The notes under the pieces were generated by a model, which did no database searches, was not told the origin of the DNA, and saw nothing but the letters and a program-made list of their open reading frames with translations. This document shows, one piece after another, positions 1-64,000 of a stretch of DNA of 64,000 nucleotides (positions are counted from its first letter, which is position 1; each line of letters starts with the position of its first letter). The position numbers and the translations under genes were made by a program. The stretch covers positions 124,001-188,000 of IMG/VR virus record IMGVR_UViG_3300026484_000007; one strand, 5' to 3'.

Positions 1-697
1 CAACAATGAAATCATCTAATTCAAATGTTGGACAAGCGTAATCTAATCTCGAACCGGCTTCTAATAAAAATTTATTAAATTTATGAATTCTATCCCAGAA
101 TTGTCCACCGATATTATTCTTTTTTAAGAATTCATTGTAATCGTATGTTAATTTATTTAATCCTTTTTTATTCAATAAACCATATTTTTCGAAAGTATAT
201 AAATGATAGATTTCTGAATCATTTGATTGAATCTTATAAACATCAAGAATTTGATTTATTATAACTTCAAAATATGATAAAATTTTACCTTGAATCATTA
301 CTGGTCTTCCACCATATTTCATAAGTTTATTCATCGTAATTAAAAATATAGGATCTAATTCCTTATAAATCCTTTCAACTGTTTGGATATTTTCTTGATT
401 TTTTTCTTCTTCATCCATTTGAGAAAAATCATCAATAAGTTCTTGAGGATTAAAATTTTCATACGCTTTCTTTGATAACATGAAAGCACCATAGATACTT
501 TCATGTTCATAATCAATTAAAAGTTTATCAGTATGTTCAAATTCAATATTGTTTTTAATGAACATTGCAGCGAAATCGCGTTTTGCTTGTTTTGAATGAA
601 GAGATAAAGATAACATACTATCCCCATCAAAATCCGCATTAAAGAACGCTGACACTAAATCGTTTAATTCAATAACTCTATTTTTTTTATATTCCAT
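1..697 (-). CDS. rpoC: RNA polymerase beta'-like subunit, C-terminal (catalytic) fragment; 3'-truncated by the window edge
   Basis: Not in the ORF track. Manual translation from ATG at 697 (SD AAGGAG) gives MEYKKNRVIELNDLVSAFFNADFDGDSMLSLSLHS..., which contains the NADFDGD catalytic motif. Confidence 0.92.
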   Translation of the reverse strand, partial: MEYKKNRVIELNDLVSAFFNADFDGDSMLSLSLHSKQAKRDFAAMFIKNNIEFEHTDKLLIDYEHESIYGAFMLSKKAYENFNPQELIDDFSQMDEEEKNQENIQTVERIYKELDPIFLITMNKLMKYGGRPVMIQGKILSYFEVIINQILDVYKIQSNDSEIYHLYTFEKYGLLNKKGLNKLTYDYNEFLKKNNIGGQFWDRIHKFNKFLLEAGSRLDYACPTFELDDFIV

Positions 698-724
698 ATT
701 AATTCTCCTTTATTTTTTTAATCT

Positions 725-1153
725 TTATTTTAACGCTTTATGTAAATCAGTCTTGAACTCTTCATCTTCAATCCAGCACGAAGGAATTACTTTATTGATA
801 TGCATTTTCTTTTTAATTTCTTCGATAATTAAAGATAAAATTATATCATAATCTTTCTTAGATTTTAATTTAATTAACTTAAGATATTTAAGAATTATGT
901 CAGCTCCGACGCAAGATACTTTTTCAATGTCTTTTAAAGAGAGATCTTTTTTAGATCTTTCTATAGAAACTCCATATAATTTTTTATATAATTTAGGATC
1001 GCCATAAATATCAGGAATTAAAATTCCTTTCTTTTTTTCCTTTTGGAATTCTTGAATATAATCAATGATCTTTCCAGGATCTTTTAAATCATTAATACTA
1101 AGAAATCTTACTATTTTATCTTTCAAATCATATTTCATTTTTGCTCTTGCCAT
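725..1153 (-). CDS. hypothetical protein
   Basis: 142-aa ORF with SD, between the two beta' fragments. Confidence 0.7.
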   Translation of the reverse strand: MARAKMKYDLKDKIVRFLSINDLKDPGKIIDYIQEFQKEKKKGILIPDIYGDPKLYKKLYGVSIERSKKDLSLKDIEKVSCVGADIILKYLKLIKLKSKKDYDIILSLIIEEIKKKMHINKVIPSCWIEDEEFKTDLHKALK

Positions 1154-1165
1154 TTTTTTTCTCCT

Positions 1166-1438
1166 TTATAAAGCTTGAAATTCTAACCAACTTACCCAAG
1201 TTCCTTCGTCTTCGACTGATCTTTCTAAGATCTTTTCTATAAAATCTTCAGTTACCTGAATGTCATTATAAATACTTTGATTTTTATTTGGCTGAAATGT
1301 TCCTGTTTGAAGATAGGCGATTTTATATTTATCGCCTTTATAATAGCAAAACATTTCATTTTTAAAAATTTTAATACTATCTACAAACACTGTTAATTTT
1401 TTATTCGATTTTTTCATTAAAGCTTGAATTCTAATCAT
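1166..1438 (-). CDS. hypothetical protein
   Basis: 90-aa ORF with SD. Confidence 0.7.
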   Translation of the reverse strand: MIRIQALMKKSNKKLTVFVDSIKIFKNEMFCYYKGDKYKIAYLQTGTFQPNKNQSIYNDIQVTEDFIEKILERSVEDEGTWVSWLEFQAL

Positions 1439-1470
1439 TCTTTATCCTTTTTTTCATTGATATTCTCCGT

Positions 1471-2715
1471 TCATTTCTCTACCGTTTCTTCTTTATCCTT
1501 TTTATTATAAAATAAATCATTGTCTCCAAAAACTCTACCAAGAGTTACTCCGCTGGTATTGAATTTATAAAGAACGGGCTGTCTTTCAAATAATATTCTA
1601 AATTCTTTAGACTTTGATTTTAAAAATTCTATAAATAACGGATCGCTAATTTCGATTCCATCATCATTTAATGTATTGTAAATATATTGTAAATACTCCA
1701 TAACTGTAAAATCAGTATCTTCAATATGATCGTTTTCAAATTTTTCATATAAGAATCTTAAGAATTCAGGAAGAAATAATTTTTCTACTGCTTCTCTATG
1801 CATACCAATTTGGTAAGGTTTTAAAGCAGGGTTTGGCACAATTACAGCTCTTTGACTAAACTCTACTGTTTTCCCAGTTAAAGATTCTCTAATATAACTT
1901 TCTTTTTTCTTAAAATTACTTTGAGAAATACTTTCAAAAATTTCAGATACCTTTTCTTGGTATTTATAAACTGTAAATCCAAACATCTGAGAATTTTCTT
2001 GAAATAAACTATCAGTGATATTCTTTTTACTTGTAAGTAATTTTATATATAAAGTACTTATTGCGTGCGGCATAGATTTTTCCGCAGAGATTTTAACAAT
2101 CGGTCTTGATGTTGGTGGAATAACAGGAATTTCATTTAAGAAAACATAATTCACTAAATCTTCTTCCACGAAATTTCCTTGTAAGAATTTTAATAAATCT
2201 TCATCCTCCATCATTTCAAAAAATAAATCTTTAAGAGTCGTAATATCGAAAACCTCAATATCTATGATTTTTTCATCTTCTTTTAACATAGATTCTTTAA
2301 TCAATTTAAATTTTTCTAATGAGAATAAATATGGATTTTCTCTATTTTCATTGTACTTGCTTTTATTTAATAAATTTTTAATTGCAAAAGTTCCAAAAAT
2401 CTGATTTAAATTTCCAATGAAATTTGGATTAATTACATAAATTCCAGTAGGTAATTTTATTTTCGCGAAAGTCTTGGTTCTTAATTCTTCCGTATCACAA
2501 AGAACTCCACATTCTTCACATCTTTTACCTGCATTAATTTTACCAAAAACTGCACCACATTGACATTTGTATCTATTTACTGGACCAAAAATTTGCTCAG
2601 AATATAATCCTTCTGGGTGGAATTTTTCTAATTTTCCAGTAACATATGGGCTAGGTGATTTAACTTCTTTAAAACTCGGAAGATTTCTATATACAGAAAA
2701 ATCAATATCTATCAT
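1471..2715 (-). CDS. rpoC: RNA polymerase beta'-like subunit, N-terminal fragment
   Basis: GLYSEQIFGP, Zn ribbon CQCG...CEECG, IPVIPPTSRP, LTGKTVEFSQRAVIVPNP and FERQPVL (cf. NRAPTL). Confidence 0.93.
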   Translation of the reverse strand: MIDIDFSVYRNLPSFKEVKSPSPYVTGKLEKFHPEGLYSEQIFGPVNRYKCQCGAVFGKINAGKRCEECGVLCDTEELRTKTFAKIKLPTGIYVINPNFIGNLNQIFGTFAIKNLLNKSKYNENRENPYLFSLEKFKLIKESMLKEDEKIIDIEVFDITTLKDLFFEMMEDEDLLKFLQGNFVEEDLVNYVFLNEIPVIPPTSRPIVKISAEKSMPHAISTLYIKLLTSKKNITDSLFQENSQMFGFTVYKYQEKVSEIFESISQSNFKKKESYIRESLTGKTVEFSQRAVIVPNPALKPYQIGMHREAVEKLFLPEFLRFLYEKFENDHIEDTDFTVMEYLQYIYNTLNDDGIEISDPLFIEFLKSKSKEFRILFERQPVLYKFNTSGVTLGRVFGDNDLFYNKKDKEETVEK

Positions 2716-2778
2716 TTTAAATCCTTTTTTTCAATTTTTTCTAACGACAAAAAAAAATGGAGAACAACTCTCCACTTT

Positions 2779-3198
2779 TTATTTCTTTTGAATCTCTTTT
2801 CTTATACTTTTAAATTTTTTAAGAGTTGTATGATACTCTTTTAAATCATCAAGATTATCAATATATTCTTTGAAAATTAATCCAAAGATGATTATTGAAA
2901 AGAAAGCAAGATAAGCACTTGCAGCACCAACAATCAAAGCATTCTTTAAAGTAATTATATCAAAAAATGATAAAATTACCAAAATTGGATTAAAGATAAC
3001 GCTTAAAAACGATACTCCGAAAATTACTAATAATGCAATTGCCGAAATATAAATAAGAAAACTAAAGATTTTTGAAAACGCCAAACAAGCAAAATCTTGA
3101 CTTTGCTTGTACTGATCGTATTCTTCATAACTCGATATTTTATCCATAAATAAAACATATCTTATAGTTTGAATGATACAGTTTTTATTTTTTAGCAC
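2779..3198 (-). CDS. hypothetical membrane protein
   Basis: Two long hydrophobic segments. Confidence 0.7.
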   Translation of the reverse strand: MLKNKNCIIQTIRYVLFMDKISSYEEYDQYKQSQDFACLAFSKIFSFLIYISAIALLVIFGVSFLSVIFNPILVILSFFDIITLKNALIVGAASAYLAFFSIIIFGLIFKEYIDNLDDLKEYHTTLKKFKSIRKEIQKK

Positions 3199-4024
3199 TT
3201 TTTCTCCTTTTGCTTTTTAGATATTTTTTAGTACGACTAAGATTTTCAATTAGTCCTTTAATTTTATTGTAAGTTGTATTACTTACTCTATAAAAATTTT
3301 TAAAACAATCTGGTCTGAATTTATCAAACCATTCCGTCGTTAAATGATAAAATTTAACTTCAAAATGATTTTCACGATCTCTACAAAAATCATTTACATC
3401 AAAATTTTCTATCTTTCTAATATATAAATTATAACATTTTTGATAAGAAAAACTATGCTTATGTTCTATAAATAAACTCCAAATAAATTCTTCGAAGTAT
3501 TTATTGTAATGTAATTTTTCTAAAACATAAAATTTTTTCCAAGTTAATTCCTTTTCAATCCATTGTATGTATTCGTCGAATAAATCCATTCTAAAAAACA
3601 TAGTCGAATATCTTCTATGCGTTTTTACTAATCTTTCATAAACAGGAATTAATGTTCCTGGTAATTGATTTTTATTAAAATAAGGAAAAGCTATTTCCCA
3701 ATTTATCCAATAAATATTCCCAACTATTGGACTGCTTGTAATATTATTAAAATTAATATGATCAGAATAAAGAATATCCAAATCAGTGTAAAAGATCTTT
3801 GAAAGATCTTTTTTGTCTCTTTTTAAAATTTTTAAAGCTTTTTGTAAAGTATAAAACTTTACCATATAATGTATTCCTTTCGATTTGAATCTTTTTTGGA
3901 TCTCTTTTGGAACACGTAAATTTAGAAAATCAAAATACTGATTACTAATCAATTGTTGAATATCTGCTTCGTATTGATAACATGGTTTGTCGTCGATAAT
4001 TCTTAAAAGTTTAAATCTTTCCAT
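3185..4024 (-). CDS. hypothetical protein, possible GT-A glycosyltransferase-like
   Basis: KFYTL...IFYTDLDILY resembles a DxD context; weak. Confidence 0.35.
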   Translation of the reverse strand: MERFKLLRIIDDKPCYQYEADIQQLISNQYFDFLNLRVPKEIQKRFKSKGIHYMVKFYTLQKALKILKRDKKDLSKIFYTDLDILYSDHINFNNITSSPIVGNIYWINWEIAFPYFNKNQLPGTLIPVYERLVKTHRRYSTMFFRMDLFDEYIQWIEKELTWKKFYVLEKLHYNKYFEEFIWSLFIEHKHSFSYQKCYNLYIRKIENFDVNDFCRDRENHFEVKFYHLTTEWFDKFRPDCFKNFYRVSNTTYNKIKGLIENLSRTKKYLKSKRRKSAKK

Positions 4025-4046
4025 TTAATCTCCTTTTTAATCTCTT

Positions 4047-4421
4047 TTAAAGATTTCTTGCAAGAATATAATGAACTCCTGTCGATAAATGTTTACATAA
4101 TTTCATCTTTTTGCAATCTGGGTTTGTTTTGTCTGGCGGTAATAATACAAAACTTGGCTCCATTAAAAGAGCATCTTTTAAATAAAAACAATATGCTTGT
4201 CTATATCTAAAATCGTGGCAATCACAATAAACCTTAATTTTAGAATTCGGTCTAAGTTTTTCCGTATTACATTCAATTTTTGCAGTGTACATTTGTGGCG
4301 CCGGTTTTGTCGTCGCCATAGTACTAATACAACTTAATTGATAACGATAAGGTTCAATATGTGTTTTAACGATTTTGATTGTTGGATCGCTTGGTTTGTT
4401 TACTCTTGATAAATCAATCAT
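4047..4421 (-). CDS. SWIM zinc-finger protein
   Basis: VYCDCHDFRYR...LCKHL (CxC...CxH). Confidence 0.8.
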   Translation of the reverse strand: MIDLSRVNKPSDPTIKIVKTHIEPYRYQLSCISTMATTKPAPQMYTAKIECNTEKLRPNSKIKVYCDCHDFRYRQAYCFYLKDALLMEPSFVLLPPDKTNPDCKKMKLCKHLSTGVHYILARNL

Positions 4422-4442
4422 TCAAGTCTCCTTTTTTAAAAT

Positions 4443-4686
4443 AAAAAAAGGACCCTTTAGTTCTCACCGCGGAGGCTTGCGGTATTCCGAGGAGCTTTCG
4501 GTCACGTTAACTTACTCACTCCCCGAAATCCGGGCCTCGTTGGATCCTACTAAAAGGTCCTGTTGACGGCCGAATTCGGTACTACTTAGTACCTACTGTT
4601 GGCCGCCTGCTAGGGATCTTTAGAAGATCCCCCTTGATAAGGTTTGGACCTACAACGTAAATCGTAGATCCTCTACCTTATCTACT
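4443..4686 (-). ncRNA. putative structured ncRNA 1 (~240 nt, four stem domains, two loop-E motifs)
   Basis: GC-rich intergenic island. Stems at 4636-4682, 4613-4631, 4565-4607 and 4450-4560, then a U-tract; directly downstream of the promoter at 4679-4722. Confidence 0.75.
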
Positions 4687-4722
4687 ATTTATATATCTAA
4701 TAAACGTTTACGAGTTCTAAAA
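4679..4722 (-). promoter_or_regulatory. phage promoter TTTTAGAAC...TATATAAATAG; 44 bp identical to 50901-50944
   Basis: Exact repeat upstream of both structured RNAs; same motif family as the cassette promoters. Confidence 0.75.
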
Positions 4723-4726
4723 CCCT

Positions 4727-5053
4727 CTAAAACTCTTTTAATGAAGAATCCACATCATCATAGTGTTTTTTTAGCACTATAGATTTGAATTTTCTTTTTA
4801 AATGAGTTTTTGCATAATCTTTTGCAGTCTCATCCACCCAGTTAAAAATTTTTTCAGGACTGATTCCATCTCGGTGCATTTTTATCATTTCTGCTAAAAT
4901 CTGATCTTGATAATCATATCCTGATTGAGCAAAATCTTTGAACTTAAAATGATCTTTAATAGATCGATCTGGTTGTTCATAATAAAGATTTTTTCTATTT
5001 TTTTTATTATGAACAGATTGAATACTCTTAAGAGTATCTCTGATTCTAGCCAT
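4727..5053 (-). CDS. hypothetical protein
   Basis: 108-aa ORF with SD. Confidence 0.7.
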   Translation of the reverse strand: MARIRDTLKSIQSVHNKKNRKNLYYEQPDRSIKDHFKFKDFAQSGYDYQDQILAEMIKMHRDGISPEKIFNWVDETAKDYAKTHLKRKFKSIVLKKHYDDVDSSLKEF

Positions 5054-5062
5054 TTTCTCTCC

Positions 5063-5905
5063 TTAAATTTCGACGGTTTTGCCAACGTTTTCATTATTAT
5101 GATACTTATACCAAGTAAGTTTACTATGGTAAGGTTTATCATTATCAAATAAATCTTTATATACTAAATTGAAGTCAGTTTCACAGCAATGAACGTTTCT
5201 TACAGGATCATCCCAATTACTATAATCATGAAAAATAATAATTTCTTCTGCTTCATTAGTATTTATTAATTTTTTTACAATTTTTAAAATTTCAAAATTT
5301 GCTTTTGTATCGCCAGATACTAAAATCAATTTTGGATTATCTAATATTTTAAATAAAAATCCACATGCTTTATAATGACCATGATTCGCAAGAATTAATC
5401 TTGTTTCTAAAGAAAGAGTATTAAAATTCCATTGATCCTGATCTTTATCAAAAATTGTAAAACGGATTTTATCGAAAGATCCTGTTATACTTAAATAATG
5501 AATATAAACCATAGGAACCCAAACAGACTTTCCATATTCATTCATTTTATTAAATTTTTCATCGAATATACTTTCAAATTCATATTTTAATATATCGGGA
5601 ACATAAATATTTGTGCTTTTTCCCAATACAAAATAATTATAATAAATTAACCCTTCAAGGTCAGCGATATGATCGAAATGAAGATGTGTTATAAATACTC
5701 CATCTATTGATTTCTGCGATGTCATATAACCTTTATCTTTTAATTTTTTAAGAACATTATGTCCACAATCCACAAGGAAATTATAATTTTTATCTCCTTG
5801 AGTATAATTTAATAAAAAACTTGCGCTTGTTTCTCCAAAGTCAAAAGCTCCAGCGCTACCAAGTACTTCGATTTTTAATTTTAATTCGTGATCTTTTTTA
5901 AACAC
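5063..5905 (-). CDS. MBL-fold metallo-hydrolase, Apyc1 (anti-Pycsar)-like
   Basis: LGSAGAF, LVDCG, THLHFDH, SGDT, IFHD, VH motifs. Confidence 0.75.
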   Translation of the reverse strand: MFKKDHELKLKIEVLGSAGAFDFGETSASFLLNYTQGDKNYNFLVDCGHNVLKKLKDKGYMTSQKSIDGVFITHLHFDHIADLEGLIYYNYFVLGKSTNIYVPDILKYEFESIFDEKFNKMNEYGKSVWVPMVYIHYLSITGSFDKIRFTIFDKDQDQWNFNTLSLETRLILANHGHYKACGFLFKILDNPKLILVSGDTKANFEILKIVKKLINTNEAEEIIIFHDYSNWDDPVRNVHCCETDFNLVYKDLFDNDKPYHSKLTWYKYHNNENVGKTVEI

Positions 5906-5927
5906 AATTTTCTCCTTGTATTATTTT

Positions 5928-7127
5928 TTATTTTAATTCATTTAGATAAATTTCTTTTCCTATTTTTATTTTATCTAATTTTTTGCGAGGATAATCTTCA
6001 TACATAGCTGAGCTAATTAAATTATCCCAACCATCTCCTTGACCTTGAATATTATATAGATAAAAATATTTACTTTTATCTATCAATTGTAAATTTTCTT
6101 TTACTTTCTTGATTATATCATTCATGTTTTTTATATAACGATCATCTAAATCAAACACAGTCTTTAATGATTTTAAGTATTTAGGTTTTTTTAATATTAA
6201 TTTTACGAAGTTAATTATTTCGATATCAGTAGCTTTATACATATAACTTAAATTTTTATATAAATATTTTTTAATAATAGAATATTCTTTATCAAAATAT
6301 TTATCCATTTTAGATTCATTAAAATATTTTTTAATTAATCTTGGGACATTTTCCATATCACGATCAACTTCGTCTGAAATCTTTTCTATTATTTTTATGT
6401 ATTTATATTTTCTTTTAATCATTTCATTTTCAAAGATTATAAAATTAAAATACATAGCAATTTTTAATTCTAGATGATCGTTGATGAATATTTTTGCTTC
6501 GTCAATGAAATCAAAATATGATTCGATTGTATCAACAATTTCTTTTAGATTTTCTTTTATGATTTTTTTTGATAAATTTTCATTTTTTTCATTTTTGAAT
6601 AAATCATTTAAATCATTAATATCATCATATATCATATAACATAGAGTCCCGATTTGAGAAAGATATTTATTATTAAATAAATAAAATTGCACCAATTCTG
6701 GCTTAGATTTGATTTTTGAAATAACTTCAAGCGTCGTGATTATATCTTCCATCATAGCTTCGTAATCGAAAACATCTAAAATTAATTTATTTTTAAATTT
6801 TTTTCTATTTTGAATCTTTTTTAAATTATTGATATCTTTACCCGCTACTTTAAAATATTTGGCAACTTCTTTTTTTGATATAAATACTCTACCATTCTTA
6901 ATTTTAAAATTATTTATATCTGGCTCGTAATTGAATTTTTCTTTTAATTCTATTAAACTATTATTTAAATTTTCTTCCGAAAATGGAATTTGATATTCAA
7001 AATCATCGAACATGTCTTCATATTTTTGAAGATATTCTTCCTCCGATAATTTTTTGATGTCTTCATTAAATCCTACTATAAAACTACTTGAACTACTATT
7101 GCTTACAAATCCTGTTCTAATTTTCAT
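5928..7127 (-). CDS. phage protein of the MKIRxGFVSNSSSSSF family
   Basis: Characteristic N-terminal motif; function unknown. Confidence 0.7.
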   Translation of the reverse strand: MKIRTGFVSNSSSSSFIVGFNEDIKKLSEEEYLQKYEDMFDDFEYQIPFSEENLNNSLIELKEKFNYEPDINNFKIKNGRVFISKKEVAKYFKVAGKDINNLKKIQNRKKFKNKLILDVFDYEAMMEDIITTLEVISKIKSKPELVQFYLFNNKYLSQIGTLCYMIYDDINDLNDLFKNEKNENLSKKIIKENLKEIVDTIESYFDFIDEAKIFINDHLELKIAMYFNFIIFENEMIKRKYKYIKIIEKISDEVDRDMENVPRLIKKYFNESKMDKYFDKEYSIIKKYLYKNLSYMYKATDIEIINFVKLILKKPKYLKSLKTVFDLDDRYIKNMNDIIKKVKENLQLIDKSKYFYLYNIQGQGDGWDNLISSAMYEDYPRKKLDKIKIGKEIYLNELK

Positions 7128-7149
7128 TTTTTTCTCCTTTCTGTGTTTT

Positions 7150-7536
7150 TTATAATTTTATTAATTTATCTATTACTAAATTATAAAATCTTTCAAAAAT
7201 ATGATCGATTTTATTTTTTGCATTTAATACTAACTCACTTTCAAGTGATTTCAATAAGCATATGAAAAAAGATAAAAATACAATAATTATATTTAAAATA
7301 GGTATAAAAATTGCTATCGATTGTACGTATAAAAAATTATCCGGAAAATAATATTTATGATTTCCTTTTAATTCTTTATACACTCTTTTCTTTAAATCTT
7401 CTTCGCTTTCATTCGGATATAGTTTTTTAAATTTTTTATACGCATCATTCATAAAAACGCGTAGACTACAATACAATGTTAATAAACCTAAAATTACGAA
7501 TACTATATATTGTGCAATAAAAGACATTAAACTCAT
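7150..7536 (-). CDS. membrane protein (IFxPxxN family)
   Basis: Two TM segments; resembles 8305-8709 and 23607-23912. Confidence 0.7.
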   Translation of the reverse strand: MSLMSFIAQYIVFVILGLLTLYCSLRVFMNDAYKKFKKLYPNESEEDLKKRVYKELKGNHKYYFPDNFLYVQSIAIFIPILNIIIVFLSFFICLLKSLESELVLNAKNKIDHIFERFYNLVIDKLIKL

Positions 7537-7551
7537 TTTTCCTCCTCTTTT

Positions 7552-7851
7552 TTATTTTTTAATTATTTTTCTTACTTCATTTAATGAAGATAATGTTTGG
7601 TCAACGATATGCTTATTATGATCTGGAATTGCTATCATTCCAGTTGCCGTAATAAAACCTTGCGCAGTTGCTAATAAATGTTCGATCTTTTCTAGATCTT
7701 TTTCAGAGATGATGTATTTATCTTTAAAAAAATCATCTACCGCATTTAAACATGTTTCTCTTTGAGCCACTTGAATATTTTCTCCAGTAACTCCTTCCAT
7801 TGAAAAACATTGATCTTCGATCAATGTTTTTAGCGATTCTTTATAATTCAT
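7552..7851 (-). CDS. hypothetical protein
   Basis: 99-aa ORF with SD. Confidence 0.65.
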   Translation of the reverse strand: MNYKESLKTLIEDQCFSMEGVTGENIQVAQRETCLNAVDDFFKDKYIISEKDLEKIEHLLATAQGFITATGMIAIPDHNKHIVDQTLSSLNEVRKIIKK

Positions 7852-7852
7852 T

Positions 7853-8023
7853 TTACTCTCCTTTTAATTCTTTTAATTCTTTCTGTAATTTCATTTTATT
7901 CAATCTCCTTAAAGCTCGTTTTGCTTTTTGGATACGAATTCTACGTTTTTTTCTTGCTTTATTATTTTTCCATTTATATAGTAAATCATCGTTTACTATT
8001 TCTAACTTTATTTCAGGTAACAT
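7853..8023 (-). CDS. small basic protein (56 aa)
   Basis: Manual translation MLPEIKLEIVNDDLLYKWKNNKARKKRRIRIQK...; has an SD and fills the gap. Confidence 0.6.
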   Translation of the reverse strand: MLPEIKLEIVNDDLLYKWKNNKARKKRRIRIQKAKRALRRLNKMKLQKELKELKGE

Positions 8024-8045
8024 AAACACTCCTTAATTAAATTAA

Positions 8046-8312
8046 TTAAATTCTTTTGATTTCTATGTCCTTACTTTTATTTAAAATTTGCATGATGTTA
8101 TTGTAATTGTCTCTATGTTGTTTTTCATTTAAACCCGCAATAAATATTTTATACGTAATATAACCTATTGTAATTTCTACGCTATCTGGAAGTATTGAGC
8201 GCGAATGCTTTTTCGATTCTTTAACAACAATTTCTTTCACTTGATTTTCATTGATAGTATCTACAATTTCTTCTAATCTATTTAATCTTTCTAAGCTAAA
8301 TTCTCTAGTCAT
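8046..8312 (-). CDS. hypothetical protein
   Basis: 88-aa ORF with SD. Confidence 0.65.
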   Translation of the reverse strand: MTREFSLERLNRLEEIVDTINENQVKEIVVKESKKHSRSILPDSVEITIGYITYKIFIAGLNEKQHRDNYNNIMQILNKSKDIEIKRI

Positions 8313-8709
8313 TTTTTTCTCCTTTTAAATTCAATTGTTTTTTAAGTAAAAAATCGATTATCTTAAGATAATATTTTACGATTTTATTTTTAATATAATC
8401 CCAAATATGTAATTTTTCAAACAGACCAATTATGCAATTTATAAATAAAATTATGAATAATAAAATATTTACGATAGGCATAAATATTGACAATACTCCT
8501 ATAAACGGATCTTCATTATCATTAGTAATTTTTATTTTAATTTTATTTTTCAATTCATTATAAATCTCTTTATTGGTCTTATTACTATAATTTCTTTTTA
8601 TCCAAGTAATTTCTTCTTTAATATATTTATACATTTCGCAGAGCATCATAATTCCGCTTAAAAAAACCGGAATTACATATACGATAATTAATGTATTAAT
8701 TAGCTCCAT
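8305..8709 (-). CDS. membrane protein (IFxPxxN family)
   Basis: Two TM segments. Confidence 0.7.
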   Translation of the reverse strand: MELINTLIIVYVIPVFLSGIMMLCEMYKYIKEEITWIKRNYSNKTNKEIYNELKNKIKIKITNDNEDPFIGVLSIFMPIVNILLFIILFINCIIGLFEKLHIWDYIKNKIVKYYLKIIDFLLKKQLNLKGEKND

Positions 8710-9743
8710 TACATTTCCTTTTCATTTAAAATTAAATGATAGCTATTCGGGGTTTCAATCCCTGCCTTTTTTTCTGCTAACTCTCTTTCTTTACAAGCCT
8801 CGCATTCCAAACATGGAACTGCAACTCCTTCTTTAATACTTGGATTATAACAAGTCCAAGTTTCATTTATAGGAACTTGTAATTCAAGAGCTCTTTTAAC
8901 TACTTCGTCTTTAGTATTATTTTTAAATGGAGCAAATAATCTAACTTTTTTAACATCATTCAATGATAATAATTCATTTAGTCTATACGCAAATTCTGGA
9001 GTAATATCCCAGTAATCTCTATGCTCTCCATAAGCTTCTTCTGAATGTTTATGGATTCCAAGACCAATTTTGACCTCATCGTATCCATTATTCAAAGCTA
9101 TAATTTCTCCAATCACTGTAGAAATAACTGAGAATAATAGATTTCTACTTGGAGTATAAAATTGGTGATTTGCTTGATCTTCGATAGATCCAGAATCTCT
9201 CATCTGAGCCCAGATATCTAAGAATTCATCAAATAAAGGTTTAAGATTCAATTTCTTAACCCCAATAATTTTACCATTAGAAATATATTTCTTCTGATAA
9301 ATATTTACTAAATTATCAAAAGCTTGCATTTCTACAAAATTCTTTTGATTGTAATTAAAATTAATTACAAAAACATCATAGCCTTGATAAAGAGCTTCGG
9401 CGCAAAGAGTTGCTGAATCTAATCCTCCACTCATTGAAATAATAGCTAATTTTCCCTTTCCCGGTAAATATTTACCAAGATATTTATCAAGCAAATCATT
9501 AAAATCTTTTGAAGCCATTTTATTTAATCTTTCTCTCCATTTATTATTCATTTTTTCATTAAGAAATTTTACCATTTCTCTTTTTGGATTTTTTCTATTT
9601 TTAACAGATGGTGCTCTTAATTTACTCCCAATATCTATCATAGTTTTCTTATGACAATTTGGGCATTCGATGATATAATCATCAAAAGGTGAGTGTTTTT
9701 TACTGAACCCACAATTAATACAAAGATACTTATTGTTTTTCAT
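8709..9743 (-). CDS. queC: 7-cyano-7-deazaguanine synthase with N-terminal Zn-ribbon extension
   Basis: SMSGGLDS, YTPSRNLLF, TWTCY, CLECEACKER; start moved to the SD-preceded ATG at 9743. Confidence 0.9.
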   Translation of the reverse strand: MKNNKYLCINCGFSKKHSPFDDYIIECPNCHKKTMIDIGSKLRAPSVKNRKNPKREMVKFLNEKMNNKWRERLNKMASKDFNDLLDKYLGKYLPGKGKLAIISMSGGLDSATLCAEALYQGYDVFVINFNYNQKNFVEMQAFDNLVNIYQKKYISNGKIIGVKKLNLKPLFDEFLDIWAQMRDSGSIEDQANHQFYTPSRNLLFSVISTVIGEIIALNNGYDEVKIGLGIHKHSEEAYGEHRDYWDITPEFAYRLNELLSLNDVKKVRLFAPFKNNTKDEVVKRALELQVPINETWTCYNPSIKEGVAVPCLECEACKERELAEKKAGIETPNSYHLILNEKEM

Positions 9744-9981
9744 TCTTTCCTCCTTTAATGTATTCAATAATATTTTTTTCGTATTTTTTAACTACATAAA
9801 CTACGCCAATTATTACAGCAAATAACCAAGAACCTACAATACTTAAAAAAAGCATTAATATAAATTCTTCTCTGATATCAGCTGCCGATTTATACTCAAT
9901 AATCTCACTTGATCTCATGAACTCAATACTTATATACAACGCTGCAATTGAACCAATAATCCATAATATAAAAAATAACAT
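9730..9981 (-). CDS. small membrane protein
   Basis: Two TM segments. Confidence 0.65.
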   Translation of the reverse strand: MLFFILWIIGSIAALYISIEFMRSSEIIEYKSAADIREEFILMLFLSIVGSWLFAVIIGVVYVVKKYEKNIIEYIKGGKNEKQ

Positions 9982-9983
9982 TT

Positions 9984-10325
9984 TTAATCCTTTAAATTTT
10001 CATATCTATCTATAATACCATAAATTACGCCTCTGTTGCAATTATATTTCTTAGCTAAAGCTGTAATTGTATAATAAGGAAGTTCTTTTAATATTTTTAA
10101 TTCTTCTTCTTTAGAAAATAATCTTTTTTTGCATTTCTGACAATATCTATTACCTTGATGTAAAAGATTATTTGATGAACAGTAAGTAATACTTTCACAT
10201 CTTTCACAAAAACATTTCCAAATAGAAGTTTTATTTTTTGGAGGTTTTTTTATTTCCTCCGGATTTGCTTTTTCAATTACGCGCAAGCTCCCGAATTTTT
10301 TACCTGTAAGATCTATTAATTTCAT
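9984..10325 (-). CDS. Zn-binding DNA-binding protein (HNH/AP2-associated N-domain plus HTH)
   Basis: DLTGKKFGSLRVI...WKCFCERC...CQKC and a C-terminal HTH; no nuclease motif seen. Confidence 0.6.
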   Translation of the reverse strand: MKLIDLTGKKFGSLRVIEKANPEEIKKPPKNKTSIWKCFCERCESITYCSSNNLLHQGNRYCQKCKKRLFSKEEELKILKELPYYTITALAKKYNCNRGVIYGIIDRYENLKD

Positions 10326-10345
10326 CCATTCTCCTTTTTTAATTT

Positions 10346-10846
10346 TTATAACAATTCAATTTCTTTTAATTTTTCAACCGTTTTATTTATGGCTTTTCCT
10401 AATAAATTTTGACCTTTCCAATTTTTTGGATTTTCGATCTTTTTGGATTTCCAATGAATGCCTACGCCCCATATTCTATCATATGGAGAACCTTCTACAA
10501 AAATACAATCTTGGTATTTTTTAAGTATTTCCAACAATTCTGGATTTTGCTTAAATTTATGAAAGTTTCCTGTCGTTACAATTTCAAATTTATTTTCATC
10601 CCAGATTTTTTGATCAAAATTTTTAACCTTTCTCCCAAGAGATTTTGCTTCTTTTGGATTATTTGAGTTTAGAATTTTTTCAGCCATTTCTTCATCTTCA
10701 AATAATTTTGCTTTCATAAACATCATATAATGCTCTGCTGAATAAAATTGTTTTCCGTATACTTCAAAACCATATAAACTCCACTGAGAAAATACTCCTC
10801 CCCAAAATGCTAAATATTTTTTTTCATTATTTATAAAAACTCTCAT
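10346..10846 (-). CDS. NADAR (YbiA-like) family protein
   Basis: FSQW, SAEHYMM, LGRKVKNFD, EGSPYDRIWGVG, GQNLLG. Confidence 0.92.
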   Translation of the reverse strand: MRVFINNEKKYLAFWGGVFSQWSLYGFEVYGKQFYSAEHYMMFMKAKLFEDEEMAEKILNSNNPKEAKSLGRKVKNFDQKIWDENKFEIVTTGNFHKFKQNPELLEILKKYQDCIFVEGSPYDRIWGVGIHWKSKKIENPKNWKGQNLLGKAINKTVEKLKEIELL

Positions 10847-10930
10847 TATATCTCCTTAATTTTTACAAAGATCTTTTTTAGATACGATCTAAAATAGAAC
10901 ACTAATAAAGTGTTCTTTTTTTAAATAACA

Positions 10931-12343
10931 TTAAATTTTTTTTCTAATATCTTCAAGAGAATATTCTTTTTGAATTTTACCATTTAAAAATACAGTTTCC
11001 ATCGCTGGAATTAAATTTTTATCATCAATACCTGGAATTGGATTTTGAAGACAAATTAATTTACCATTTTTATCTTTATAAACTTCAAGATAACCTTTTA
11101 ATGATTTTTTTCCAGAATCCGTAATTGGATCTTTAAAAACATCATGTCCTTTAATCTCGTTATTTTCTAAAGTTTCGATGTAACTGCATTTGCAAGCAAA
11201 ACTATAAGTATCTCTTGTTAATCCTGTTTGACCAATGTAAGTTCCTGATCCGAATACAAAAGTCTCAGCCGCTATTAATGGTAAATCTTTATATCCTTTT
11301 ACTGTAAAAGTTTCAAGAATATTTTTAATAGTATCTTTATTGATTCCATCTCCCCAAAGAATACCATATTTTGATGAAAAATATTTACTATTTGAAAATT
11401 GATCAAATACTCCATTAACAAGCATGATTTTTAGCATTTTCCCAAGAACTTCAATTGGATCCCCACTGTCTGGTCTAATTACTAATTTTTGATTAGGTCT
11501 TTCACTTAGAAGTTTTCTAATTTTACCAGATGGATTAGTAACCATATCTGTAAATTTAAACACATCATAACTATCGGCTACAAAGCTCATAATTGGTGCG
11601 TTTGGGTTTTCAAGAAGCATTCTATAAACAAATTCTTCTTCTCCATCGATCGAAGCGTTCGCTGTCGTGGTTGAATGTTCAGTAGCAAATACACTATATG
11701 AGCTAATTTTTTCATGGTAATAATCTCTACAAAATTTTAAACTGTGAAAATTATCAGTACCAAGAAAAATAGTATTATGCGCAAATCCAGAGATTGCTGC
11801 GCTTTCCACTGATGTCATACTTCTATCTCCGAAATTATGATAAGCAAATTTTGCCCATTCTGGGTCCCCGTATTTACAAAGCATATCATATACTTCTTTT
11901 GATTTCGTAGCTACTGTCGTTGGATACCACACTTTCATTAAAAGTGTTTCTACAAATCCTACTACCCACGGTACTTTTTTATCAGTACTTTCGATTAATA
12001 CCATTGGTATTTGAGCTGGAACCGCAGTTCCTTCTGGAAGAGCTTTAATTTTTATAGGTAATTTTCCATCAAGCTCTTCTGCTATATATTTCCATCCTTC
12101 ATAAGGAAATGATATCCCATGAAGATCTGCAAATTCTTTTGCTTCTTCAATCATTTCTATAGTAATTTTTTGACTTAAATATTCTTTAAGAATATATTGA
12201 AGCCCTACAAAAATCACTTCTCCATTATTATCCTGTACTCTTCTCGCTGTAAGATAATCTTGCATAAATACCATATTTTTTGGATATTGAAATGCGTGTC
12301 CATATTTATAACTATCTCCTAACATTACTACATTTACTTTCAT
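10931..12343 (-). CDS. nadV: nicotinamide phosphoribosyltransferase
   Basis: DSYK, HNFGDR, ATEHS, DSYD, IRPDSGDP, KDPITDSGKKS. Confidence 0.93.
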   Translation of the reverse strand: MKVNVVMLGDSYKYGHAFQYPKNMVFMQDYLTARRVQDNNGEVIFVGLQYILKEYLSQKITIEMIEEAKEFADLHGISFPYEGWKYIAEELDGKLPIKIKALPEGTAVPAQIPMVLIESTDKKVPWVVGFVETLLMKVWYPTTVATKSKEVYDMLCKYGDPEWAKFAYHNFGDRSMTSVESAAISGFAHNTIFLGTDNFHSLKFCRDYYHEKISSYSVFATEHSTTTANASIDGEEEFVYRMLLENPNAPIMSFVADSYDVFKFTDMVTNPSGKIRKLLSERPNQKLVIRPDSGDPIEVLGKMLKIMLVNGVFDQFSNSKYFSSKYGILWGDGINKDTIKNILETFTVKGYKDLPLIAAETFVFGSGTYIGQTGLTRDTYSFACKCSYIETLENNEIKGHDVFKDPITDSGKKSLKGYLEVYKDKNGKLICLQNPIPGIDDKNLIPAMETVFLNGKIQKEYSLEDIRKKI

Positions 12344-12382
12344 TTTTTCTCCTTTGATTGTATTTTGATTGTTTTTATAATA

Positions 12383-13477
12383 TTATAATATATTTGAAAA
12401 TTCTAAAATGATCTCTCTATGATCATCAAAAAATTTTATATAACTTCCGTCAAATGTTCTGTTTTCAATATCTTTAATTCTAATAAATTCAATTGATTCG
12501 GCATCATCAGATGCTTTAGCCACGTTCTTAATTTTTTTAATTATTTGAGAATTATTGATTTTAACTCCATGAACTATCGATAATCTTCTTCCATAAAGAC
12601 TTCTTTTTGGATGATCAAAAACCATTTTTTTATTTATTTTATCAATATATTCAGAGTATTCTGATAAATCAATTCCTGTTTCTTCTTTTAATTCTCTCAG
12701 CGCTCCAGTTAATGAATTCTCGTTATTATTTAAAAATCCTCCTGGTAATGCATGTGCATCTTTTCCTGGATTATATTTTCTTTTAATACAAAGAACTTCA
12801 TCTTGCAAAAATAATACAAAATCCACAGTTACGAAATTTAAAGTTTCCGGATAAGGATAACAAGAAAATTTTAATTTTTCCTGTTCAAGATATTCTTCTT
12901 CGGATTTTAAAAATCCTTGAAGTTCGTCGTATCTATCCATAATAACATTCATAGTGCTTTCTGGTATAAATTTAACCATATGCTCTTCGAAAACTTCTTT
13001 TCTTAAATAACTCAATTTTTCTCTGATATCTATACTCGAAAGATTATCATGTTTATTATCAACATGTGACATATTAAATGATGGAAATAAATTTAAATAA
13101 TATGAACTTTCATCTTTATTATGTCCATATAGATAAATATTTTCATCAGATATATCATTATTAAAAGAATACGAATAAATCTCGTCGCAAATCGTTTCGC
13201 GAACATTTTCAGCCCATTTATTATCATTGCACAAATAATCAGGAATTGATATTATCTTTATTTTCTCTTGAATTTTTTCATCAAAAGAATTAATGATCAT
13301 TTCTCTGATTTCAGTGAATTTAAATGGATTTTTATAACTTAAATGTCTATCACCACTTCCTACTAAAATTAATATGTAATCCATATTATCTTCTATCATT
13401 TCATTTATGATCTCTTTATGAGCATTATGGAATGGTTGAAATCTTCCAATCAATACTCCTAATTTTTCTTTTTTCAT
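12383..13477 (-). CDS. nadM: bifunctional NMN adenylyltransferase / Nudix hydrolase
   Basis: GRFQPFHNAH and Nudix box GG...ALRELKEETG. Confidence 0.92.
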   Translation of the reverse strand: MKKEKLGVLIGRFQPFHNAHKEIINEMIEDNMDYILILVGSGDRHLSYKNPFKFTEIREMIINSFDEKIQEKIKIISIPDYLCNDNKWAENVRETICDEIYSYSFNNDISDENIYLYGHNKDESSYYLNLFPSFNMSHVDNKHDNLSSIDIREKLSYLRKEVFEEHMVKFIPESTMNVIMDRYDELQGFLKSEEEYLEQEKLKFSCYPYPETLNFVTVDFVLFLQDEVLCIKRKYNPGKDAHALPGGFLNNNENSLTGALRELKEETGIDLSEYSEYIDKINKKMVFDHPKRSLYGRRLSIVHGVKINNSQIIKKIKNVAKASDDAESIEFIRIKDIENRTFDGSYIKFFDDHREIILEFSNIL

Positions 13478-13917
13478 TCATTCTCCTTTATATACTGAAG
13501 TAAAAAATTACAAAACTTTAAATAGTTTAATAAATCTGGAAAATATAAATTAATCTTATTAGTAACGTATTTCGACTCAGTTTTAAATTCTAATTCAATT
13601 GAAAATATTTCTTCATAAGCATAATAAGATTTTTGCTCTGTTATAAATTTAAAATATTTTTGAATTTTTTCATCCGTCTGATCATCTGCAGAACGCTCAA
13701 TTTTGTCTTTTAATTTATTAAAATTGATTATTTCTGTTATAAATTTCTTATCTTTTAGATCGTTTAAATTCAGATTAATTTCTAAATTTTTTTCTCGATC
13801 CGAATATGATTTCGTACTATTCGTATTAAAAATTAAAATTTTCAATAAATTTTGATTTAAATCAAATTCGTATTGGCATTTTTTTCTTAATGATTTCAAT
13901 CCATTGACTATATACAT
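13474..13917 (-). CDS. hypothetical protein
   Basis: SD-preceded ATG at 13917; the longer ORF-track start reads through a repeat element. Confidence 0.65.
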   Translation of the reverse strand: MYIVNGLKSLRKKCQYEFDLNQNLLKILIFNTNSTKSYSDREKNLEINLNLNDLKDKKFITEIINFNKLKDKIERSADDQTDEKIQKYFKFITEQKSYYAYEEIFSIELEFKTESKYVTNKINLYFPDLLNYLKFCNFLLQYIKENE

Positions 13918-13970
13918 TCTTTCTCCTTTTTTTAATTTTTTAAATTTTTTAAATTTTTTAAATTTTTTTT

Positions 13971-14104
13971 TGAAAACTCGTGATCCTAAAACGTTGCGCT
14001 TCATTGGATACACAAAGATATATACGAGTTCTAAAAATTTTAGAACTGCTTTTATATCGCTTGTATCTAAAAAAGATGCTACGTAGAAAATCAAGTTTTT
14101 CAAA
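13971..14104. repeat. ~130-bp imperfect palindrome, copy 1
   Basis: Centre GTTCTAAAA-A-TTTTAGAAC with complementary arms; other copies at 23947, 31661 and (half) 62256. Confidence 0.85.
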
Positions 14105-14168
14105 GTTTTTTCTATAGATTTTTAGATTTTTTCTAACGACAAAAAAAGTGATCCAAAGAGGATCATTT

Positions 14169-14378
14169 TTAAAAAGGAGATTGAGAAGATCCAACCGAAT
14201 CAATTTTATTATAATTCGATGAATCATTTGATTCAGTTGTATCTAAAGTAGACATAATTCCTACAAGCACCGTGATCGATATTAATAAAAATAAAAAGAT
14301 CACAATACCTTTTGTACTTTTTGTAGATTGCTCCCACATAGTTTTTAAATTTAAATTTTCAGTTTGATTCATTTTCAT
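14169..14378 (-). CDS. small membrane protein
   Basis: One TM segment. Confidence 0.6.
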   Translation of the reverse strand: MKMNQTENLNLKTMWEQSTKSTKGIVIFLFLLISITVLVGIMSTLDTTESNDSSNYNKIDSVGSSQSPF

Positions 14379-14607
14379 CTCCTTTTTTTTCTATATTTTT
14401 TCCTTTGATTTCATCATGAATTTTTTGTAATTTTTTAAATAAGATTAAACCGATTAAAAAGATAGATAAAATTATTATATCGTAAAAGCTTTCCATCTCA
14501 GTTCTTTCTGAAAATATTCCTCTGAATAAAAAGATTATAATTACTAAATTCAGGTATACTGATACAACTATATCTTCTGTGATTTTTATTTTTTTAAAAA
14601 AATTCAT
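14359..14607 (-). CDS. small membrane protein
   Basis: Two TM segments. Confidence 0.6.
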   Translation of the reverse strand: MNFFKKIKITEDIVVSVYLNLVIIIFLFRGIFSERTEMESFYDIIILSIFLIGLILFKKLQKIHDEIKGKNIEKKGDENESN

Positions 14608-14608
14608 T

Positions 14609-15400
14609 TTATTCTCCTTTATCTTCTATCTCTCCTGCAATATTTTCAAGAGAAGATGTAATTTCATTAAATTCTTTTTCAATTGCGTTCGTCGCTTCTT
14701 TGACTAATAATTCATTTAGGAATTTATCTTTATCGTTTTCTAAGAATGTTATAATATCCTTAGTATCCCTAATGAATTCATCTTTTTCCTTAAGAATAGT
14801 TACTTGAATATCGATTTCCTTTGATTGTTCTTTTGCTTTCGCTAATATTTTTTCAATATTACTTAAAGAATTTTCAAGTCTTGATTTTAAATTGTAATAC
14901 ATGTCTTTAAGCTTCGGTTCTTCCTCATTCGAAATTTTATCTTCATAACTTTTAATTTTACTTTGTGCTTTTTTTCTAAGTAACTTAATCTTTTCCATTT
15001 CATCTCTTAAAATTAATCTATAATTTTCAAGAGTCTCGATTTTTTTCTGTCTAGCTTCTTGAAGTAATTTCGTCATAGCGTGATTAGCAATTTTTCTTCT
15101 TATTACTGGATCATACGCTAAAATTGTTTTTATTCCATAAAAACTCAAAACTGAAAATACAGCGAGAACTGCTAAAGCAGTTACCCCTGAAATTATTTGA
15201 GCTGAATATGTTGCTGCTAGAAATAAACTACCTCCAGCTAAACCTAAAACGATTAACCATTTTTTTAAAGTTCCAGGTTTTGAAACTTCTTCGATCGCTT
15301 GTTGATACTTATTATCAATAGATGATAATGATGGAAGATTTGAAAGTGTGCTTTTGCTTTCCGCTAAAGTTGTTCCGTCGTCTGTTTCTATAATTGTCAT
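14609..15400 (-). CDS. membrane-anchored coiled-coil protein
   Basis: Two TM segments then a long coiled coil; SD-preceded ATG at 15400. Confidence 0.7.
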   Translation of the reverse strand: MTIIETDDGTTLAESKSTLSNLPSLSSIDNKYQQAIEEVSKPGTLKKWLIVLGLAGGSLFLAATYSAQIISGVTALAVLAVFSVLSFYGIKTILAYDPVIRRKIANHAMTKLLQEARQKKIETLENYRLILRDEMEKIKLLRKKAQSKIKSYEDKISNEEEPKLKDMYYNLKSRLENSLSNIEKILAKAKEQSKEIDIQVTILKEKDEFIRDTKDIITFLENDKDKFLNELLVKEATNAIEKEFNEITSSLENIAGEIEDKGE

Positions 15401-15493
15401 GATTTTCTCCTTTTTATTTATTTCTTTATTTATTTTTTTATCTATTAATTTTTCGCATTGAGCTTCAAATAAATCAGCCATGATTTATCTTTT

Positions 15494-15766
15494 TTATTTA
15501 ACTAACTTTTTATTTTTTTCAAAATCCTCTTTAGATTCTTTAATACACGACATAGTAGGACTTGTGCTTGTGTTTGATCTTAAAAACACAACGCAATGCA
15601 TCCTTGGATATCCTTGAGTATCAAATTCGTATACTCTTGGATTTCTACCACTTGTATCTACTGTATACCCAATACTTGGGATTTCTTTTTTAAATAAACT
15701 ACTTACCCAATTCCAATCAGCCATTACAGCAGTCGCTGCTAATCCAATTAATAGTAATTTTTTCAT
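15494..15766 (-). CDS. secreted hypothetical protein
   Basis: Signal peptide MKKLLLIGLAATAVMA. Confidence 0.7.
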   Translation of the reverse strand: MKKLLLIGLAATAVMADWNWVSSLFKKEIPSIGYTVDTSGRNPRVYEFDTQGYPRMHCVVFLRSNTSTSPTMSCIKESKEDFEKNKKLVK

Positions 15767-15789
15767 TTTTTCTCCTTTTATATTTTATT

Positions 15790-16233
15790 TTATATTTTAT
15801 CGATTTCTTTGATTACTGCTGAATACACGTTACTAGTTTTAAAAACAGAATCTTTATTCCAGTATTCGATAATACCAGAATCTTTATTTGCATAAATTGT
15901 GCAATCATTACCACAACTTTTTCTAATTTCTTCAACTTTTTTATCAAAGTAATCATTCCATAAATTATTTAATTTTTCTTCAGCTTCTTCTTTAGAATCA
16001 AATAAAATAATTTTATCTACTACTTCATTTAAACTACCACCTACTACCATCGCATCCCATAAAAAAACAACTGCATATTTCATATTTTCTCCTTTATTTT
16101 TTAATTTATTTTTTTCATCTCTTTCGAAATTATCGTATATTTTATCAACGATATCCATCACTGCGCCAACTTGCTCTTCTGATTTAAAATTAAATTTCGC
16201 ATAAAATAACATTTTTGCTTCTTCTCTTGTCAT
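15790..16233 (-). CDS. hypothetical protein (second SD-preceded ATG at 16083)
   Basis: ORF with two SD-preceded starts. Confidence 0.6.
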   Translation of the reverse strand: MTREEAKMLFYAKFNFKSEEQVGAVMDIVDKIYDNFERDEKNKLKNKGENMKYAVVFLWDAMVVGGSLNEVVDKIILFDSKEEAEEKLNNLWNDYFDKKVEEIRKSCGNDCTIYANKDSGIIEYWNKDSVFKTSNVYSAVIKEIDKI

Positions 16234-16243
16234 TTTAATCTCC

Positions 16244-16444
16244 TTAAAAATTATCTATATAAAAGCTTTTAAAAACTCCAATGAATTGATATCCGAGTCT
16301 TTCTTTTAATTCTTTTATAAAATTTAAAGCAGATTCTTTTGTTTCAAATTCCATTGTCATAAAATCTTTCATTGGGTCATCTGACCCATAAGCAAAACTT
16401 GTTTCAATATATAATACTGACCAGCACTCATCTAAATGTTTCAT
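16244..16444 (-). CDS. hypothetical protein
   Basis: 66-aa ORF with SD. Confidence 0.6.
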   Translation of the reverse strand: MKHLDECWSVLYIETSFAYGSDDPMKDFMTMEFETKESALNFIKELKERLGYQFIGVFKSFYIDNF

Positions 16445-16644
16445 TTTTTCTCCTTTACTTTTTAATTTAATAATTTTAAAAACGGCGCGAATACTGTTAT
16501 AATTATAAGAATTATAAATGTCTTTTTCGCTTGTCTTTTATTAATCTTTTCGATGCTCATTAAAACAATCGTCAGAAAAAATATAATTTCTAAAATTATA
16601 ATTAAGAATTGATAATAATCCATTATTTTCCCCTTCTTTCCTCT

Positions 16645-16872
16645 TTAGATTACATAAGCATCTACTATTTCTATAATTTCATCTTCATCAACGTCTTCAA
16701 TATCTTGATAAGGCATTTCCGTAAAATAATTAGAGTTTACTTTAGCCAATTTTGTCTTCTTTTGATATTCTTTTTCTAATTCATAATACCCGCAAAATTC
16801 ATCATGATGTTTTACAATTACAAGATCTTCTGGTAATTCTTGTAAAACTTTTATTAATTCTTTTATCGTCAT
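16645..16872 (-). CDS. hypothetical phage protein
   Basis: MTIKELIKVLQELPEDL N-terminus, common in phage small proteins. Confidence 0.7.
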   Translation of the reverse strand: MTIKELIKVLQELPEDLVIVKHHDEFCGYYELEKEYQKKTKLAKVNSNYFTEMPYQDIEDVDEDEIIEIVDAYVI

Positions 16873-16902
16873 TTTTTCTCCTTTTGCCTTTCTTACCTTT
16901 TT

Positions 16903-17235
16903 TTACTTTTCAAATTCGATATAACCTTCTTTCCTAATCCATACTTTATCATCTTCGCATCTGCATTGAGTTGGTGTTTGGGTATACACGAATGTGTCCA
17001 TTGGTGAAAAATATATCAATCCATGATAACATATATAAAGCATATCGCGGTATTCAAATTTTTCAGTTTTTTTAAAAAAATTGTTTTTATAATAATAAAT
17101 AATTTTGCTTTTAAAACGACATTCATTTTTACTATATTTTTTATAATCTCCATATACTTTTTCTATTTTATATGGTTTTTCGCCATATAAACTTAACGAC
17201 AAAAAAAGAAGGAGAAGAATTTTAATCTTCATCAT
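16903..17235 (-). CDS. secreted hypothetical protein
   Basis: Signal-peptide-like N-terminus. Confidence 0.6.
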   Translation of the reverse strand: MMKIKILLLLFLSLSLYGEKPYKIEKVYGDYKKYSKNECRFKSKIIYYYKNNFFKKTEKFEYRDMLYICYHGLIYFSPMDTFVYTQTPTQCRCEDDKVWIRKEGYIEFEK

Positions 17236-18160
17236 CTTCTCCTTGTGTTTTATCCCATCCGTTAGTTCTTTGGATTAATGACCATTTATTACTTTCACCA
17301 TCATCGATTAAATCATCAATGTTATTGATAAGGCATTGTTTTACTGCTTTAAGCGCTTCTTTTCTTTTTTTACTTCTATAATTTCTCATGAAAGCAATTG
17401 AAGTAATAGTTACAGTGTTAACGCTTACACTTTTACCTTTAACGATGTAAGTTAATTTTGCTGGTTTATAAAAACTAGCTCTATTTGACAATTCCATTGA
17501 GTTAAATGATAATAACCACCATTTTCCACTAGATAGCATTTTTTGAACTCTTTGATCTCCAGATCCAGTAACTACTATAAGCGGTCCATTTACTTTATGC
17601 GAACTTGCATCCACTATGTTTAAATTTAAACCTAAAAAATAACTTAATGCTTGAGCAGAAACTAATGCTCCACCTTTAGCATAAACAGTTTGATTTTTTA
17701 AACTTCGAATGCTTACTGGTTGTTTATCTCTACTAAATTTCGCAACAATTTTATCAAAAAATCCTCCAGTTGCTTTTGGTTGCCAACCAGTAGGAATTAG
17801 GATAGTTAAATACTCCGGATATAATTTAAACAATTTCTTTGTATTTATATCAATCGTTCCTAACTGATCTTTCTTTTTAAAATAAGCATAAACATCTTCT
17901 TGAATAAATCCAATGCTTGCTTTTTTATTTAAAAGAGCGTTTAAATTAGTTACACTTCCATCGGTGCTTTGATTGATTAATTTATAACCATATTTTTCTT
18001 CAATTTCTTGTCCACAGTAATCCACGATATCTTGAGCTACTGTGTAATAATTTCCTCCTTTTCCACCACTATAAATAACGATATCTTTTTTAGCACTTAA
18101 TGTACTGATACTTAAACTCACTGCCGCTACTAAACCTAATACTTTTTTTACTAAACTCAT
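17222..18160 (-). CDS. TAXI-family (TRAP) solute-binding-like protein
   Basis: Signal peptide, SGGKGGNYY, STDGSVTNL, GFIQED, LYPE. Confidence 0.75.
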   Translation of the reverse strand: MSLVKKVLGLVAAVSLSISTLSAKKDIVIYSGGKGGNYYTVAQDIVDYCGQEIEEKYGYKLINQSTDGSVTNLNALLNKKASIGFIQEDVYAYFKKKDQLGTIDINTKKLFKLYPEYLTILIPTGWQPKATGGFFDKIVAKFSRDKQPVSIRSLKNQTVYAKGGALVSAQALSYFLGLNLNIVDASSHKVNGPLIVVTGSGDQRVQKMLSSGKWWLLSFNSMELSNRASFYKPAKLTYIVKGKSVSVNTVTITSIAFMRNYRSKKRKEALKAVKQCLINNIDDLIDDGESNKWSLIQRTNGWDKTQGEDDED

Positions 18161-18190
18161 TTTTTTCTCCTTTTTAATTTTATTGATTTT

Positions 18191-18442
18191 TTAGCATATT
18201 TTATTAATATATTCTTTAGCAGAATTATACGTTTTGAAATAAATTGGTATTTCATATTTTATAACGATTTTAACATCGTCTCCGTCGATACTGTAGATTG
18301 TATATTGATCAAGATTTTCATCATAATCAATAATGAAATATTCTCTTCTTTTTTTACAAAAATAACGTTTGGTTTGAAAAATTAAATTTTTAAAATATTT
18401 AATTTTCCTTATTATGAATTCAATAATTTCTGATACCTTCAA
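18191..18442 (-). CDS. hypothetical protein
   Basis: 83-aa ORF. Confidence 0.6.
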   Translation of the reverse strand: MKVSEIIEFIIRKIKYFKNLIFQTKRYFCKKRREYFIIDYDENLDQYTIYSIDGDDVKIVIKYEIPIYFKTYNSAKEYINKIC

Positions 18443-19365
18443 TTTTTCTCCTTTAATGTTTTCAATATTTTTTTTCTTAATTCTATTATATTGATCTTTG
18501 AAAGATCAATCCACTCTGGATCATTTGGATCTTTTAAGATTTTATCAAACATGAAATTTACCACAACGTTTTCTTCGTAAGCATAAAGTCTTGCTTTGAT
18601 TTCTGGCGAATATCTTTTAAATAGTCCATTTATATCCTTATTATCTTTTAACGCTGGTTCTTGAATCTTTTTATAAACTGAATCTTTTATCGTTCTCATG
18701 TATTTCCAGAATTTATAGTATTTAGTCTTTAGCTTGAACATGAAAGGACTAACCTTATCTTTTTCTTTAATTACAGCTCCTTCGATATAATTAACCTTAT
18801 CAAAAGGTTTAACTGTATTCAAATTATTTAAAAATTGAGTCAATTCTTGATAATTATTTAAAACTGCTAATTTTTTGGGAGCTCTAATTACAATTTTATC
18901 GTTTTTATCATTCATGTATTTATTGATAAAATGTGATAAAAATAGTTTATATGCTTCATAATCCAATTCAAAATCTATAATATTTCTAACAGCGTCTAAG
19001 AAAACTAATTGAGCTTCATTGTATTCTTCGATATGTGGATCGAATTCTGGCTCAATTACTTCGAATAATAATGTAACATTTTTTTCTAAAAGCATCTCTT
19101 TTAGATCATCATCTAAATATGATTCAATCATATTATGAAATACTTCAGAATATTCACCATTAATGTTTGTCTTCGAACTGATATGAAAATGACTATCGCC
19201 ATTTTTATCAGTAAAAGCTGATAATAAACCTAAATATCCATTTGCTTTTTCAATTGCTTCCAAAGGAAAAATAAATGGATTATTTAAATTCTCTATTCTA
19301 GTATCTTCTCTTTCATTGAGATTAAAAAATTTATGATAACCTCTTGCTACAATTTTTTCAGCCAT
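18439..19365 (-). CDS. RNA ligase (Rnl1-like nucleotidyltransferase)
   Basis: ARGYHKFFN, EKANG (motif I), LFE, EGAVI, FKLK. Confidence 0.8.
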   Translation of the reverse strand: MAEKIVARGYHKFFNLNEREDTRIENLNNPFIFPLEAIEKANGYLGLLSAFTDKNGDSHFHISSKTNINGEYSEVFHNMIESYLDDDLKEMLLEKNVTLLFEVIEPEFDPHIEEYNEAQLVFLDAVRNIIDFELDYEAYKLFLSHFINKYMNDKNDKIVIRAPKKLAVLNNYQELTQFLNNLNTVKPFDKVNYIEGAVIKEKDKVSPFMFKLKTKYYKFWKYMRTIKDSVYKKIQEPALKDNKDINGLFKRYSPEIKARLYAYEENVVVNFMFDKILKDPNDPEWIDLSKINIIELRKKILKTLKEKN

Positions 19366-19420
19366 CTCTTCTCCTTATTTTTTTAATTTATGAATTTTTT
19401 CTAACGACAAAAAAAGTGAT

Positions 19421-19834
19421 CTAAAAAAGATCACATTTTTTAATTTTTACAAAAACTCTTTGAAGTAATTCTTTTTCTTCTTGAGTTCTCATATGACTAT
19501 CTAACCACGGATAAAAATAAATTTTATCATAGTTTTCCGCAGCTGTTGTATGATAAAGTTTTCCATCTTCATCTTGTTGCACTAATACAAAGAAATCAAT
19601 TTTTGGACCAAAAGCTCCAACAAGATCTGAACTATCGATCTTTAAATGATCAAGATCAAATAATGTATAGTAAAGATCTTTCAATTGAGGACTTATGAAT
19701 AAATATTCATTAGTCCCTTTTTTTGGAAATTTTAAATCTAACTCCTTAATGATCTTTTTAAGATCATTAATATCATGTTGTAGATTTAATAATTTTTTAT
19801 TTTCATTTTCTTTCGCTTGACTTGTTTGACTCAT
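19421..19834 (-). CDS. hypothetical protein
   Basis: 137-aa ORF. Confidence 0.65.
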   Translation of the reverse strand: MSQTSQAKENENKKLLNLQHDINDLKKIIKELDLKFPKKGTNEYLFISPQLKDLYYTLFDLDHLKIDSSDLVGAFGPKIDFFVLVQQDEDGKLYHTTAAENYDKIYFYPWLDSHMRTQEEKELLQRVFVKIKKCDLF

Positions 19835-20843
19835 ATAATCCTCCTTGTTTTAAAAGATCTTCCATAGCTACTGCTAAAGATCTGATCTCTTTTTGCGCAG
19901 AACTTTTCGTTCTTAAATTTAAATAATTATCAATTCCATCTGGATACCAAGCGTTCCAAATTGTAGTATAAATACTAACTGGAAGAACATCTCTTGCTTC
20001 CTGCGTTGGTACTTTATCAGCAGTCAATGTTTGATAAAGCTTTATGTCGTCTTGAATTTTTTCAATAACCTTTTCATTATTTAATTTTTCGGTTAATCTA
20101 AATTCAATTGAAACTTTTTCTCCAGAAGTATATCTTCTAGATAATTCTTGCCACATTGATCTTCTATGTCTTTCATCTTGTCTAGCGTCTCTTATAGTTA
20201 TTTTTTTTCTAAATACAAAAAAGTTTTTCTTAATAAGATCTAATTCAGATTCATTATTATACCAAAAATCACTTTCGATATTTAATTTATCTTTTTCTAA
20301 AGTCAAAAATGCTACTCGATGTTCTTGATTAAATTTTTCAATAAAATTCAAATCATACATCAATGCTCTAAGATTCGTGATACTATTATTAAAATCAATA
20401 TTGTATCCATAGCGGATAGTATTTGGTATTAAATCCGTTTTTTCTTTATTAAAGAATATTGAAGCTTTCTTTTGAAATTCTTCAATATTTCCATCCACAT
20501 CTTGAATCATTTTATTAAAAATAACGTTTTTGATTTCGCTAAAGCATAATTCAATAAATTCTTTTTTTTCTTGATTTAAAAGAACTGGTACGAATTCAAA
20601 ACTTGAACTTGGAAGACCAATACTTTCTCTTGATAATTTATCAAATAATTTAAAGTTAGGTTTAAGACCTTCGTTTCCATAGCAAACGCTCGCTACTTTA
20701 CTCACTGCTTGAACTCTTTCTTCTTGCGAAAGATTCCCTCTTGAGAAATCCCAAAGTTCAACGAACCCTGGAGTTTCACTATTGTAATAACCTTCTTCTT
20801 CTAAAAAAAGATCTTTTTTAGATACTAATTGTATACTTTCCAT
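19803..20843 (-). CDS. thyX: FAD-dependent thymidylate synthase
   Basis: RHR...QELSRRY, ARDVLP, LRTKSSAQKEIR. Confidence 0.88.
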   Translation of the reverse strand: MESIQLVSKKDLFLEEEGYYNSETPGFVELWDFSRGNLSQEERVQAVSKVASVCYGNEGLKPNFKLFDKLSRESIGLPSSSFEFVPVLLNQEKKEFIELCFSEIKNVIFNKMIQDVDGNIEEFQKKASIFFNKEKTDLIPNTIRYGYNIDFNNSITNLRALMYDLNFIEKFNQEHRVAFLTLEKDKLNIESDFWYNNESELDLIKKNFFVFRKKITIRDARQDERHRRSMWQELSRRYTSGEKVSIEFRLTEKLNNEKVIEKIQDDIKLYQTLTADKVPTQEARDVLPVSIYTTIWNAWYPDGIDNYLNLRTKSSAQKEIRSLAVAMEDLLKQGGLYESNKSSERK

Positions 20844-20862
20844 CGTTTCTCCTTTTTTAATT

Positions 20863-21879
20863 TTAATTTAATTTAATTTTTACTAAATCAATTGCTTGAT
20901 CTATATCTTCGTCGGTCGCTTCAAATTGATCTTTTAAAGATATTTTTAACTTCTCAAGAATTTCTTGATCAGTAAATTCTTCATCATTTATAAGATCTTT
21001 GCTAGAAAATCTTTTAAAGAAATCAAAAGTTTCTTTTTGAATTTCTTTGAATATTTCAATTTCTTTAGGATCAAAAGCCTCTAAATATTTTTTATGAGGA
21101 ACTTGAATATGTTCAAATTCCAAAGTCTCCGTATCCAAAATAACAACCTCTGGAGTATGATTATCCATTTGAGTTTCATAATCTCTTACAACCCTCCATA
21201 GATTCCAAGGGTTGATAAATAAAATATCATTGAAATAATCCGTAGGATATCCCAAGTGATAATGCCCGCAAATAATAACTTTTACATCATTTTCATGCGC
21301 CCATACTGATAATTCATCATAAGTAAATTCAGTTACTCTTGTTTTATCAGGAGTAATATTTTGATGAAAAACAGCGATCTTTAAAAGATCATTTGTAGTT
21401 CTATACCAAGAACCACAATCTTTTAAAAATAATTTCTTATCTTGAGGACTCTCGATATGTCTATAATCGAATCCTACTATTTCTGCGACAGGCTCTCCTA
21501 ATTCTTCATCGAATAAAGGATAGCCGCAATGATTTATATGAATAATTAAATCATCGTTTACTAATTCTTCAAAAATCGAATCTTTAATAGATTCTCTACC
21601 TTCCAACATATCATGATTACCAGCTGGACTAATTTCTTTTAATCCAGCCTGCTGATACATTAAACTAATTTTTTTATTAGCAATAAATTGCTTAAAAGAC
21701 CAATCTTTTTGCACATCAAAAAGATCTCCGGTAGATACTTTGTATTTAATACCTTTGTCTTTCATTAGATTAATAATAAATTGATGTTTATTAATCATAT
21801 CTTTTTCCCAACCTGGTTTTCTATATTTATCACGAAAACCAAGTCTTCTGTGTTCATCTTTAGTAATTAAAATTTTCAT
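20863..21879 (-). CDS. SbcD/Mre11-like metallophosphoesterase nuclease
   Basis: DEH, GDLFD, GNHD, GHYH. Confidence 0.85.
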   Translation of the reverse strand: MKILITKDEHRRLGFRDKYRKPGWEKDMINKHQFIINLMKDKGIKYKVSTGDLFDVQKDWSFKQFIANKKISLMYQQAGLKEISPAGNHDMLEGRESIKDSIFEELVNDDLIIHINHCGYPLFDEELGEPVAEIVGFDYRHIESPQDKKLFLKDCGSWYRTTNDLLKIAVFHQNITPDKTRVTEFTYDELSVWAHENDVKVIICGHYHLGYPTDYFNDILFINPWNLWRVVRDYETQMDNHTPEVVILDTETLEFEHIQVPHKKYLEAFDPKEIEIFKEIQKETFDFFKRFSSKDLINDEEFTDQEILEKLKISLKDQFEATDEDIDQAIDLVKIKLN

Positions 21880-22094
21880 TTTACCACCACCTTTAATCTA
21901 AGTTTAATTATTCCTTCTTTTTCTTGCGAAAAATCTTGCGCAAAATCAAGAATATCTATAATATTAAACATCTGAATATGCTTAATTAATTTTTCAAAAT
22001 TAATCCCTAAATTTTCTTCTGACGAAATTAAATAATTTTGGTATTCTTCTTTATTAAGTACTATAAATAAATCTTTAACTTCTCTAACTTCCAT
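21876..22094 (-). CDS. hypothetical protein
   Basis: 72-aa ORF with SD. Confidence 0.6.
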   Translation of the reverse strand: MEVREVKDLFIVLNKEEYQNYLISSEENLGINFEKLIKHIQMFNIIDILDFAQDFSQEKEGIIKLRLKVVVK

Positions 22095-22112
22095 TTTAAC
22101 CTCCTTAAATTT

Positions 22113-22673
22113 TTAGATTTTTAATTTTTTGAACTTTTTCGATTTTTTTAATTTTTTTAATTCGAAAAGTTCTGGATTATTAATTAAATGATATTCTGTT
22201 TTTATCAATTTCATGTTCTCATGTAACAATGTCCATCTTTCTTTCTCATGATATCTCCAAATTCTTTCATAATTCCCAAGATCTCTAGAAATAAACATGA
22301 GATCATCGAAAGTACCACCTTCGATTATTAAAGGAACATATTCTCCATTTTCTATAAATAAATTTGCTCTAAATAAAGATACATCTGAAAATGTTTCAAT
22401 TAATTTTTTAGAAAACTCATCGCAACTATCATAAGCAGATGTTAGAAAATAAAATCTTCTTTCAATTCCTCGGGCAAAATCCGACCAAAATTTTTCAAAT
22501 CGTTCTTTTGATATTAAAATCTTTGGATTTTCTCTAACAAGAAAATCCATAAAACCATCGTTATTATAAAAATCAGTTTTATAATGCTTTACATCAATTA
22601 ACATTAATTGTGAAATGAAATCTAAAGCTTTTCTATGTTCGTGAACCATTATTCCGCTCATTATTCTGCTCAT
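22113..22673 (-). CDS. hypothetical protein, C-terminus KKLKI
   Basis: 186-aa ORF with SD. Confidence 0.7.
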   Translation of the reverse strand: MSRIMSGIMVHEHRKALDFISQLMLIDVKHYKTDFYNNDGFMDFLVRENPKILISKERFEKFWSDFARGIERRFYFLTSAYDSCDEFSKKLIETFSDVSLFRANLFIENGEYVPLIIEGGTFDDLMFISRDLGNYERIWRYHEKERWTLLHENMKLIKTEYHLINNPELFELKKLKKSKKFKKLKI

Positions 22674-22690
22674 TATTCCTCCTTTAATTT

Positions 22691-23356
22691 TTAAATTTTA
22701 TATTTTTTGATTTTTTTAACGTTTTTTTTCTTTCGAGTGTTTTTCATTGAAGGATATTTATCTTCAAAACCTTTAAAAAAGTCTTCCATTTTTAAATAAA
22801 GTAAAACGTCAGGTGACTCAATAAAATAATATGGAAAAGAAAGTCCATCTTCGATTATTCTTATCACATCCCTATCTTCATCCGACCAATAAAATTTTAT
22901 ATCAAAATCACCATAACCACGTCGTCCAAGATCATTTCTTAAATAAATTACTACTCGACTTCTATCGTTATTTTTGATTTTATTGAAAGCTTCTTTTAAA
23001 ATAAAATACAAAAAAGGTTTTCTTTCTTCATCATCTAATCTATATGTATCAAAATGAGTATCATCCGAAACCGACCATCTAAGATCAGTTGAAAAAAAAT
23101 ATTTAATGAAATATCTTAAATCATTTTCATCTTTAATAATTAAAGAAATTTCTAAGTTCTTTGGTTCTATAGTTTCATGTCTAAAATTTAAATTATACTT
23201 CGCAGCATAAATATATTTTTCCTGATTATAAAAAGTTTTTAATGATTCATAAATTTTTCTTCTTTGAAAATTTCTTGAATTCATTGAATACAAAAAACTT
23301 TCTAATTCATCTGGATTTGCGAATAATCCAAAATTTAATTTTTCTATACTTTCCAT
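22691..23356 (-). CDS. hypothetical protein, C-terminus KKYKI
   Basis: 221-aa ORF with SD. Confidence 0.7.
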   Translation of the reverse strand: MESIEKLNFGLFANPDELESFLYSMNSRNFQRRKIYESLKTFYNQEKYIYAAKYNLNFRHETIEPKNLEISLIIKDENDLRYFIKYFFSTDLRWSVSDDTHFDTYRLDDEERKPFLYFILKEAFNKIKNNDRSRVVIYLRNDLGRRGYGDFDIKFYWSDEDRDVIRIIEDGLSFPYYFIESPDVLLYLKMEDFFKGFEDKYPSMKNTRKKKNVKKIKKYKI

Positions 23357-23604
23357 TATTTCTCCTTTTTTAAATTTTTATGAAATTCGTCAATATGCAT
23401 TCGGTAAAAGGCTATTAAATTTAAGACAATTCCAATTGTTATACTAAAGAATCCAAACCATGAATTGCTTAAAAAAGCCATAGCTACCCAACATAAATCT
23501 GCGAAAAAATATGCTAAAGTTGAATAATAAATTCTACCGGTGCTTATAAAAAAAGCACCAATGATTAAAAATATTCCTCCAAGAATGCTCGCAATTTCAA
23601 ACAC
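23356..23604 (-). CDS. small 3-TM membrane protein
   Basis: Three hydrophobic helices. Confidence 0.65.
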   Translation of the reverse strand: MFEIASILGGIFLIIGAFFISTGRIYYSTLAYFFADLCWVAMAFLSNSWFGFFSITIGIVLNLIAFYRMHIDEFHKNLKKEK

Positions 23605-23606
23605 TT

Positions 23607-23912
23607 TTATCTCCTTTTTGATCTTTTAAAGATCTTTTTACCATTTCTATCATACTCGTTCAAATCAACGATTATGATTTCGTCTGCCAATCTTAATAAG
23701 AATAATATTCCTATTAAAAAATTTAAAAACGGGATAAATATTAAAACAATTTCCCATAAATTAAATAACTGAGGAACTATGTCTACCAAAGTTAATTTGG
23801 TTTTTCCCATTTTTCTATAATGATTTATAATCTCTCTTTTGAATTTTCCCCATTGCATTAACCATAGCGCTCCAGAAAAAATTACTCCTACAATATAAAT
23901 TATCCAAAACAT
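23607..23912 (-). CDS. membrane protein (IFxPxxN family)
   Basis: Two TM segments, IFIPFLN. Confidence 0.65.
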   Translation of the reverse strand: MFWIIYIVGVIFSGALWLMQWGKFKREIINHYRKMGKTKLTLVDIVPQLFNLWEIVLIFIPFLNFLIGILFLLRLADEIIIVDLNEYDRNGKKIFKRSKRR

Positions 23913-23946
23913 TCTTTCTCCTTTTTACTTTTTAAATTTTTTTCTT

Positions 23947-24080
23947 TGAAAAACTGAGATCCTAAAACGTTGCGCTTCATTAGATACACAAAGATATATA
24001 GCAGTTCTAAAATTTTTAGAACTGCTTTTATATCGCTTGTATCTATTTTAGATGCTACATTGAAAATCAAAGTTTTCAAA
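23947..24080. repeat. ~130-bp imperfect palindrome, copy 2
   Basis: Near-identical to 13971-14104, with the same flanking motif and terminator. Confidence 0.85.
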
Positions 24081-24470
24081 AGTTTTTCTATGGATTTTTT
24101 CTAACGACAAAAAAAGTGATCCAAAGAGGATCAGTTTTTACATTTCCAGTTAATTTCGGAATTTAATTTTTTTAAAATTTTTTTAAATTTTTTAAATTTA
24201 ATTCCGTATTTTTTACAGATCTTTTTTAGATCTTTTTTAGATACATTTTTCATTTTTTCTCCTTTTTAAAATTTATTAAATTTATTAAAATTTATTATTT
24301 AGATTTACTTATATTGAATTCAAAATGCGGATTTGAAATGTAAAATATTTTATATTCCTTTTTTGGAAAAACATTTACCATTCGATAAATTCCAGAAATA
24401 TATCCTACGCCAAAACTTAAAATTATAATCAACGCAATTCTTATGACTAACTTTTGATTTTCATTTAGAT

Positions 24471-24779
24471 TCATGTATTTTTCTCCTTTACAATTTCGAC
24501 ATCTCTTACATAATCTGTACTTAAAAGGATCTTTTTAAGATCCTTAAAGTTTTCTTCGTTGATTTTTTGATTTTCGATATACATATAATCTTCCCCATAA
24601 AAATACGAAATATCTTCATCCTTTAATTTCGTATCTAAAAAAGATTCGACATGGACGATGATAGTTTTTTTTAAATCTTCATTATCCAATTCAAAAGAAA
24701 ATTCGTCAAAAATTCCTTCTTCTTCATCTTCAATATAGTCAAAATAACTTATACCATTTAAATGTAATTTTATTTTCAT
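24471..24779 (-). CDS. acidic hypothetical protein
   Basis: 102-aa ORF with SD. Confidence 0.65.
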   Translation of the reverse strand: MKIKLHLNGISYFDYIEDEEEGIFDEFSFELDNEDLKKTIIVHVESFLDTKLKDEDISYFYGEDYMYIENQKINEENFKDLKKILLSTDYVRDVEIVKEKNT

Positions 24780-24804
24780 TCTAACTCCTTTTTAAATTTT
24801 ATTT

Positions 24805-25941
24805 TTAAATTTTATAATAACTACACCCTTCGCCACATGCATGACACATCTTAGTTCTGGCCGCAAAATCAATTGATCTTGGAGAGAACCATACTTTTTT
24901 CAAGAAATCAATTTCATCATTGATATCTTCAAAAATATTCCACGGCCTCCCATCTTTTTCATCCCAAGCTTCTTTTTCCATAAAAGAACATGGATAGATT
25001 AAACCTCTTTCATTTATATAAATACTTTGCTGAAAACTTTCGCAAGGTTCAGACATATCTATATACAACTTAAGATCTTCATCTGATAATTTTTCTTGTT
25101 TATTTAAATTCTTTAAAGAATTAATAAATTTTATTGCGCTGCAACTATCGAATCCAAAAGGGATCTGTTGATTAAAACATTTTTCAATAACCTCTTGAAA
25201 TTCTTGCTGAGAACAACCATTGTAGTGCACGCCTCTTCCTTTTTGCTTTAAAGAAAGAAAAACGACTGCGTTTAACTTTTTCAATCTTGGATCATTCTTA
25301 ATATCATTTATTAAATCATCTATTAATGGATACGTTTCTTTCGAAAGCATAAAATGAATATTAACTTGATCTAATCCAGCTTCAGTTAAATATTTTACCG
25401 AATTTAAACATAAATCTTTTCCAGCATGTGGGTAATAACTTACAGCTACTGCTCCACAAATTTTAGCTAATTTTTTTGCAGTTTCTTTATTAATATCTGC
25501 AACTGTAATATTTGGAATGACGCCTTGTTCTCTTGTATATTCCATAATTTTAAAAATATCTGGATTCAAAGAAAGATCTGCATCAGCTCCAAATGCTATT
25601 TGAGTTAAAGTTTTTGGAAGTTTTTCAAATAACTCTTTGTATTCTTCAAATGACATATAATGACCTTTCGGTGTATTTGATTTATAGCAAAAATTGCATA
25701 ATTTTCCTCCTGGTCCTTTACACATGTTAAGTACTTCGATATCAGCTATTACTGGTCCAGGTGCTCTACCTGGATCCTGTTCTTGAGTTTCACCCCATTG
25801 AGCCATAAATCCAGTTTTTTTATTAAAATGATAATTATAGTTTTTGGATCTAAGAACTTTCTCTTTTCCATTTTCTATAATTTTAAACATTCCATAATCT
25901 AAAATTCCAAATGTTTCAAAAGCGTCCATTTTCGTTTTCAT
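24805..25941 (-). CDS. radical SAM protein with SPASM/twitch-like C-terminus
   Basis: CKGPGGKLCNFCY, CES...IYPCSF, CHAC..GC. Confidence 0.85.
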   Translation of the reverse strand: MKTKMDAFETFGILDYGMFKIIENGKEKVLRSKNYNYHFNKKTGFMAQWGETQEQDPGRAPGPVIADIEVLNMCKGPGGKLCNFCYKSNTPKGHYMSFEEYKELFEKLPKTLTQIAFGADADLSLNPDIFKIMEYTREQGVIPNITVADINKETAKKLAKICGAVAVSYYPHAGKDLCLNSVKYLTEAGLDQVNIHFMLSKETYPLIDDLINDIKNDPRLKKLNAVVFLSLKQKGRGVHYNGCSQQEFQEVIEKCFNQQIPFGFDSCSAIKFINSLKNLNKQEKLSDEDLKLYIDMSEPCESFQQSIYINERGLIYPCSFMEKEAWDEKDGRPWNIFEDINDEIDFLKKVWFSPRSIDFAARTKMCHACGEGCSYYKI

Positions 25942-25950
25942 TTTTCCTCC

Positions 25951-26484
25951 TTAAATTTTTAATCTTTTTTTATGAGTATATTGAGCATATTGAGTCCTCT
26001 GTTTATTTTCAAAACCATTATTAATATCAAAAATACTTTCGCAACTTTTAATATTAATCAATTTAAAATTATTTTTGCCTAATCGCCAACGGTATTCCAC
26101 CCCACAATAATCGGATACATCAAATTTTTTTATAGTCGAATTTGATTGTCCAGCTTCAGTTTGTAATAATTTACCAAGAACTGTTATAAAAGCTAAATTA
26201 TCCGACAAAATAATTTTTTCTTTAAATTCTGGATGAATAAATTTTAAAGTATAATGATGGATAAGATTATTTATCTCATCGTAGTTCGAAATTTTTTCAT
26301 TGAATAATAAATAGTATACTTCTTGATTTTTTAATAAAAATTTCATATTGGCGAATTCGCTAGTAAGATTAAATCGACTATCGTCTAAAAATATATACCG
26401 TGCTCGAAAAATTTTAGGATAATTTAATTTTAAATCTTTACAGGTTTTGATTATTAACATTCGAATTAATTTATTCTTTAACAT
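25951..26484 (-). CDS. tandem paralog 1 of 3, hypothetical
   Basis: Shares FLLKNQEVYY, HYTL, LGKLLQ and C-terminal KRLKI with its neighbours. Confidence 0.8.
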   Translation of the reverse strand: MLKNKLIRMLIIKTCKDLKLNYPKIFRARYIFLDDSRFNLTSEFANMKFLLKNQEVYYLLFNEKISNYDEINNLIHHYTLKFIHPEFKEKIILSDNLAFITVLGKLLQTEAGQSNSTIKKFDVSDYCGVEYRWRLGKNNFKLINIKSCESIFDINNGFENKQRTQYAQYTHKKRLKI

Positions 26485-26493
26485 TTTTCCTCC

Positions 26494-27033
26494 TTAGATT
26501 TTTAATCTTTTTCGGTAAACTTGCTTTAATTTACTTAAACGAGATTCATTTTTAAAAGCATCAATATTTTTTGCATCAAAAATATTTGGACCAAGTTTAA
26601 TATTATCTAAATAAAAATTATCTCTTCCTAACCACCAACGGTATTCGATGCTGCAATAATCATCCACGTCAAAATTTTTTATAATTGAATTTGATCGTCT
26701 AGCTTCCTTCTGTAGTAATCTACCAAGAGTAGTTATAAATAACGGACTATCCGATAAAATGATTCTTTCCTTAAAGTCTGGTTTAATGAATCTTAAAGTA
26801 TAATGATTAGCGAGATCATTGATCTTTTCAATATTAAAAATTTTTTTATTGAATAATATATAATATACTTCTTGATTTTTTAATAAAAAATCCATCGTGG
26901 AACGCTCGCCTATAAGATTAAATTGATAATCATCTACGAACTTATAATCTGCTTGAATAATTTTTGGATAGTTCGTTTTTAAATCTTCGCAAGCTTGAAT
27001 TACCAACCTTCGAATTGAGCTATTCTTTAGCAT
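26494..27033 (-). CDS. tandem paralog 2 of 3, hypothetical
   Basis: Same shared blocks as paralog 1. Confidence 0.8.
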   Translation of the reverse strand: MLKNSSIRRLVIQACEDLKTNYPKIIQADYKFVDDYQFNLIGERSTMDFLLKNQEVYYILFNKKIFNIEKINDLANHYTLRFIKPDFKERIILSDSPLFITTLGRLLQKEARRSNSIIKNFDVDDYCSIEYRWWLGRDNFYLDNIKLGPNIFDAKNIDAFKNESRLSKLKQVYRKRLKI

Positions 27034-27042
27034 ATCTCCTCC

Positions 27043-27591
27043 TTAAATTTTTAATCTTTTTTTATATACACGTCTCGAATTATTTGAGCCACTTAAATCA
27101 TACATATTTTTAAAAGTGTTGATATTATTATTAAGATTATCTGAACATGAAATAATATTATTTAATTTAAAATTTCCATTTCCTTTTAACCACCAAAAAT
27201 ATTCATTATACGAATTACAATGAACATCAAATTTTTTTATAATCGAATTTGATCGTCTGGCTTCAGTTTGCAATAATTTACCAAGAGCTGTTAGGAACTT
27301 AAAATTATTTGATAAAATAATTTTTTCATTGAAGTCTGGATAAATGAATCTTAAAGTATAATGATCTCTAAGATTATTTATCTCATTAAAATCTACGATA
27401 TTTTTATCGAATAATAAATAGTATACTTCTTGATTTTTTAATAAAAATTTCATATTAGCTCGAAGGTCGGTAAGATTAAATAAAGAATCATCTAAAAATA
27501 TATACTGTGCTCGAAAAATTTTAGGATAATTTAATTCTGAATCTTCGCAAGCTTCGGTTGCTAACATTTTAACTAAACTGTTATTTAACAT
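27043..27591 (-). CDS. tandem paralog 3 of 3, hypothetical
   Basis: Same shared blocks as paralog 1; SD-preceded ATG at 27591. Confidence 0.8.
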   Translation of the reverse strand: MLNNSLVKMLATEACEDSELNYPKIFRAQYIFLDDSLFNLTDLRANMKFLLKNQEVYYLLFDKNIVDFNEINNLRDHYTLRFIYPDFNEKIILSNNFKFLTALGKLLQTEARRSNSIIKKFDVHCNSYNEYFWWLKGNGNFKLNNIISCSDNLNNNINTFKNMYDLSGSNNSRRVYKKRLKI

Positions 27592-27631
27592 TTTTCCTCC
27601 TTTTATGATCATGATCTAAAAAAGATCACTT

Positions 27632-27898
27632 TTAATTTTTAGTAATTTCAATAATTACTTTATTATCGATAATATTAGCATCATAGATATCGTCCATATT
27701 AAATAAATCTTTTCTGTATTTAGATCTAAGATACAATACTTGTTTGTATTTGTCTTTAGATCTTTTTAAATTATACGATACGATTACGTAATGTTTTAAA
27801 AACATTTTTTCAGCATTATGCAATGACTCGCTGAAATCACAATAATCATCATATTCATTTTTAATAATTCCGTATTTATTATAAATTTTTACTCTCAT
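27632..27898 (-). CDS. hypothetical protein
   Basis: 88-aa ORF with SD. Confidence 0.6.
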   Translation of the reverse strand: MRVKIYNKYGIIKNEYDDYCDFSESLHNAEKMFLKHYVIVSYNLKRSKDKYKQVLYLRSKYRKDLFNMDDIYDANIIDNKVIIEITKN

Positions 27899-27909
27899 TT
27901 TTTCTCCTT

Positions 27910-28323
27910 TTATATTTTTAATTTTTTATTTTTTCGAATTTTGATTTTATCGTTAGGATTAAAAACGATAATTTTATCAGGTTTCTTAACTTCATCAATT
28001 ACTTCTAACCACTTGCTATTAATTTTAAACCACTTGGTTGTGTTAAAATTAAAAACTTTTCTATTAAAAGAAAATGCATCTATAATCCAATCTTTTGGAT
28101 TTTTAGCATCAAAATAATAAGACTTGTATAAACCAATATAGTCCCGAACAAAAGAGATCGGAGCTTTTCTTATCTTAATATTTTTTATACGCTTACGAAC
28201 AACATCGTCGTAAAAATTAATAAAAGCCCGTGTCTGGCTTTGGGTGGTATCGATATAAGATATAAATTCATATATATCAATACCGTATCCTTTTAAAAAA
28301 TTTTCAAAAGAAATCGTTTTCAT
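27910..28323 (-). CDS. hypothetical protein, C-terminus KKLKI
   Basis: 137-aa ORF with SD. Confidence 0.65.
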   Translation of the reverse strand: MKTISFENFLKGYGIDIYEFISYIDTTQSQTRAFINFYDDVVRKRIKNIKIRKAPISFVRDYIGLYKSYYFDAKNPKDWIIDAFSFNRKVFNFNTTKWFKINSKWLEVIDEVKKPDKIIVFNPNDKIKIRKNKKLKI

Positions 28324-29888
28324 TCTTCCTCCTTTAATTTTTTAACGCTTTCTTCGATTTCAATGATCGTTTGAAGATCATCAGCTTTGACTTTATCATC
28401 CCTAATTTTAATGAATCTCGGATGTAATAAAGAATAAGAATCATCTATTTTATTTTTACTAAGACCATTGCATTTAACAGTTATGATCTTATTAAGATAC
28501 TTATCTTTATTTTCCCAAATTTCAAATCTAAGATCTTCAGTGATCCCACTTGGATCTGCTTTTACTAAACCATCTTCTGATTCCGTAATAAATGCCCCGA
28601 GAGCATTTTCAAATTTAGTCCCTGGAGTTCCTTGTTTGAATCCGACAATTTTCATTTCGCATTCAAACTCCATTTTTAATTTTACTTGATAAACTGGCTT
28701 TCCATCTTTCCATTTTTCTTCACCAGCTTTCACAATAATACCTTCTCCATTCTGAGAAAGAATTTCTGAAAAATGATTAGAAATATTAGAAAGAATAGTA
28801 TCAGGATCGCAAAAGCATTTAATTAAAAACTTCAGATCATCAATTATTAAATTTATATAATCTTGATCGAAGTCGTATCTTTCTAAGATACTTTTTGATC
28901 TATTATTAAAATAGATCTTTGTAGGAACCATTTTAAATATTTTTGATGCAAGTCCAGTTGGACTCGTCTCTCCAAATAATAAATGAAATCTTTGGAAATA
29001 CATCATTCCTTGATTTTGAAAATCCCAAATCCAATATTGGAATTTTTCTAAAAGATCTTCATAAGATACTTCTGCAGTATCTTCAATGATTTCTAAAGCT
29101 TTTTTAGCTTTCTTTTCGTCTTCTTTTTCTAAGTATTCTTCGTACTTGAATATTCTAGTCAGAAGACCGTTTGAAGTATATCTATCGTATCCTTCTAAAA
29201 GAAGTTCCCCGTTAAAAATAATAGAATCTGGGAAATAAAATTCTTTTTTGAATTCTTCGATTTCTTCTTTTATTTTATCGATGATCTTTTTAGGAACCTT
29301 TTGCTCCTTATTTTTTCTTGAAAGAAAAGTAATATGATCATCTTCAATAATAAGATTACTATATTCCCCATCCATTTTTTCTTGTGAGAAAATAAAATAG
29401 TTTTGATTAATAATTTTTTGGATCTTTTTAGGATCATAAGGGACTGCCCCCATATATCCGACAGTAATAATTAAATCTGGAAAAACCTCTTGAATCATTT
29501 TTAGATTCACTCCACATTTAAGATCTTTTTGGATTACTAATTTCAATACCTCTTGATCTTTTTTTCTAAGATTACCTAATAAGGATGCAACGAAATTTGT
29601 TGCAGCATGACCTCTAACTTTTCTTTTTACTAGCATCTCTTCGAGATCATTTAAAGCTCTCGATAAAGATAAATACTCAAAACTCATCTTACCATATTCT
29701 TCTGGATAATTAGGCTCTGGAATTTTTTTAATTCCAAATACATAAGAAGAATCGTAAGTAAATTTTAATACTTTTTTAAATTCTTCTACGTCTTCGTATC
29801 TTTTTAAGATCTCTTTTTTCTTATTAAGAGATGTTGTTGATCTTAATTCTTCAATAATAGCATAAATGTCATAATTATAGATATTCAT
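28320..29888 (-). CDS. ATP-dependent DNA ligase
   Basis: EKMDG, FNGEL, EGIIVK, SLLHPRF...RDDK; start at the SD-preceded ATG 29888. Confidence 0.92.
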   Translation of the reverse strand: MNIYNYDIYAIIEELRSTTSLNKKKEILKRYEDVEEFKKVLKFTYDSSYVFGIKKIPEPNYPEEYGKMSFEYLSLSRALNDLEEMLVKRKVRGHAATNFVASLLGNLRKKDQEVLKLVIQKDLKCGVNLKMIQEVFPDLIITVGYMGAVPYDPKKIQKIINQNYFIFSQEKMDGEYSNLIIEDDHITFLSRKNKEQKVPKKIIDKIKEEIEEFKKEFYFPDSIIFNGELLLEGYDRYTSNGLLTRIFKYEEYLEKEDEKKAKKALEIIEDTAEVSYEDLLEKFQYWIWDFQNQGMMYFQRFHLLFGETSPTGLASKIFKMVPTKIYFNNRSKSILERYDFDQDYINLIIDDLKFLIKCFCDPDTILSNISNHFSEILSQNGEGIIVKAGEEKWKDGKPVYQVKLKMEFECEMKIVGFKQGTPGTKFENALGAFITESEDGLVKADPSGITEDLRFEIWENKDKYLNKIITVKCNGLSKNKIDDSYSLLHPRFIKIRDDKVKADDLQTIIEIEESVKKLKEEE

Positions 29889-29905
29889 AGTCTTTTTCCT
29901 CCTGT

Positions 29906-29950
29906 TTAAATTATTTAAATTATTTAAATTATTTAAATTATTTAAATTAT
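29906..29950. repeat. 9-bp tandem repeat (TTTAAATTA), about 5 copies
   Basis: Seen directly; produces the spurious NLN-repeat N-terminus of the ligase ORF. Confidence 0.8.
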
Positions 29951-30897
29951 GCAAAAGATTTGCAAATTAATTTTTTATGAGAATTTATATATTCTTTAAT
30001 AATGAAATCTTTAAACGAATTAGCTTGTTCTTTCGTAATTTTCATATCTCTTGGTAATCCACCAACCGTTTTTCTACCACCAGCTAATGGACCATAAAAT
30101 TTTTGAAGTGGAGTAATTACTCCATTTTCTCCAAAATATTTTTCAGCAACATCTTCGTCAAAGCATGCTATGCTTAAAATTCCTGAATCAGAATTATATA
30201 CTATATTAATTTCTGATTCTGAATTTTTTAATTTATACGCAGAAAGTAAATTGATATTACCTTCTGTGATAAAAAAATGGACTCCAGCTTGCGATGAAGC
30301 TAGATATTTTTCTGCGACTTGAATTTTATTTTCAAGCCAATCTTTTAAATGATTTTTCAGATCCTCATTTGGACCATCAATAATCAAGTCTTTTATTTTT
30401 AAGATAATTTTATGAATTACCCTCGAAACATCAACTATAGTTTCGCCATGATCTTCGATATTGATTGAAGATATTAAATAACCTATCGATAAAAATCTAT
30501 ATTTAATAAAATCCTCCAAGTTTGGAAGAACATTTTTTTCCATATAATGGAACCCTTTTAAATCCTGCTCAGCTACTAACTTCGCTATAGATTTAGCAAT
30601 TTTTGTAGGTCTTAAGATTTTGCTTGCCCACATGATTCCAAAAATAGTATCTAAATCGATATGCGAGACAATGAAATTATCTAAACCTTTATCTAATTTA
30701 TCAAATACATTCCATTGTAAACTTGGTGGTGGATTATCACTTTGAGATCCATGATGATTCATTGCTAATACAATTCCATCAATATTCTCATCAATATGAT
30801 TTTCTCCATACTCACATTCAATTGCTCCACAATTTTTCATTTCTTGAGCAACTTTTTTAGCATCTTCAAATGTTTTTACTAGTTTTACGTTAATCAT
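29947..30897 (-). CDS. DHH-like phosphoesterase (atypical motif order)
   Basis: MNHHG, then SHIDLD, and C-terminal AGGR..VGG. Confidence 0.5.
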   Translation of the reverse strand: MINVKLVKTFEDAKKVAQEMKNCGAIECEYGENHIDENIDGIVLAMNHHGSQSDNPPPSLQWNVFDKLDKGLDNFIVSHIDLDTIFGIMWASKILRPTKIAKSIAKLVAEQDLKGFHYMEKNVLPNLEDFIKYRFLSIGYLISSINIEDHGETIVDVSRVIHKIILKIKDLIIDGPNEDLKNHLKDWLENKIQVAEKYLASSQAGVHFFITEGNINLLSAYKLKNSESEINIVYNSDSGILSIACFDEDVAEKYFGENGVITPLQKFYGPLAGGRKTVGGLPRDMKITKEQANSFKDFIIKEYINSHKKLICKSFA

Positions 30898-30965
30898 AAT
30901 TTTCTCCTTTTATTTTTAATTTATTTTTAATTTTTCTTAATAATAAAAAAGCGATCTTTAAAAGA

Positions 30966-31625
30966 TCACTTTTGACTAATTTTAATTTCTTCGATTTTTA
31001 CTCCAAGTTCATTTAGATGAACGATAATTTCGCTTAACTCATAAGAACTTGCAAATTTGATTTCGAATACTTTTTCTACCTTTTCAACTTTTTCTACCTT
31101 TTCTACTTTTTCAGAACTTTTAGGTTTTTCGAAAACATAGTCTTCAATATATTTAGATGGATTTCTGCTTACTTCTGAAGCAATTTTTGAAGCATTTTTA
31201 AATCTTCCATCTTCATTAAGAATTTGACGAACAGTTTGATAATTATAAAAATCTGTCGCATGCGAAATTATATCATATATTGTATATTTAATATTTTTTT
31301 CTTTGCATTTATATACATAATTAAATATTTTAAATATATGAAATTTTTCTTGATTTGACAATGGTTTTCTATGTTTTCTATGTTTAACATTTTTAGAAAT
31401 GAAATTTGATTTTCTTTCGATAGAATTTTCAATTCTAGAAATTTCGTGTAATAGATCTGCTTTTGATAACGAACAGTATCTATAGACAGTCGATTTTCCT
31501 AAATCGTATTTATTGATTAAATCTTTAATTAAATCTTTATTAGATTCTTTTTTATTAAAAATTCTATCAACAACTTCTTTTAAAAACGCCACTTTCATTG
31601 CCGGATCAATAATTCTTTTTGCCAT
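30966..31625 (-). CDS. HTH-containing protein with EKV repeats
   Basis: KYDLGKSTVYRY HTH; (EKV)4. Confidence 0.6.
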   Translation of the reverse strand: MAKRIIDPAMKVAFLKEVVDRIFNKKESNKDLIKDLINKYDLGKSTVYRYCSLSKADLLHEISRIENSIERKSNFISKNVKHRKHRKPLSNQEKFHIFKIFNYVYKCKEKNIKYTIYDIISHATDFYNYQTVRQILNEDGRFKNASKIASEVSRNPSKYIEDYVFEKPKSSEKVEKVEKVEKVEKVFEIKFASSYELSEIIVHLNELGVKIEEIKISQK

Positions 31626-31660
31626 AAATTCCTCCTTAAATTTTTAAATCTTTTTTTCTT

Positions 31661-31795
31661 TGAAAACTCGTGATCCTAAAACGTTAAGCAACGATAGATA
31701 TCTAAAGATATATAGCAGTTCTAAAAATTTTAGAACTGCTTTTATATCGCTTGTATCTAAAAAAGATGCTACGTGGAAAATCAAAGTTTTCAAAA
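31661..31795. repeat. ~130-bp imperfect palindrome, copy 3
   Basis: Near-identical to copies 1 and 2. Confidence 0.85.
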
Positions 31796-31876
31796 GTTTT
31801 TTCTGACGACAAAAAAAGAAGAGTATTTATATAGCGCCCTCTTCAACGGCGCTGGATATTCAATAAAAATAAAAGA

Positions 31877-32509
31877 TCAAATCCTATTTTGATCTTTTAA
31901 AATTCTTAAAGCCTTAATTATATTTACAATGTTGTAATAGTATTCCCAGGCTTTCGGCTTATATTCTGCGAAAGTTCCTCCATTATAATGAAGAATACTA
32001 TATCTCCACTTATCCCAACGTTTACCTTTTACTATAGCAGTATTTTCCCAATATTTTAATTCTGCTAAAGACTGGGAAAAAGAAAAATCAAAATCATCAA
32101 TTAGTCTCTTAGCTAACGATAATTTTATTGATATTTCATTGTTTTTTCTCACAGGCTTGTATCTGACGTATCTGTCATAAACCGATGAGACTAAATTATG
32201 GAAAACTCCATAACTACCGAGTTCTCCATCACGTAAATTATACATAGTACGACCAAAACTGCTTTCTTTGAAAGCAATTGCCGTCATCGTATACTCGAGA
32301 TCAAATTCTCGAGCTTTCATGAAAACTTTATTAGCGATCTTTTTTTGATCAACGTTTAATGATTTAAGATTTCTTAAATAATAAGAAACCTTAAAAACTT
32401 TTATGTTATGGATTTTATTTTTTATTTTTATTTTCTGATAATAAAAATCCTTTGCCAACAATTGTGATCCTAAAAAGATCACTAATAAAAATAAAACTAA
32501 TTTTCTCAT
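31877..32509 (-). CDS. secreted lysozyme-fold (SLT-like) protein
   Basis: Signal peptide, AIAFKESSFG, GVFH, HYNGG. Confidence 0.7.
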   Translation of the reverse strand: MRKLVLFLLVIFLGSQLLAKDFYYQKIKIKNKIHNIKVFKVSYYLRNLKSLNVDQKKIANKVFMKAREFDLEYTMTAIAFKESSFGRTMYNLRDGELGSYGVFHNLVSSVYDRYVRYKPVRKNNEISIKLSLAKRLIDDFDFSFSQSLAELKYWENTAIVKGKRWDKWRYSILHYNGGTFAEYKPKAWEYYYNIVNIIKALRILKDQNRI

Positions 32510-32652
32510 TTTTCCTCCTTTAAATTTTTACAAGAAAAATTGTTTTTAAAATAAATTAAATAAGCACGTGAAATTGTTGCTCATCTATTAATAATATATC
32601 TATATTTTCTAACGATGTTCTAAAACCTTAAATTTTTTCTAACGACAAAAAA

Positions 32653-32673
32653 ACCCTCGCATAAGCGAGGGTT
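32653..32673 (-). terminator. intrinsic terminator
   Basis: ACCCTCGC-ATAA-GCGAGGGT stem followed by a T-tract on the minus strand. Confidence 0.8.
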
Positions 32674-32680
32674 TTAAACA

Positions 32681-33535
32681 TCATAAAGTGAATGCATCGA
32701 AATCATTGAATTCATCAACTTTTTCTAAATATTCGATTTTTACTAATCCAAGATCTGATATCATTTGGAACCAAATATCTTCTCCATTTTTATAAATATT
32801 TAAAGTAAATTCTTCTGGTTTTGATATTAGCATTAATTCAAATAATTTTAATTTTTTTGGATCTTCGACATCTTTTTTGAAGATATCTTTATATTTTCCA
32901 TTTTGAGTTTCTATTGATACTAAATCAAAATCATTATCTAAACTTACTACAAAATAACTACTATCTACAACCTTAGAAGCATTAATTGCATCTTCTATTC
33001 TATCTATTGGAATTGATATAGATTTTACAAGTTCACCTAATTCAGGTTTAGTAGCAATATCTTGTGGCTGAACTTCTGGAATAGGTAATACAATACTTCT
33101 AATCGGTTCATTATTATCTAACGTTGTCAAAATGTATTGTTCTTGATCTTTTAAAAATACTACTTTTTCTCCACCTCTCAGAAGAGTCATTAATTTTACT
33201 GCAGTATTTGGATCAATGATTTCAATTGAATTTTCATTGAAAAGATCAGTCATATCACTATAAATAAAACCAACAGTTTTCTTTGTATTTAATTTACCAT
33301 CTTTGATAAAAAAGATATCATTACTTGCCATTCCTTGACTTAAAAATTGAAGAATTTTTATAAATGCTCCATATATCTCACTTGGAATATCAGCAATTAC
33401 ATTTGATGCAGTTTGTGCATCTTCTGGAGATCCTGTCGTAGCTCCGATAGGTAAATCAATATTAATTTCTTCACTTCCCGCAGTTAACTCTGTTTCCATT
33501 TCATTTTCTACTTCTACATTTTCTAATTCATTCAT
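32681..33535 (-). CDS. hypothetical protein (possible sliding-clamp-like fold)
   Basis: Acidic two-domain alpha/beta pattern; clamp loader present in window; weak. Confidence 0.35.
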   Translation of the reverse strand: MNELENVEVENEMETELTAGSEEINIDLPIGATTGSPEDAQTASNVIADIPSEIYGAFIKILQFLSQGMASNDIFFIKDGKLNTKKTVGFIYSDMTDLFNENSIEIIDPNTAVKLMTLLRGGEKVVFLKDQEQYILTTLDNNEPIRSIVLPIPEVQPQDIATKPELGELVKSISIPIDRIEDAINASKVVDSSYFVVSLDNDFDLVSIETQNGKYKDIFKKDVEDPKKLKLFELMLISKPEEFTLNIYKNGEDIWFQMISDLGLVKIEYLEKVDEFNDFDAFTL

Positions 33536-33613
33536 TTTAATCCTTTATTTTAATTATTTTAATTTATTTTTAAATTTTTTTATTTTTTAAAAAAAGATCT
33601 TAAAAAGATCTTT

Positions 33614-33928
33614 TTATGAGATAATTCCTGATGGATTTTGTGCTACACCAGCTTCTGGTGTTCCTACAAGTCCAGTCACGAATTCTCTGTATTTATCAAC
33701 AATTTCTTTTGGGATTTCATTTCCAGTAAATTTATGCATAATTACTTCATCTTTAAAAGAAATCTCTTGAACTTCTGTCATAAGATACACAGCATCATAT
33801 GGCATAAATCCTAATCCACCTTGCATTGGATCGAAAACTATACTAACAGGTTTTTTGATTTTACCATCTATTTCTTGTCCAATAACGTATTCTCCAGTCA
33901 CTAATTTTAAATAAACTAAGTTTTCCAT
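33614..33928 (-). CDS. Sm-like domain phage protein
   Basis: LKLVTGEYVIG N-terminal motif. Confidence 0.6.
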   Translation of the reverse strand: MENLVYLKLVTGEYVIGQEIDGKIKKPVSIVFDPMQGGLGFMPYDAVYLMTEVQEISFKDEVIMHKFTGNEIPKEIVDKYREFVTGLVGTPEAGVAQNPSGIIS

Positions 33929-34062
33929 TTCATTTTCCTTTTAAATAAATTTTTGAATAAATATTCAAATAATGTGTTTAACGCATTTAATATTACAGTG
34001 TTTTTATGCCTTTTGAGCAAGTTATTTATATCTTAAGAATCTTTTATAGATTTATTTTAAAT

Positions 34063-34884
34063 TTAATCTAGATTTCTATCGATATGAATTCTCGGACTAT
34101 ATCTTACTCCAATTTCTAAAGCTTTTCTAGATGTATTATTTTTAGATGTTTCCCAGAATTCTTTGTCTTTCCCGAGAGGATCTTCTGGAGTAAAAGGCAT
34201 TAAGAATATATGAGCAGCTTTAATTCCATTTAATCTTAAATAATCAATAAAATTTATAACTAACTTATTCATAGTTTCATTTACGCCCCAAATGAATTTG
34301 TAATTTATATATTCATCATCTAAATAATTAATTGTATTATCTAAAACGCGAGAATACATATTTATTACTTCCTTTTGCGTTAATTGATTTTCATAGCAAG
34401 TTTCCGCATCCATTTTTGGCGAAATGGTAATAGTAGGTTTAACGCCTAAAACATTTTTAATTTTATTCATCTCTCTAATTAAATCAAGTGTTAAATTTTT
34501 ATCTTGTAAAAGATTTCCATTAGTCTCAAAACCTACATATTTTAAATTTAAATTCGGTATGCTTTTTACTTCTTGAACTATTTCATTAAAATAATCTACA
34601 TAATGTAAAGGTTCTCCACCAGTAATTGTCAATCTTTGAATTTCTCTATTTCCAATTTCTTCATTGATTGTTTTTAAAAATTTGGGATTGAAAAGATCTT
34701 CATTGTTCTTAGCTTCATACCAACTGAATTTTGTATCACAGAATTTACAAGCAGCGCTAAAACACCCAGATAATCTTAAATAAAGACTTGGTTCCCCAAT
34801 ATTTTCTCCTTCACCTTCTAACGATATAAACCATTGGCTTATTTTTGGAAATTCATTAATTTTATTGAAATTTAATTTTTTCAC
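34063..34884 (-). CDS. queE: 7-carboxy-7-deazaguanine synthase
   Basis: SLEGEG, RLSGC...CKFCDT, ITGGEP, FETNG, ISPK, SPRIH; GTG start with SD. Confidence 0.92.
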   Translation of the reverse strand: MKKLNFNKINEFPKISQWFISLEGEGENIGEPSLYLRLSGCFSAACKFCDTKFSWYEAKNNEDLFNPKFLKTINEEIGNREIQRLTITGGEPLHYVDYFNEIVQEVKSIPNLNLKYVGFETNGNLLQDKNLTLDLIREMNKIKNVLGVKPTITISPKMDAETCYENQLTQKEVINMYSRVLDNTINYLDDEYINYKFIWGVNETMNKLVINFIDYLRLNGIKAAHIFLMPFTPEDPLGKDKEFWETSKNNTSRKALEIGVRYSPRIHIDRNLD

Positions 34885-34937
34885 TTTTTCTCCTTTAAAT
34901 TTTTTAAGCAAATAAAAAAAATTGAAAAATCAGAGAG

Positions 34938-35312
34938 TTAAATCCCTGATTGTTTTGCAAGATTTAAAGTAGTGATTAATACAGCTACTAATTCATCTTG
35001 CGTTAAACAAATTCTATTTGCTTCAATTGCTTCAATTATTTCATTTACTTCATTTACTTCATTTACTTCATTTACTTCATTATTCACTTCTGTTGATTCA
35101 TTCATATCTCTAGAATCATTAGAATCAGCTTCAATCACTGTTTCATTTAATTCATCAATAATTTTACCATATCTTCCTTCTTTATTTTTAATTCTTCTCA
35201 CTGTACTTATACTTGTACCGTATTTTTCAGCTACCTCTTTTAAACTTCCTCCTGCAATTATATCTGAATAAATTGATTTGATTGTTTCATTTGTAATTGT
35301 TTTTCTTGCCAT
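34938..35312 (-). CDS. HTH DNA-binding protein with NEV repeats
   Basis: SLKEVAEKYGTSISTVRRI. Confidence 0.7.
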   Translation of the reverse strand: MARKTITNETIKSIYSDIIAGGSLKEVAEKYGTSISTVRRIKNKEGRYGKIIDELNETVIEADSNDSRDMNESTEVNNEVNEVNEVNEVNEIIEAIEANRICLTQDELVAVLITTLNLAKQSGI

Positions 35313-35454
35313 AATTTCTCCTTTGTGTTTCTGTTTTTATTTTCTTCGGTATTTATAATGCGCTCCAAAGATTAAGTTTAAGCGCAATTTTTTCTAACGA
35401 CAAAAAAAGCGATCTTTAAAAGATCGCTTTTAAACTATTCATATACTACCTATA

Positions 35455-36063
35455 CTATACCATTGCACCATTGATTTTATAAAGAATATTATTTAAGAAC
35501 TCTTCAATTTCTTTTGGAAGTTCCCTATCCTCTCTATTTTCTTCATTTTCTTTATCAAAAACAAGTTTTATATCTTTATTAAATCCTTGAGGAATTTTAA
35601 TAATTACACTTTCTTCGTCTTCAAAAATTTGAATATCTTCATAATTATCTTCATAATTATCTTCATTGATATTCTCTTGCATTTTTCTCTCGGCTTCTGC
35701 TTTTTCAGATCTATGTAATCTTTGTAATCTTTGTAATCTATTTTCAATCATTTCAATAAAATAATTGTCAATTTCGTCGGCTTTTTCTTCCGAAAAGAAT
35801 TTTGATACATCTTCGTGAAGAGTATCTAAAGCTCTATCCAATGCAAATAATTCATCACCTGATGCGAGAATTTTATTTAAATCAATTTTAATTAAATCCA
35901 TTAATAATTTTTCTTTTTCGCCAAGTTCTTCAAGACCTAATGCTTGAATTAAATTTTGTGGAATTAGTAAATTTGCCGCAGCATTTTTAGATGCTTCCAT
36001 AACTTCTCTAATTTTTTCTGGTGTCAATCCTGCGATATTAAATTTTAAATTTGCCTTTGTCAT
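35455..36063 (-). CDS. hypothetical protein
   Basis: 202-aa ORF with SD. Confidence 0.7.
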   Translation of the reverse strand: MTKANLKFNIAGLTPEKIREVMEASKNAAANLLIPQNLIQALGLEELGEKEKLLMDLIKIDLNKILASGDELFALDRALDTLHEDVSKFFSEEKADEIDNYFIEMIENRLQRLQRLHRSEKAEAERKMQENINEDNYEDNYEDIQIFEDEESVIIKIPQGFNKDIKLVFDKENEENREDRELPKEIEEFLNNILYKINGAMV

Positions 36064-36156
36064 ACTTTCTCCTTAATTTTTAATTAAAATAAATTTCTTT
36101 AGTATTTATATAGCGCCCTAAAAATAGGCGCGAAAGTGCATAGAAATATAGATAAA

Positions 36157-36420
36157 TTATTCTTTATCCATATATATTGCAATTTTTCCGGTACCTTGAT
36201 AATCTTCAAGAATATTTAGATTATCAAGTTTTTCAAGGGCTTCGTATTCATCAAACCCTTCTTCCATTAATTTTAAAAACACGAATATTGGTATTTTTAA
36301 AATATTTACGTCCGCTGGAAGAAGAATTGTTGTTTCTCCTTCTGGTAAAGTCACATCACGATTTAACGTCTCGCTCATAGCTTTTGCAAGATCGTTCATA
36401 AATTCATAATTGATTTCCAT
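36157..36420 (-). CDS. acidic hypothetical protein
   Basis: 87-aa ORF with SD. Confidence 0.65.
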   Translation of the reverse strand: MEINYEFMNDLAKAMSETLNRDVTLPEGETTILLPADVNILKIPIFVFLKLMEEGFDEYEALEKLDNLNILEDYQGTGKIAIYMDKE

Positions 36421-36483
36421 TACAATTTCTCCTTTATTTTTTTAATTTTTTCTAATGACAAAAAAAATGGAGCAAAGATGAGA

Positions 36484-36765
36484 TTAAATCTCAACTTTTA
36501 CTCCATTAACTATACCATCTTTTTCCATAGCATTCCAATTTAAAATTGGAATATTTACTATTTTTTTCGCGCTATATAACTTATATAGCACGACTATAAT
36601 TTTTTCGCTTAGTCTATTTATTACAATTTCCGCGTCTTTTTCAGCCATCGGATTTGTAAAAAAAACAATAATTTCATTGTTATTTACGATGATATTTTTA
36701 AAATTTTCATCGTTTAAATTTTTGAGATTTAATAAAATCTCTTGCAAAACTTCAGATTTTTTCAT
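36484..36765 (-). CDS. hypothetical protein
   Basis: 93-aa ORF. Confidence 0.6.
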   Translation of the reverse strand: MKKSEVLQEILLNLKNLNDENFKNIIVNNNEIIVFFTNPMAEKDAEIVINRLSEKIIVVLYKLYSAKKIVNIPILNWNAMEKDGIVNGVKVEI

Positions 36766-36813
36766 AATAAAAATCCTTTCCGATTAATAAAAAAAGATGC
36801 CGATCGTGGGAGA

Positions 36814-36984
36814 TTAAATTCTCCCACTCTCAGCATCTTTGCTATACGAAGAAGCTCTCACTTCTTCGATCTCATCAGCATCTACTGCTGCTTCTGCTTC
36901 TTCATTCACTTCCTCGTCTGCAGCTTTTACAGCTGCTAATGCAGCAGCTACAGCTGCTGCAATTGTTTCATTACTTTGTGCCAT
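36814..36984 (-). CDS. Ala/Glu-rich microprotein (56 aa)
   Basis: Manual translation MAQSNETIAAAVAAALAAVKAADEEVNEEAEAAVDADEIEEVRASSYSKDAESGRI; has its own promoter, leader hairpin, SD and terminator. Confidence 0.75.
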   Translation of the reverse strand: MAQSNETIAAAVAAALAAVKAADEEVNEEAEAAVDADEIEEVRASSYSKDAESGRI

Positions 36985-37137
36985 GTTTGCTCCTTTTTAA
37001 TTTTTTTAATTTAGAGGATGGTTTGGCTACCATCCTCTGCTATTAAAATATCAATGAATCCGTTAAGGAGTTCTAATATTTAGAGCGTTTTTCTTAATCG
37101 TGAAACATTGATATTATAGCGAGTTCTAAAACCATTT

Positions 37138-38853
37138 TTAAAAATCTATCCCGAGAATTCTTACGGATAATTTCTCAGATCCATTAAACGAATCTAATTC
37201 TGGTTGCCAATATATTTCACAGTAATCTTCTAAAGATCCTTTTATCGAATCTATTTTAGATTCTACCGAAGAATCGTGAAAAAACCACAATGCTTTAATA
37301 TCGATTATGTTTTTATTATCAGTAATATTCAATGTTAAATGGTTTTTATTTTTACCGATAATTCTATAATTTTTAATAAAACATCTTGTTTTGAATATAG
37401 GTTTTTTAAATTTATGACCGAATGGTTCCCATTTCATTAAATAATAATAAATATCAGTATCCCAAATATGAACTTGATTAATACCTATATAGAAATCGGC
37501 GACTATCTTAGTTTTGAATTGTTCTTTTGGTAATTTAGATGCTTCTTCTTGCAGTTTTAAAAATAAATCATTCAAAGATTCTGGTTTAAATCCAATTCCA
37601 CAAGCTTGTTTATGCCCACCAATATGGGTAAAAATATCTGGATTTTCTTCTCTGATATTTCTTAGAATATTTAATATATTTACATCTCCCACAGATCTTC
37701 CAGAACCTGAATAAAAACCATTGTCTTTAATATTGCAAACAATGCAAGGTTTATTATATTTTTCCGCAATTCTACCTGCAATAATCCCAAGAACACCATC
37801 ATATTCTTTTTTGAATTTTCCAGGAATTAAAATAAAATGTTCAGCTTTGATCCAATCTTTATAATACTTTTCAACGTAATCAATTAATTCTTGTTGAATA
37901 GCTTTTCTACTTTCATTTAATTGAAAAATATAATCCATCCATTTTTTAGCATTTTCGTAATCTTCCTGAATTAAATAATTAAAACCATAGACTGGCGACG
38001 CCATTCTTTGAGTAGCATTTAATGCAGGTACTAACGTAAAACTAAAATCACTAGCTACCGGAGCATTATTCATAATTTTAAATGAATTCAGATATTGATG
38101 TTTAGTGTTTTCGAAGTGATTATTTATAAAATCATTTACTAAAAATCTATTAATACTGATATTTAACGGCATTACATCGCTTAAAGTCGTGATTGCCATA
38201 AGATCAATACTATCTTGATACCATTGTTTTAATCTTTCATTTCTAGCATCCTCAGAGAGATCTTTTAAAGATCGCTTTAATAATTCTCTTAAAAAAATAA
38301 AATAAACAACAGTTCCAGAAATATCTTTAAATTCAAAATTGCAATCTGGTTTATATGGATCTATAATAGCATCTGCTTCTGGTATTTGATAATTACCGTC
38401 TATTTTTTCGGGTTGATGATGATCAGTAATAATTACCTTAGCATTTTTTCTATGCGCAAGAATGCATGCATCGAAACTAGTAATTCCATTATCAGCAGTG
38501 CAATATAATTTTACATCATCTTCAACATATTCTGGAATAAAACCATAACCTTTTTTTCTATCAGTAATTTCGATCTTTACTGGATACGGAATAAATTCTT
38601 TAAAAAAACGATATGAAAGAGTTGCAGTTCCTAATCCATCAGTATCACTATCATGAATTAATTTAATTTTTTCTTTTTTTAGAATGCTCTCATAAAATAA
38701 TTCTACTCCTTTTTTTATTTCGGAGTCTGGGTCGGAGGAATATTGATCGATGATATCAATGAAACTTTCGTAATCTTTTATCTTTTCATCTTTAATTCTT
38801 TTTCTTAATAATTCATCTAACTCTTCTAAAGAATTTAACGTTGGTGTAGCCAT
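37138..38853 (-). CDS. recJ: ssDNA-specific exonuclease RecJ
   Basis: HDSDTDG, TADNG, TDHH, SDVMPL, GSGRS, GGHKQACG, EPFG. Confidence 0.93.
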   Translation of the reverse strand: MATPTLNSLEELDELLRKRIKDEKIKDYESFIDIIDQYSSDPDSEIKKGVELFYESILKKEKIKLIHDSDTDGLGTATLSYRFFKEFIPYPVKIEITDRKKGYGFIPEYVEDDVKLYCTADNGITSFDACILAHRKNAKVIITDHHQPEKIDGNYQIPEADAIIDPYKPDCNFEFKDISGTVVYFIFLRELLKRSLKDLSEDARNERLKQWYQDSIDLMAITTLSDVMPLNISINRFLVNDFINNHFENTKHQYLNSFKIMNNAPVASDFSFTLVPALNATQRMASPVYGFNYLIQEDYENAKKWMDYIFQLNESRKAIQQELIDYVEKYYKDWIKAEHFILIPGKFKKEYDGVLGIIAGRIAEKYNKPCIVCNIKDNGFYSGSGRSVGDVNILNILRNIREENPDIFTHIGGHKQACGIGFKPESLNDLFLKLQEEASKLPKEQFKTKIVADFYIGINQVHIWDTDIYYYLMKWEPFGHKFKKPIFKTRCFIKNYRIIGKNKNHLTLNITDNKNIIDIKALWFFHDSSVESKIDSIKGSLEDYCEIYWQPELDSFNGSEKLSVRILGIDF

Positions 38854-38909
38854 AATAATCCTTTTTTAATTTTTTTAAGCAAATAAAAATCTCTGAGAGA
38901 GATAGACTC

Positions 38910-39509
38910 TCATTTGATAAAGTCTAAGGGCATAAGCCCTTTTTTAACTTCATCCCAAAGAGCCCAAATTGCAAACTTCCCAGTTTCACTAGAAAGTTCC
39001 TTGAACTCCTTAATAAAGTCATCTATCTCTTTTTTTAGAGATTCATTATCCCAAATTAATGGGATAATTTTTGCGAAATGGGCTCTTGACCCTAATTCGC
39101 AGATTAATTTTACCTCTTCCGAGGTGATAGACGGTTTTACTAAACCGTCCAATTTCGCGGCCACAGTTGCCGCAAAATCCATCGCAGCTTCAATTGCTGC
39201 AATAGATTTTTTGTTGTACGATAGATAGCCGCTGCTATCTATCGTTACTAAACTTCTATCAGAAAACTTAACCCTCGGGTTAAGTTTTCTGATTTTTTCA
39301 AATCGTGGATCGATCAGTCTCTGATCAATAATCCATGTCTCGCCTCCACACATGAACGCCATGTCGTTCGGGAGACTTAATAATGGGTACGATGTGTACC
39401 CAAACTCAATCCCTGAAACAATTCCAGGGAATTCAATACCAGGGATAGCACTTACCATCCCCGTCAATTTTTTTTCAATTTTTTCCTTAGCTACTCTTCT
39501 TCTAGCCAT
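38910..39509 (-). CDS. hypothetical early-type protein (GC-richer)
   Basis: SD-preceded ATG at 39509; cassette-type promoter upstream. Confidence 0.7.
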   Translation of the reverse strand: MARRRVAKEKIEKKLTGMVSAIPGIEFPGIVSGIEFGYTSYPLLSLPNDMAFMCGGETWIIDQRLIDPRFEKIRKLNPRVKFSDRSLVTIDSSGYLSYNKKSIAAIEAAMDFAATVAAKLDGLVKPSITSEEVKLICELGSRAHFAKIIPLIWDNESLKKEIDDFIKEFKELSSETGKFAIWALWDEVKKGLMPLDFIK

Positions 39510-39634
39510 TCTTTTTTCCTCCTTACCATTTTTTACATACGTTCGCCTTACACGGCGAACAAAAAAACTCGCGAGAAACAAGTGGTATGCCTTGTTCCTC
39601 ACTATAATAATATCAATGATTTACAATCGACTTC

Positions 39635-39675
39635 TTAATTATTAATTAATTATTAATTAATTATTAATTAATTAT
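39635..39675. repeat. 11-bp tandem repeat (TTAATTATTAA), about 3.6 copies
   Basis: Seen directly, just downstream of the RHH gene. Confidence 0.7.
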
Positions 39676-39682
39676 CCCAAAC

Positions 39683-40084
39683 TCACCAAGCTACCGAAAT
39701 TGGAGAAGCTGGAGATGATTGAGCTGGAGCCGTTTGTTGAGAAGCTGCTGGCGGATTTGAATGATTTGATGCAATTGTATTAGATTGCTGATCTTCAAAA
39801 GATACTTCTTCCTCAACCGAATCTACTAAAGATTCAATCTTTCCTTGATCTCTAAATTCTTTTTTTAGATAATATTTTTGATATTCTTTAGATTCAGAAA
39901 ATCTTTTTATAGCAATATTAATTAAACTCGGGATACTTTCTGGATATGTTTTTGATAAAATTTCATATGTTTCATCATCTAAAACGAAAGAATATTTTTT
40001 AGATGAATGAGGTTGTTGTGTTTGTTGAGGCTCTGGAGCCATTTGAGGTTGATTGAACATTTGATTTTGCATTTGATTTTGCAT
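39683..40084 (-). CDS. ribbon-helix-helix protein (ParR-like candidate) with disordered tails
   Basis: KKYSFVLDDETYEIL...IPSLINIAIKRF pattern. Confidence 0.55.
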   Translation of the reverse strand: MQNQMQNQMFNQPQMAPEPQQTQQPHSSKKYSFVLDDETYEILSKTYPESIPSLINIAIKRFSESKEYQKYYLKKEFRDQGKIESLVDSVEEEVSFEDQQSNTIASNHSNPPAASQQTAPAQSSPASPISVAW

Positions 40085-40096
40085 TTATTCTCCTTT

Positions 40097-40765
40097 TTAT
40101 TTTTTTATAAATTCTTTTATTTTATATATTAATTCTTCGAATGAATTTGAAAAATCTTTTGAATCTTTGCAATTATTGAAAAAATTAATATCAGTTTCAA
40201 TATCAATTAAATCTTTTTCATCTTGATTTCCACTTTCGCATGTTTCGCAATTCGATGCAATATTTATAATTAACATATTTTCTCTAGAAAATTTTTTTTG
40301 TAAAAAATCAACTTCCGCTAAAAATCTTACATCAGTAATTAATGGAATTAACATTTTATCATTTTCTTTAGAAATTTCTAAATCTTTTTCAATATCTTTA
40401 TATAATATTTTTATCCAGAACTCGGTTCCAAAGAAGTCTCTCATTGTATTCGCAGTATGTACTAAAAGACTTCTCATATTATATTTTTTATATCCAATTT
40501 CAAAACTTGCGGCTTTCGGTTCTCTTTTGTATTTCTCAATATGATTTAATGGAATACTATACATTTTCGAAATAAATTTTTTAAGTTTATCCGAAATAGT
40601 ATATCTAAGAATTTTAAAGTTTTCCGTGTTTTTAAATTCTTTAATAATTAAATCGCTTATATAATCTTTACCGCATCCTCTATAACCAGTAACTAAAATA
40701 ATTTTAGGCTGGTTATTTTTTGAGGATTGAAATTTTTCTCTAAATTTCATAAATATTTCAGTCAT
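40097..40765 (-). CDS. deoxynucleoside monophosphate kinase
   Basis: TGYRGCGKD P-loop, ITDVRF. Confidence 0.8.
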   Translation of the reverse strand: MTEIFMKFREKFQSSKNNQPKIILVTGYRGCGKDYISDLIIKEFKNTENFKILRYTISDKLKKFISKMYSIPLNHIEKYKREPKAASFEIGYKKYNMRSLLVHTANTMRDFFGTEFWIKILYKDIEKDLEISKENDKMLIPLITDVRFLAEVDFLQKKFSRENMLIINIASNCETCESGNQDEKDLIDIETDINFFNNCKDSKDFSNSFEELIYKIKEFIKK

Positions 40766-40808
40766 TTAAACTCCTTTGATTTATTTTATTTTATTTTATT
40801 ACGCCTGA

Positions 40809-41720
40809 TTATAATACATAACCCTTTACATTCTCGAATTCATATAATTTATCTTTCGGAAATACTACGTTTGGTGGAAATTCCACATCTTCTAAAAGAT
40901 AAGCTCCACCTCCAGCAATAATTACTTTTTCCGATGTCCCAAGAATTTTCTTTTCTGAAACAAGAATACTATTGAATAATTTTTGAATAAAATTATTTTT
41001 TAATTCAGTGATCATTTCTGGAATTCCTTCGACTTCTCTTCCACCGAAAACATATTTTTTCTTTAATAAAATTTTAATTGCTTCTTGTTCAGTAAATTTA
41101 TCTTTAAATTTTGCTTCTAGCCAATTAGTAAAAGGTCTTATGATACTTACGACTCCGTGAGTAGGAAACGATTTACATTTAGCTCTAATTGGCATATTAT
41201 CTTGGAAAGCTAAAAAGTTGATAGTATTGAATCCAATATCGATCACTGCCGCACTTTCAGGAGTTGTTCCAGTATCATGAATATAACTATAATATACTCC
41301 AGCGCCTTGAGGAATTATATTAATATTATTGATGTTTAACGTAATTCCATTTACAGTGATTGTTTTTAATTTTTCAACGAATCTTTCTTTTTCGCTCCAG
41401 TCGGCTAAAGCTAAACCAGTTCTTAAATCAATATCCTCGATCAATTTTCCATCTTTAATTAAATTTAATTTATTTAAAACATGAAATAAAATCAGTGGAC
41501 CGAATTCTTCTAAAAATTCATATTTAGTTGTTGTAAAACTTTCATCGATTGCTACGTCTCCAACTCTATATTTTTTACCGTTGTATTCGTAAATTTCGTC
41601 TTCGCCATAATTAATTCCAGTATCAATAGCGAAAGAGATCGCTGTGGGTAATTTGAATAATTTTCCATTCGCAGATAATTTTGTACTACTATACCCTATA
41701 TCTAAACCTAATCTATACAT
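40809..41720 (-). CDS. actin-like ATPase, ParM/StbA family
   Basis: GLDIGYSSTK, IPQGAG, VIDIGFNT, IIAGGGA, FENVKGY. Confidence 0.88.
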   Translation of the reverse strand: MYRLGLDIGYSSTKLSANGKLFKLPTAISFAIDTGINYGEDEIYEYNGKKYRVGDVAIDESFTTTKYEFLEEFGPLILFHVLNKLNLIKDGKLIEDIDLRTGLALADWSEKERFVEKLKTITVNGITLNINNINIIPQGAGVYYSYIHDTGTTPESAAVIDIGFNTINFLAFQDNMPIRAKCKSFPTHGVVSIIRPFTNWLEAKFKDKFTEQEAIKILLKKKYVFGGREVEGIPEMITELKNNFIQKLFNSILVSEKKILGTSEKVIIAGGGAYLLEDVEFPPNVVFPKDKLYEFENVKGYVL

Positions 41721-42400
41721 TAATTCTCCTTTTTAATAATTTTAGTTTTTTCTGTTGTCTGAGCATGTTCTTTGTATTGCTGAGCTGCTAGCTTAATTAT
41801 TTCTTTATTTCTCTTTTTTGGATCTTTCTTAATTTTTGCGTATGAATCTAAAAAAGATTCTTTTGCTTTTTTAATAATATTATTGTAATTTTTTTTATGT
41901 CTTTTTAATAATTTATAGAATTCATCTTTTTCGATTAAGTAATCGTTTGATAAATGTAAATTATACATTTTATTAATAAGATCCATAAAAGATTCTTCTA
42001 GTTCTTTTTTAAATAAATCTACGAAACCTTTTTTATGCAAATAATGATAAAAAGGACTATCTTTATCAATAATGATCTTAAAAAGATGCTTCTGAGTTTC
42101 AAAAATATATCTAACGGGAAATTCTTGATATTCTTTGTCTTTATTGAATTTAGCCGCTTCTAATCCTAAATTTACTATTTTACAATAATCATGATATAAT
42201 TTTTCTAAAATAAATTCATCTGATATTTTATAAGGATGCTTATTTTGAGGATCGTATTTTTCATCGATGCTTTTAAAAAAATATAATAAAGTATCTTCGA
42301 CGAATTCTTTAGCAAGGGTTTGGGAATTTCGATGATTATTATCAATGATTACCGCTGAATGTTTAGCGAGATCCTCAGCTTTTTCTTTTAATTTTTTCAT
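41720..42400 (-). CDS. hypothetical protein
   Basis: 226-aa ORF with SD. Confidence 0.7.
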   Translation of the reverse strand: MKKLKEKAEDLAKHSAVIIDNNHRNSQTLAKEFVEDTLLYFFKSIDEKYDPQNKHPYKISDEFILEKLYHDYCKIVNLGLEAAKFNKDKEYQEFPVRYIFETQKHLFKIIIDKDSPFYHYLHKKGFVDLFKKELEESFMDLINKMYNLHLSNDYLIEKDEFYKLLKRHKKNYNNIIKKAKESFLDSYAKIKKDPKKRNKEIIKLAAQQYKEHAQTTEKTKIIKKEN

Positions 42401-42445
42401 TTTTTCTCCTTTTTAATTTTTTTAAGCAAATAAAAAACGGGAAGC

Positions 42446-42829
42446 TTAAGTTAGATAAACTAACTCGCTTTCCCAAAATTCGGCGCTAAGCGTCGATTGC
42501 TGAAGCTCTTTTTTTAGAGCCTCAGCCAATCTCATGACCGCGGGTTTGTATAATTCGCGGTTGCAAAATTGAGGGTTGCATGTACCCTCAATTTTGATCA
42601 CACTCTCACCACCGACTGGGCATCCCCAGTCGGTATTATAAACTACGGCCGCGGGCGAAACCGCAGCAGAAATGTATTCGCCGAATTCTTCGAATTCGGC
42701 TTTAGCCAATTGCTGCCAAAGGGCAGCAATTTTATTTGCTAACTCAGGAGCCGCAACTCCTGAGATATTGTGGAAGTAGCCTTCCGCTACCCCCACAACC
42801 ATTCTAAAAGATATTGTTGTCTTCTTCAT
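42446..42829 (-). CDS. putative SAM / SAM-AMP lyase-like protein
   Basis: Y64, E75 and Q111 spacing plus LAEALKKELQQSTL resemble phage SAM lyases (from recall). Confidence 0.5.
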   Translation of the reverse strand: MKKTTISFRMVVGVAEGYFHNISGVAAPELANKIAALWQQLAKAEFEEFGEYISAAVSPAAVVYNTDWGCPVGGESVIKIEGTCNPQFCNRELYKPAVMRLAEALKKELQQSTLSAEFWESELVYLT

Positions 42830-42955
42830 TCTTTCTCCTTTTGATTTTTTTTGCTATTTATATATCAATGTTAAAAAAGGAGTTTTTGAAAATTATTTAA
42901 TAATTATTTAATAATTATTAAATAAAAAATAAAAATAAAAAAACAGAGAGTGGGC

Positions 42956-43114
42956 TTAATACAGTCCACTCTCAACCCCTTCTCTCCAATGAGAGAAAAG
43001 AGTATTGCGCGCCTTAACCGGCGCATTTGGGTGAGTTGTTCTCACCCATTTTGTAAATTTTCTGTATTCGGCGCGAGTGATACTCACACCATTAATTATT
43101 TTCTTTCTCATCAT
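42956..43114 (-). CDS. small early-type protein (52 aa)
   Basis: Manual translation MMRKKIINGVSITRAEYRKFTKWVRTTHPNAPVKARNTLFSHWREGVESGLY; promoter, SD and terminator present. Confidence 0.7.
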   Translation of the reverse strand: MMRKKIINGVSITRAEYRKFTKWVRTTHPNAPVKARNTLFSHWREGVESGLY

Positions 43115-43198
43115 TTCTCCTTTTTATTTTTTTTGCTATTTATATATCAATGATAAAAAAAGAGTTTTTAAAATTAAAAAATAACACCGCGGAGAAGA

Positions 43199-43396
43199 CT
43201 ACTTTTGTAATCTTTCCGCGATGTTATTTAGTAACATCGATTCTGTTATTTTTGATTCGGCCTCGAGAATGAGGTCGTACGCCTCACTCCCGAATTCGAA
43301 TTTTTCTTCTAATTTTTCAAGAAGGTTATACACCTCCTCGAGTTTTTTTTTAGATTCCTTTTCAAGGAATCTAATTTCTTTTTTTGCTAAATTCAT
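43199..43396 (-). CDS. small early-type protein
   Basis: Cassette promoter and SD. Confidence 0.7.
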   Translation of the reverse strand: MNLAKKEIRFLEKESKKKLEEVYNLLEKLEEKFEFGSEAYDLILEAESKITESMLLNNIAERLQK

Positions 43397-43458
43397 TCTT
43401 TCTCCTTTGATTTTTTTTGCTATTTATATATCAATGATAAAAAAGGAGTTTTTTAAAT

Positions 43459-45015
43459 TTATTTTAACACGAAAACATTGTTCTTTGTTCGTGTAATTCC
43501 TACATAAAGTAATCTTAAAAATAAATTATAATCGGTTTCATAAAGATTAATGAAGTCTCTTAAATCTATAAAAACTTCATCCAAAGTTTGTCCTTGAAGT
43601 TTATGGATTGTGCTCGCGTAAGCATAAGTAACATCAGCACATAAATCATTGAAATTGTATGCAAATTTCCAAAAGTTCTTTTTAGAATTTTTAGAGATCT
43701 TTCTTTGATTATTCATTGTTTTCGCAATATCAAAAACTGCTTCTTTATATAATGGAAAAAGATCTTCTTTAGATCCATCTCCCAAAGGAACTAAAAATTT
43801 ACTTTTATTTTCTGCTGTTAATAAAAAAGCATTGAATTTTATAGGTTTAAGTAAATACGAAGCTTTATTATCTTCAAATAAAAATGGATAGAGATCTTTT
43901 AAAGATGCTAAATAGTCTGGTAAGATTTTTCTAAGTCTATCGATGACTTCTTGAAATTCTTTAATCTTATTCAAAGTAAAAGTTACCAATTCTGGTTCTT
44001 TGATAACTTTAGTCTCTTCTCCATTTGTGAAAATATTGCAAGTGCTTAGTAAATTTCTATCAGTTAATTCATTAGAATTATTAGAAAAAACTATATAATT
44101 ATACGGAGCATTAAATATTAATTTATCTCCTTTTGAATATAATTCATCAGGATTTTTTACTTCTGGATCAAATCTTCTAAAATGGATATTATAATAATTT
44201 ACAAAATTATTTGTAAAAGATCCAATTTTGATTCTTTTTTCATTTGAGAATGATTCTGTTGAATCCGTTAAATCAACAGAATCCATCGGTAAAATTGTCT
44301 CTCCGAATCTATGCTCTAAAAACTTATTAAAAAAATCATTAAATTCAAATTCTCCATATACATGAAAATGATCTATTAAAGATACAATCTCTGAAAGCGG
44401 AGCTTTTTTCTTATTTTCTTCGTATTCTTTAATTAAAAATCTTACTTTTTCAAAGATCTCAAAAAGATCGTTTTTTGTTCTAAGTATCTTTTTTAGAACT
44501 ATTCTATCATAAGGTTCGTCAAAAATTGGAGATCTTGTTTCTTTTACTGGAGGTAATTGATATGGATCTCCAATAAATAAAATATCAAAATTTTTTAAAT
44601 ACTTATTAATGATCCAAAAAAGATCCTTATCGATCATTGAAATTTCGTCGATAATAAAAAAGTCTGCAGAGATCATCATATCTCTTAATTTCGGGACAAA
44701 AATTCTTTCACCGAATTCATTAATATCTGGACGAATTTCAAAATAAGAATGAATTGTCGTAATATTTACTCCTTTTATATTTTGCTCAGATAGCATATTA
44801 TGAATTACTATTGAACTTTGATGAGTAGGAGTTAATATTTGAACGGATCTTTTTTGCTCTTTTAACATTTTTAATAATTCAACGAGAGTCGTCGTTTTTC
44901 CTGTTCCTGCTGATCCAGTAAGGATCAGTTTTCTACCATAACCAAGTTTTTTTGGATCTTCTTTAAAATACTCTAAGACTTTTTGCTGTTCTTCATTTAA
45001 TTTTATTTCTCCCAT
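43459..45015 (-). CDS. Dda/RecD-like SF1B helicase
   Basis: GSAGTGKTT, IIDEISM, GDPYQLPPV, TIHKLQGQT, YVGITR. Confidence 0.9.
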   Translation of the reverse strand: MGEIKLNEEQQKVLEYFKEDPKKLGYGRKLILTGSAGTGKTTTLVELLKMLKEQKRSVQILTPTHQSSIVIHNMLSEQNIKGVNITTIHSYFEIRPDINEFGERIFVPKLRDMMISADFFIIDEISMIDKDLFWIINKYLKNFDILFIGDPYQLPPVKETRSPIFDEPYDRIVLKKILRTKNDLFEIFEKVRFLIKEYEENKKKAPLSEIVSLIDHFHVYGEFEFNDFFNKFLEHRFGETILPMDSVDLTDSTESFSNEKRIKIGSFTNNFVNYYNIHFRRFDPEVKNPDELYSKGDKLIFNAPYNYIVFSNNSNELTDRNLLSTCNIFTNGEETKVIKEPELVTFTLNKIKEFQEVIDRLRKILPDYLASLKDLYPFLFEDNKASYLLKPIKFNAFLLTAENKSKFLVPLGDGSKEDLFPLYKEAVFDIAKTMNNQRKISKNSKKNFWKFAYNFNDLCADVTYAYASTIHKLQGQTLDEVFIDLRDFINLYETDYNLFLRLLYVGITRTKNNVFVLK

Positions 45016-45026
45016 ATTTGCTCTCC

Positions 45027-46778
45027 TTACATAAAATTAATTTTAGCATTCGGATATGTTCCTAATACGTTATTTCTGATAATAGTAGTTACTGATTTAT
45101 TCAAAGTTTCAAACATTTCCGTAACTGGAAATAATGCAATAGGAGTTGGTTTTCCTTCATGTAATCTTGTAATTCTCCCAAGAGATTGAACGATAGTAAT
45201 TCTTCCAATTATCGGTGATCCAAAAATGATACCACTTAAAGAACTTTTATCGAATCCTTCTCTAAGAAGATTAAAGTTGCTTATTAATATCTTTGATTCT
45301 TTAATTCTTTGGTAATAAAGATCTAAAGCTTTTTGGATATTAATCTCTTGAAGTTCTAGCGATTTTACACGTTCTTCTTTGTATAATAAATCAGCTTCTT
45401 TTCTCTTTAATTCTTTATTTTTTACTTTAAGATTTAATTCTTCTTTGAATTCTTTCAGTTTATTTTTTAAAATTTTATTTTCATCTTTAGCAATCTGAAT
45501 TGAATCTTGTTTAGAATCTCCTTTTAAAACTAAAGTTTCGTCTTGAAATTCTGGGTATAATCCTAATAATATATCAGCCAATTTTTTAGCTAATTTATTA
45601 GTGCTAAAAAGTATTACTACTTCCCTATTAGTATCTCTAAACCATTTAACCCACTGAGTAAGAAATTGCAAATAACTATCTTTATTATATAAATACATAT
45701 TATATAATGAAAGCATCATAGGATAATCATTCATACGTTGTTTTAAAGCAAAAGCTTCTTTTTCATTAAAATGAATAAAATCATTATTTAATCTTTGAAT
45801 GTAAATTTCAGGCGTTAGAACCTCCGCATCCGCTTCGATTAAAACATCACCAATACTAGTATTTAATAAAAATTTATTAAGATCTTTACGGAATGGAGTA
45901 GCGCTTAATCCCATAACGTTACATGTTTTAAATAAAGATAAAGTTTTACTATAACCATATGCACCAAAACCGTGGCATTCATCAGCTAAAACAAAGTCAA
46001 CTTCAGAATATAATTCTTGTAAAAGATTAATTTTAATTCTTTTAATTTGGCTTAATAAAGATTGTGGTTTAGTAATAATTACTTTAGCTTTCATTGCTTC
46101 TTCGATATCTTTTATTTCGGATCCTTGAAGGATACATATATCTTCTTCTTTTAAATCAGTAAACGTTAAAAATGCTTGTTTCCATTGATCTTCTAAGATT
46201 ACTTTTGGAACGATTACTAAAGTTTTTTTAAAGATCTGTCCGAGAAAAATTCCCATAAACGTTTTGCCAACTCCTGGAGCTGCTTGGAGAATTCCTCTGA
46301 TCTTTTTTTGATCATTAATGATCTTTAAAAGATGCTTTATTATAGGAACTTGATTTTCTCTTGGATCATTATTTACTATATAATTCTTATAATTCTTATT
46401 AGAAATATTTTTTATCATTGATATATCCAGTTCATTTCCACCGGCTTCCCCAAGATCAACTTCGTATCTTTTTTCGATCTCTTGTATATTTCTTATGAAA
46501 TCTACGAATTCGTATTTGTTCCCTTGATTATCCATCGCAATGAATTCTTCTAATTTTAACATATTTTCTTCCCAAAAGAATCTTGGAAGAAGAACCCACC
46601 CGATAGTTATGTCTTCTATTTCTAATCTTTTTGGATCGATGTATACTTGATTTTCATCGAAATACATTACTCCTTCGTCAAGATCTTCGATTTTAAATTT
46701 CCATCCTTGATTTAATTTATATTTTGGATTTTTTAATTCTTGATAAATTTCATATTTTATAAAAACTCCGTTTTCCAT
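45027..46778 (-). CDS. SF2 helicase (UvsW-like)
   Basis: APGVGKT, DECH, LSATP, EGFD, QSLGRITR. Confidence 0.88.
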   Translation of the reverse strand: MENGVFIKYEIYQELKNPKYKLNQGWKFKIEDLDEGVMYFDENQVYIDPKRLEIEDITIGWVLLPRFFWEENMLKLEEFIAMDNQGNKYEFVDFIRNIQEIEKRYEVDLGEAGGNELDISMIKNISNKNYKNYIVNNDPRENQVPIIKHLLKIINDQKKIRGILQAAPGVGKTFMGIFLGQIFKKTLVIVPKVILEDQWKQAFLTFTDLKEEDICILQGSEIKDIEEAMKAKVIITKPQSLLSQIKRIKINLLQELYSEVDFVLADECHGFGAYGYSKTLSLFKTCNVMGLSATPFRKDLNKFLLNTSIGDVLIEADAEVLTPEIYIQRLNNDFIHFNEKEAFALKQRMNDYPMMLSLYNMYLYNKDSYLQFLTQWVKWFRDTNREVVILFSTNKLAKKLADILLGLYPEFQDETLVLKGDSKQDSIQIAKDENKILKNKLKEFKEELNLKVKNKELKRKEADLLYKEERVKSLELQEINIQKALDLYYQRIKESKILISNFNLLREGFDKSSLSGIIFGSPIIGRITIVQSLGRITRLHEGKPTPIALFPVTEMFETLNKSVTTIIRNNVLGTYPNAKINFM

Positions 46779-46905
46779 TTCTTTATCCTTTTTTTAATTT
46801 TTTTAAGCAAATAAAATAATTTTGCGAATTCGACGATTTTCCGAACTCGCAATCAAAACACTAATTATATCTTTAAAATCTAAAGAAAAAGAAGACCTGC
46901 GAGAG

Positions 46906-47193
46906 TTATAATTTAACTCTCACCGGGTCTTCAAACCACTCCATTGTTGCGTTAGATGGAAGAATGATCTTCCATCTTTTTCTGGCAGTCGCCACTACCT
47001 CTTTTGGGTTGGTAGTGGCAAACACTGCCATGTCGCCGCTACGACCTGCAAGGCCGTAGACAGCGACTTTTATGTATTTGTCGCTGTCGTATGGTTTTAC
47101 CCATACGACAGCGACTTTAATTCCCTGAATATTTTGACTTGGCGCCTTTTGCGCCAAGTCGATTAATTCAAAAATATTTAAATTCAATTTCAT
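46906..47193 (-). CDS. small early-type protein
   Basis: Cassette promoter, SD, GC-richer. Confidence 0.7.
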   Translation of the reverse strand: MKLNLNIFELIDLAQKAPSQNIQGIKVAVVWVKPYDSDKYIKVAVYGLAGRSGDMAVFATTNPKEVVATARKRWKIILPSNATMEWFEDPVRVKL

Positions 47194-47272
47194 TCTTCCT
47201 CCTTAATTTTTTTTGCTATTAGATTATCAATGATTTAATTAATCATTATAAAATAAAAAGAAAAAGAAGAGG

Positions 47273-47539
47273 TTAGAGGTATTCGATCTTAACGATCTCC
47301 TCCTCTAAAAACACTCTTCTTTTTCTCTCTCCTCTCGGAGAGATTAAGTAGGCTTCTTTCAGCCCACCTTTCCCCGAAAGGAGATATCCCGTGCTTTTGC
47401 TGAATGCCCATTCAGCAAAAGCATTATAAATCCCGTATCCTCCCGCACTATAGTACGGGAACGGGATCACTTCCGAATTCCTTTTTTCCCAAATCAGTTC
47501 GAGCTTCCACTCGAACTGATATTTGAAATCTCTTTTCAT
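47273..47539 (-). CDS. small early-type protein
   Basis: Cassette promoter and SD. Confidence 0.7.
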   Translation of the reverse strand: MKRDFKYQFEWKLELIWEKRNSEVIPFPYYSAGGYGIYNAFAEWAFSKSTGYLLSGKGGLKEAYLISPRGERKRRVFLEEEIVKIEYL

Positions 47540-47645
47540 TCTTCCTCCTTAATTTTTTTTTGCTTAATTGATATCAATGAGGTTGTGGAAGAGTTCTAAA
47601 AATTTTAATGAAATAAAAAAAATTTTGATAAAAAGAAAGCTTGAG

Positions 47646-47930
47646 TCAAATGGCTCTTTCGAGCCATTTGACTGCCTTCTTCAAGGCTTTCACCTTGAAG
47701 TGAAGGTCGTCGACCTTCACTTTGAGCTCAAACTCTTCTGAGCTCAAAATATCCATATGCATGAGGAAGTCAACTTCCCCATGCATTTTAATATACTCGG
47801 CTTCAGCCGCTTCAAGAGCGGCTTCAGCAGCCTCAGTTTCCCTAAGAGCGGCTTTCGCCGCTCTTAGATTTTTTTTCTCTTCTTTAAGAGCGGCTTTCGC
47901 CGCTCTTAATAATTTTTCAATTTTTTCCAT
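47646..47930 (-). CDS. small helical early-type protein with an LRAAKAAL duplication
   Basis: Cassette promoter and SD. Confidence 0.7.
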   Translation of the reverse strand: MEKIEKLLRAAKAALKEEKKNLRAAKAALRETEAAEAALEAAEAEYIKMHGEVDFLMHMDILSSEEFELKVKVDDLHFKVKALKKAVKWLERAI

Positions 47931-48052
47931 TCTTCCTCCTTGAAATTTTTTTTTGCTATTAGATTATCAATGATACATAGATGTAATTCTAAAAAAAATT
48001 TTAAAAAAATTAAGAAAATTTAATAAATAAAAAATTAAGAAAAAAGCAACGG

Positions 48053-48247
48053 TTATTCCGGAGCGGGTAGCTCAACTACCTCAACTCCGTAACTAGGGTT
48101 GCTTTCTTCTTGGAGGGCGCGGACATATGCCTCCGCGTCCTCCTTTTCCCAGAATACTTTGGATACGGAACTGATTCCGTATCCAAAGTAACCATCTACG
48201 AAGTAGTACGCTACTCCGTAGATTTTTTTATTTTCTAAATTTTCCAT
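48053..48247 (-). CDS. small early-type protein
   Basis: Cassette promoter and SD. Confidence 0.7.
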   Translation of the reverse strand: MENLENKKIYGVAYYFVDGYFGYGISSVSKVFWEKEDAEAYVRALQEESNPSYGVEVVELPAPE

Positions 48248-48357
48248 ATCTCCTCCTTAATTTTTTTTGCTATTAGATTATCAATGATACATAGATGTAA
48301 TTCTAAAAAAAATTTTAAAAAAATTAAGAAATAAAAAGAGATTGGATGATCTGGAGT

Positions 48358-48561
48358 TTAAAACTCCAAGTCATCCAAATCATCTAATTCTAGCAGCTTC
48401 TCTAAAGCTGCTGCTTTTTCAGCAGCAGCTTTTGCTACTTTAGCCTCATACGAGGCCAAAATTGCGGCTTCTTTAGCCGCTTTTTTTGCTGCTGCAGCTT
48501 TTGCTGCAGCTGTTTCTGAGGCTCTTTGAGCCTCAGAAACTCTTTCAATTAGAAATTTCAT
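48358..48561 (-). CDS. Ala/Lys-rich microprotein with acidic tail
   Basis: SD-preceded ATG at 48561. Confidence 0.7.
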   Translation of the reverse strand: MKFLIERVSEAQRASETAAAKAAAAKKAAKEAAILASYEAKVAKAAAEKAAALEKLLELDDLDDLEF

Positions 48562-48681
48562 TCTTTCCTCCTTAAATTTTTTTTGCTTAATTGATATCAA
48601 TGATATAAAACGAAGTTTTAAAATAATTTACATGTACTTAAATATACTTAAATACTTAAAATTGCTCACAAAGGATATAAT

Positions 48682-49317
48682 ATGTTTTTTATAAATGAAA
48701 TGACGGAGAAAAAAATAAATAATATCGCTAATATTATTATCGAATTAAATACTCTTTTAGAAGAAGCGGCAGGGAAATACTCAATGCCTTTAACTGGAGT
48801 TCCAAAAGCAGGAAAAAGTTTAATATCAGGTGGTTTAGATCATGTTTATAAAAAAAGCAAAGATAAATATTTTATAGAGAAATTATCGCCGGATATGGAA
48901 GGAAAATGGACTTTTGATACCGGAAAGTTAGAATTAGCTAGAGAAATGAAAAATAAATTAAAAGACAAAAATGAGTTTTTTGATGATAGATTCGTAAAAA
49001 TAAAAAATACTCATATTCCTAATTTAATTAAAAATTTTGATAAAACTGTGTTTGATTTGGGAGGTATTCCTTCGAAAGAAAACGAGAGTTTTATCGATAA
49101 TATACAAAAAAGTTCAATTTTAAATGATAAAAAATTCGTACCAGTCGTTCTTTCTCCTGATAGACAGAAATCGTACGAATGGCAAAAGTTTTTCAATGAA
49201 AAATTCGAAACCGATCCTATAATTTATACTCCAAATTGGAATTTTAAAAAAGATATAAAACAACAATCGATATATCATGCTAATGAACTTCTTAACCGAA
49301 TCCAAAAAAGATTATAA
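48682..49317 (+). CDS. P-loop ATPase of the Csx3-associated (AAA-type) family
   Basis: GVPKAGKS Walker A, SPDMEGKW (cf. CPDGEGxW, from recall), VFDLGG Walker B; convergent with csx3. Confidence 0.7.
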   Translation: MFFINEMTEKKINNIANIIIELNTLLEEAAGKYSMPLTGVPKAGKSLISGGLDHVYKKSKDKYFIEKLSPDMEGKWTFDTGKLELAREMKNKLKDKNEFFDDRFVKIKNTHIPNLIKNFDKTVFDLGGIPSKENESFIDNIQKSSILNDKKFVPVVLSPDRQKSYEWQKFFNEKFETDPIIYTPNWNFKKDIKQQSIYHANELLNRIQKRL

Positions 49318-49338
49318 ATAAAAAAACATAATCCCTGC

Positions 49339-49635
49339 TTACACAGGGATTATATCTCCGACTTTTACGTCGGGTGTGTGGCTTTCAGCCACAATTCCCC
49401 CGCTTAGGCGAGGGTCGTAGCACGCCACGAATGGCGTGCAATGGTACTCATGTACCATCGCGGCAAAGAGCCATATCGGCCCTCTACCGCTTAAAATTAT
49501 ACCTACCCCAGGTTCAACCTGAGGCAATCTTTTAATTGCCTCAGGTAACTCCGCAGGGGTAATAACCCCACTTGTGAGCTCAAAGCTCACAAGTGCAATT
49601 TTATCGCTTACTTCTTTTACATCATATTTTATCAT
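49339..49635 (-). CDS. csx3: CRISPR ring nuclease Csx3/Crn3
   Basis: GVITPAEL, GIILSGRGPIWLFA..H.YH, YDPRL.GGIV..SH. Confidence 0.9.
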   Translation of the reverse strand: MIKYDVKEVSDKIALVSFELTSGVITPAELPEAIKRLPQVEPGVGIILSGRGPIWLFAAMVHEYHCTPFVACYDPRLSGGIVAESHTPDVKVGDIIPV

Positions 49636-49701
49636 CGTCTTTCTCCTTTTGATTTTTTTGCTATTAGATTATCAATGATATACAAATCAGTTCTAAAAAA
49701 A

Positions 49702-49842
49702 TCACCAGAAGTTTTTATTCTTGTACTTCTGGCGATTGTATTTCTTAGAGTTCTTTTGAACTCTAGTATGGGGCTTTAATCCGCCCCATGTCTGACGAGT
49801 TTTGATCTCGTCTTTTTTGATTTTAATTGAAAATTTTTTCAT
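49702..49842 (-). CDS. small basic peptide (46 aa)
   Basis: Manual translation MKKFSIKIKKDEIKTRQTWGGLKPHTRVQKNSKKYNRQKYKNKNFW; promoter and SD present. Confidence 0.7.
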   Translation of the reverse strand: MKKFSIKIKKDEIKTRQTWGGLKPHTRVQKNSKKYNRQKYKNKNFW

Positions 49843-49998
49843 AATTTCTCCTTTTGATTTTTTTTAATTTTTCTGATAAATATATATCAATGTCTAAAAA
49901 AATTATTATAAAAATAAAAACTTAACAACTCTAAGATGTGTTTTTTCCGCTTTTGCGTCTGAGTTTAGCACCTCTCAGTCCGTCAGCCTCTTGGCTTC

Positions 49999-50151
49999 TT
50001 ATTCAGAAGTCGCAAGAACAGCTGCTTCGAAAGCAGCCTCAAGAGGCATTTCAGCCTCTTGAACTGCCTGAAGCATCGCTGCTACAAGCGCTTCAGAAGG
50101 GGCATTAAGCCCCTTCGAAGCCAAGAAAGCTAAAATCGCTTTCTTGTCCAT
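49999..50151 (-). CDS. Ala-rich microprotein (50 aa)
   Basis: Manual translation MDKKAILAFLASKGLNAPSEALVAAMLQAVQEAEMPLEAAFEAAVLATSE; promoter and SD present. Confidence 0.7.
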   Translation of the reverse strand: MDKKAILAFLASKGLNAPSEALVAAMLQAVQEAEMPLEAAFEAAVLATSE

Positions 50152-50379
50152 TTTCCTCCTTTATAATTTTTTTGCTAATTAAATATCTAATAAAACTAAA
50201 GCAGTTCTAAAAATTCTTTAAAAATAAAAATGAAGGAGGGAGAGAGGAAAGAGAAAGAAAAGAGAGGGAAAATGTCGCTATATTTCTAATAAAACTTTTT
50301 AGTTCTAAAATCGATTTTAAAATAATTTAAAAATAATTTAAAAAATAAATTTTTTTGATAAATAAAAGTCTGGCGAGAG

Positions 50380-50697
50380 TTATAATAACTCCTTCCAAAC
50401 TTCGTGCAAATCGTTTGCTGCTTTATATAATTTTTTTTTCAATTTCTTTAATTTTTTGATTTTGCCTCTATTTACACGAAGCTCGTCCTCGAGCTTCGTT
50501 TTATGGCGGGAATACTCCGCCATTTCTTCCCCAGAGGCTCCTACCTCTGGGAAGTTTAATCTTTCATTCTGCAACCAGCAGAACTTGAGGTGCTCTCGCA
50601 CCTCTTTTAATTCTTTTAATTCGCATTTTACTTTCTCAGCCTCATATCTGAGGCTATTTTCATAATCGAATACTTCATTTTTTAAATCTTTTCTCAT
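50380..50697 (-). CDS. small coiled-coil early-type protein
   Basis: Cassette promoter and SD. Confidence 0.7.
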   Translation of the reverse strand: MRKDLKNEVFDYENSLRYEAEKVKCELKELKEVREHLKFCWLQNERLNFPEVGASGEEMAEYSRHKTKLEDELRVNRGKIKKLKKLKKKLYKAANDLHEVWKELL

Positions 50698-50772
50698 TTC
50701 TTTCTCCTTTGATTTTTTTTGCTAATTAAATATCTAATAAACCAAAAGCAGTTCTAAAAATTCTTTAAAAAT

Positions 50773-50908
50773 AAAAAAGATAGGAGGAGTCCGCATAAGC
50801 GAACTCCCGGACCTCAAAGGGTCACGTAGCTTTATGACACAGATATGGTTACTCGTTCCGAAGAACTTTCACCATATCGAAAGGTGCCATAAAGCTACCC
50901 TATCTACT
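50773..50908 (-). ncRNA. putative structured ncRNA 2 (~135 nt, multi-way junction, loop E, UUCG tetraloop)
   Basis: Closing stem AGAUAGG/CCUAUCU, 15-bp and 8-bp stems, GAAA/GAGUA internal loop, GUUC-UUCG-GAAC, two more hairpins, U-tract; own promoter. Confidence 0.8.
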
Positions 50909-50944
50909 ATTTATATATCTAATAAACGTTTACGAGTTCTAAAA
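50901..50944 (-). promoter_or_regulatory. phage promoter identical to 4679-4722
   Basis: 44-bp exact repeat. Confidence 0.75.
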
Positions 50945-51000
50945 TAATTTAAACCATTTTTTCTAACGACAAAAAAACGCGTGAGATCTTAAATAGATCA

Positions 51001-51546
51001 TCACGCGCGAATATCGATTAAGAACTTTTTTTCTTTGAGAGTATTTACTCTCATTTGAAGTTCCTTAATCGTTTTTGGATCTTCAAAAGATCCTTCTGTA
51101 ACTTCGCAAGAACTTGTCTCTAGACTTTCGATAATTTCTTCATCTAGGACCTTTCTTGTTTTTTTAGAAGAATCTTTTTTCGATTCTTTTTTTACTTTTT
51201 CAATTTTGAGAGATTCTTCTATATACAATCTCTCATAACCCTCAGCTAATCTGAGGGTTTCAATAGCAAGATCTTTGAAGTAAGCTGCTTTGCTTTTAGC
51301 AGCTCTCACTTCATTAATCTTTTCATGGCGCTCTTTTTTAAGCGCTTTTTTCAAAGATTTGATCTCCTCGTTACGTTTTTCAATAACGCTTTTTAGGAGA
51401 TCAATCTCCTTTTTTTGGTCCTCAATTTTTTTATCGCGGCTGAGGATCATTTCCGCTAACTCTTTTGGCGAATACTTTGTCGCCAGTTCAATAACGCGTT
51501 TGAACTTATCAAATACGTTATTGATTTTTTCCTCTAATTTTTTCAT
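51001..51546 (-). CDS. coiled-coil protein
   Basis: 181-aa ORF with promoter motif upstream. Confidence 0.7.
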   Translation of the reverse strand: MKKLEEKINNVFDKFKRVIELATKYSPKELAEMILSRDKKIEDQKKEIDLLKSVIEKRNEEIKSLKKALKKERHEKINEVRAAKSKAAYFKDLAIETLRLAEGYERLYIEESLKIEKVKKESKKDSSKKTRKVLDEEIIESLETSSCEVTEGSFEDPKTIKELQMRVNTLKEKKFLIDIRA

Positions 51547-51603
51547 TTTAAATCCTTTTTTAACTATTTTTGATATATAAATATCAATGTTAAAAAGGAT
51601 CTT

Positions 51604-52329
51604 CTAAAGTCTTTTGAAAATTAAATTAAATCTTTCTACCGGAACATCTCCAATTTTTTCGCCTTGAATTTTATTCCAATTAATAATGTACTTTGGATCT
51701 CGAGCATCTTGCGTACTAAATAAACTTATATTTTTATAAGAATCTAATAATTCTTTTTTGAATTCTAATTGTTTATTTTCAATTGTTTTATAAATACAAA
51801 AATGATCCCCAGGAGATCCATAAAGATTACTCGACGGAATTTCATACTCTATCAATGAATTAACTTTAAAACAATTAAGATTACTAAAAGGTCTAATAAT
51901 TTCTTTTATTAATTCATTAGTAATTCTATGATCTTCATGATTATCAGATGAATTAAAATACACATTAAGATTAAAAAGCTCGCAATTGTCTGGATTTTTT
52001 TCTTCGTATCTTTTTTGGATCTTTTTTAAAATACTAAGGAGATATTGTTTTATATTTATTTTATGATCAAAAAACTCAGTATCAATTCTAGAATTATTTA
52101 CGAAATATCTAGATTCTGGGATATTTAACTTTTCCATATTAATTTCAAAAGCTTTTAAACGCTTTTCTGAGATAGAAATATCGTTCAATTCTCTTCCGCT
52201 GCTAAGAATTACAAAATAACTATTTTTTAGAACTTCAGATTTTTTAAAGAAATAATCTGCCAAAATTCCCCCACATCCTATCTCAATATCATCTAAATGA
52301 GCTCCGATAAATAAATTTATTTCTTGCAT
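51604..52329 (-). CDS. PIG-L family deacetylase
   Basis: AHLDDIEIGCGG, HEDH. Confidence 0.85.
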   Translation of the reverse strand: MQEINLFIGAHLDDIEIGCGGILADYFFKKSEVLKNSYFVILSSGRELNDISISEKRLKAFEINMEKLNIPESRYFVNNSRIDTEFFDHKINIKQYLLSILKKIQKRYEEKNPDNCELFNLNVYFNSSDNHEDHRITNELIKEIIRPFSNLNCFKVNSLIEYEIPSSNLYGSPGDHFCIYKTIENKQLEFKKELLDSYKNISLFSTQDARDPKYIINWNKIQGEKIGDVPVERFNLIFKRL

Positions 52330-52437
52330 AAAAATTCCTTTTTGATTTTTTATAATTATTTTCTTTTTTTCTAGTTTTTTTCTGACGACAAAAAAAGTGA
52401 TCTAAAAAAGATCACTTTTTATAATTTCTATAATTTT

Positions 52438-52935
52438 TTACATCCCAGGAGGTGTAGGTATACTTGGCGCTTGAGGAATTTGTGGTCCTCCAGCCATTTG
52501 AGGCTGAGCCTGAGCTGGTTGAGCTGCTTGTGCAGCTTGAGTTGGTTGAGGTTGAGGAGTCTGAGGCGCATTGAATGCTGGATTAGATGGTTGCATTGCT
52601 TGAGCTTGACCTGCTTGTGCTGGTTGACCTGCAGCTGCAGCTCCTTGTCCTTTTTCTACAACTTCAACTGCTGTCACTACAATTCTTGGAAAACTTCTTC
52701 CGTTCCAGAAATTAAATGCTAACCACCCAGTAATATTAACTTTATCTCCATCAATTGCTCCATTTTTTAATTCAGGTTTAATATAAATTTCCATCTCTGC
52801 TTGTTTCCATTGATTATCTTTAGTGTCTTTTGCATTAATATAAATAACTTGTTTACTGAATGTTGGTGTAATTTGTTGTGTTCCAAGTGTTCCTGTTAAT
52901 TTTACTTCGTTTAAATTTTGTGTGTTTTGTGCCAT
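52438..52935 (-). CDS. ssb: single-stranded DNA-binding protein (OB fold plus Q/A/P tail)
   Basis: NEVKLTGTL...GDKVNITGWL; low-complexity tail. Confidence 0.7.
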   Translation of the reverse strand: MAQNTQNLNEVKLTGTLGTQQITPTFSKQVIYINAKDTKDNQWKQAEMEIYIKPELKNGAIDGDKVNITGWLAFNFWNGRSFPRIVVTAVEVVEKGQGAAAAGQPAQAGQAQAMQPSNPAFNAPQTPQPQPTQAAQAAQPAQAQPQMAGGPQIPQAPSIPTPPGM

Positions 52936-52993
52936 TATTTATCCTTTTCTGTTTTATTTTTATATAATTTTATAACTGCAACTATTTATATCT

Positions 52994-53332
52994 TTATGAT
53001 TCATTTTCAGATTCAATCTTGGAATCTTTAAGTTTTTTAAGATATTCATCTAATTCATAATCCAATATACTTTTGGTATCTACTGGAACATCTGGCAATT
53101 CCAATGATTCTATTTCTATCCAAAAAGGATTTTTAGGAATTTCGATATATACCGGCAAATCTTGCTTTGGATAATATAATTTTTGAATACTGATATAATC
53201 CTCCAAAAATACAGTTATCCCATCATCTAATATCTTAGGCAACCAAGCAAATTTAGTTACCGCTCGATAAGGATGATTATTATATTTTTTGATTACTTCT
53301 GTTTTCCAAAACATTAATGTTCCTTCGATCAA
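52994..53332 (-). CDS. hypothetical protein
   Basis: 112-aa ORF with FAWLP motif. Confidence 0.6.
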   Translation of the reverse strand: MIEGTLMFWKTEVIKKYNNHPYRAVTKFAWLPKILDDGITVFLEDYISIQKLYYPKQDLPVYIEIPKNPFWIEIESLELPDVPVDTKSILDYELDEYLKKLKDSKIESENES

Positions 53333-53357
53333 TCTTTAATTAATCTTTAATCGATCT

Positions 53358-53546
53358 TTAATGGATCAAATTATTTACTACGTACATCACAAGACTCCCT
53401 GATGCTAATCCGGTTGAAAAGGAAGTAATATGCGATATCCATTCAGGTTTATTTTTTATGGATACATAACCTGCGACAAAAGACGCTAGATATCCAAAAG
53501 AATAAACAAGAATTCCAATGATTATTACTTGGATTTCTGGACTCAT
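53358..53546 (-). CDS. small membrane protein
   Basis: Two TM segments. Confidence 0.6.
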   Translation of the reverse strand: MSPEIQVIIIGILVYSFGYLASFVAGYVSIKNKPEWISHITSFSTGLASGSLVMYVVNNLIH

Positions 53547-53547
53547 T

Positions 53548-54147
53548 TTATTTTACCAAAACCCAATCTTCAGCTAAAATATCTGCTTGACTTGCTAACC
53601 ATCCTGGTTGTATTGTTCCAAGAGCTGTTCTCATAGCAATTACTTCATCAACTTTAACATGTCCGGAATCTCTATAATCATTCTCATCCCTTTTTATAAT
53701 ATCTGGAAAATATCTTTTTAATTCAAATTGACATTGGCAAGAATGTAACATCTTTTTTGTAATTAAGCGTAGATACATACCTTTACCGTTCCATCCAATT
53801 CTTGCAACTTTATATCCCGCTTTTAATAAAGTAATTGCGTCTCCAAATGAAAATCTAGTTTCTGGATCTTCTAAATTTACATAATTCTTATCAAAGAATT
53901 CTTTATTAATAAACCAACAATCTGGATTTTGCAATTGCTCATTAACTCCGTCCCAAACTTCATCAATACTATTAATATCTCCAGCGATAACTCCAACAAC
54001 TTCATCTGATTTAAAATCGACTGTATTCATATCATGTTCACTGATACTGATAAAACTATAATTACCATTTAATGCTTCTAAATCTTTTCCAGTGACTTCT
54101 AGTACTTCGCTAATTTTATTTCCTCTTAATGTTAAAATTCTTTTCAT
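53548..54147 (-). CDS. DUF2829/Tad2-domain protein with an extra N-terminal domain
   Basis: FGDAI.LLKAG.KVAR.GWNGKGM...WLASQADILAEDW. Confidence 0.85.
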   Translation of the reverse strand: MKRILTLRGNKISEVLEVTGKDLEALNGNYSFISISEHDMNTVDFKSDEVVGVIAGDINSIDEVWDGVNEQLQNPDCWFINKEFFDKNYVNLEDPETRFSFGDAITLLKAGYKVARIGWNGKGMYLRLITKKMLHSCQCQFELKRYFPDIIKRDENDYRDSGHVKVDEVIAMRTALGTIQPGWLASQADILAEDWVLVK

Positions 54148-54424
54148 GTTTTTTCCTTTTTAATTTAATTTAATTTTTATTTTATTTTTGCAATATCATG
54201 ATTATAATTGGTAAAAATATAATCAAAATCAAAGGTCCCCATTTTTGAAGTATTTTTGGTATTCTTGATGATTTATCCATTTTTTCTCCTTATAATTTAA
54301 TGGAATTTAAAGACCTTTTGATTTATAAGTTCATTGATTTTGCGGAATCTATCGTGTTAAAGAAATATTCTAATTTCTTTTTACGATAGATTCCTTTTTT
54401 GACTTCACCGATTTCGTTGCTTTC

Positions 54425-54760
54425 TTAGATAAAATAATATACATTTAAATAAGAACTACTTTCCGAGTTTTCAACAACTGTATCAATTTTAAATCCACGA
54501 CGAGTTAAATCTTTATAGATATTTGCTATATCATTAGAAAGATTATTACTGATTTTTATTTTATATTTTTTATAATTTTTACCTCTTAGGAATTCATTTA
54601 TATCCCCTAACCAGATTGTATAATTATCCATTTGACGATTAGGACAATACTCAACCCCGATTAGATTTTTACTAGGGTATTGTTTTTCGGCAAGCTCCCA
54701 AATTCCAGGAATATGTTCCACGCTATACACTGTATACAATTTTTTATTTCTCATTTTCAA
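54425..54760 (-). CDS. hypothetical protein
   Basis: 111-aa ORF flanked by ~47-bp direct repeats. Confidence 0.6.
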   Translation of the reverse strand: MKMRNKKLYTVYSVEHIPGIWELAEKQYPSKNLIGVEYCPNRQMDNYTIWLGDINEFLRGKNYKKYKIKISNNLSNDIANIYKDLTRRGFKIDTVVENSESSSYLNVYYFI

Positions 54761-54776
54761 TCCTTTTTTATTTTAT

Positions 54777-55077
54777 TTATGAATTAAAAAAATATTCTAA
54801 CTTCTTTTTATGATAGATTCCCTTTTTAACTTCATTGACTTCGAACGAATATCTATTAATAAATATTCTACTAAAATCATGAAATAATTCTTCTGGGACA
54901 GTACATAATGGTTTATCAGTGTTTAGTAAAAATATCTGGCACTAATTTTACTAATTTATCCCAGTACCAGATATTAAAATTAGGATAATAATTGCTCAAA
55001 CCCTCAATCTGTTTAAACACATAACCGATCGTTGGAAGATCAGTTATGATTTTAATTGATTTATTTTGAATCAACAT
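54777..55077 (-). pseudogene. frameshifted and internally deleted gene, probably a phage GNAT acetyltransferase
   Basis: Frame 1 ...LSNYYPNFNIWYWDKLV...*; frame 2 LNTDKPLCTVPEELFHDFSRIFINRY...KGIYHKKKLEYFFNS*. Confidence 0.5.
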
Positions 55078-55188
55078 CTTACTTTCTTTTTTTCTATCTT
55101 ACATAATTTTACATATCGGCGATTTGAAGCTGAATCCAAACGGTAACCACTAAAGCTAAAATTATAAATAAAGTTATACCCCCAGTAA

Positions 55189-55980
55189 TCATTTTAACAC
55201 CTGCTTTCTAATTTCTGGATCTTCAAAAGCTCCACCATAGTATTCAGTGGTAAAACCATCGCCTTGACTCATACTTCCTCTTAAGAAAGTACATGAATGT
55301 TTAATATTAATTAATTTTACGTAAACTGAATCAGTTTCAGCAACTTTACTTAATTCTTCATATAAAGCTTTAGTAAGATCTTCTTGCAACCATCCTCTTT
55401 GAGCAACATATCTAACTACTCTTTGTAATTTGCTAATTCCTAATACAAATTTCTCTGGAATATAAGAAATTATTACTTTACTATCATCTTTGAATAATGT
55501 AGAAAATGGTGCTGCATGATGACTACAAACTGCAGTTAAATCAACTTCACTTGTAATAGGTAAATTCTTTTCAGATTCATTCGGGAATCTCGCTAATCTT
55601 ACAGGAACATGAAATCTTCCACCCATTAATTCTCTATCATCATGAGTATTATCTGCGCACCACATTTTTACAATTCTCGCAGGAGTTCCTATATTTCCAA
55701 CTTCACATTCTTCCCAAACATTTGGATCATTCATATCAATTTTCATCGCATCAAATGTCTTTGTAAGATAATAAGAACTTACTAATCTTAAAATATAATG
55801 AAGTTGATCATTGTAATCTTCTTTAACATTAAATACATTTCCATTAATTTTGAATTCCGGAATCTCTTTATATTCATTCCATAATTCATTGAATTTTTTA
55901 TTAGAAGTCTCAGGGTATCTTTTTAAAAATCTTTCTTTAGTGTATTCTTTGACTTCTTTTTCTGTAACTTGAAAATTCAT
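55189..55980 (-). CDS. folE: GTP cyclohydrolase I
   Basis: TPARIVKMW, CSHHAAPF, GISKLQR, LQEDLT, HSCTFLRG. Confidence 0.92.
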   Translation of the reverse strand: MNFQVTEKEVKEYTKERFLKRYPETSNKKFNELWNEYKEIPEFKINGNVFNVKEDYNDQLHYILRLVSSYYLTKTFDAMKIDMNDPNVWEECEVGNIGTPARIVKMWCADNTHDDRELMGGRFHVPVRLARFPNESEKNLPITSEVDLTAVCSHHAAPFSTLFKDDSKVIISYIPEKFVLGISKLQRVVRYVAQRGWLQEDLTKALYEELSKVAETDSVYVKLINIKHSCTFLRGSMSQGDGFTTEYYGGAFEDPEIRKQVLK

Positions 55981-56229
55981 TTATTCTCCTTCTCTTGTAT
56001 ATAATTTTTCAATGCATTTTGGGCATACACTCAATCCACTATTAGCCAATAAAGCTAAATCAGTTCTTGCTAAAGCAAATTGTTCTAATTGATTGCGAAA
56101 ATCCCTTTCAGGATTTTCTTCCATTTGACAAACGCGCTTTTCATTTAACCAAAAATGTATTATATCATCTGGATCTTTGATTAATGATGCGCTTTTATTG
56201 TATTCTCTTAAAACCATAATCATAATCAC
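55981..56229 (-). CDS. hypothetical protein
   Basis: 82-aa ORF ending in CxxC. Confidence 0.6.
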   Translation of the reverse strand: MIMIMVLREYNKSASLIKDPDDIIHFWLNEKRVCQMEENPERDFRNQLEQFALARTDLALLANSGLSVCPKCIEKLYTREGE

Positions 56230-56232
56230 TCC

Positions 56233-56330
56233 TTTATTTTATTTTATTTTATTTTATTTTACTTTACTTTATTTTATTTTATTTTATTTTATTTTATTTT
56301 ATTTTATTTTATTTTATTTTATTTTATTTT
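56233..56330. repeat. (TTTTA)n pentanucleotide microsatellite, about 19 units
   Basis: Seen directly; two CTTTA variant units. Confidence 0.9.
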
Positions 56331-56756
56331 GCATTTTTCAAAATCAGCTTTATACAATTCCGATTTATCTTGCGATTTATCTTTTAACCATTTTTCTCCA
56401 TCTTCTTTTTCCCCTTTAGCCCATCTTTCAGCTTGAGCTGGATCTTGTTTTCTTGAAGATATTTCTTTTACAGTCTCTTGTAATGTACATTTAGGATTAT
56501 ATCCAGCTTTTCTAATTTCTCCAATTGCAATAACTCTTAAATCAGTCAGCGCATCGATCATCTCATGAATATCATTGTTTTTTACTGCATCTTTGAATTC
56601 TTGCAATTCTTCTTCTAATTTTTCAATTGCTTTTTCAGGATTGAAAGTTAATCCATATCTTTCCTCATTTAATTTCACGATTTTATCAATTGGATCATTT
56701 GTAATAATATCTTCTAATATATTTAAACCTGCTTTAATTTCTTTTACTAATTTCAT
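56319..56756 (-). CDS. MazG-like / all-alpha NTP pyrophosphohydrolase
   Basis: LEEELQEF...EMIDALTDL. Confidence 0.75.
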   Translation of the reverse strand: MKLVKEIKAGLNILEDIITNDPIDKIVKLNEERYGLTFNPEKAIEKLEEELQEFKDAVKNNDIHEMIDALTDLRVIAIGEIRKAGYNPKCTLQETVKEISSRKQDPAQAERWAKGEKEDGEKWLKDKSQDKSELYKADFEKCKIK

Positions 56757-56833
56757 TTTATCTCCTTTTTCTAATGACAAAAAAATTAAATAGTAAAGCT
56801 TTAACTTAAGCTCTACTATTTATATCTGTTGAA

Positions 56834-57397
56834 TTATTTTTCGATTTGTGCGGTTTCTTTAGTTACTTCTGTTTCTTCTGTATCTTCAGAATTATCTGTA
56901 TCTTCAGAATTATTTTCATTATCTGTATCTTCAGATACATCTTTTTTAGTATAATAAACTTTTATATAAATGGTTAAAGGATTATCTTCATTAATTGCCT
57001 TACTTCCATCTGGAATTTTAAATATAAATTTCCCATTAAAAATCGAAACTCCCAGTTCTGAACTATCCTTTAGATAATAAGATAATCCTTCTCCAGCTAT
57101 AAAACCATACTTAGTATCCTTAGCGGTAAGCATATTAAAACGAACTATTTCAGAATACTCTGTTCCGTCCGTGAAAATATTCGCATCCAGGTCATCCTCC
57201 GTCAATTCAAATTTCAAAATTTGCTCATAAACTGGTTTTCCGTCGAACCAAATCTCATTTGCTTCTTTTTCTTTATTTAATTCATATCGATACAAATATT
57301 CATCTTTAGTGACAAAAAAATCTAAACATTTAGATTTAAAATAATTAAAAATTTCAATTAGATCGCTGGTTAATTTTGAACTGATCAATTCTTTCAT
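56834..57397 (-). CDS. acidic hypothetical protein
   Basis: 187-aa ORF with SEDTDN repeats. Confidence 0.65.
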   Translation of the reverse strand: MKELISSKLTSDLIEIFNYFKSKCLDFFVTKDEYLYRYELNKEKEANEIWFDGKPVYEQILKFELTEDDLDANIFTDGTEYSEIVRFNMLTAKDTKYGFIAGEGLSYYLKDSSELGVSIFNGKFIFKIPDGSKAINEDNPLTIYIKVYYTKKDVSEDTDNENNSEDTDNSEDTEETEVTKETAQIEK

Positions 57398-57819
57398 TTT
57401 TCATCCTTTTTATAATGGGATTCCCCAAAAATTCTTACTAAAATATAAAATAAAATTTTTTGAAATTTACCTGCTCCTAAGACAGTCATCGCTTCTAAAA
57501 AAATTTTATCGCAAAGTTCCCGCGGTAGGTTTATTGAACAATCTTTACTATAAAGATAATCATGTATAACTGCGGCTTTACCATATTTTGGATCCATAGG
57601 TGGATATATATTCCAAAATATTCTCGGTATGCTCGCAAAATTGGTTTCAAATCCTTCCGGAACTATTATATATGTTCGTTCCGGTAATACATCAGTGTAA
57701 TAGCAAAATTCTTCGATTAATTTCCATTTTCCATTATCTTGATATTCTAACTGTAACGGGCTAGTGAACTTTGCCGGTTTCTTTGGTTTCATTGTTTTCA
57801 TTGTTTTCTTTATTTCCAT
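57394..57819 (-). CDS. DUF1353-family protein
   Basis: VPEGFETNFASIPR...AAVIHDYLY. Confidence 0.85.
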   Translation of the reverse strand: MEIKKTMKTMKPKKPAKFTSPLQLEYQDNGKWKLIEEFCYYTDVLPERTYIIVPEGFETNFASIPRIFWNIYPPMDPKYGKAAVIHDYLYSKDCSINLPRELCDKIFLEAMTVLGAGKFQKILFYILVRIFGESHYKKDEK

Positions 57820-58249
57820 TAGACATCTCCAAATCATAAATTTTTTTAAATTTGTTGATATTCGGAGGTCTTTTTAATTTTTCAAGAGATCTTCTAATTA
57901 AAGCAGTTACTTCAATTTCAGGAATTTTTAAAAGCTGAGAAATTTCTTTAACCGAATAAAAATACATAGAATAAGCTCGAAGATTTTTTTTCGCTTTAGC
58001 TATTCTATCTCTACGGATTTTATTAAAACTATTATTTAAAATTAAAATATCATCTTCTAGTCTTTCGATTATCCTTCTCAGCTCTCGAATTTCTCTATTC
58101 AAAACAGATCCCTCATTATAATCCAAGAAAAAATTCAAAAGTTTTTGACAGCGATCTTTTTCGGTTTTTAATAATTTTATAAGAAAGACTGGATTTTTTT
58201 CCAGTTTTTCTGATTGTTTTTCTAGTTTGATTTTTTCTAAAGAATCCAT
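57761..58249 (-). CDS. sigma70 region-4-like HTH protein
   Basis: YSVKEISQLLKIPEIEV..LIRRSLEKLK. Confidence 0.55.
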   Translation of the reverse strand: MDSLEKIKLEKQSEKLEKNPVFLIKLLKTEKDRCQKLLNFFLDYNEGSVLNREIRELRRIIERLEDDILILNNSFNKIRRDRIAKAKKNLRAYSMYFYSVKEISQLLKIPEIEVTALIRRSLEKLKRPPNINKFKKIYDLEMSNGNKENNENNETKETGKVH

Positions 58250-58262
58250 AGTGATCCTTTAT

Positions 58263-58859
58263 TTATTTTATCTGTAAATCTATTTTTGGATTTTTAAATA
58301 TCTTCTCCCCAGTTTCTATAGCTTTTAATAACTTATCCCACATTTCAGGATCTTTCCATTCTGATTTAATTTGATCGCTAAATATAATGTCTTTTAAATC
58401 AAAATCTATCAAGTTCAGATCTTTCTTTTTGGCTTCTGCCCAACCAGTTGCTGTTTCGTGAACTCTAACTTTATGAACTTTAACTTTTCCTTCTCCATTA
58501 TTCATTTTTGTATGTTTAAGAATTTCTTGAATAATTTTAAATAAAAGAATAGATTGTGCTTCGGCGCTTGAACTCATTGGTAAAATAATATGTCTATCCG
58601 AATAGTTCTTAGCTACATTCACTAACTCTTCATCTTTATCCCATACAGTAATGGCGTGATCAAAACTATCAATGATGTCTTTAATAGTCCCTTTCATTAA
58701 TCCAAAATCATAAATCATCATTCCATTGTCTAATTTATTTCCTTTTAATACCACTTCAACAATATAACTATGACCGTGAATACTATGTGAACAGCGTTCG
58801 CTTGTGCAATTTCTCACAATATGTGCATTTTCGTATTTAAATAATTTTCTAATTTTCAT
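58263..58859 (-). CDS. queD: 6-carboxytetrahydropterin synthase
   Basis: AHIVRNC..RC..SIHGHSY, DFG, FDH, SAE, HETATG. Confidence 0.92.
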   Translation of the reverse strand: MKIRKLFKYENAHIVRNCTSERCSHSIHGHSYIVEVVLKGNKLDNGMMIYDFGLMKGTIKDIIDSFDHAITVWDKDEELVNVAKNYSDRHIILPMSSSAEAQSILLFKIIQEILKHTKMNNGEGKVKVHKVRVHETATGWAEAKKKDLNLIDFDLKDIIFSDQIKSEWKDPEMWDKLLKAIETGEKIFKNPKIDLQIK

Positions 58860-58898
58860 TTTTCGCTCCTTGTTTATTCTTGTTTATTTAGATTTTTT

Positions 58899-59534
58899 TT
58901 ATTTTTTTTTATTTCTTTTATTTTCTTTTTTTAATTTTTTCAGATATTTTTTTAATTTTTTAAGACCTTTAACCGAATCGTATTCTATTCCATCGATTAT
59001 GATATGAGTAGCAATTCCTCTTTTTAACATATCTTCCGCAGTAAACCAATATTCTTTACCTTCGATTAATTTTTTCCATTCTTTTTTAGAAAAGAATCTT
59101 TTAGCGATACTTAAAAAACCTATAATATGCTTCGAATCAAAATCAATTCCATCTTTCATAGATTGATAAGAACCAGCATATCCTCCACTATAATTATGAA
59201 ACATAATTCTCGAATTCCAATAAATTACTCTTTTATCAGCTGCTACGAATGTAAAAGCTCCAGCGCTTGAAGCATGACTTTCAATGTAAGCAATAGTTCT
59301 TTTTGGAAATTTATTTTGCATAACATTAATTATTTGCTGACATTCAGTTACCAATCCACCTGAGCTCATAATTTTTAATTCTAATTCATCTTCTGGTCCA
59401 GCATTATATAAATCATTTAATATATCGTGAAAATCTGGAATTTGATTATCAAAACCATTAATGAATAATATATAATTCTTAATAATTTTTTTATTTTCTT
59501 TTACGATTAATGAATGATTCTTTGCTTTTTTCAT
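58899..59534 (-). CDS. ClpP-like serine protease
   Basis: MSSGG, ASSAG, IMFH, EYWFTAED. Confidence 0.85.
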   Translation of the reverse strand: MKKAKNHSLIVKENKKIIKNYILFINGFDNQIPDFHDILNDLYNAGPEDELELKIMSSGGLVTECQQIINVMQNKFPKRTIAYIESHASSAGAFTFVAADKRVIYWNSRIMFHNYSGGYAGSYQSMKDGIDFDSKHIIGFLSIAKRFFSKKEWKKLIEGKEYWFTAEDMLKRGIATHIIIDGIEYDSVKGLKKLKKYLKKLKKENKRNKKK

Positions 59535-59580
59535 ATTAATCCTTTTTTTAATTTTTTCGAGCAAATAAAAATTTTCTATT

Positions 59581-59726
59581 TATCCGGGCGAGATGTTATT
59601 GGTGCCTCGCCGGGATGCCAGTACTTTTTTTAGGTGGCGCTTGGTCAAACCACCTTTTAAAGATCTCGTTGGAGTTAACTCCAACGCGGTGCCAGATATA
59701 TTTTTAGTGCCTCTGGTCAGGCACTT
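59581..59726 (-). ncRNA. structured leader or ncRNA with two tandem H-type pseudoknot units
   Basis: Two copies of stem-UGACCA loop-stem-A tract-CUGGCA, each followed by a hairpin; promoter motif at about 59749-59767. Confidence 0.6.
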
Positions 59727-59780
59727 ATTCTCCTTTAATCTTTTCTCAATAATATAATTTCAATGATTAAAAAGGATCTT

Positions 59781-60812
59781 CTAAAGATCCTTTCTTTGAG
59801 CAATAAGATCAATAATTTTTGATATCGTAGCAATAAAATGAAAATTCTTCATCTTTACGATATCTATTTGATTATACATTTCTATTAAAATCGATTTCGT
59901 TCCGAAATCTATATATTCAGAATCTATTAATTTTTTATAAATAAAATCATAATTCAATAAAAGATCTTCTTTTAAAATTTTAAGAATGTATTCATAATAT
60001 TGACTAAAATGTGAATCACTTTTTGAATTTTTATTTATTTCATTAATTTTTGCTTTATCTAAATTATTTAAATAATTGAATAAATATTCCAAAGTTTGGA
60101 TTATGTATTCTTCATTTCCTGTAAGATTTAAAGCTTTATTTGGATCAAATATAAATTCCCCAGTTACGCTATTAACTTCAAGGTTACTGATTAATTCTCT
60201 TAGACCTCTAACTAAATTTAATTTTACGAATGATTTTAATAATTCTTCATCGTATTTTACATTTTCAGTTTCTAGAATTTTTTTAACTCTATTTAAAGTT
60301 TGGATCTCATCAAGATCCTTAAAATGTAATCTATAATTAAATCTAGTAATCAGTGCATTATCAAGCTTTTCTGGATTATTAGTCGTCGCAAGAAAAGCAG
60401 TGTTATGCTGATATTTTTCAAGTGGCCCATCTTTTAAAACTACTTGAGCTTGTTGACTTAATCTATCAATTTCTTCAATTATTACTAATTTTTGCTTTGA
60501 TTGTAAAGCTCTTGCTTGCAACCAACTTTGTAATTTATCAATATCTTCTACTTTTCTTCCAAGAATAAAAATATCATTTGGATGTTTGATAATTTTGGCT
60601 TGCATAATTTTATTTAAAGAAGTCTTTCCGAATCCTGCTGGACCGTAACTTAAAACATTTCCTTGTATGAATTCATTATTATAAAATTTTACAAAAATAT
60701 CCTTGATATACTCTGGATCTTTTCCCTCGCCATTTAACGTACTTGGAAAAATTAAATCGTCCGGAGTTCTTGGACGATGTTTTTCAAACCACGATTTATA
60801 AACTTCTGCCAT
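59781..60812 (-). CDS. clamp loader (RFC small subunit / gp44-like AAA+)
   Basis: WFEKHRP, GPAGFGKTS, IIEEIDRL, ALITRF. Confidence 0.9.
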   Translation of the reverse strand: MAEVYKSWFEKHRPRTPDDLIFPSTLNGEGKDPEYIKDIFVKFYNNEFIQGNVLSYGPAGFGKTSLNKIMQAKIIKHPNDIFILGRKVEDIDKLQSWLQARALQSKQKLVIIEEIDRLSQQAQVVLKDGPLEKYQHNTAFLATTNNPEKLDNALITRFNYRLHFKDLDEIQTLNRVKKILETENVKYDEELLKSFVKLNLVRGLRELISNLEVNSVTGEFIFDPNKALNLTGNEEYIIQTLEYLFNYLNNLDKAKINEINKNSKSDSHFSQYYEYILKILKEDLLLNYDFIYKKLIDSEYIDFGTKSILIEMYNQIDIVKMKNFHFIATISKIIDLIAQRKDL

Positions 60813-60907
60813 TTTTTAATCCTTTATTTTTTTATCTGCTAGCAATTATATCTTTTGATTCTTATTTATAACACTTATATTTATGCTGCTTATGCAGCTT
60901 GCAACGT

Positions 60908-62227
60908 TTACAGCACACTTAAATCTATGCCATTTAATTCTGCTGCGCAAGTAAAAGTATACTCGGTCGAATTTTTTTTAGATAACATTTGATTCACAAA
61001 GATTATATCACATGCGAATATGTATAATTTTGGATGAATTTGAACTTTAGCTTTTTTATCTTTCGCTAGTTGCTCAGTACTTTCTTGAAAATCTAAGATT
61101 TTATTTATATCTATATCCGAATAAATATTAAAGTTATCCAAATATAATCTTTTATAAAAATAATTAAGATTCGATAATCTTGCATAACTATTTCTAAGTA
61201 TCTTAATTTTATCATTATCAATAGGTACATTTACGAATATAGATGTTCCGCTTTTTCCTTCGAAAAATTTATCAGTATGAACGCCTGGATCGTTATCTCC
61301 ATATTTTAAAAATTTATAAGTACCTGGACTAAGTTTTCTTTCTTCCGCAGCATTTATCGTTGTTTTGATATACGTGCTTCCAGCTTTTTGCTGATATTCA
61401 GCAATGTTAAAATACGATTTACCTGGAATCAATGGCATTACTTTTGAATTAATACCTAACCCAAAACCAGTCAATAATATATTAAAATATTTTGATGTAA
61501 GAGTAGGATTTCCCTGGAACTTATCTCCACCAGAATCAAAAATTGAATTTAATGATTCGAAAATTACTTTAAACCCTGGAGGAGAATCACTAAAAACTAA
61601 CTCTCCAGAAAAATCGTCGAAATAAAGAATTGTTTCATCTAACACAGGAATATATGTATCTAAATAATAATTTAATAATTCTTTATCGGTAAATGTCTCT
61701 GGAAGACTAACATTGTTTACATTAATATTATGCTGAAGACTTTTATTTATATGAGAATCTAGTTTATAATTTCCATAATAAACTTTTATATTATTTAATA
61801 AAACTTCAGTAAAAAATTGATAACTGGTAAAATTTTGATTATATATTGCTTTCTTATGTAAAATATTTTCATACGTTAGACGTCGTAAAACTGCGCTAAC
61901 GCCTATAATTGATACATTAAAAATACCTGTTTCTTCGTCTCTTGATATAAATTGTATCTTTTCTGGATACAAATAAAAACTAAGACTGTCGGTGTTATTA
62001 TTTATTTTTATATTTAAATAAGCTTTTTTTGCTTGTAATAAATATAAATCAAATTCGGTAATTCCTATTTCGATCTGATAAAGATTCATTCTGTCTTTAC
62101 TAAAAAGATTTTTAGAAATTCTAAAAGAATGCACGAAATAAGAATTATTTGCATTAACCACGACATCCGGAGCTGGAACCATTTGCGCGGTAATGTTATA
62201 ATTTTTATTTACTATTTTTTTTGACAT
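60908..62227 (-). CDS. hypothetical protein (possibly structural)
   Basis: SD-preceded ATG at 62227; beta-rich. Confidence 0.6.
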   Translation of the reverse strand: MSKKIVNKNYNITAQMVPAPDVVVNANNSYFVHSFRISKNLFSKDRMNLYQIEIGITEFDLYLLQAKKAYLNIKINNNTDSLSFYLYPEKIQFISRDEETGIFNVSIIGVSAVLRRLTYENILHKKAIYNQNFTSYQFFTEVLLNNIKVYYGNYKLDSHINKSLQHNINVNNVSLPETFTDKELLNYYLDTYIPVLDETILYFDDFSGELVFSDSPPGFKVIFESLNSIFDSGGDKFQGNPTLTSKYFNILLTGFGLGINSKVMPLIPGKSYFNIAEYQQKAGSTYIKTTINAAEERKLSPGTYKFLKYGDNDPGVHTDKFFEGKSGTSIFVNVPIDNDKIKILRNSYARLSNLNYFYKRLYLDNFNIYSDIDINKILDFQESTEQLAKDKKAKVQIHPKLYIFACDIIFVNQMLSKKNSTEYTFTCAAELNGIDLSVL

Positions 62228-62255
62228 TTTATCTCCTTTTATTTTTTTAACCGCA

Positions 62256-62319
62256 AAAAAACTTGATTTTCTATGTAGCATCTTTTTTAGATACTAAGGA
62301 TATATACGAGTTCTAAAAT
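62256..62319. repeat. half copy (one arm, inverted) of the ~130-bp palindrome
   Basis: ACTTGATTTTCTATGTAGCATCTTTTTTAGATAC is the reverse complement (one mismatch) of the right arm of copy 1. Confidence 0.75.
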
Positions 62320-62386
62320 TTTCTATAGATTTTTTCTGACGACAAAAAAATTGCTCGGTTAACGAGCAATTTTTATTTTATCTTTT

Positions 62387-63145
62387 TTATCTTAATAAAT
62401 TTATAAAATCTTTTTCGATATATAATTTTACTAAATTATTTAATTTTTCCGCTGATGTTCTATTAATTATATTCTTAAATATTTCTGTATAGTATTGTTG
62501 CTTTCTTGTTTGATCTTCAAGAATATCTACAGAATATCCCAATTCACCTTTTTTCGTAATTTTTGAAAATGATTTTAATGATTTGATTAAATTATTTAAT
62601 TTTTCTATTGAATAATCTAAAGATTCTATAATGCTTGTTCTTAAAAACGAATCGTGTGTTTCATAAAATTGAAATTCGTCTCTTGCTTGCGAAAGCGTTT
62701 CTATTCCTGCTTTTTCAAGGACTTTGCTAATTGCAATATACGGTAAAAATAACATTACAAAATGTATTAATTTTTTTATAAGAAAACGTTTTTCTGAAGA
62801 ATTAGATAATTGAAATTGAAAATCTTCAACTCCGATGCTTAAATAATTTTCATCAATTTTATGTAACCACGGTAAAAAGAATCTTTTCCAGAAAAATTCG
62901 AATTCATTGTCATTTAACTTATCCAGATCATCTTCAAAAATATTAAAATTGAAATTTTGAATATCTAAATCTCTAAGATATTCTAAATCTTTATCTAAGA
63001 AATACATTATATCTTCTGATGGTTTTCGAGCCTCAAATGGAGTGATATCAAAATCTTCTCCATCGAAATTTATTTGATAAGAGATGAAAGGAGCCCCTAA
63101 ACTATCTTTAACTCCATTATTTTCTAATATTAAATCTTGAGTCAT
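62387..63145 (-). CDS. hypothetical protein
   Basis: 252-aa ORF. Confidence 0.7.
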   Translation of the reverse strand: MTQDLILENNGVKDSLGAPFISYQINFDGEDFDITPFEARKPSEDIMYFLDKDLEYLRDLDIQNFNFNIFEDDLDKLNDNEFEFFWKRFFLPWLHKIDENYLSIGVEDFQFQLSNSSEKRFLIKKLIHFVMLFLPYIAISKVLEKAGIETLSQARDEFQFYETHDSFLRTSIIESLDYSIEKLNNLIKSLKSFSKITKKGELGYSVDILEDQTRKQQYYTEIFKNIINRTSAEKLNNLVKLYIEKDFINLLR

Positions 63146-64000
63146 ACTTCGATCCTTTTTTAATTTTTATTATTTTTTTGATTTTTCTTGATTTTAAATC
63201 TTTTTTATGAAGTCTTGCCGCTAAATCTATATGAGCTAAATCAGAAGAGGATAAAACTAAACCATTCTCTTTACCGATTTTTACTGATTTAGCGGAAAGT
63301 AATTTATTCTGAATCTCTTTAGTGATCTTTTTTAGATCACTAAAATCAACTCCAGTTTTTTCTTTAATTATTTTCCATTCAGCAAATTTACGATAGTTTC
63401 GTAATCGTTTTAAAGCTTTAAGATGATCGTATTTATTTAATATAACCGCTTCATAAGCTAAAACCATAATACTATTATGATTTCCTATCATTGTATAATT
63501 TCCATCATTTTCTATATAAAAAACTCCATTTCTAAATTCTTTTTTAGCGTATTCATGAAATTCCATGATTTCATGATATTTAGAAATACTTCTATCTAAC
63601 TCAATCCATAAACGATGTTCGAACGGACCACCCATATGTTTATCTTGATATAAAAAGAAACGATCGAAAAAAGATACTTCAGGAATAACGATGAATAATA
63701 AATGGATTCGGTATTCTTTTTCTTTCGATGTTTTTGAATTTTCTCCGATATTTTCTTCAATAAGCGAAAATTCATAAAAATAAAAAGCTGGTGCTTTTAT
63801 AATTTCAGAAGCTAATTTTTTATAATCCGATGGTAAAACGCCTGGAAATTGTTTATTTATTTTTTCAAAATAATTTAATATATCTTTTTTAGATTCAAGA
63901 ATCGGTACGATCGGAATATTGTATTCTTTGAGCTTATCGAAAGAATCTTTATAATTTTTTTTATAAATTTCGATTCCTTCATTTAAAAGTTTTTTACTTT
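63117..64000 (-). CDS. hypothetical protein, probably 5'-truncated by the window edge
   Basis: Frame stays open upstream of the ATG at 63635 (checked to about 63840). Confidence 0.6.
   Translation of the reverse strand, partial: SKKLLNEGIEIYKKNYKDSFDKLKEYNIPIVPILESKKDILNYFEKINKQFPGVLPSDYKKLASEIIKAPAFYFYEFSLIEENIGENSKTSKEKEYRIHLLFIVIPEVSFFDRFFLYQDKHMGGPFEHRLWIELDRSISKYHEIMEFHEYAKKEFRNGVFYIENDGNYTMIGNHNSIMVLAYEAVILNKYDHLKALKRLRNYRKFAEWKIIKEKTGVDFSDLKKITKEIQNKLLSAKSVKIGKENGLVLSSSDLAHIDLAARLHKKDLKSRKIKKIIKIKKGSKYDSRFNIRK

What the first reader, a model, noticed from the sequence alone, without database searches (positions are those of the whole stretch)
42446..42829. Candidate SAM / SAM-AMP lyase in the cassette array
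Seen: 127 aa with Y64, E75 and Q111 and LAEALKKELQQSTL. From recall, T3-type SAM lyases have Tyr/Glu/Gln residues at similar spacing (about 10 and 36). Established: SAM lyases counter type I RM and BREX, and related lyases destroy SAM-AMP, the messenger of CorA-linked type III CRISPR. Inference: together with Csx3, this phage could cover two type III signalling chemistries.
Basis: inference. Interest (0 to 1): 0.7.

Follow-up and report, generated by a model that had tools for sequence, protein, structure and literature searches.

The report
Phage SAM-AMP lyase beside Csx3
A 273-kb hydrothermal-vent phage carries a small enzyme closely matching the solved SAM-AMP lyase of CorA-type CRISPR systems, and 6.5 kb away a complete Csx3 ring nuclease, so it probably destroys two different type III CRISPR alarm molecules.

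Summary
Window 42446-42829 (minus strand) is a 127-aa ORF with Y64, E75 and Q111.

- **Family.** It aligns end to end with the Clostridium botulinum SAM-AMP lyase (PDB 9GAD/9GAB/9LQD; E 5e-28, about 40% identity). It keeps the catalytic Glu and Gln and 10 of the 11 ligand-site residues; the eleventh is Thr to Ser. Its model has the beta-alpha-beta-beta-alpha-beta PII-like fold (pLDDT 93.6; TM 0.88-0.90 to 9GAB) and is predicted to form the trimer.
- **Not a T3/Svi3-3 SAM lyase.** It resembles that family only by fold (TM 0.59, no sequence hit).
- **Carrier.** The genome is a 272.6-kb vent phage (27% GC) with no RAMP or CorA genes, so the enzyme is phage cargo. The most likely role is an anti-CRISPR that degrades SAM-AMP.
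- **Setting.** The gene is the most GC-rich ORF of at least 100 aa in the genome. It heads an array of 11 small, mostly GC-rich genes, each behind one conserved leader motif found nowhere else in the genome.
- **Csx3.** One of these genes is a Csx3/Crn3 ring nuclease with all catalytic residues.

Activity, host and anti-CRISPR effect are untested. This is a new member of a known kind; the pairing with Csx3 is the new element.

The parts
42446..42829 (-). SAM-AMP lyase homologue, 127 aa (P0001). Predicted ligand-site residues: Y52, S54, W68, C70, E75 (catalytic), N85, F88, Q111, T113, S115, Y125. Y64 is invariant in the family.
   Evidence: 9gad/9lqd, E 5e-28; pLDDT 93.6; TM 0.88-0.90; profile E 5e-49. 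GC 0.461 and GC3 0.453, against a genome mean of 0.273 and 0.175.
42830..42868 (-). Leader of the lyase cassette: conserved motif TTGATATATAAATAGCAAAAAA (42847-42868), an A-run, then Shine-Dalgarno AAGGAG (42835-42840). Its role as a promoter or 5' leader is inferred.
   Evidence: The simple sigma-70 scan did not call it.
42847..50736 (-). Array of 11 copies of the leader motif, each 13-18 nt before the start codon of a small gene. In the window they start at 42847, 43129, 43413, 47209, 47556, 47949, 48263, 48579, 49654, 50168 and 50715. The array is interrupted by two native-GC helicase genes (43459-46778) and one plus-strand gene (48682-49317).
   Evidence: 11 matches against 0.17 expected, with 0 of 100 shuffles reaching 11; these are the only leader-type copies in the 272.6-kb genome; the cassette genes have GC3 of 0.37-0.51, except one at 0.235, against 0.17-0.18 for the helicases.
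49339..49635 (-). Csx3/Crn3 ring nuclease homologue, 98 aa, with S49 G50 R51 I54 H62 H65 D74 R76 H86 matching AfCsx3 S44 G45 R46 I49 H57 H60 D69 R71 H80. Same leader motif as the lyase.
   Evidence: PF09620, 92.5 bits, E 1.5e-26; AF_1864, E 5e-18; residue roles from PMC7371418; GC 0.471.
42956..43114 (-). Cassette gene, 52 aa, unknown function. Its motif variant is identical to the lyase's.
   Evidence: no family.
43199..43396 (-). Cassette gene, 65 aa, unknown function. Its motif variant is identical to the lyase's.
46906..48561 (-). Five cassette genes of 95, 88, 94, 64 and 67 aa, at 46906-47193, 47273-47539, 47646-47930, 48053-48247 and 48358-48561. All are of unknown function and have GC of 0.42-0.45.
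   Evidence: no usable family or fold lead.
49999..50697 (-). Two cassette genes (50 aa at 49999-50151; 105 aa at 50380-50697) behind the TAGATATTTAATTAGC variant of the motif. Unknown function.

Best explanation
The ORF encodes a stand-alone, homotrimeric PII-like lyase of the SAM-AMP lyase family, carried as accessory cargo by a 273-kb hydrothermal-vent phage.

**Mechanism, inferred by homology to the C. botulinum enzyme.** SAM-AMP is the second messenger that Cas10 of CorA-linked type III CRISPR systems makes from SAM and ATP. It binds in a slot between two subunits.
- W68 and F88 (the latter from the neighbouring subunit) stack on the AMP adenine.
- T113 and Y125 hold the bridging phosphate.
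- S54 and S115 contact the MTA adenine.
- E75, at the end of the short T-loop, and Q111, in the B-loop, promote intramolecular attack of the methionine carboxylate on the sulfonium-bound carbon. This releases homoserine lactone and MTA-AMP.

**Proposed role.** Made by the phage from its own conserved leader, probably early in infection, the enzyme would remove SAM-AMP before it opens the CorA membrane effector. That makes it a candidate anti-CRISPR. A Csx3 ring nuclease behind the same leader would do the same to cyclic tetra-adenylate.

**Shown here:** homology, residues, predicted fold, predicted trimer, phage carriage, foreign base composition, shared leader motif.
**Inferred:** substrate, timing of expression, anti-CRISPR effect, and a host that has a CorA type III system.
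For: **Family membership**
- Full-length phmmer hit to 9lqd/9gad/9gab, E 5e-28 to 2e-27. The family profile hits them at 5e-49.
- All ligand-site residues listed in PMC12255297 are present, with one conservative change (T112 to S115). They are near-invariant in 165 relatives.

**Structure**
- The AF2 model has pLDDT 93.6 and beta-alpha-beta-beta-alpha-beta order with a 12-residue T-loop.
- Foldseek gives TM 0.88-0.90 and rmsd 2.0 A to 9gab/9gad/9lqd, against TM 0.59 to the Svi3-3 SAM lyase.
- Homotrimer prediction scores 0.91, best of 3 controls 0.00. That mark was reached by 20 of 30 proteins solved as pairs of one chain and by 1 of 23 solved as single chains. The runs agree in at least 98% of contacts and partner pLDDT is at least 87. 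The interface uses beta2, beta4, the T-loop and residues 52, 54, 85 and 119-127, as in the crystal trimer. Because a like complex is solved, the pass may reflect memory.

**Phage carriage**
- The record is a virus of 272,602 bp, 97% complete, with no RAMP hit and no CorA hit above cut-off.
- The nearest relatives (54-70% identity) sit in virus-like contigs. A 47% relative sits beside terminase and portal genes. Fourteen IMG/VR viral contigs carry confirmed homologues.

**Selection and setting**
- A natural variant in another study's run shows third-position-biased substitutions and no change at signature residues.
- The leader motif is shared with a catalytically complete Csx3.

**Literature**
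- The C. botulinum enzyme and the phage enzyme AcrIIIB4 degrade SAM-AMP but not SAM (PMC12255297). CorA systems occur in epsilon-proteobacteria and euryarchaea, among other groups (PMC10600005); that these lineages are common at vents is my own knowledge.
Against: - No biochemical data exist for this protein, and substrate choice is inferred from about 40% identity.
- The host is unknown, so it is not shown that it has a CorA type III system, or a cA4-signalling one.
- In the only tested system, SAM-AMP degradation is required for CorA immunity. There the phage lyase AcrIIIB4 substituted for the host enzyme and supported immunity, and its anti-CRISPR activity could not be shown in vivo (PMC12255297).
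- Cellular relatives with the same DWGCPVGGE loop lie in 10 small genome bins, mostly labelled Patescibacteria or Gammaproteobacteria, that have no RAMP protein. Family membership alone therefore does not prove a CRISPR-linked role.
- The 2023 paper reported weak activity of the C. botulinum enzyme on SAM.
- The leader motif is not shown to be a promoter.
Confidence: 0.68

Rival explanations
1. It is a SAM lyase in the functional sense of T3 SAMase/Svi3-3. It would deplete cellular SAM to disable SAM-dependent restriction-modification, BREX or methylation-based defence.
For: It shares the superfamily and catalytic Glu/Gln pair with Svi3-3. The C. botulinum enzyme showed some turnover of SAM in the 2023 study. 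PDB entries 9lqd-9lqh name the same protein 'SAM lyase', and one has SAH bound.
Against: The 2025 study states that SAM is not a substrate of either the C. botulinum enzyme or the phage enzyme. All residues that build the extra AMP pocket are kept here: W68, F88, T113, Y125 and C70. There is no sequence similarity to Svi3-3 or T3 even with a profile at E 10, and the fold match to Svi3-3 is much weaker (TM 0.59 against 0.90).
Confidence: 0.1
2. It acts on another, still unknown SAM-derived or adenylated metabolite, or has a housekeeping role unrelated to CRISPR.
For: Homologues of 37-43% identity with the same T-loop lie in 10 small genome bins, mostly labelled Patescibacteria or Gammaproteobacteria, that have no RAMP protein. 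They sit at a conserved chromosomal place with a conserved upstream non-coding element. The family has 356 clusters, far more than the known CorA loci would suggest. Type III-D2 systems also make SAM-AMP2 (PMC13294483).
Against: The only known role of SAM-AMP is antiphage signalling. The two characterised family members are specific for it. The phage gene shares its leader with a bona fide CRISPR ring nuclease. The bins are incomplete, so absence of type III there is not proven.
Confidence: 0.13
3. The lyase serves a CRISPR-CorA system carried by the phage itself, or supports the host system as the required 'off switch', rather than counteracting it.
For: In the reconstituted B. fragilis system, immunity needs a SAM-AMP-degrading enzyme, and a phage lyase can supply it.
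Against: The 97%-complete phage genome has no RAMP hit and no CorA hit above cut-off. A phage gains nothing from completing the host's immunity.
Confidence: 0.03
4. It is a recently acquired passenger gene that is not expressed or not functional in this phage.
For: Its base composition is strongly foreign: it has the highest GC of the 235 ORFs of at least 100 aa, and its GC3 lies about 5.8 sd above the mean.
Against: The frame is intact and has a consensus Shine-Dalgarno sequence and the phage's own leader motif. All catalytic residues are kept. Substitutions in a natural variant are biased to third codon positions, p 1.9e-4. The same clade is kept in several related virus-like contigs.
Confidence: 0.05

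Closest known systems
[quoted passage not shown] 2023 (PMC10600005) and 2025 (PMC12255297)
   Same: - Same length class (127 against about 125 aa) and about 40% identity over the whole length.
- Same beta-alpha-beta-beta-alpha-beta PII-like fold, with TM 0.88-0.90.
- Same predicted trimer.
- Catalytic Glu and Gln, the strictly conserved Cys, and the AMP- and phosphate-binding residues are all present.
   Different: - It is encoded by a phage, not beside corA/cmr genes.
- T112 is replaced by Ser.
- It has three extra residues after beta1.
- The presumed role is counter-defence rather than the host's own signal turnover.
- Its activity is untested.
AcrIIIB4 (DAN18478), the phage-encoded SAM-AMP lyase from a human-microbiome Caudoviricetes contig (PMC12255297)
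   Same: It is a phage-borne member of the same lyase family and a candidate anti-CRISPR against SAM-AMP signalling.
   Different: [quoted passage not shown] The protein here is the bare 127-aa domain.
- Fusion-type relatives of 210-225 aa were seen here on Clostridium megaplasmids and in metagenomes, but they are not the nearest relatives of this protein.
- The habitat differs (deep-sea vent), and so does the carrier (a 273-kb phage).
Phage SAM lyases Svi3-3 (PDB 6ZM9/6ZNB) and T3 SAMase
   Same: Same trimeric PII-like superfamily, a short T-loop, structurally equivalent catalytic Glu and Gln, and a lyase chemistry that gives homoserine lactone.
   Different: - No detectable sequence similarity, by phmmer or by profile at E 10.
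- The fold match is only TM 0.59 at 15% identity.
- The T-loop conformation differs and the AMP pocket is absent in Svi3-3.
- The substrate is SAM rather than SAM-AMP.
Viral ring nucleases (AcrIII-1/DUF1874; viral Csx16, Csx20, SAVED ring nuclease) and cellular Crn3/Csx3
   Same: The logic is the same: a small phage enzyme degrades a type III CRISPR second messenger. The neighbouring gene in the same array is itself a Csx3 with all catalytic residues.
   Different: - Those enzymes are phosphodiesterases acting on cyclic oligoadenylates, whereas this is a lyase acting on the methionine part of SAM-AMP.
- Csx3 was not among the ring nucleases reported in a survey of 28,114 phage genomes (PMC12409355).
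- It gave no tblastn hit in 50,697 GenBank phage records.

Membership tests
SAM-AMP lyase family (prototype C. botulinum, PDB 9GAD) | Full-length sequence homology to the prototype | tested here: met
   phmmer gives E 5e-28 to 2e-27 over residues 5-126. A family profile gives 5e-49.
SAM-AMP lyase family (prototype C. botulinum, PDB 9GAD) | Ferredoxin-like beta1-alpha1-beta2-beta3-alpha2-beta4 PII-like fold with a short (10-12 residue) T-loop | tested here: met
   The AF2 model has pLDDT 93.6, with elements E3-13, H28-49, E56-62, E75-83, H91-108 and E115-123; the loop is 63-74. Foldseek gives TM 0.88-0.90 and rmsd 2.0 A to 9gab/9gad/9lqd. This is a prediction, not a solved structure.
SAM-AMP lyase family (prototype C. 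botulinum, PDB 9GAD) | Homotrimer with beta2/beta4 head-to-tail interface and active sites between subunits | tested here: met
   The three-copy prediction scores 0.91, best of 3 controls 0.00. That mark was reached by 20 of 30 solved one-chain pairs and by 1 of 23 single chains. Runs agree in at least 98% of contacts and pLDDT is at least 87. The interface covers residues 56-63, 117-124, the T-loop, and 52, 54, 85 and 125. The pass may come from memory of the solved trimer, and it is in silico only.
SAM-AMP lyase family (prototype C. botulinum, PDB 9GAD) | Catalytic Glu at the end of the T-loop (E71) and Gln in the B-loop (Q108) | tested here: met
   E75 and Q111 align with them. 9gab (E71Q) differs from 9gad at exactly the column of E75. 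The residues are present in 164 and 163 of 165 relatives.
SAM-AMP lyase family (prototype C. botulinum, PDB 9GAD) | Residues specific to the SAM-AMP pocket: W64 and F84 (stack the AMP adenine), T110 and Y122 (bridging phosphate), C66 (strictly conserved), S50 and T112 (MTA adenine), Y48, N81 | tested here: met
   They map to W68, F88, T113, Y125, C70, S54, S115 (Thr to Ser), Y52 and N85 by the alignment. Residue roles come from PMC12255297.
SAM-AMP lyase family (prototype C. botulinum, PDB 9GAD) | Converts SAM-AMP to MTA-AMP plus homoserine lactone and does not use SAM | not testable with these tools
   This needs purified protein and HPLC/MS.
SAM-AMP lyase family (prototype C. botulinum, PDB 9GAD) | Gene adjacent to corA and cmr genes of a type III-B CRISPR locus (the cellular 'off-switch' role) | tested here: not met
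   The gene lies in a phage genome with no RAMP hit and no CorA hit above cut-off. Its neighbours are helicases, an actin-like protein and RecJ. It belongs to the protein family but not to the CRISPR-locus class.
AcrIIIB4-type phage SAM-AMP lyase | Encoded by a phage | tested here: met
   The record is an IMG/VR virus of 272,602 bp that CheckV rates 97% complete.
AcrIIIB4-type phage SAM-AMP lyase | N-terminal extra domain fused to the lyase domain | tested here: not met
   The protein is 127 aa and consists of the lyase domain only. Fusion forms are separate, more distant relatives.
AcrIIIB4-type phage SAM-AMP lyase | Inhibits CorA type III immunity in vivo | not testable with these tools
   This has not been shown even for the prototype.
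Phage SAM lyase (Svi3-3 / T3 SAMase) | Sequence membership | tested here: not met
   It was not found by phmmer or by the family profile at E up to 10. It was also not found by Pfam or PHROGs.
Phage SAM lyase (Svi3-3 / T3 SAMase) | Same fold and catalytic Glu/Gln | tested here: inconclusive
   Foldseek matches 6zm9 at E 5e-4, TM 0.59, 15% identity. The Glu/Gln equivalence is taken from the published superposition. This indicates the same superfamily but not the same family.
Csx3/Crn3 ring nuclease (neighbouring gene 49339-49635) | Pfam Cas_csx3 domain and catalytic/binding residues H57, H60, D69, R71, H80, S44, G45, R46, I49 of AfCsx3 | tested here: met
   PF09620 scores 92.5 bits against a cut-off of 21. 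The match to AF_1864 has E 5e-18, with all nine residues identical in the alignment.

The most novel reading that the evidence does not exclude
The 8-kb stretch from 42.8 to 50.7 kb could be a counter-defence island. On this reading the phage captures foreign, GC-rich genes and wires each to one phage-specific early leader.

- Two of the eleven cassettes are enzymes that erase the two known chemistries of type III CRISPR signalling: cA4, through a Csx3 of a kind not seen in catalogued phages, and SAM-AMP.
- The other nine orphan proteins (50-105 aa) would then be new anti-defence proteins, some possibly aimed at type III systems as well.

This would be the first phage seen to carry both signal-degrading activities, and a ready-made list of anti-CRISPR candidates.
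Probability: 0.35. Interest if true: 0.7.

Novelty: new member of a known kind. Interest (0 to 1): 0.55.

Why it matters
SAM-AMP signalling was discovered in 2023, and only one phage-borne SAM-AMP lyase has been characterised. That one is a fusion protein, and its anti-CRISPR role is still unproven because no cognate host-phage pair exists.

- **A minimal phage version.** This gene is a stand-alone phage form closer to the crystallised enzyme. It is part of a small clade kept in related vent viruses.
- **Linkage to Csx3.** It is linked by a shared leader to a Csx3 ring nuclease. This suggests a single phage that disarms both cyclic-oligoadenylate and SAM-AMP branches of type III CRISPR.
- **What that would imply.** If confirmed, CorA/SAM-AMP immunity exerts real selection on phages in nature, including at hydrothermal vents.
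- **Practical yield.** It would add Csx3 to the viral ring nucleases. It would also offer nine co-regulated orphan genes as candidates for new anti-defence functions.

Tried and rejected
**Family and fold searches that gave nothing useful**
- Pfam and PHROGs gave nothing significant for the lyase. Without the PDB sequence search the gene would look like an orphan.
- Nine other cassette proteins gave no Pfam or PHROG family. Atlas searches of two of them gave no usable lead.
- tblastn of the lyase and of Csx3 against 50,697 GenBank phage records found no match.

**Locus searches**
- The search for related loci with the 100-sequence alignment failed because no stretch was conserved enough.
- With the 15-sequence alignment it found no confirmed viral locus. 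A degenerate DNA pattern for YxxD/EWGCPxGGE then found 14.

**A phage-borne CRISPR/CorA system or a second ring nuclease**
- Rejected: there was no RAMP hit, the CorA hits were at most 13 bits, and DUF1874 scored 16.6 bits, below its cut-off.

**Host identification**
- The window has no tRNA and the genome has five. The helicase finds only distant Vibrio phage helicases. The host remains unknown.

**CRISPR-adjacent relatives as a control**
- None was recovered. The Clostridium megaplasmid homologues are N-terminal-fusion forms in a region with primase, methylase and HTH genes, not beside cas genes.
- Ten small genome bins carrying relatives have no RAMP hit.

**Other**
- Rfam found only tRNAs near the relatives in seven of these loci.
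- The sigma-70 consensus scan did not call the leader motif.
- No paper for PDB 9LQD was found in the library.
- In the second, a joint from 42414 to 42848 that would delete the lyase rests on 30 letters of repeated leader sequence. I treat it as a repeat artefact, not as evidence of a cassette-less variant.

Full report
**Observation.** Window 42446..42829 holds, on the minus strand, an ATG-initiated ORF of 127 codons.
- An AAGGAG ribosome-binding site lies at 42840-42835.
- Pfam and PHROGs give nothing significant.

**Identity.** A phmmer search of all PDB chain sequences gives three full-length hits (query 5-126) at E 5e-28 to 2e-27.
- The hits are 9lqd 'SAM lyase' and 9gad/9gab 'SAM-AMP lyase', all the same Clostridium botulinum protein.
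- 9gab is the E71Q variant, and it differs from 9gad exactly at the column aligned with E75.
- A profile built from 100 relatives hits these chains at 5e-49. It finds neither Svi3-3 nor T3 SAMase even at E 10.
- An exhaustive HMMER search of 1.84 billion representative proteins finds 356 clusters at E no greater than 1e-3.
- In an alignment of 165 relatives, Y64 is invariant. G69-C70-P71, G74-E75, N85, Q111, T113 and Y125 are nearly so.

**Residue mapping.** Chi et al. 2025 (PMC12255297) describe the ligand site of the C. botulinum enzyme bound to MTA-AMP.
- W64 and F84 stack on the AMP adenine.
- T110 and Y122 bind the bridging phosphate.
- S50 and T112 contact the MTA adenine.
- E71Q and Q108A strongly reduce activity.
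- By the alignment these residues are Y52, S54, W68, C70, E75, N85, F88, Q111, T113, S115 and Y125 here. The only change is Thr to Ser.
- The residues that distinguish a SAM-AMP pocket from the SAM pocket of Svi3-3 are therefore all present.

**Structure.** An AlphaFold2 model built with the 100-sequence alignment has mean pLDDT 93.6 and pTM 0.87. Its order is beta-alpha-beta-beta-alpha-beta with a 12-residue T-loop at 63-74.
- Foldseek against the PDB ranks 9gab, 9lqd and 9gad first (TM 0.88-0.90, rmsd 2.0-2.1 A, 39-41% identity).
- The Svi3-3 SAM lyase follows (6zm9, TM 0.59, E 5e-4, 15% identity), and then PII-like proteins.
- A three-copy complex prediction scored 0.91, with 0.00 as the best of three controls. 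That mark was reached by 20 of 30 proteins solved as pairs of one chain and by 1 of 23 solved as single chains.
- The runs agree in at least 98% of contacts and partner pLDDT is at least 87.
- The interface uses beta2 (56-63), beta4 (117-124) and the T-loop. On the other subunit it uses 52, 54, 85 and 119-127. This is the composite active site seen in the crystal.
- Because a like trimer has been solved, this pass shows likeness rather than proof.

**Carrier and context.** The window is bases 124001-188000 of an IMG/VR virus record of 272,602 bp. CheckV rates it 97% complete, and its GC is 27.2%.
- The DNA is held by runs labelled hydrothermal vent metagenome.
- Neighbouring genes are typical of a large phage's replication module: a RecJ-like exonuclease, an actin-like protein, a P-loop kinase, a RecD/Pif1-like helicase and an SF2 helicase.
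- The genome has no RAMP hit, no CorA hit above 13 bits and no DUF1874 hit above cut-off. The lyase therefore does not serve a phage-borne CRISPR system.

**Relatives.**
- The nearest relatives (54-70% identity) form a clade of ten with the query, with FastTree support 0.86.
- Where context is available, they lie in virus-like contigs.
- A 47% relative lies beside terminase, portal and scaffold genes.
- A degenerate DNA pattern for YxxD/EWGCPxGGE found 14 IMG/VR viral contigs, all confirmed by tblastn. They include phages of 246 and 266 kb.
- No homologue exists in 50,697 GenBank phage records.
- Twelve Clostridium megaplasmids carry a 218-aa form with an N-terminal extra domain, the architecture of AcrIIIB4. 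It is not next to cas genes.

**The cassette array.** The motif TTGATA-N7-AGCAAAAAA, followed by an A-run, a Shine-Dalgarno sequence and a start codon, occurs 11 times in the window against 0.17 expected. None of 100 shuffles reached 11.
- All copies are on the minus strand between 42847 and 50736. The looser whole-genome scan gave five other hits, none followed by a ribosome-binding site and start codon.
- Each precedes a small gene of 50-127 aa. The lyase is one and Csx3 is another.
- These genes are compositionally foreign. The lyase has GC 0.461 and GC3 0.453, the highest GC of the 235 ORFs of at least 100 aa (genome mean GC 0.273, sd 0.043; GC3 0.175, sd 0.048).
- The other cassette genes have GC3 of 0.37-0.51, with one exception. 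The two helicases that interrupt the array have 0.17-0.18.
- A similar leader precedes the lyase homologue in a related contig, and a looser version precedes it in another (L023/L024 and L003).
- The simple sigma-70 scan does not call the motif, so its promoter role is inferred.
- From my own knowledge, the arrangement recalls the promoter-bearing mobile cassettes (PeSLs) of T4-type phages.

**Csx3.** Window 49339..49635 (minus strand) matches Pfam Cas_csx3 at 92.5 bits and A. fulgidus Csx3 at E 5e-18.
- Identical residues occupy the positions of S44, G45, R46, I49, H57, H60, D69, R71 and H80. The roles of these residues are described in PMC7371418.
- Csx3 gives no tblastn hit in GenBank phages.
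- It is not among the ring nucleases reported in a survey of 28,114 phage genomes (PMC12409355).
- Four other lyase-bearing viral genomes lack it.

**Reality of the gene in nature.**
- An independent assembly of the probable source run spans 41500-42869 without a difference.
- A run from a different study holds a variant about 97% identical, with the same link between the lyase and its downstream gene.
- Of the 30 listed substitutions inside the ORF, 20 are at third codon positions (p 1.9e-4). None touches a signature residue.

**Interpretation.** The best-supported reading is a phage-encoded, stand-alone SAM-AMP lyase that degrades the CorA-activating messenger. It is a candidate anti-CRISPR, co-organised with a cA4 ring nuclease. 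I put membership of the protein family at about 0.9 and the full functional statement at 0.68.

**Cautions.**
- No assay has been done and the host is unknown.
- In the reconstituted B. fragilis system, SAM-AMP degradation is required for immunity, so anti-CRISPR activity could not be shown even for AcrIIIB4.
- Relatives with the same T-loop occur in ten small genome bins, mostly labelled Patescibacteria or Gammaproteobacteria, that have no RAMP protein. The family is therefore wider than CRISPR loci.

**Rivals.** They are a true SAM lyase against RM/BREX (0.10), another substrate or role (0.13), service to a CRISPR system (0.03) and an inert passenger (0.05).

**Novelty.** The enzyme family, its structure and one phage example are published, so this is a new member of a known kind. 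Four things are new:
- the bare-domain phage form in a vent jumbo phage;
- its strong foreign base composition;
- its place at the head of an 11-cassette array with a private leader motif;
- its pairing with a phage-borne Csx3.

Noticed in passing
window 49339-49635 (-): A phage-borne Csx3/Crn3 ring nuclease with all catalytic residues and GC 0.47. It gave no tblastn hit in 50,697 GenBank phages. Its nearest named relatives are archaeal (a Bathyarchaeota protein at 51% identity, and A. fulgidus).
   Followed up: yes
window 42847-50736 (-): Eleven copies of the leader motif TTGATA-N7-AGCAAAAAA, each followed by a ribosome-binding site and start codon, occur only here in the 272.6-kb genome. Each lies before a small, mostly GC-rich gene. 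Nine of the eleven products have no known family. There are three motif sub-variants, which group neighbouring cassettes.
   Followed up: partly
window 38854-38888, 42401-42435, 46782-46816 (-): A second conserved leader, TTTTATTTGCTTAAAAAAATTAAAAA(A/G)GA..ATG on the coding strand, lies before the native-GC genes RecJ, orf226 and the SF2 helicase. In Logan contigs of four vent runs its depth is 8-50 times that of the flanks, so it is repeated across many loci or related phages.
   Followed up: no
window 40809-41720 (-): An actin-like protein (ALP_N plus MreB-like_C) lies in the replication module of a 273-kb phage. It is possibly a segregation or positioning filament.
   Followed up: no
window 47646-47930 and 48358-48561 (-): Two cassette proteins (94 and 67 aa) are alanine- and lysine-rich with repeated AAKAA-type units. 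They are probably coiled coils. Their DNA shows short direct repeats (families D10, D11, D15).
   Followed up: no
window 38910-39602 (-): A 230-aa ORF with a GTG start (the true start may be internal) has foreign composition (GC 0.40, GC3 0.385). It has no family and lies outside the motif array.
   Followed up: no
L010, L012, L013, L014, L015 (about 300 nt upstream of the lyase homologue): In small genome bins labelled Patescibacteria or Gammaproteobacteria, the lyase homologue follows a conserved non-coding stretch. It has a 16-nt inverted repeat (TATTGTCCGGATTATT / AATAATCCGGACAATG) and, further upstream, a highly conserved block. There is no Rfam match, and these genomes show no RAMP protein. 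It may be an undescribed structured RNA or leader.
   Followed up: partly
proteins P0011-P0015 (190-217 aa, metagenomic): These are tandem-duplicated lyase domains. The first half keeps the T-loop WGCPxGGE and the QSTLS motif. The second half keeps the residues normally supplied by the neighbouring subunit (WQ helix, YVS, NPxF, xYL). They look like a fused pseudo-dimer.
   Followed up: no
L046 (CP006901.1 104736-105392) and 11 other Clostridium megaplasmids: A 218-aa form with an N-terminal domain fused to the lyase (the AcrIIIB4 architecture, 43-45% identity in the lyase part) lies on 140-276-kb plasmids of C. botulinum, C. sporogenes and C. argentinense. It sits in a region with primase, DNA methylase and HTH genes, not beside cas genes.
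   Followed up: partly
genome G000:C1:17865-18313 (outside the window): A cluster of five tRNA genes (Arg-TCG, Ser-GGA, Asn-GTT, Thr-GGT, Gln-TTG) in the phage genome.
   Followed up: no
window 42414 / 42848: One Logan contig of the probable source run joins 42414 to 42848 with six other letters between, which would skip the lyase ORF. The joint rests on 30 letters of repeated leader sequence, so it is probably a repeat artefact. A cassette-less variant is not excluded.
   Followed up: partly

Follow-up and report, generated by a model that had tools for sequence, protein, structure and literature searches.

A phage-encoded Csx3/Crn3 homologue and its linked P-loop NTPase, a candidate two-gene counter to type III CRISPR-Cas signalling

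Introduction

Csx3 proteins, and the fusions of Csx3 to a nucleoside triphosphatase, were defined as accessory proteins encoded in type III CRISPR loci (PMC6546367). The best studied member, from Archaeoglobus fulgidus (AF_1864; PDB 3WZI and 6YUD), was originally described as a Mn2+-dependent deadenylase and was later reported to be a ring nuclease, Crn3, that is specific for cyclic tetra-adenylate (cA4) and fast in vitro (PMC7371418). In vivo Crn3 weakens immunity mediated by Csx1; its kinetics are cooperative and it is weaker than the viral ring nuclease AcrIII-1 (PMC7371418, PMC8284326). The fused forms are known as Csx3-AAA (Shah cluster 35, with CYB_0599 and Synechocystis Slr7080) and AAA-Csx3 (cluster 67, with Caur_2269), and for the Csx3-linked NTPase the literature continues to give no function (PMC12409355, PMC9676260).

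It is well established that viruses can counter type III CRISPR with ring nucleases, of which the literature considered here describes two protein families, AcrIII-1 (DUF1874) and, since 2025, AcrIII-2 (a viral SAVED ring nuclease). Crn3 was absent from a published survey of 28,114 phage genomes (PMC12409355). Type III CRISPR is also known to protect against nucleus-forming jumbo phages (10.1101/2022.06.20.496707).

Here we describe a csx3 gene and an adjacent P-loop NTPase gene in a stretch of 64,000 nucleotides (hereafter the window) of a 272,602-bp phage contig from IMG/VR. An initial annotation, made from the sequence, had proposed that the two genes form an anti-type III CRISPR system. 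We compare the pair with the cellular and viral systems described above and consider what the two proteins may do together.

Results

Genomic context

The window encodes a phage-type multisubunit RNA polymerase (beta subunit), a ligase and RecJ, and a T4 gp13-like neck protein lies just beyond its edge. Coding is almost wholly on one strand among the 61 open reading frames (ORFs) of at least 120 aa, and no tRNA was found. As the initial annotation had stated, neither core cas genes nor a CRISPR array were found in the window: the PADLOC core Cas families, including Cas10, Cas7, Cas5, Cas6 and Cas1, gave no match in the 60 other window ORFs of at least 120 aa, and an array search of the window found nothing CRISPR-like. 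Likewise, Pfam annotation of contig positions 114,725–196,281, which is 81.5 kb of the 272.6 kb, revealed no Cas family, so that within this inspected part the csx3–NTPase pair stands outside any type III CRISPR-cas locus.

The contig is a large phage and not a host CRISPR locus. That the region is nevertheless cellular, from a host or an integrated element, and its Csx3 an ordinary CRISPR-associated gene, is a reading for which the binning of a related contig into a Nautiliaceae metagenome-assembled genome (MAG) could be cited; given the phage genes of the IMG/VR record, its nearly one-stranded coding and the lack of tRNA and cas genes among the features found, we regard it as highly improbable.

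A different possibility is that the pair serves a cA4-dependent system of the phage itself, either a type III CRISPR-Cas system or a cA4-activated effector directed against competitors, with Csx3 as the off-switch. Csx3 and its NTPase fusions were, after all, defined as type III accessory genes (PMC6546367), and one window ORF matches the PADLOC family Mvol_0529-fam, a type III-B accessory family, at 4e-33. Twenty window ORFs were checked as the source of this match and all were negative. About 190 kb of the contig also lie beyond the annotated 81.5 kb. Accessory genes, however, normally lie no more than a few kb from those for the effectors, and the searches of the window and of its flanks returned none of the core Cas proteins and no array. 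We therefore consider a phage-owned signalling system unlikely.

The same window also encodes Apyc1-like and Tad2-like proteins, NADAR, and the NAD-salvage enzymes NAMPT and NMNAT. The presence of these genes within the same 64 kb indicates a phage lineage rich in counter-defence genes. For the protein at 63120–63635, at the right window edge, no database record was found under that start codon.

The Csx3 protein

The csx3 gene (49339–49635, minus strand) encodes a protein of 98 aa, a predicted cA4 ring nuclease. It was recognized by Pfam PF09620 (E = 1.5e-26, 92.5 bits against a cut-off of 21) and by the TIGR02579 equivalog model (91.8 bits against a cut-off of 55.4), and phmmer aligned it with A. 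fulgidus Csx3 (AfCsx3) at 5e-18. The two proteins are about 40% identical, both of about 100 aa and stand-alone. They differ in setting: the A. fulgidus gene lies in a type III CRISPR locus, and the gene described here belongs to a phage, has no cas genes in its vicinity and is under a phage promoter cassette.

The AlphaFold2 (AF2) model of the protein has a pLDDT of about 93 (93.2). A Foldseek search with this model returned 13 AfCsx3 chains (E about 1e-9, TM 0.80–0.87, rmsd 1.3–2.2 Å), the best being 6yud, the complex of A. fulgidus Csx3 with cA4 (TM 0.87, rmsd 1.3 Å). All nine residues of AfCsx3 involved in cA4 binding and catalysis, with roles as described in PMC7371418, are kept in the alignment: S44, G45, R46, I49, H57, H60, D69, R71 and H80 of AfCsx3 correspond to S49, G50, R51, I54, H62, H65, D74, R76 and H86. 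The first four lie in the loop SGRGPIWL (S49–L56; 49468–49491, minus strand), which forms the cA4-binding face and is invariant in the Csx3 alignment. The next two are the Mn2+ or catalytic histidines, found here in HEYH (H62–H65; 49441–49452, minus strand). The catalytic aspartate and the phosphate-binding arginine are in D74-P75-R76 (49408–49416, minus strand), within YDPRL at 73–77, and H86 (49378–49380, minus strand) is in SH at 85–86. The textbook Csx3/Crn3 that had been recognized from these four motifs is thus borne out by the family profiles, the fold match and the residues. As judged from sequence and model, the 98-aa ORF is a bona fide Csx3/Crn3 that is apparently catalytically complete, and cleavage of cA4 is predicted.

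Arrangement and expression of the two genes

The csx3 gene and the NTPase gene (48682–49317, plus strand) are tail to tail, with their stop codons 21 bp apart; both ORFs were found where they had been annotated, and the NTPase gene is indeed the sole plus-strand gene among the 61 ORFs. The neighbouring genes are thus convergent, neither fused nor co-directional, and in this they differ from the fused Csx3-AAA and AAA-Csx3 proteins.

Upstream of csx3 lies a promoter and 5'-UTR cassette (49636–49697, minus strand) comprising TATCATTGATA at 49670–49680, an A-run and the ribosome-binding site AAGGAG at 49643–49648. With at most one mismatch, TATCATTGATA has 31 occurrences where 5.4 are expected, a count that none of 100 shuffles reached. 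An element of some 45 nt, TATCATTGATA..AGCAAAAAAA..AAGGAG, is conserved ahead of csx3 and of at least seven other small minus-strand genes, namely those starting near 42829, 43110, 43395, 47193, 47930, 48247 and 48558, in agreement with the cassette promoter proposed earlier. This element is absent upstream of the NTPase gene, which has its own ribosome-binding site, AAAGGA (48670–48675, plus strand), 6 nt upstream of its start codon, the ATG at 48682. The csx3 gene ends in a terminator (49322–49359, minus strand) made of a hairpin with a 17-pair stem and a T-run, with TTATTTATAA after the TTTTT run. The hairpin overlaps the csx3 stop codon and spans the gap up to the NTPase stop; on the plus strand no T-run follows it.

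The GC content of csx3 is 47.1% (GC3 43%), that of the NTPase gene 26.7% (GC3 20%) and that of the whole window 27.5%. Separate regulation of the two genes had been proposed on the basis of strand, GC content and upstream motif. The differences themselves are real and, as the genes are on opposite strands and preceded by differing sequences, their co-expression is not evident. The GC contrast, on the other hand, cannot be taken as the mark of a recent, separate horizontal capture of csx3, since a related phage contig, L017, shows a like contrast (48% for Csx3 and 28% for the NTPase), with a Csx3 that is 54% identical to that of the window.

The partner P-loop NTPase

The NTPase has 211 aa and a core of 170 aa that, in the AF2 model (pLDDT 93.1), carries no extra output domain. 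The three motifs reported initially are all present. The Walker A motif GVPKAGKS (G39–S46; 48796–48819, plus strand) has G39, P41, G44 and K45 nearly invariant among 92 relatives. SPDMEGKW (residues 69–76; 48886–48909, plus strand), in which D71 is invariant and P70, E73, G74 and W76 are nearly so in the same relatives, comes straight after strand 2, in a switch-I-like or catalytic-base position. The third, DLGG (residues 125–128; 49054–49065, plus strand), is a Walker B or G3-like motif with D125 nearly invariant and G127 and G128 invariant, and it lines up with the motif DTGG of the GTPase Der. With K45 and S46 of Walker A and D125 of Walker B present and conserved, the protein is predicted to bind and hydrolyse NTP.

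The family assignment is given by PADLOC profiles, of which PDLC01515 (5.2e-14), PDLC01045 “Csx3-AAA” (4.1e-12) and PDLC01059 “AAA-Csx3” (3e-7) match; for both fusion profiles the match falls on the ATPase part, in PDLC01045 on positions 107–231 of 286. The phage protein has the Walker A motif, PDxEGxW and DxGG in common with this part of both fusion types. The tie of the last two motifs to the Csx3-fused ATPase, which had been proposed initially, therefore holds, and many relatives are themselves fused to Csx3 (see below). Pfam and NCBIfam gave no family match for the protein, AAA models included, and PHROGs gave weak matches alone, to families of unknown function. PDB searches by sequence, with the single protein or with a profile, returned chance matches to repeat proteins or alignments that for the most part covered just the P-loop.

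The hallmarks of AAA+ proteins are a core with a helical lid, a Walker B motif hhhhDE, sensor 1 and an arginine finger. We rejected an AAA+ assignment for the partner because its Walker B motif, DLGG, lacks the glutamate and no AAA+ fold was among the top 50 matches; where sequence matches to AAA+ proteins were obtained, they covered the P-loop region alone. The top 50 fold matches in the PDB include SRP54/FtsY, Get3, MeaB and APS kinase and no AAA+ protein, although these matches are weak (TM 0.40–0.52) and do not separate a switch from a kinase. Judging from the model, the fold resembles that of SIMIBI GTPases and P-loop kinases and not the AAA+ fold, which corrects the initial “AAA-type” label. 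Like the best structural matches, SIMIBI NTPases (SRP54/FtsY, Get3 and MeaB) and P-loop kinases (APS kinase and dNMP kinases), the protein has a conserved aspartate after strand 2 and a Walker B strand with DxGG similar to G3 of GTPases; unlike them, it has no NKxD guanine-specificity motif, no in-register deviant Walker A lysine and no recognisable lid arginine. A SIMIBI- or kinase-like fold, rather than an AAA+ fold, probably applies to the whole family of Csx3-linked NTPases.

The N-terminal stretch had been suggested to be a cleavable propeptide for virion packaging. This suggestion is without support: residues 3–29 (48688–48768, plus strand) are confidently modelled as a helix (pLDDT 81–92), and the alignment shows the extension to be common to the phage clade and to P0037, a relative of 466 aa carrying two Csx3-like stretches. 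Met35, conserved in three phage homologues, was considered as the true start; it is possible but less likely than the ATG at 48682 in view of the ribosome-binding site before that codon, the helix and the extension in P0037.

Linkage of the NTPase to Csx3

A profile search with the NTPase found 200 relatives, and in 58 of the best 150 a Csx3 domain is fused to it, in both domain orders. Of 47 metagenomic loci, 42 have Csx3 fused or adjacent to the NTPase; four of the other five are contigs too short to show one. A genome scan, for which an alignment of 21 sequences was used because that of 92 was too diverse, gave four NTPase loci in GTDB genomes, all with Csx3 nearby. The linkage of the NTPase to Csx3 is near-obligate, and the ATPase is related to those linked to Csx3 elsewhere. 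In the reverse direction, no NTPase was detectable within 5 kb in six of nine IMG/VR Csx3 loci, so viral Csx3 can occur without the partner.

The nearest relatives are split csx3–NTPase operons on virus- or MGE-like contigs and not host fusions, and the earlier view that the phage took over the two halves of a host off-switch gains no support from them. The contexts of the relatives are virus-like and devoid of cas genes; a CRISPR array was seen among the related loci at L037 only. The sole hint of a host is a related contig of 5.2 kb that was binned into a Nautiliaceae MAG. In the related phage contig mentioned above (L017/L023) the NTPase (plus strand) and Csx3 (minus strand) are again convergent, 2.2 kb apart.

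These data bear on whether the two genes lie side by side without any functional relation, the NTPase being resident in the phage and the csx3 cassette separately acquired. The opposite strands, the differing upstream sequences and the GC values of 26.7% and 47.1% would suit such an origin. It is, however, hard to reconcile with the frequency of fusion and adjacency across the metagenomic loci and the best relatives, or with a related phage that keeps both genes and the GC contrast even though its Csx3 is only 54% identical, and we consider it very unlikely.

Discussion

The evidence is probably best explained by a large phage with a two-gene counter-defence module directed against type III CRISPR-Cas signalling. 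In such a module csx3 would be expressed from the promoter cassette common to a set of small accessory genes. Its product, like A. fulgidus Crn3, would assemble into dimers stacked head to tail about cA4 and, with Mn2+, would convert cA4 to linear di-adenylates. The cA4 would be the second messenger made by the host Cas10 upon sensing phage RNA, and its removal by Csx3 would therefore keep the cA4-dependent effectors off.

The convergent NTPase would be a conserved functional partner of Csx3. From its fold and motifs, a SIMIBI/GTPase-type switch or dimeriser that depends on nucleotide is the favoured reading, and such a protein could promote or gate assembly of the dimer of dimers on which Crn3 catalysis depends. 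The main alternative is that the NTPase may act as a kinase on the 5'-OH cleavage products. It is a tentative proposal that Csx3 and the NTPase are a dedicated two-component anti-type III module recurring in viruses, in which the NTPase either assembles or gates Csx3 with ATP or GTP or phosphorylates the 5'-OH products.

The roles could also be reversed, with the NTPase as an effector and Csx3 as its cA4 sensor, or the substrate of Csx3 could be something other than cA4, for instance RNA 3' tails or a different cyclic oligonucleotide. Shah et al. (2019) proposed an ATPase allosterically regulated by Csx3 (PMC6546367), an idea with which the near-obligate linkage of the two domains agrees, and the deadenylase activity first ascribed to AfCsx3 is a precedent for another substrate. 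On the other side stand the retention of every residue needed for cA4 cleavage, the specificity and speed of Crn3 on cA4 in vitro (PMC7371418), the small NTPase core with no added output domain, and the lack of an evident gain for a lytic phage from a host-type effector. We think these readings rather unlikely and prefer the counter-defence module.

With AcrIII-1 and AcrIII-2 the window Csx3 has in common that it is virus-encoded and that destruction of cA4 is predicted. Its fold, which the literature likens to STAS, is unrelated to DUF1874 and to SAVED. The Crn3 type further differs from both in being metal-dependent, with an active site between two dimers and cooperative kinetics, and an NTPase partner such as the one beside this csx3 gene is lacking for AcrIII-1 and AcrIII-2. 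A viral ring nuclease of the Csx3 fold would be the third fold in the functional class of AcrIII-1 and AcrIII-2, and would belong to neither protein family. Neither a 20-kb part of the window (megablast) nor the two proteins (tblastn) found a match in 50,697 GenBank phage records, yet Csx3 is carried by at least ten uncultivated virus-like contigs. A two-gene viral counter-defence of this kind, so far unreported and with a putative anti-CRISPR function, is plausible.

That a large phage and no fewer than ten virus-like metagenomic contigs carry Csx3 implies that isolate collections miss viral Csx3. As the NTPase of this phage is compact and separate from Csx3, it offers, with rescue from type III interference as the readout, a direct route to the role of the partner. 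If the NTPase assembles or gates Csx3, the result would be a cooperative, concentration-limited ring nuclease made fast enough for a virus; if it phosphorylates the 5'-OH products, the signal would not be reusable. Either role, if true, would also explain the “AAA” domain of the Csx3-AAA proteins in cellular CRISPR loci.

Identity and active site of the phage Csx3

The product of csx3 (49339–49635, minus strand, 98 aa), a predicted cA4 ring nuclease, passes the curated PF09620 threshold and that of the TIGR02579 equivalog model by a wide margin, so the Csx3/Crn3 call of the initial annotation is borne out by HMM search. It matches A. fulgidus Csx3 (AfCsx3) at 5e-18, and when its AlphaFold model (pLDDT 93.2) is overlaid on AfCsx3 structures, the cA4 complex 6YUD among them, the TM-score is 0.87 at 1.3 Å. 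Residues S44, G45, R46, I49, H57, H60, D69, R71 and H80 of AfCsx3 serve in cA4 binding or catalysis (PMC7371418); all nine are kept in the phage protein, as S49, G50, R51, I54, H62, H65, D74, R76 and H86. On each computational test run the protein is predicted to be a complete Crn3, and we infer that it would cleave cA4. Crn3 is a cA4-specific, Mn2+-dependent ring nuclease with an active site between two stacked dimers and cooperative kinetics; against Csx1 immunity in vivo it gives only partial relief compared with AcrIII-1, the established viral ring nuclease (PMC7371418, PMC8284326).

The partner NTPase

Searches of Pfam, NCBIfam and, with the single sequence, of the PDB returned nothing useful for the partner P-loop NTPase (48682–49317, plus strand, 211 aa). 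It was matched by PADLOC profiles derived from the type III accessory-gene survey of Shah et al. 2019 (PMC6546367): "Csx3-AAA" across the ATPase part of the profile (4e-12), "AAA-Csx3" (3e-7) and a third Csx3-labelled profile (5e-14). A profile built from ten close homologues found just 200 relatives among 1.84 billion representative proteins, and in 58 of the best 150 the NTPase domain is fused to Csx3, which may precede or follow it. The link to the Csx3-fused ATPase, first made from the PDxEGxW and DxGG motifs, is shown to be correct by these profile matches and fusions. That ATPase has been termed "of unknown function" (PMC12409355, PMC9676260).

The AlphaFold model of the NTPase is confident (pLDDT 93.1, pTM 0.85). 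Its best fold matches in the PDB are SRP54/FtsY, Get3, MeaB and APS kinase, and among viral proteins dNMP, APS and phosphomevalonate kinases, with polynucleotide kinase also listed (TM 0.40–0.52 in both sets); no AAA+ protein is found among the best 50 PDB matches. The Walker B motif is DLGG, in which the glycines are invariant and the catalytic Glu is absent, and D71, in the PDxEGxW motif, is an invariant Asp just past strand 2, the site of a catalytic Asp in SIMIBI proteins and P-loop kinases. The AAA-type label of the initial annotation is contradicted by these features. From the fold matches, the Walker B motif and the position of D71 we conclude that "AAA" is a misnomer for this domain, which belongs with the kinases and GTPases among P-loop proteins and may be either a switch or a kinase.

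A cleavable N-terminal propeptide had also been suggested. It finds no support: residues 3–29 are confidently modelled as a helix, and the extension is common to the four NTPases of the phage clade and to P0037, a 466-aa relative with two Csx3-like stretches. Translation could alternatively begin at an in-frame Met35, which is conserved among the three phage homologues.

Arrangement and expression signals of the gene pair

Both ORFs were found where they had first been placed. They are convergent, with 21 bp between the stop codons, and the NTPase gene is indeed the only substantial plus-strand gene: of 61 window ORFs that reach 120 aa, the other 60 all lie on the minus strand. The two genes differ in strand, GC content and upstream motif, as had been noted. 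The window is AT-rich (27.5% GC); csx3 has 47.1% GC (GC3 43%), and the NTPase gene, at 26.7% (GC3 20%), is comparable to the large core genes. The "cassette promoter" ascribed to csx3 is confirmed: allowing one mismatch, TATCATTGATA has 31 occurrences in the window where 5.4 are expected, and csx3 and at least seven other small minus-strand genes are each directly preceded by a roughly 45-nt block, TATCATTGATA-N-AGCAAAAAAA-N-AAGGAG. The region upstream of the NTPase gene is unlike this cassette and has an AAAGGA ribosome-binding site. The csx3 terminator (49359–49322, minus strand) is a hairpin followed by a T-run; since no T-run follows the hairpin in the plus-strand direction, transcription of the NTPase gene may continue into csx3 in antisense.

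Linkage of the NTPase to Csx3

NTPase relatives were found in 47 metagenomic loci, and 42 of these also have Csx3. In 26 of the 42, csx3 immediately precedes the NTPase gene in the same orientation, 12–82 bp away; 12 encode both domains in a single ORF and four have other layouts. Four of the five loci without Csx3 are on contigs too short to show its expected position. All four GTDB genome loci with the NTPase have Csx3 within 2.2 kb.

The convergent layout is unusual within the family. It is conserved in this phage lineage, since it recurs in L017 (same contig as L023; 5.2 kb, 29% GC), which was binned with a Nautiliaceae MAG and where the NTPase gene (L017:1160–1771, plus strand) is followed by two minus-strand genes and a minus-strand Csx3 gene (L017:3957–4256). 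Its NTPase is 65% identical to that of the window and a helicase fragment is syntenic; the contig comes from a related phage. The GC contrast of the pair could be ascribed to recent separate capture of csx3. However, L017 has the same contrast (Csx3 48%, NTPase 28%) with a Csx3 just 54% identical to that of the window, which argues against recent capture; the contrast appears to be maintained rather than a trace of recent transfer.

With FastTree, the window NTPase falls in a four-member phage clade (support 100) nested in a 37-row group (support 96) of mostly stand-alone NTPases (30 solo, four fused, three longer proteins with no detectable Csx3 domain). Because the method is quick and the root arbitrary, we take the tree only to suggest that the closest relatives are split, not fused.

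Phage context and viral carriers

The window, positions 124,001–188,000 of the 272,602-bp record IMGVR_UViG_3300026484_000007, has genes for multisubunit RNA polymerase subunits of phage type, for DNA ligase and RecJ, and for helicases of RecD-like and DEAD/ResIII type, and a T4 gp13-like neck protein lies just past its right edge. No tRNA was found. The absence of cas genes and of a CRISPR array from the window holds: no CRISPR-like array was detected, PADLOC assigns no core Cas family to any of the other 60 ORFs that reach 120 aa, and the precomputed Pfam annotation of contig positions 114,725–196,281 holds no Cas family besides Csx3. One of these 60 ORFs matches Mvol_0529-fam of PADLOC (4e-33), a CorA-associated type III-B accessory family (Shah et al. 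2019, PMC6546367), and another matches PDC-M42C (3e-40); the 20 candidate ORFs checked as the source of these matches were all negative.

Several other genes of the window, all on the minus strand, point to counter-defence. A 280-aa MBL-fold protein (5063–5905), called by JGI as PF23023 Anti-Pycsar_Apyc1 and Lactamase_B, is a candidate cyclic-mononucleotide phosphodiesterase acting against Pycsar. Consecutive genes for a NADAR-domain protein (10346–10846, 166 aa), and for NAMPT (470 aa) and a bifunctional NMNAT/Nudix protein (364 aa; together 10931–13477), form an NAD+ salvage set, which resembles phage pathways that reportedly counter NAD-depleting defences. A Tad2-like protein (53548–54147, 199 aa, PF11195), about 4 kb from csx3, belongs to the family of the Thoeris anti-defence sponge. 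QueC-like, GTP cyclohydrolase I, PTPS and radical-SAM proteins (8709–9767, 55189–55980, 58263–58859, 24805–25941, 34063–34911) suggest 7-deazaguanine DNA modification; one radical-SAM protein is weakly viperin-like. In a phage so rich in genes that would remove or sequester immune signals, or restore lost NAD+, a ring nuclease fits naturally.

ClpP (58899–59564) and a ParM/ALP-like actin (40809–41720) are also encoded. At least eight small minus-strand genes stand behind the shared 45-nt promoter/RBS cassette, at 42.4–43.5 kb and 46.9–50.7 kb; those in the latter stretch have 39–48% GC against 26–27% in core genes. Several of the small products are Ala/Lys/Glu-rich and coiled-coil-like, and none has a convincing Pfam match. 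The 46.9–50.7 kb stretch resembles an island of accessory or anti-defence genes.

Around the split pairs most genes are ORFans; the few Pfam matches are of mobile-element type (PcfJ, Cro/C1 HTH, HIRAN, PIF1, phiEco32-like ligase), with no Cas family among them. No cas genes occur within 10 kb either side in the four longer Pfam-annotated contexts: L068 (60 kb; integrase, M15 peptidase), L070 (96 kb; DNA methyltransferase genes, SNF2 helicase, TnpB-like), L072 (85 kb; Csx3-NTPase fusion, second solo Csx3, DEAD helicase) and L073 (65 kb; NTPase-Csx3 fusion, 1027-aa Laminin_G_3 protein, bpMoxR, topoisomerase). A narrow pattern scan of IMG/VR gave at least nine Csx3 loci. The NTPase stands beside Csx3 in three (the window, L009 and L014) and Csx3 is alone in six, none of which has Cas neighbours and four of which lie beside genes clearly of phage type (primase, UvsX and RNR; endolysin; portal; jumbo-phage RNAP beta). 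The scans favour close relatives, and the counts are lower bounds. Surveyed in this way, the pair proposed at the outset is found repeatedly on virus-like contigs that lack cas genes.

On some virus-like contigs Csx3 is present in more than one copy: in L072 a solo Csx3 (7765–8064) lies about 2 kb upstream of the fusion (10001–10897), and in L074 (460–2561) the NTPase and a 215-aa gene precede two tandem Csx3 genes. Phage-like L070, with a csx3-NTPase operon, encodes an intein-containing N6/N4 DNA methyltransferase and a TnpB/Cas12f-like protein (L070:5930–7933 and 15536–16645). L016 (IMGVR_UViG_3300026488_000013), a large phage of 167 kb from a sample whose number neighbours that of the window contig, has a jumbo-type RNAP beta subunit and, in a 10-kb locus of 31% GC, a solo Csx3 41% identical to that of the window with no NTPase within 5 kb.

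Conclusions

When 28,114 phage genomes were surveyed, AcrIII-1 turned up in 36, Csx20 in four and Csx16 in two, with no Crn3 listed (PMC12409355). According to a paper of November 2025, only one viral ring nuclease was known before its viral SAVED protein, and we found no report of a viral Csx3 in the literature searched. Type III CRISPR is protective against nucleus-forming jumbo phages (10.1101/2022.06.20.496707).

In summary, the presence of Csx3 and a P-loop NTPase as a pair on a phage is confirmed, and sequence data, predicted structures and comparison with related loci lend good support to reading them as a candidate anti-type III module, in which a Crn3 carried by the phage goes with its cognate NTPase. 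The protein would add to the viral ring nucleases. What is new is the occurrence of Csx3 on viruses at all, the recurrence of the pair on virus-like contigs that lack cas genes, and a Csx3 partner predicted to be SIMIBI/kinase-like, not AAA+. If the NTPase is necessary for fast removal of cA4, the Csx3-AAA proteins of cellular CRISPR loci would be explained as well.

What the first reader, a model, noticed from the sequence alone, without database searches (positions are those of the whole stretch)
50773..50944. Second structured RNA sharing promoter, 5' end and loop-E motif with ncRNA 1
Seen on the minus strand: AGAUAGG [GUAGCUUUAUGGCAC..GAUAUGGU-GAAA-GUUC-UUCG-GAAC-GAGUA-ACCAUAUC..GUGUCAUAAAGCUAC] [GACC/GGUC] [GGAGUUCGC/GCGGACUCC] CCUAUCU-U5. 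It has a cUUCGg tetraloop, G-U pairs and a loop E. The 44 bp spanning its promoter and 5' end are identical to those of ncRNA 1, 46 kb away. It fills a cassette slot in the island that holds csx3. Inference: an RNA-based counter-defence or decoy, co-regulated with ncRNA 1.
Basis: partly seen in the sequence, partly recalled or inferred. Interest (0 to 1): 0.8.

Follow-up and report, generated by a model that had tools for sequence, protein, structure and literature searches.

The report
Orphan structured RNA in jumbo phage
A giant virus of hydrothermal-vent bacteria carries a short gene that makes a tightly folded RNA instead of a protein, and this RNA shares its promoter and a likely protein-docking kink with a second RNA in front of the virus's own RNA polymerase genes; its job is untested.

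Summary
Window 50773-50944 (- strand) contains a promoter-like motif, a 128-nt RNA and a U-run. The RNA folds into a four-helix junction (-66 kcal/mol, z = -9.8) with a C(UUCG)G tetraloop and a GAAA/GAGUA S-turn (loop E) internal loop. Its first 44 bp are identical to those of ncRNA 1 at window 4679-4722.

It matches no Rfam family, tRNA or ORF. I found no homologue or paralogue in IMG/VR, JGI metagenomes, GenBank phages, 185,579 species genomes or the related contigs I fetched. No RNA sequencing run was listed.

New context:
- The promoter belongs to a family of at least 12 copies that drive the small-gene cassettes, including csx3.
- ncRNA 1 is a member of a leader RNA that recurs in related vent phages, upstream of a small zinc-finger-like gene and the beta' gene.
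- All four such leaders carry an AGUA/GAA S-turn, and the flanking stems covary.

Best reading (0.4): a self-terminating, probably early, protein-binding RNA that shares a factor with the polymerase-operon leader. The counter-defence decoy idea rests only on location and is untested. This is a real, new orphan RNA of moderate interest.

The parts
50906..50944 (-). Promoter-like region of ncRNA 2: the upstream element TTTTAGAAC, a 10-nt spacer, then TTTATTAGATATATAAATAG. The start site is presumed to lie at about 50905-50908.
   Evidence: It is identical over 44 bp to the ncRNA 1 promoter and 5' end. It belongs to a motif family with at least 12 copies on the - strand of the window. TTTTAGAAC also precedes the leader RNA of relative L121.
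50778..50905 (-). ncRNA 2 body, 128 nt, a four-helix junction. P1 is 50899-50905 with 50778-50784; the P2 arm is 50826-50898; P3 is 50809-50825; P4 is 50785-50808.
   Evidence: MFE -66 kcal/mol, z = -9.8. The same fold is predicted up to 70 C. The - strand folds better than the + strand. No ORF overlaps it and no Rfam family or tRNA matches.
50850..50870 (-). S-turn (loop E, sarcin-ricin type) internal loop: GAAA at 50867-50870 opposite GAGUA at 50850-50854. It encloses a 4-bp helix capped by C(UUCG)G at 50855-50866.
   Evidence: Sequence read. It is the only such hairpin in the window. An S-turn-like loop appears in 0 of 400 shuffles of this RNA.
50773..50777 (-). U-run directly after the 3' strand of P1 (it continues as AUUUUU); the presumed terminator tail.
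   Evidence: The terminator scan flags the P4 hairpin plus this tail.
50971..51008 (-). Terminator hairpin and U-run of the upstream 181-aa ORF. It separates that gene from the ncRNA 2 promoter.
   Evidence: Sequence (CGCGTGA...TCACGCG followed by T7).
50722..50760 (-). A separate promoter of the same family, serving the downstream 105-aa ORF (50380-50697).
   Evidence: (families D1, D7, D16). It is followed by the shared 5' UTR ending in AAAGGAG and an ATG.
4445..4724 (-). ncRNA 1: promoter at 4686-4724 and a structured RNA of about 240 nt ending in a U-run 25 nt before the 124-aa zinc-finger-like ORF (4047-4421). Its S-turn hairpin is at 4483-4530.
   Evidence: (z = -7.6). The hairpin is homologous to those in the leaders of L121 and L128.

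Best explanation
ncRNA 2 is a free-standing transcription unit of a 272.6-kb jumbo phage from a hydrothermal vent. A phage promoter of the cassette class starts an RNA of about 128-133 nt. The first 7 nt of that RNA pair with its last 7 nt, directly before a U-run. Closing this P1 helix therefore both ends the transcript and buries both RNA ends.

The product is a rigid, heat-stable four-helix junction. Its long arm (27 bp in three segments) displays an S-turn (AGUA/GAA type) kink, a classic protein-docking surface, and the RNA has almost no single-stranded sequence.

I propose that it works by binding a protein through the S-turn. The same factor would recognise the S-turn hairpin in the leader (ncRNA 1) of the operon that encodes a conserved zinc-finger-like protein and the phage RNA polymerase beta' piece. 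Because the two RNAs have an identical promoter, they would be made together. ncRNA 2 would then act as a second, unlinked binding site that titrates or co-regulates that factor. Alternatively, the bound factor could set how much transcription runs on into the accessory cassettes downstream.

Shown: the sequence, the predicted fold, the enrichment of the motif, the promoter family, and the conservation and covariation of the S-turn hairpin in ncRNA 1-type leaders.

Inferred: transcription, timing, termination, protein binding, and the identity of the partner.
For: - Fold: z = -9.8, centroid equals MFE. The - strand is 12 kcal/mol better than the + strand. The fold is kept to 70 C.
- Own promoter and own U-run, with the upstream gene's terminator before it and a separate promoter after it.
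- The promoter motif recurs at least 12 times in front of small genes and RNAs. The same motif precedes the polymerase operon. In phiKZ-type phages the non-virion polymerase genes are early genes (review PMC13282480).
- An S-turn is present in the MFE fold of ncRNA 2, ncRNA 1 and the three leaders from relatives (L121, L128, L135). In 400 shuffles of each RNA it appears 0-2 times.
- In the ncRNA 1/L121/L128 hairpin, AGUA and GAA are invariant while 6 of 14 stem pairs change on both sides. 88.9% of cells are paired; 1 of 500 shuffles reaches that.
- The S-turn is absent from the phage's other small RNAs.
- The single difference in the shared 5' end (G in ncRNA 2, A in ncRNA 1) is matched by C and U in the two unrelated partner strands. 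The 5' helix is therefore kept in both RNAs.
Against: - There is no transcript evidence of any kind.
- No homologue of ncRNA 2 was found, so its own helices have no covariation support.
- Its S-turn has the opposite polarity to that of the leaders (GAAA on the 5' strand). The covariance model of the leader hairpin does not detect it, so a common binding partner is not assured.
- S-turns can also be purely architectural.
- The leader RNA is missing in several relatives that keep the operon (L125, L126, L132, L133).
- No RNA-binding protein was identified. The model of the zinc-finger-like protein was poor (pLDDT 54).
Confidence: 0.4

Rival explanations
1. Counter-defence decoy. The RNA is made early, together with Csx3, the Tad2-like protein and other cassette products, and it sequesters or misleads a host immune protein. 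Candidates are an RNA-sensing or RNA-cutting effector, or an enzyme that attacks the ribosomal sarcin-ricin loop.
For: - Location: csx3 lies 1.1 kb downstream and a Tad2-like gene 2.6 kb upstream. The phage also carries an Apyc1-like MBL fold, NADAR, and NAMPT plus NMNAT/Nudix genes.
- It has the same promoter class as those cassettes.
- RNA-based counter-defence exists in other phages (Racr, PMC10651486; phage crRNA-like RNAs, bioRxiv 10.1101/2024.10.29.618823).
- The leaders of L121 and L128 have an apex AGUA-G-GNRA-C-GAA that resembles the sarcin-ricin loop.
Against: - No test bears on it.
- There is no CRISPR-repeat family match inside the RNA, no tRNA-like call, and no matching hairpin in 185,579 species genomes.
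- ncRNA 2 itself has a UUCG loop rather than GNRA, and its motif polarity is inverted, so it is not a sarcin-ricin loop copy.
- The neighbouring cassette ORFs are ORFans without any defence-related annotation.
Confidence: 0.15
2. Cis-acting terminated leader (attenuator). The element mainly controls how many polymerases that start at its promoter continue into the 105-aa gene and the cassettes beyond. ncRNA 1 appears to do this for the polymerase operon. The short RNA would be a by-product, like the lambda PR'-tR' 6S transcript.
For: - ncRNA 1 and the leaders of L121, L128 and L135 end in a closing helix plus U-run 25-50 nt before the next start codon, with no promoter in between. There the arrangement is that of a leader.
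- ncRNA 2 has the same promoter, the same 5' end and the same design, with the S-turn arm nested inside the helix that precedes the U-run.
- It points at the downstream genes.
Against: - The 105-aa gene has its own complete promoter between the RNA and its ribosome-binding site, so read-through is not needed.
- No alternative (antiterminator) pairing is evident. The MFE structure dominates the ensemble.
- The elaborate junction with a UUCG cap is more than a terminator requires.
Confidence: 0.2
3. Recombination by-product with little or no function. The promoter and 5' end were copied from ncRNA 1 by the kind of exchange between repeated promoter modules seen in T4-type hyperplastic regions. 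The body would be a relic or a foreign fragment.
For: - The 44-bp identity includes the non-conserved spacer, which differs in all other promoters of the family. That points to recent copying rather than selection on promoter function.
- The bodies are unrelated (local score 20 against 15 +/- 2; 19 of 500 shuffles reach it).
- A neighbouring slot (50225-50330) holds a degenerate promoter and a CU-rich stretch that looks decayed.
- An independent Logan assembly breaks inside the repeat.
- A PIG-L gene precedes both ncRNA 2 here and the leader in L121 and L128.
Against: - The helices are essentially perfect: 48 pairs, one bulge, one 5/1 loop.
- The 3' end is exactly complementary to the copied 5' end.
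- The RNA carries two specialised motifs, the S-turn and C(UUCG)G.
- z = -9.8 is not what decay produces.
Confidence: 0.1
4. A diverged member of a known RNA class: tRNA-like or Y RNA, 5S or SRP RNA, a ribozyme or a riboswitch.
For: It has a 7-bp terminal helix, three arms and a size of about 130 nt. Four-way junctions occur in tRNA, in the SAM-I riboswitch and in hairpin ribozymes.
Against: - Rfam 15 gives nothing at the gathering threshold. At E up to 10 it gives only scattered hits of 10-18 bits to unrelated families.
- ARAGORN finds nothing.
- There is no T-loop and no anticodon-type loop.
- The junction has no unpaired linker nucleotides.
- A promoter lies between the RNA and the next gene.
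Confidence: 0.03

Closest known systems
ncRNA 1-type leader of the zinc-finger-like/beta' operon in related vent jumbo phages (undescribed; window 4445-4685, L121 9383-9522, L128 about 5396-5535, L135 5376-5565)
   Same: Identical promoter and first 15 nt (compared with window ncRNA 1). The 5' end forms a terminal helix. It is GC-rich in an AT-rich genome, has an AGUA/GAA S-turn internal loop, and ends in a closing helix followed by a U-run.
   Different: The bodies show no detectable similarity. The S-turn polarity is inverted. The leader-hairpin covariance model does not match it. It does not lie upstream of the operon, and the next gene has its own promoter.
Sarcin-ricin / loop E (bulged-G, S-turn) motif of 23S rRNA helix 95 and eukaryotic 5S rRNA (established RNA structural knowledge)
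   Same: AGUA lies opposite GAA, flanked by Watson-Crick helices, with an extra G-A next to it.
   Different: In ncRNA 2 the motif sits 4 bp below a UUCG loop rather than directly under a GAGA loop, and the strands are swapped. Only the L121 and L128 leaders look like the sarcin-ricin loop itself. The 3D geometry was not tested.
Promoter-stem-loop cassettes (PeSLs) of T4-type hyperplastic regions (PMC2839356, PMC4122927)
   Same: Repeated promoter and terminator modules flank small, variable, mostly ORFan genes. Identical module copies could mediate shuffling.
   Different: The phage lineage and the motif are unrelated. Here one slot holds a structured RNA rather than an ORF. No recombination event was observed directly.
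RNA anti-CRISPRs (Racr, PMC10651486) and phage crRNA-like RNAs (bioRxiv 10.1101/2024.10.29.618823)
   Same: A small non-coding phage RNA located next to counter-defence genes.
   Different: Those RNAs mimic CRISPR repeats. ncRNA 2 has no CRISPR-repeat family match and no repeat-spacer layout.
Short terminated leader transcripts and RNA-based antitermination in lambdoid phages (lambda PR'-tR' 6S RNA, HK022 put RNA; from my own knowledge)
   Same: A promoter-proximal structured RNA ending at a terminator, upstream of and pointing at downstream genes.
   Different: There is no sequence or structural similarity. A second promoter follows ncRNA 2. No antiterminator is known here.
Small stable phage RNAs of unknown role (T4 RNA C and RNA D, from my own knowledge; phiKZ ncRNAs, noted in PMC13282480)
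   Same: Discrete, structured, non-coding and phage-encoded, with function unknown.
   Different: No homology. The T4 RNAs are processed from the tRNA cluster, whereas this RNA has its own promoter and terminator.

Membership tests
Any Rfam 15 family | Covariance-model score at or above the family's gathering threshold | tested here: not met
   no match in the whole window; with E up to 10 on 50500-51200, the best hits are 18.4 bits (STnc490, threshold 56) and 17.7 bits (sRNA162, threshold 78), both spanning the terminator and the AT-rich flank.
tRNA, tmRNA or tRNA-like RNA | Cloverleaf with a T-loop and an anticodon-type loop, detectable by ARAGORN or the Rfam tRNA clan | tested here: not met
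   no tRNA or tmRNA in the window; no tRNA-clan hit. P3 has a 6-nt loop on a 4-bp stem, and P4 is 10 bp with a UUAU loop.
S-turn / loop E / sarcin-ricin motif | AGUA opposite GAA in an internal loop bounded by Watson-Crick helices | tested here: met
   GAAA (50867-50870) lies opposite GAGUA (50850-50854) between an 8-bp and a 4-bp helix. The motif appears in 0 of 400 shuffles. It is the only such hairpin in 64 kb.
S-turn / loop E / sarcin-ricin motif | Non-canonical pair geometry (bulged G, trans Hoogsteen pairs) | not testable with these tools
   This needs chemical probing or a solved structure.
S-turn / loop E / sarcin-ricin motif | Motif conserved while the flanking stems covary | tested here: inconclusive
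   ncRNA 2 has no homologues, so this cannot be tested for it. For the ncRNA 1/L121/L128 hairpin the feature is met: AGUA and GAA are invariant and 6 of 14 pairs change on both sides.
ncRNA 1-type polymerase-operon leader (this phage clade) | Match to the covariance model of the leader S-turn hairpin, and a position directly upstream of the zinc-finger-like gene | tested here: not met
   model R2 hits only window 4483-4530, L121 and L128. ncRNA 2 lies 46 kb away, in front of an unrelated 105-aa ORF.
Independent small-RNA gene | Own promoter | tested here: met
   By motif only. It is the same element as at least 12 other sites in front of genes and RNAs, and it is separated from the upstream gene by a terminator.
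Independent small-RNA gene | Own intrinsic terminator | tested here: inconclusive
   The closing helix P1 is followed directly by U6, and the scan flags P4 plus the tail. However, P1 is AU-rich and closes a multibranch loop, and efficiency cannot be computed.
Independent small-RNA gene | A discrete transcript is observed | not testable with these tools
   No RNA run was listed. The read-laying run failed on a filter.
RNA anti-CRISPR (Racr) | Mimics a CRISPR repeat of the host system | tested here: inconclusive
   No Rfam CRISPR-DR family hit lies inside the RNA (the only one, at 16.8 bits, lies at 51080-51102 within the upstream ORF). The host and its repeats are unknown.
Protein- or ligand-controlled attenuator leader (riboswitch, PyrR or TRAP type) | Lies between the only promoter and the regulated ORF, with competing terminator and antiterminator folds | tested here: not met
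   A full promoter (50722-50760) lies between the RNA and the ORF. A single fold dominates the ensemble.
PeSL-like shuffling cassettes | Repeated promoter and terminator modules flanking variable small genes | tested here: met
   families D1-D7: 10 copies of a 62-nt promoter and 5' UTR module between 42.8 and 50.8 kb. One search gives the aligned promoter cores.

The most novel reading that the evidence does not exclude
ncRNA 2 and the ncRNA 1-type leaders form a new class of phage S-turn RNAs that act as molecular decoys. They would be abundant early transcripts whose sarcin-ricin-like kink soaks up a host protein that normally recognises the ribosomal S-turn, protecting translation during infection. 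Such a protein could be an abortive-infection nuclease or glycosidase aimed at the sarcin-ricin loop, or a translational GTPase. This would be an RNA-only counter-defence of a kind not yet described.
Probability: 0.1. Interest if true: 0.85.

Novelty: new variant of a known kind. Interest (0 to 1): 0.55.

Why it matters
Phage-encoded small RNAs are poorly charted, and almost none are known from jumbo phages of thermophilic or vent hosts. This phage carries at least five small structured RNAs driven by one promoter family.

Two of them share an S-turn motif. That motif is conserved, with covariation, in the leader of the RNA polymerase operon in a clade known only from metagenomes.

If a common S-turn-binding factor exists, it would link control of the phage's own transcription machinery to an accessory (anti-defence) gene island. 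It would also define a new RNA family absent from Rfam. If the RNA is instead a decoy, it would add a new type of RNA-based counter-defence.

Either way, the element provides a compact, heat-stable four-way-junction RNA that can be tested directly.

Tried and rejected
**Known families.** Rfam at the gathering threshold and at E up to 10 on ncRNA 2, ncRNA 1, L004 and the relatives gave no family. ARAGORN found no tRNA.

**Nucleotide homologues.**
- GenBank phages by megablast and blastn: none.
- IMG/VR pattern scans for the promoter plus 5' end, the S-turn hairpin, two promoter variants and two leader-apex patterns found only the source contig or chance hits.
- The JGI metagenome scan for the 19-nt promoter core gave 64 loci. 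Only the source contig is real, with 3 copies.
- The scan of 185,579 species genomes for the S-turn hairpin gave 45 chance hits, none of which forms a hairpin.

**Synteny route.** Both flanking ORFs are ORFans. Exact-protein look-ups return only the source sample.

**Paralogues and distant copies.** Model R1 of ncRNA 2 found nothing in the window, in L029 or in the relatives' loci. The bodies of ncRNA 1 and ncRNA 2 are not significantly alike.

**Possible partner.** The fold of the zinc-finger-like protein came out at pLDDT 54, too poor for a fold search. Pfam and PHROGs gave nothing for the neighbours.

**Antisense idea.** A 15-nt perfect complement to the NAMPT mRNA (window 11537-11551) has E = 0.013 and lies inside a stable stem, so I judged it chance.

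**Host-promoter idea.** L051 has the 19-mer before a tRNA-Glu, but the spacing to TTAGAAC differs. I did not pursue it.

**Synteny 'PIG-L, one gene, then the RNA'.** The PIG-L proteins are 33% identical, but the gene in between is not clearly homologous. This remains a lead only.

Full report
**Where the window comes from.** The window is bases 124001-188000 of a 272,602-bp contig, IMGVR_UViG_3300026484_000007 (= Ga0256837_1000001), from a hydrothermal vent metagenome.
- It has 27.5% G+C and almost all genes lie on the - strand.
- It encodes a split multisubunit RNA polymerase beta' piece, helicases, a ligase, RecJ and an actin-like protein.
- It also encodes many auxiliary or counter-defence-type proteins: Csx3, Tad2-like, an Apyc1-like MBL fold, NADAR, NAMPT with NMNAT/Nudix, and QueC, QueD and FolE.
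- It is a jumbo phage with no close relative in GenBank phages.

**The observation.** On the - strand, 50944 to 50773 reads as follows.
- A promoter-like stretch: TTTTAGAAC, 10 nt, then TTTATTAGATATATAAATAG.
- An RNA that begins AGAUAGG.
- The RNA folds into a four-helix junction with no unpaired junction nucleotides.
 - P1 (7 bp) joins the two ends.
 - P2 is a 15-bp helix, a 5/1 internal loop, an 8-bp helix, the internal loop GAAA/GAGUA, a 4-bp helix and a C(UUCG)G tetraloop.
 - P3 is a short hairpin.
 - P4 is a 10-bp hairpin.
- A U-run follows P1 directly.

Support for the fold:
- The MFE is -66 kcal/mol, z = -9.8, and the centroid equals the MFE.
- The complementary strand folds to only -54 kcal/mol.
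- The same fold is predicted up to 70 C, which suits a vent host.
- No ORF of 40 aa or more overlaps the element.
- The element is one of the local G+C peaks (about 47-51% against a 27.5% background).

The 44 bp at 50901-50944 are identical to 4679-4722. One G/A difference and five more identical bases follow.

**Promoter and cassette context.** The promoter is not private to the two RNAs. The core (T/C)AT T(A/G)(G)ATA(T/A)NT(A)A(A/T)TAG, often preceded by TTTTAGAAC, occurs at least 12 times on the - strand of the window.
- It precedes csx3 (49675), six other small ORFs between 47.2 and 50.7 kb, three tandem cassettes at 42.9-43.4 kb, a small gene at 37.05 kb, ncRNA 1 and ncRNA 2.
- In the protein cassettes it is followed by a shared 5' UTR (GCAAAAAAAATCAAAGGAG).
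- This architecture resembles the promoter-stem-loop cassettes of T4-type hyperplastic regions (PMC2839356, PMC4122927).
- Outside the window, the same contig carries three more small GC-rich RNAs behind the same promoter type. Two are paralogues with compensatory changes in one hairpin (L004).
- Because the motif also heads the operon containing the beta' piece, and non-virion polymerase genes are early genes in phiKZ-type phages (PMC13282480), I infer that this is an early promoter class. That is an inference, not a result.
- The spacer between TTTTAGAAC and the core differs in every other copy but is identical in ncRNA 1 and ncRNA 2. The 44-bp identity therefore reflects recent copying or gene conversion, not promoter constraint alone.
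- An independent Logan assembly of the sample is 100% identical and breaks exactly inside this repeat.

**Search for relatives of ncRNA 2.**
- No Rfam family matches and no tRNA was called.
- Exact and degenerate pattern scans of IMG/VR found only the source contig.
- The JGI metagenome scan for the promoter core found the source contig three times plus chance hits.
- A scan of one genome for each of 185,579 species for the S-turn hairpin gave 45 scattered hits, none of which forms a hairpin. The hairpin is therefore not copied from a conserved cellular RNA.
- Both flanking ORFs are ORFans among 5.8 billion proteins.
- A covariance model of ncRNA 2 finds no second copy in the window, in the ncRNA 3 region or in about 65 kb from related phages.
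- Conclusion: ncRNA 2 is at present a singleton, and its own helices cannot be tested by covariation.
- No RNA run was listed, and my one read-laying run was rejected by a filter. Transcription remains unproven.

**What ncRNA 1 turned out to be.** The beta' piece has relatives of 50-72% identity on metagenome contigs, several from vent-type samples. I fetched nine of them.
- They share the order: a 123-129-aa Cys/His-rich protein (63-69% identical; C-x-C ... C-x-H, SWIM-like by pattern), a few small genes, then beta'.
- In four lineages a promoter and a structured, U-run-terminated RNA lie directly before that protein's ribosome-binding site: the window, L121 (with L122 and L123), L128 and L135.
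- In L125, L126, L132 and L133 the RNA is absent.
- TTTTAGAAC precedes the L121 RNA and is the only copy on the gene strand in 21 kb.
- All four RNAs have an AGUA/GAA internal loop in their MFE fold, as does ncRNA 2. In 400 composition-matched shuffles of each RNA such a loop appears 0-2 times. Caveats: these were mononucleotide shuffles scored on MFE folds, and I had seen some of the motifs before writing the test.
- In L121 and L128 the apex reads AGUA-G-GNRA-C-GAA, strikingly like the sarcin-ricin loop.
- Aligning the hairpins of the window, L121 and L128 shows AGUA and GAA invariant, while 6 of 14 stem pairs change on both sides. 88.9% of cells are paired, 1 of 500 shuffles reaches that, and sliding the partners destroys the signal.
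- None of these RNAs matches Rfam.
- The phage's other small RNAs lack the motif.

**How ncRNA 2 relates to that family.** It shares the promoter, the first 15 transcribed nucleotides and the motif type, but not the body (local alignment score 20 against 15 +/- 2 in shuffles).
- The model of the leader hairpin does not detect it, because its S-turn is inverted: GAAA is on the 5' strand and GAGUA on the 3' strand.
- In both RNAs the shared 5' end forms the 5' strand of a helix. The one difference between them (G against A) is matched by C and U in two unrelated partner strands. This suggests that both RNAs are under selection to sequester their 5' end.
- Unlike ncRNA 1, ncRNA 2 is followed by a complete promoter for the next gene (50722-50760). 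It therefore does not need to be a leader.

**Most likely mechanism (0.4).** ncRNA 2 is a self-terminating, probably early transcript that acts through protein binding at its S-turn arm. It has almost no single-stranded sequence for base-pairing with a target, and its paired ends and U-tail suit a long-lived RNA. The most economical partner is whatever recognises the S-turn hairpin in the polymerase-operon leader. ncRNA 2 would then titrate that factor, or place the accessory cassettes downstream under the same control.

**Rivals.**
- A cis-acting attenuator (0.2).
- A by-product of promoter-module recombination (0.1).
- A diverged known RNA class (0.03).

A weak lead for the history of the locus: a PIG-L gene lies just upstream of ncRNA 2 in the window and just upstream of the leader in L121 and L128 (33% identity). 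The ncRNA 2 promoter may therefore mark the ancestral leader position, with about 46 kb now lying between the two copies of the repeat. The intervening gene is not clearly homologous, so I give this little weight.

**Verdict.** The feature is real and the description accurate. ncRNA 2 is a new orphan structured RNA, tied by promoter, 5' end and motif to an undescribed leader RNA family of vent jumbo phages. Its function is open. The anti-defence reading is not excluded and not supported.

Noticed in passing
L004 about 2095-3030 (- strand), the same place as L029 about 8250-9204; same contig, outside the window: Three further small GC-rich RNAs lie behind the same promoter type. Two are 86-nt paralogues with compensatory changes in hairpin 1, and one is about 160 nt. 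All three end in the same double-hairpin 3' module. No S-turn is present. A weak T-arm or tmRNA-like hit lies at L004 1752-1821 (+), below threshold.
   Followed up: partly
window 4047-4421 (-), plus L121 9555-9926, L128 5568-5939, L129 36-407, L125 7296-7670 and L126 228-599: A conserved 123-129-aa Cys/His-rich protein (C-x-C ... C-x-H, SWIM-like by pattern; no Pfam or PHROG hit) always lies just upstream of the phage beta' gene. In four lineages it directly follows the S-turn leader RNA. The AlphaFold model was poor (pLDDT 54).
   Followed up: partly
window 50225-50330 (-): Another cassette slot without an ORF. It holds a shortened promoter-like motif followed by a run of about 50 nt of pyrimidines (CU-rich, with CCUCC-like stretches complementary to the AAGGAGG ribosome-binding sites). 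The same tail-plus-promoter module that follows ncRNA 2 comes next.
   Followed up: no
window about 14030-14100, 24005-24075 and 31720-31790 (-), and 62263-62335 (+): A repeated element of about 70 bp (TTGATTTTC..GTAGCATCTTTTTTAGATAC..GATATAAAAGCAGTTCTAAAA). It contains the reverse complement of TTTTAGAACTGC and may be a different or antisense promoter class.
   Followed up: no
window 59774-59790, 51077-51093 and 37225-37239, with further close copies such as those at 21376-21390, 30953-30967 and 35411-35425; also inside ncRNA 1 (RNA positions 56-72): The palindrome GGATCTT-NNN-AAGATCC recurs many times on both strands. It may be a terminator hairpin or a protein-binding site.
   Followed up: no
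window 59560-59735 (-): An intergenic GC-rich stretch of four hairpins (about 170 nt) lies between the ClpP-like and AAA genes. It has no Rfam match, no S-turn and no obvious promoter of the cassette class.
   Followed up: partly
window 11537-11551 (+) compared with ncRNA 2 positions 53-67: A 15-nt perfect identity makes ncRNA 2 complementary to the NAMPT mRNA. With E = 0.013 and a position inside a stable stem, it is probably chance.
   Followed up: partly
window 5063-5905, 8709-13477, 49339-49635, 53548-54147 and 55189-58859: Dense auxiliary and counter-defence gene content: an Apyc1-like MBL fold, QueC, NADAR, NAMPT, NMNAT-Nudix, Csx3, Tad2-like, GTP cyclohydrolase I, a MazG-like protein and PTPS (QueD). 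This suggests 7-deazaguanine DNA modification, NAD+ regeneration, and destruction or sequestration of cyclic-nucleotide signals.
   Followed up: partly
window 40809-41720 (-): A phage-encoded actin-like protein (ALP_N plus MreB-like C-terminal domains).
   Followed up: no
L135 1495-1612 (+): In a 50% relative, a GC-rich structured stretch lies directly upstream of QueC. It has no Rfam match, including no preQ1 riboswitch, and may be an undescribed leader.
   Followed up: partly
L051 1114-1217 (-) (MDTB01015031.1): An unrelated metagenome contig carries the exact 19-nt promoter core immediately before a tRNA-Glu gene. This could hint that the core resembles a host-type promoter. The spacing to TTAGAAC differs.
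   Followed up: no
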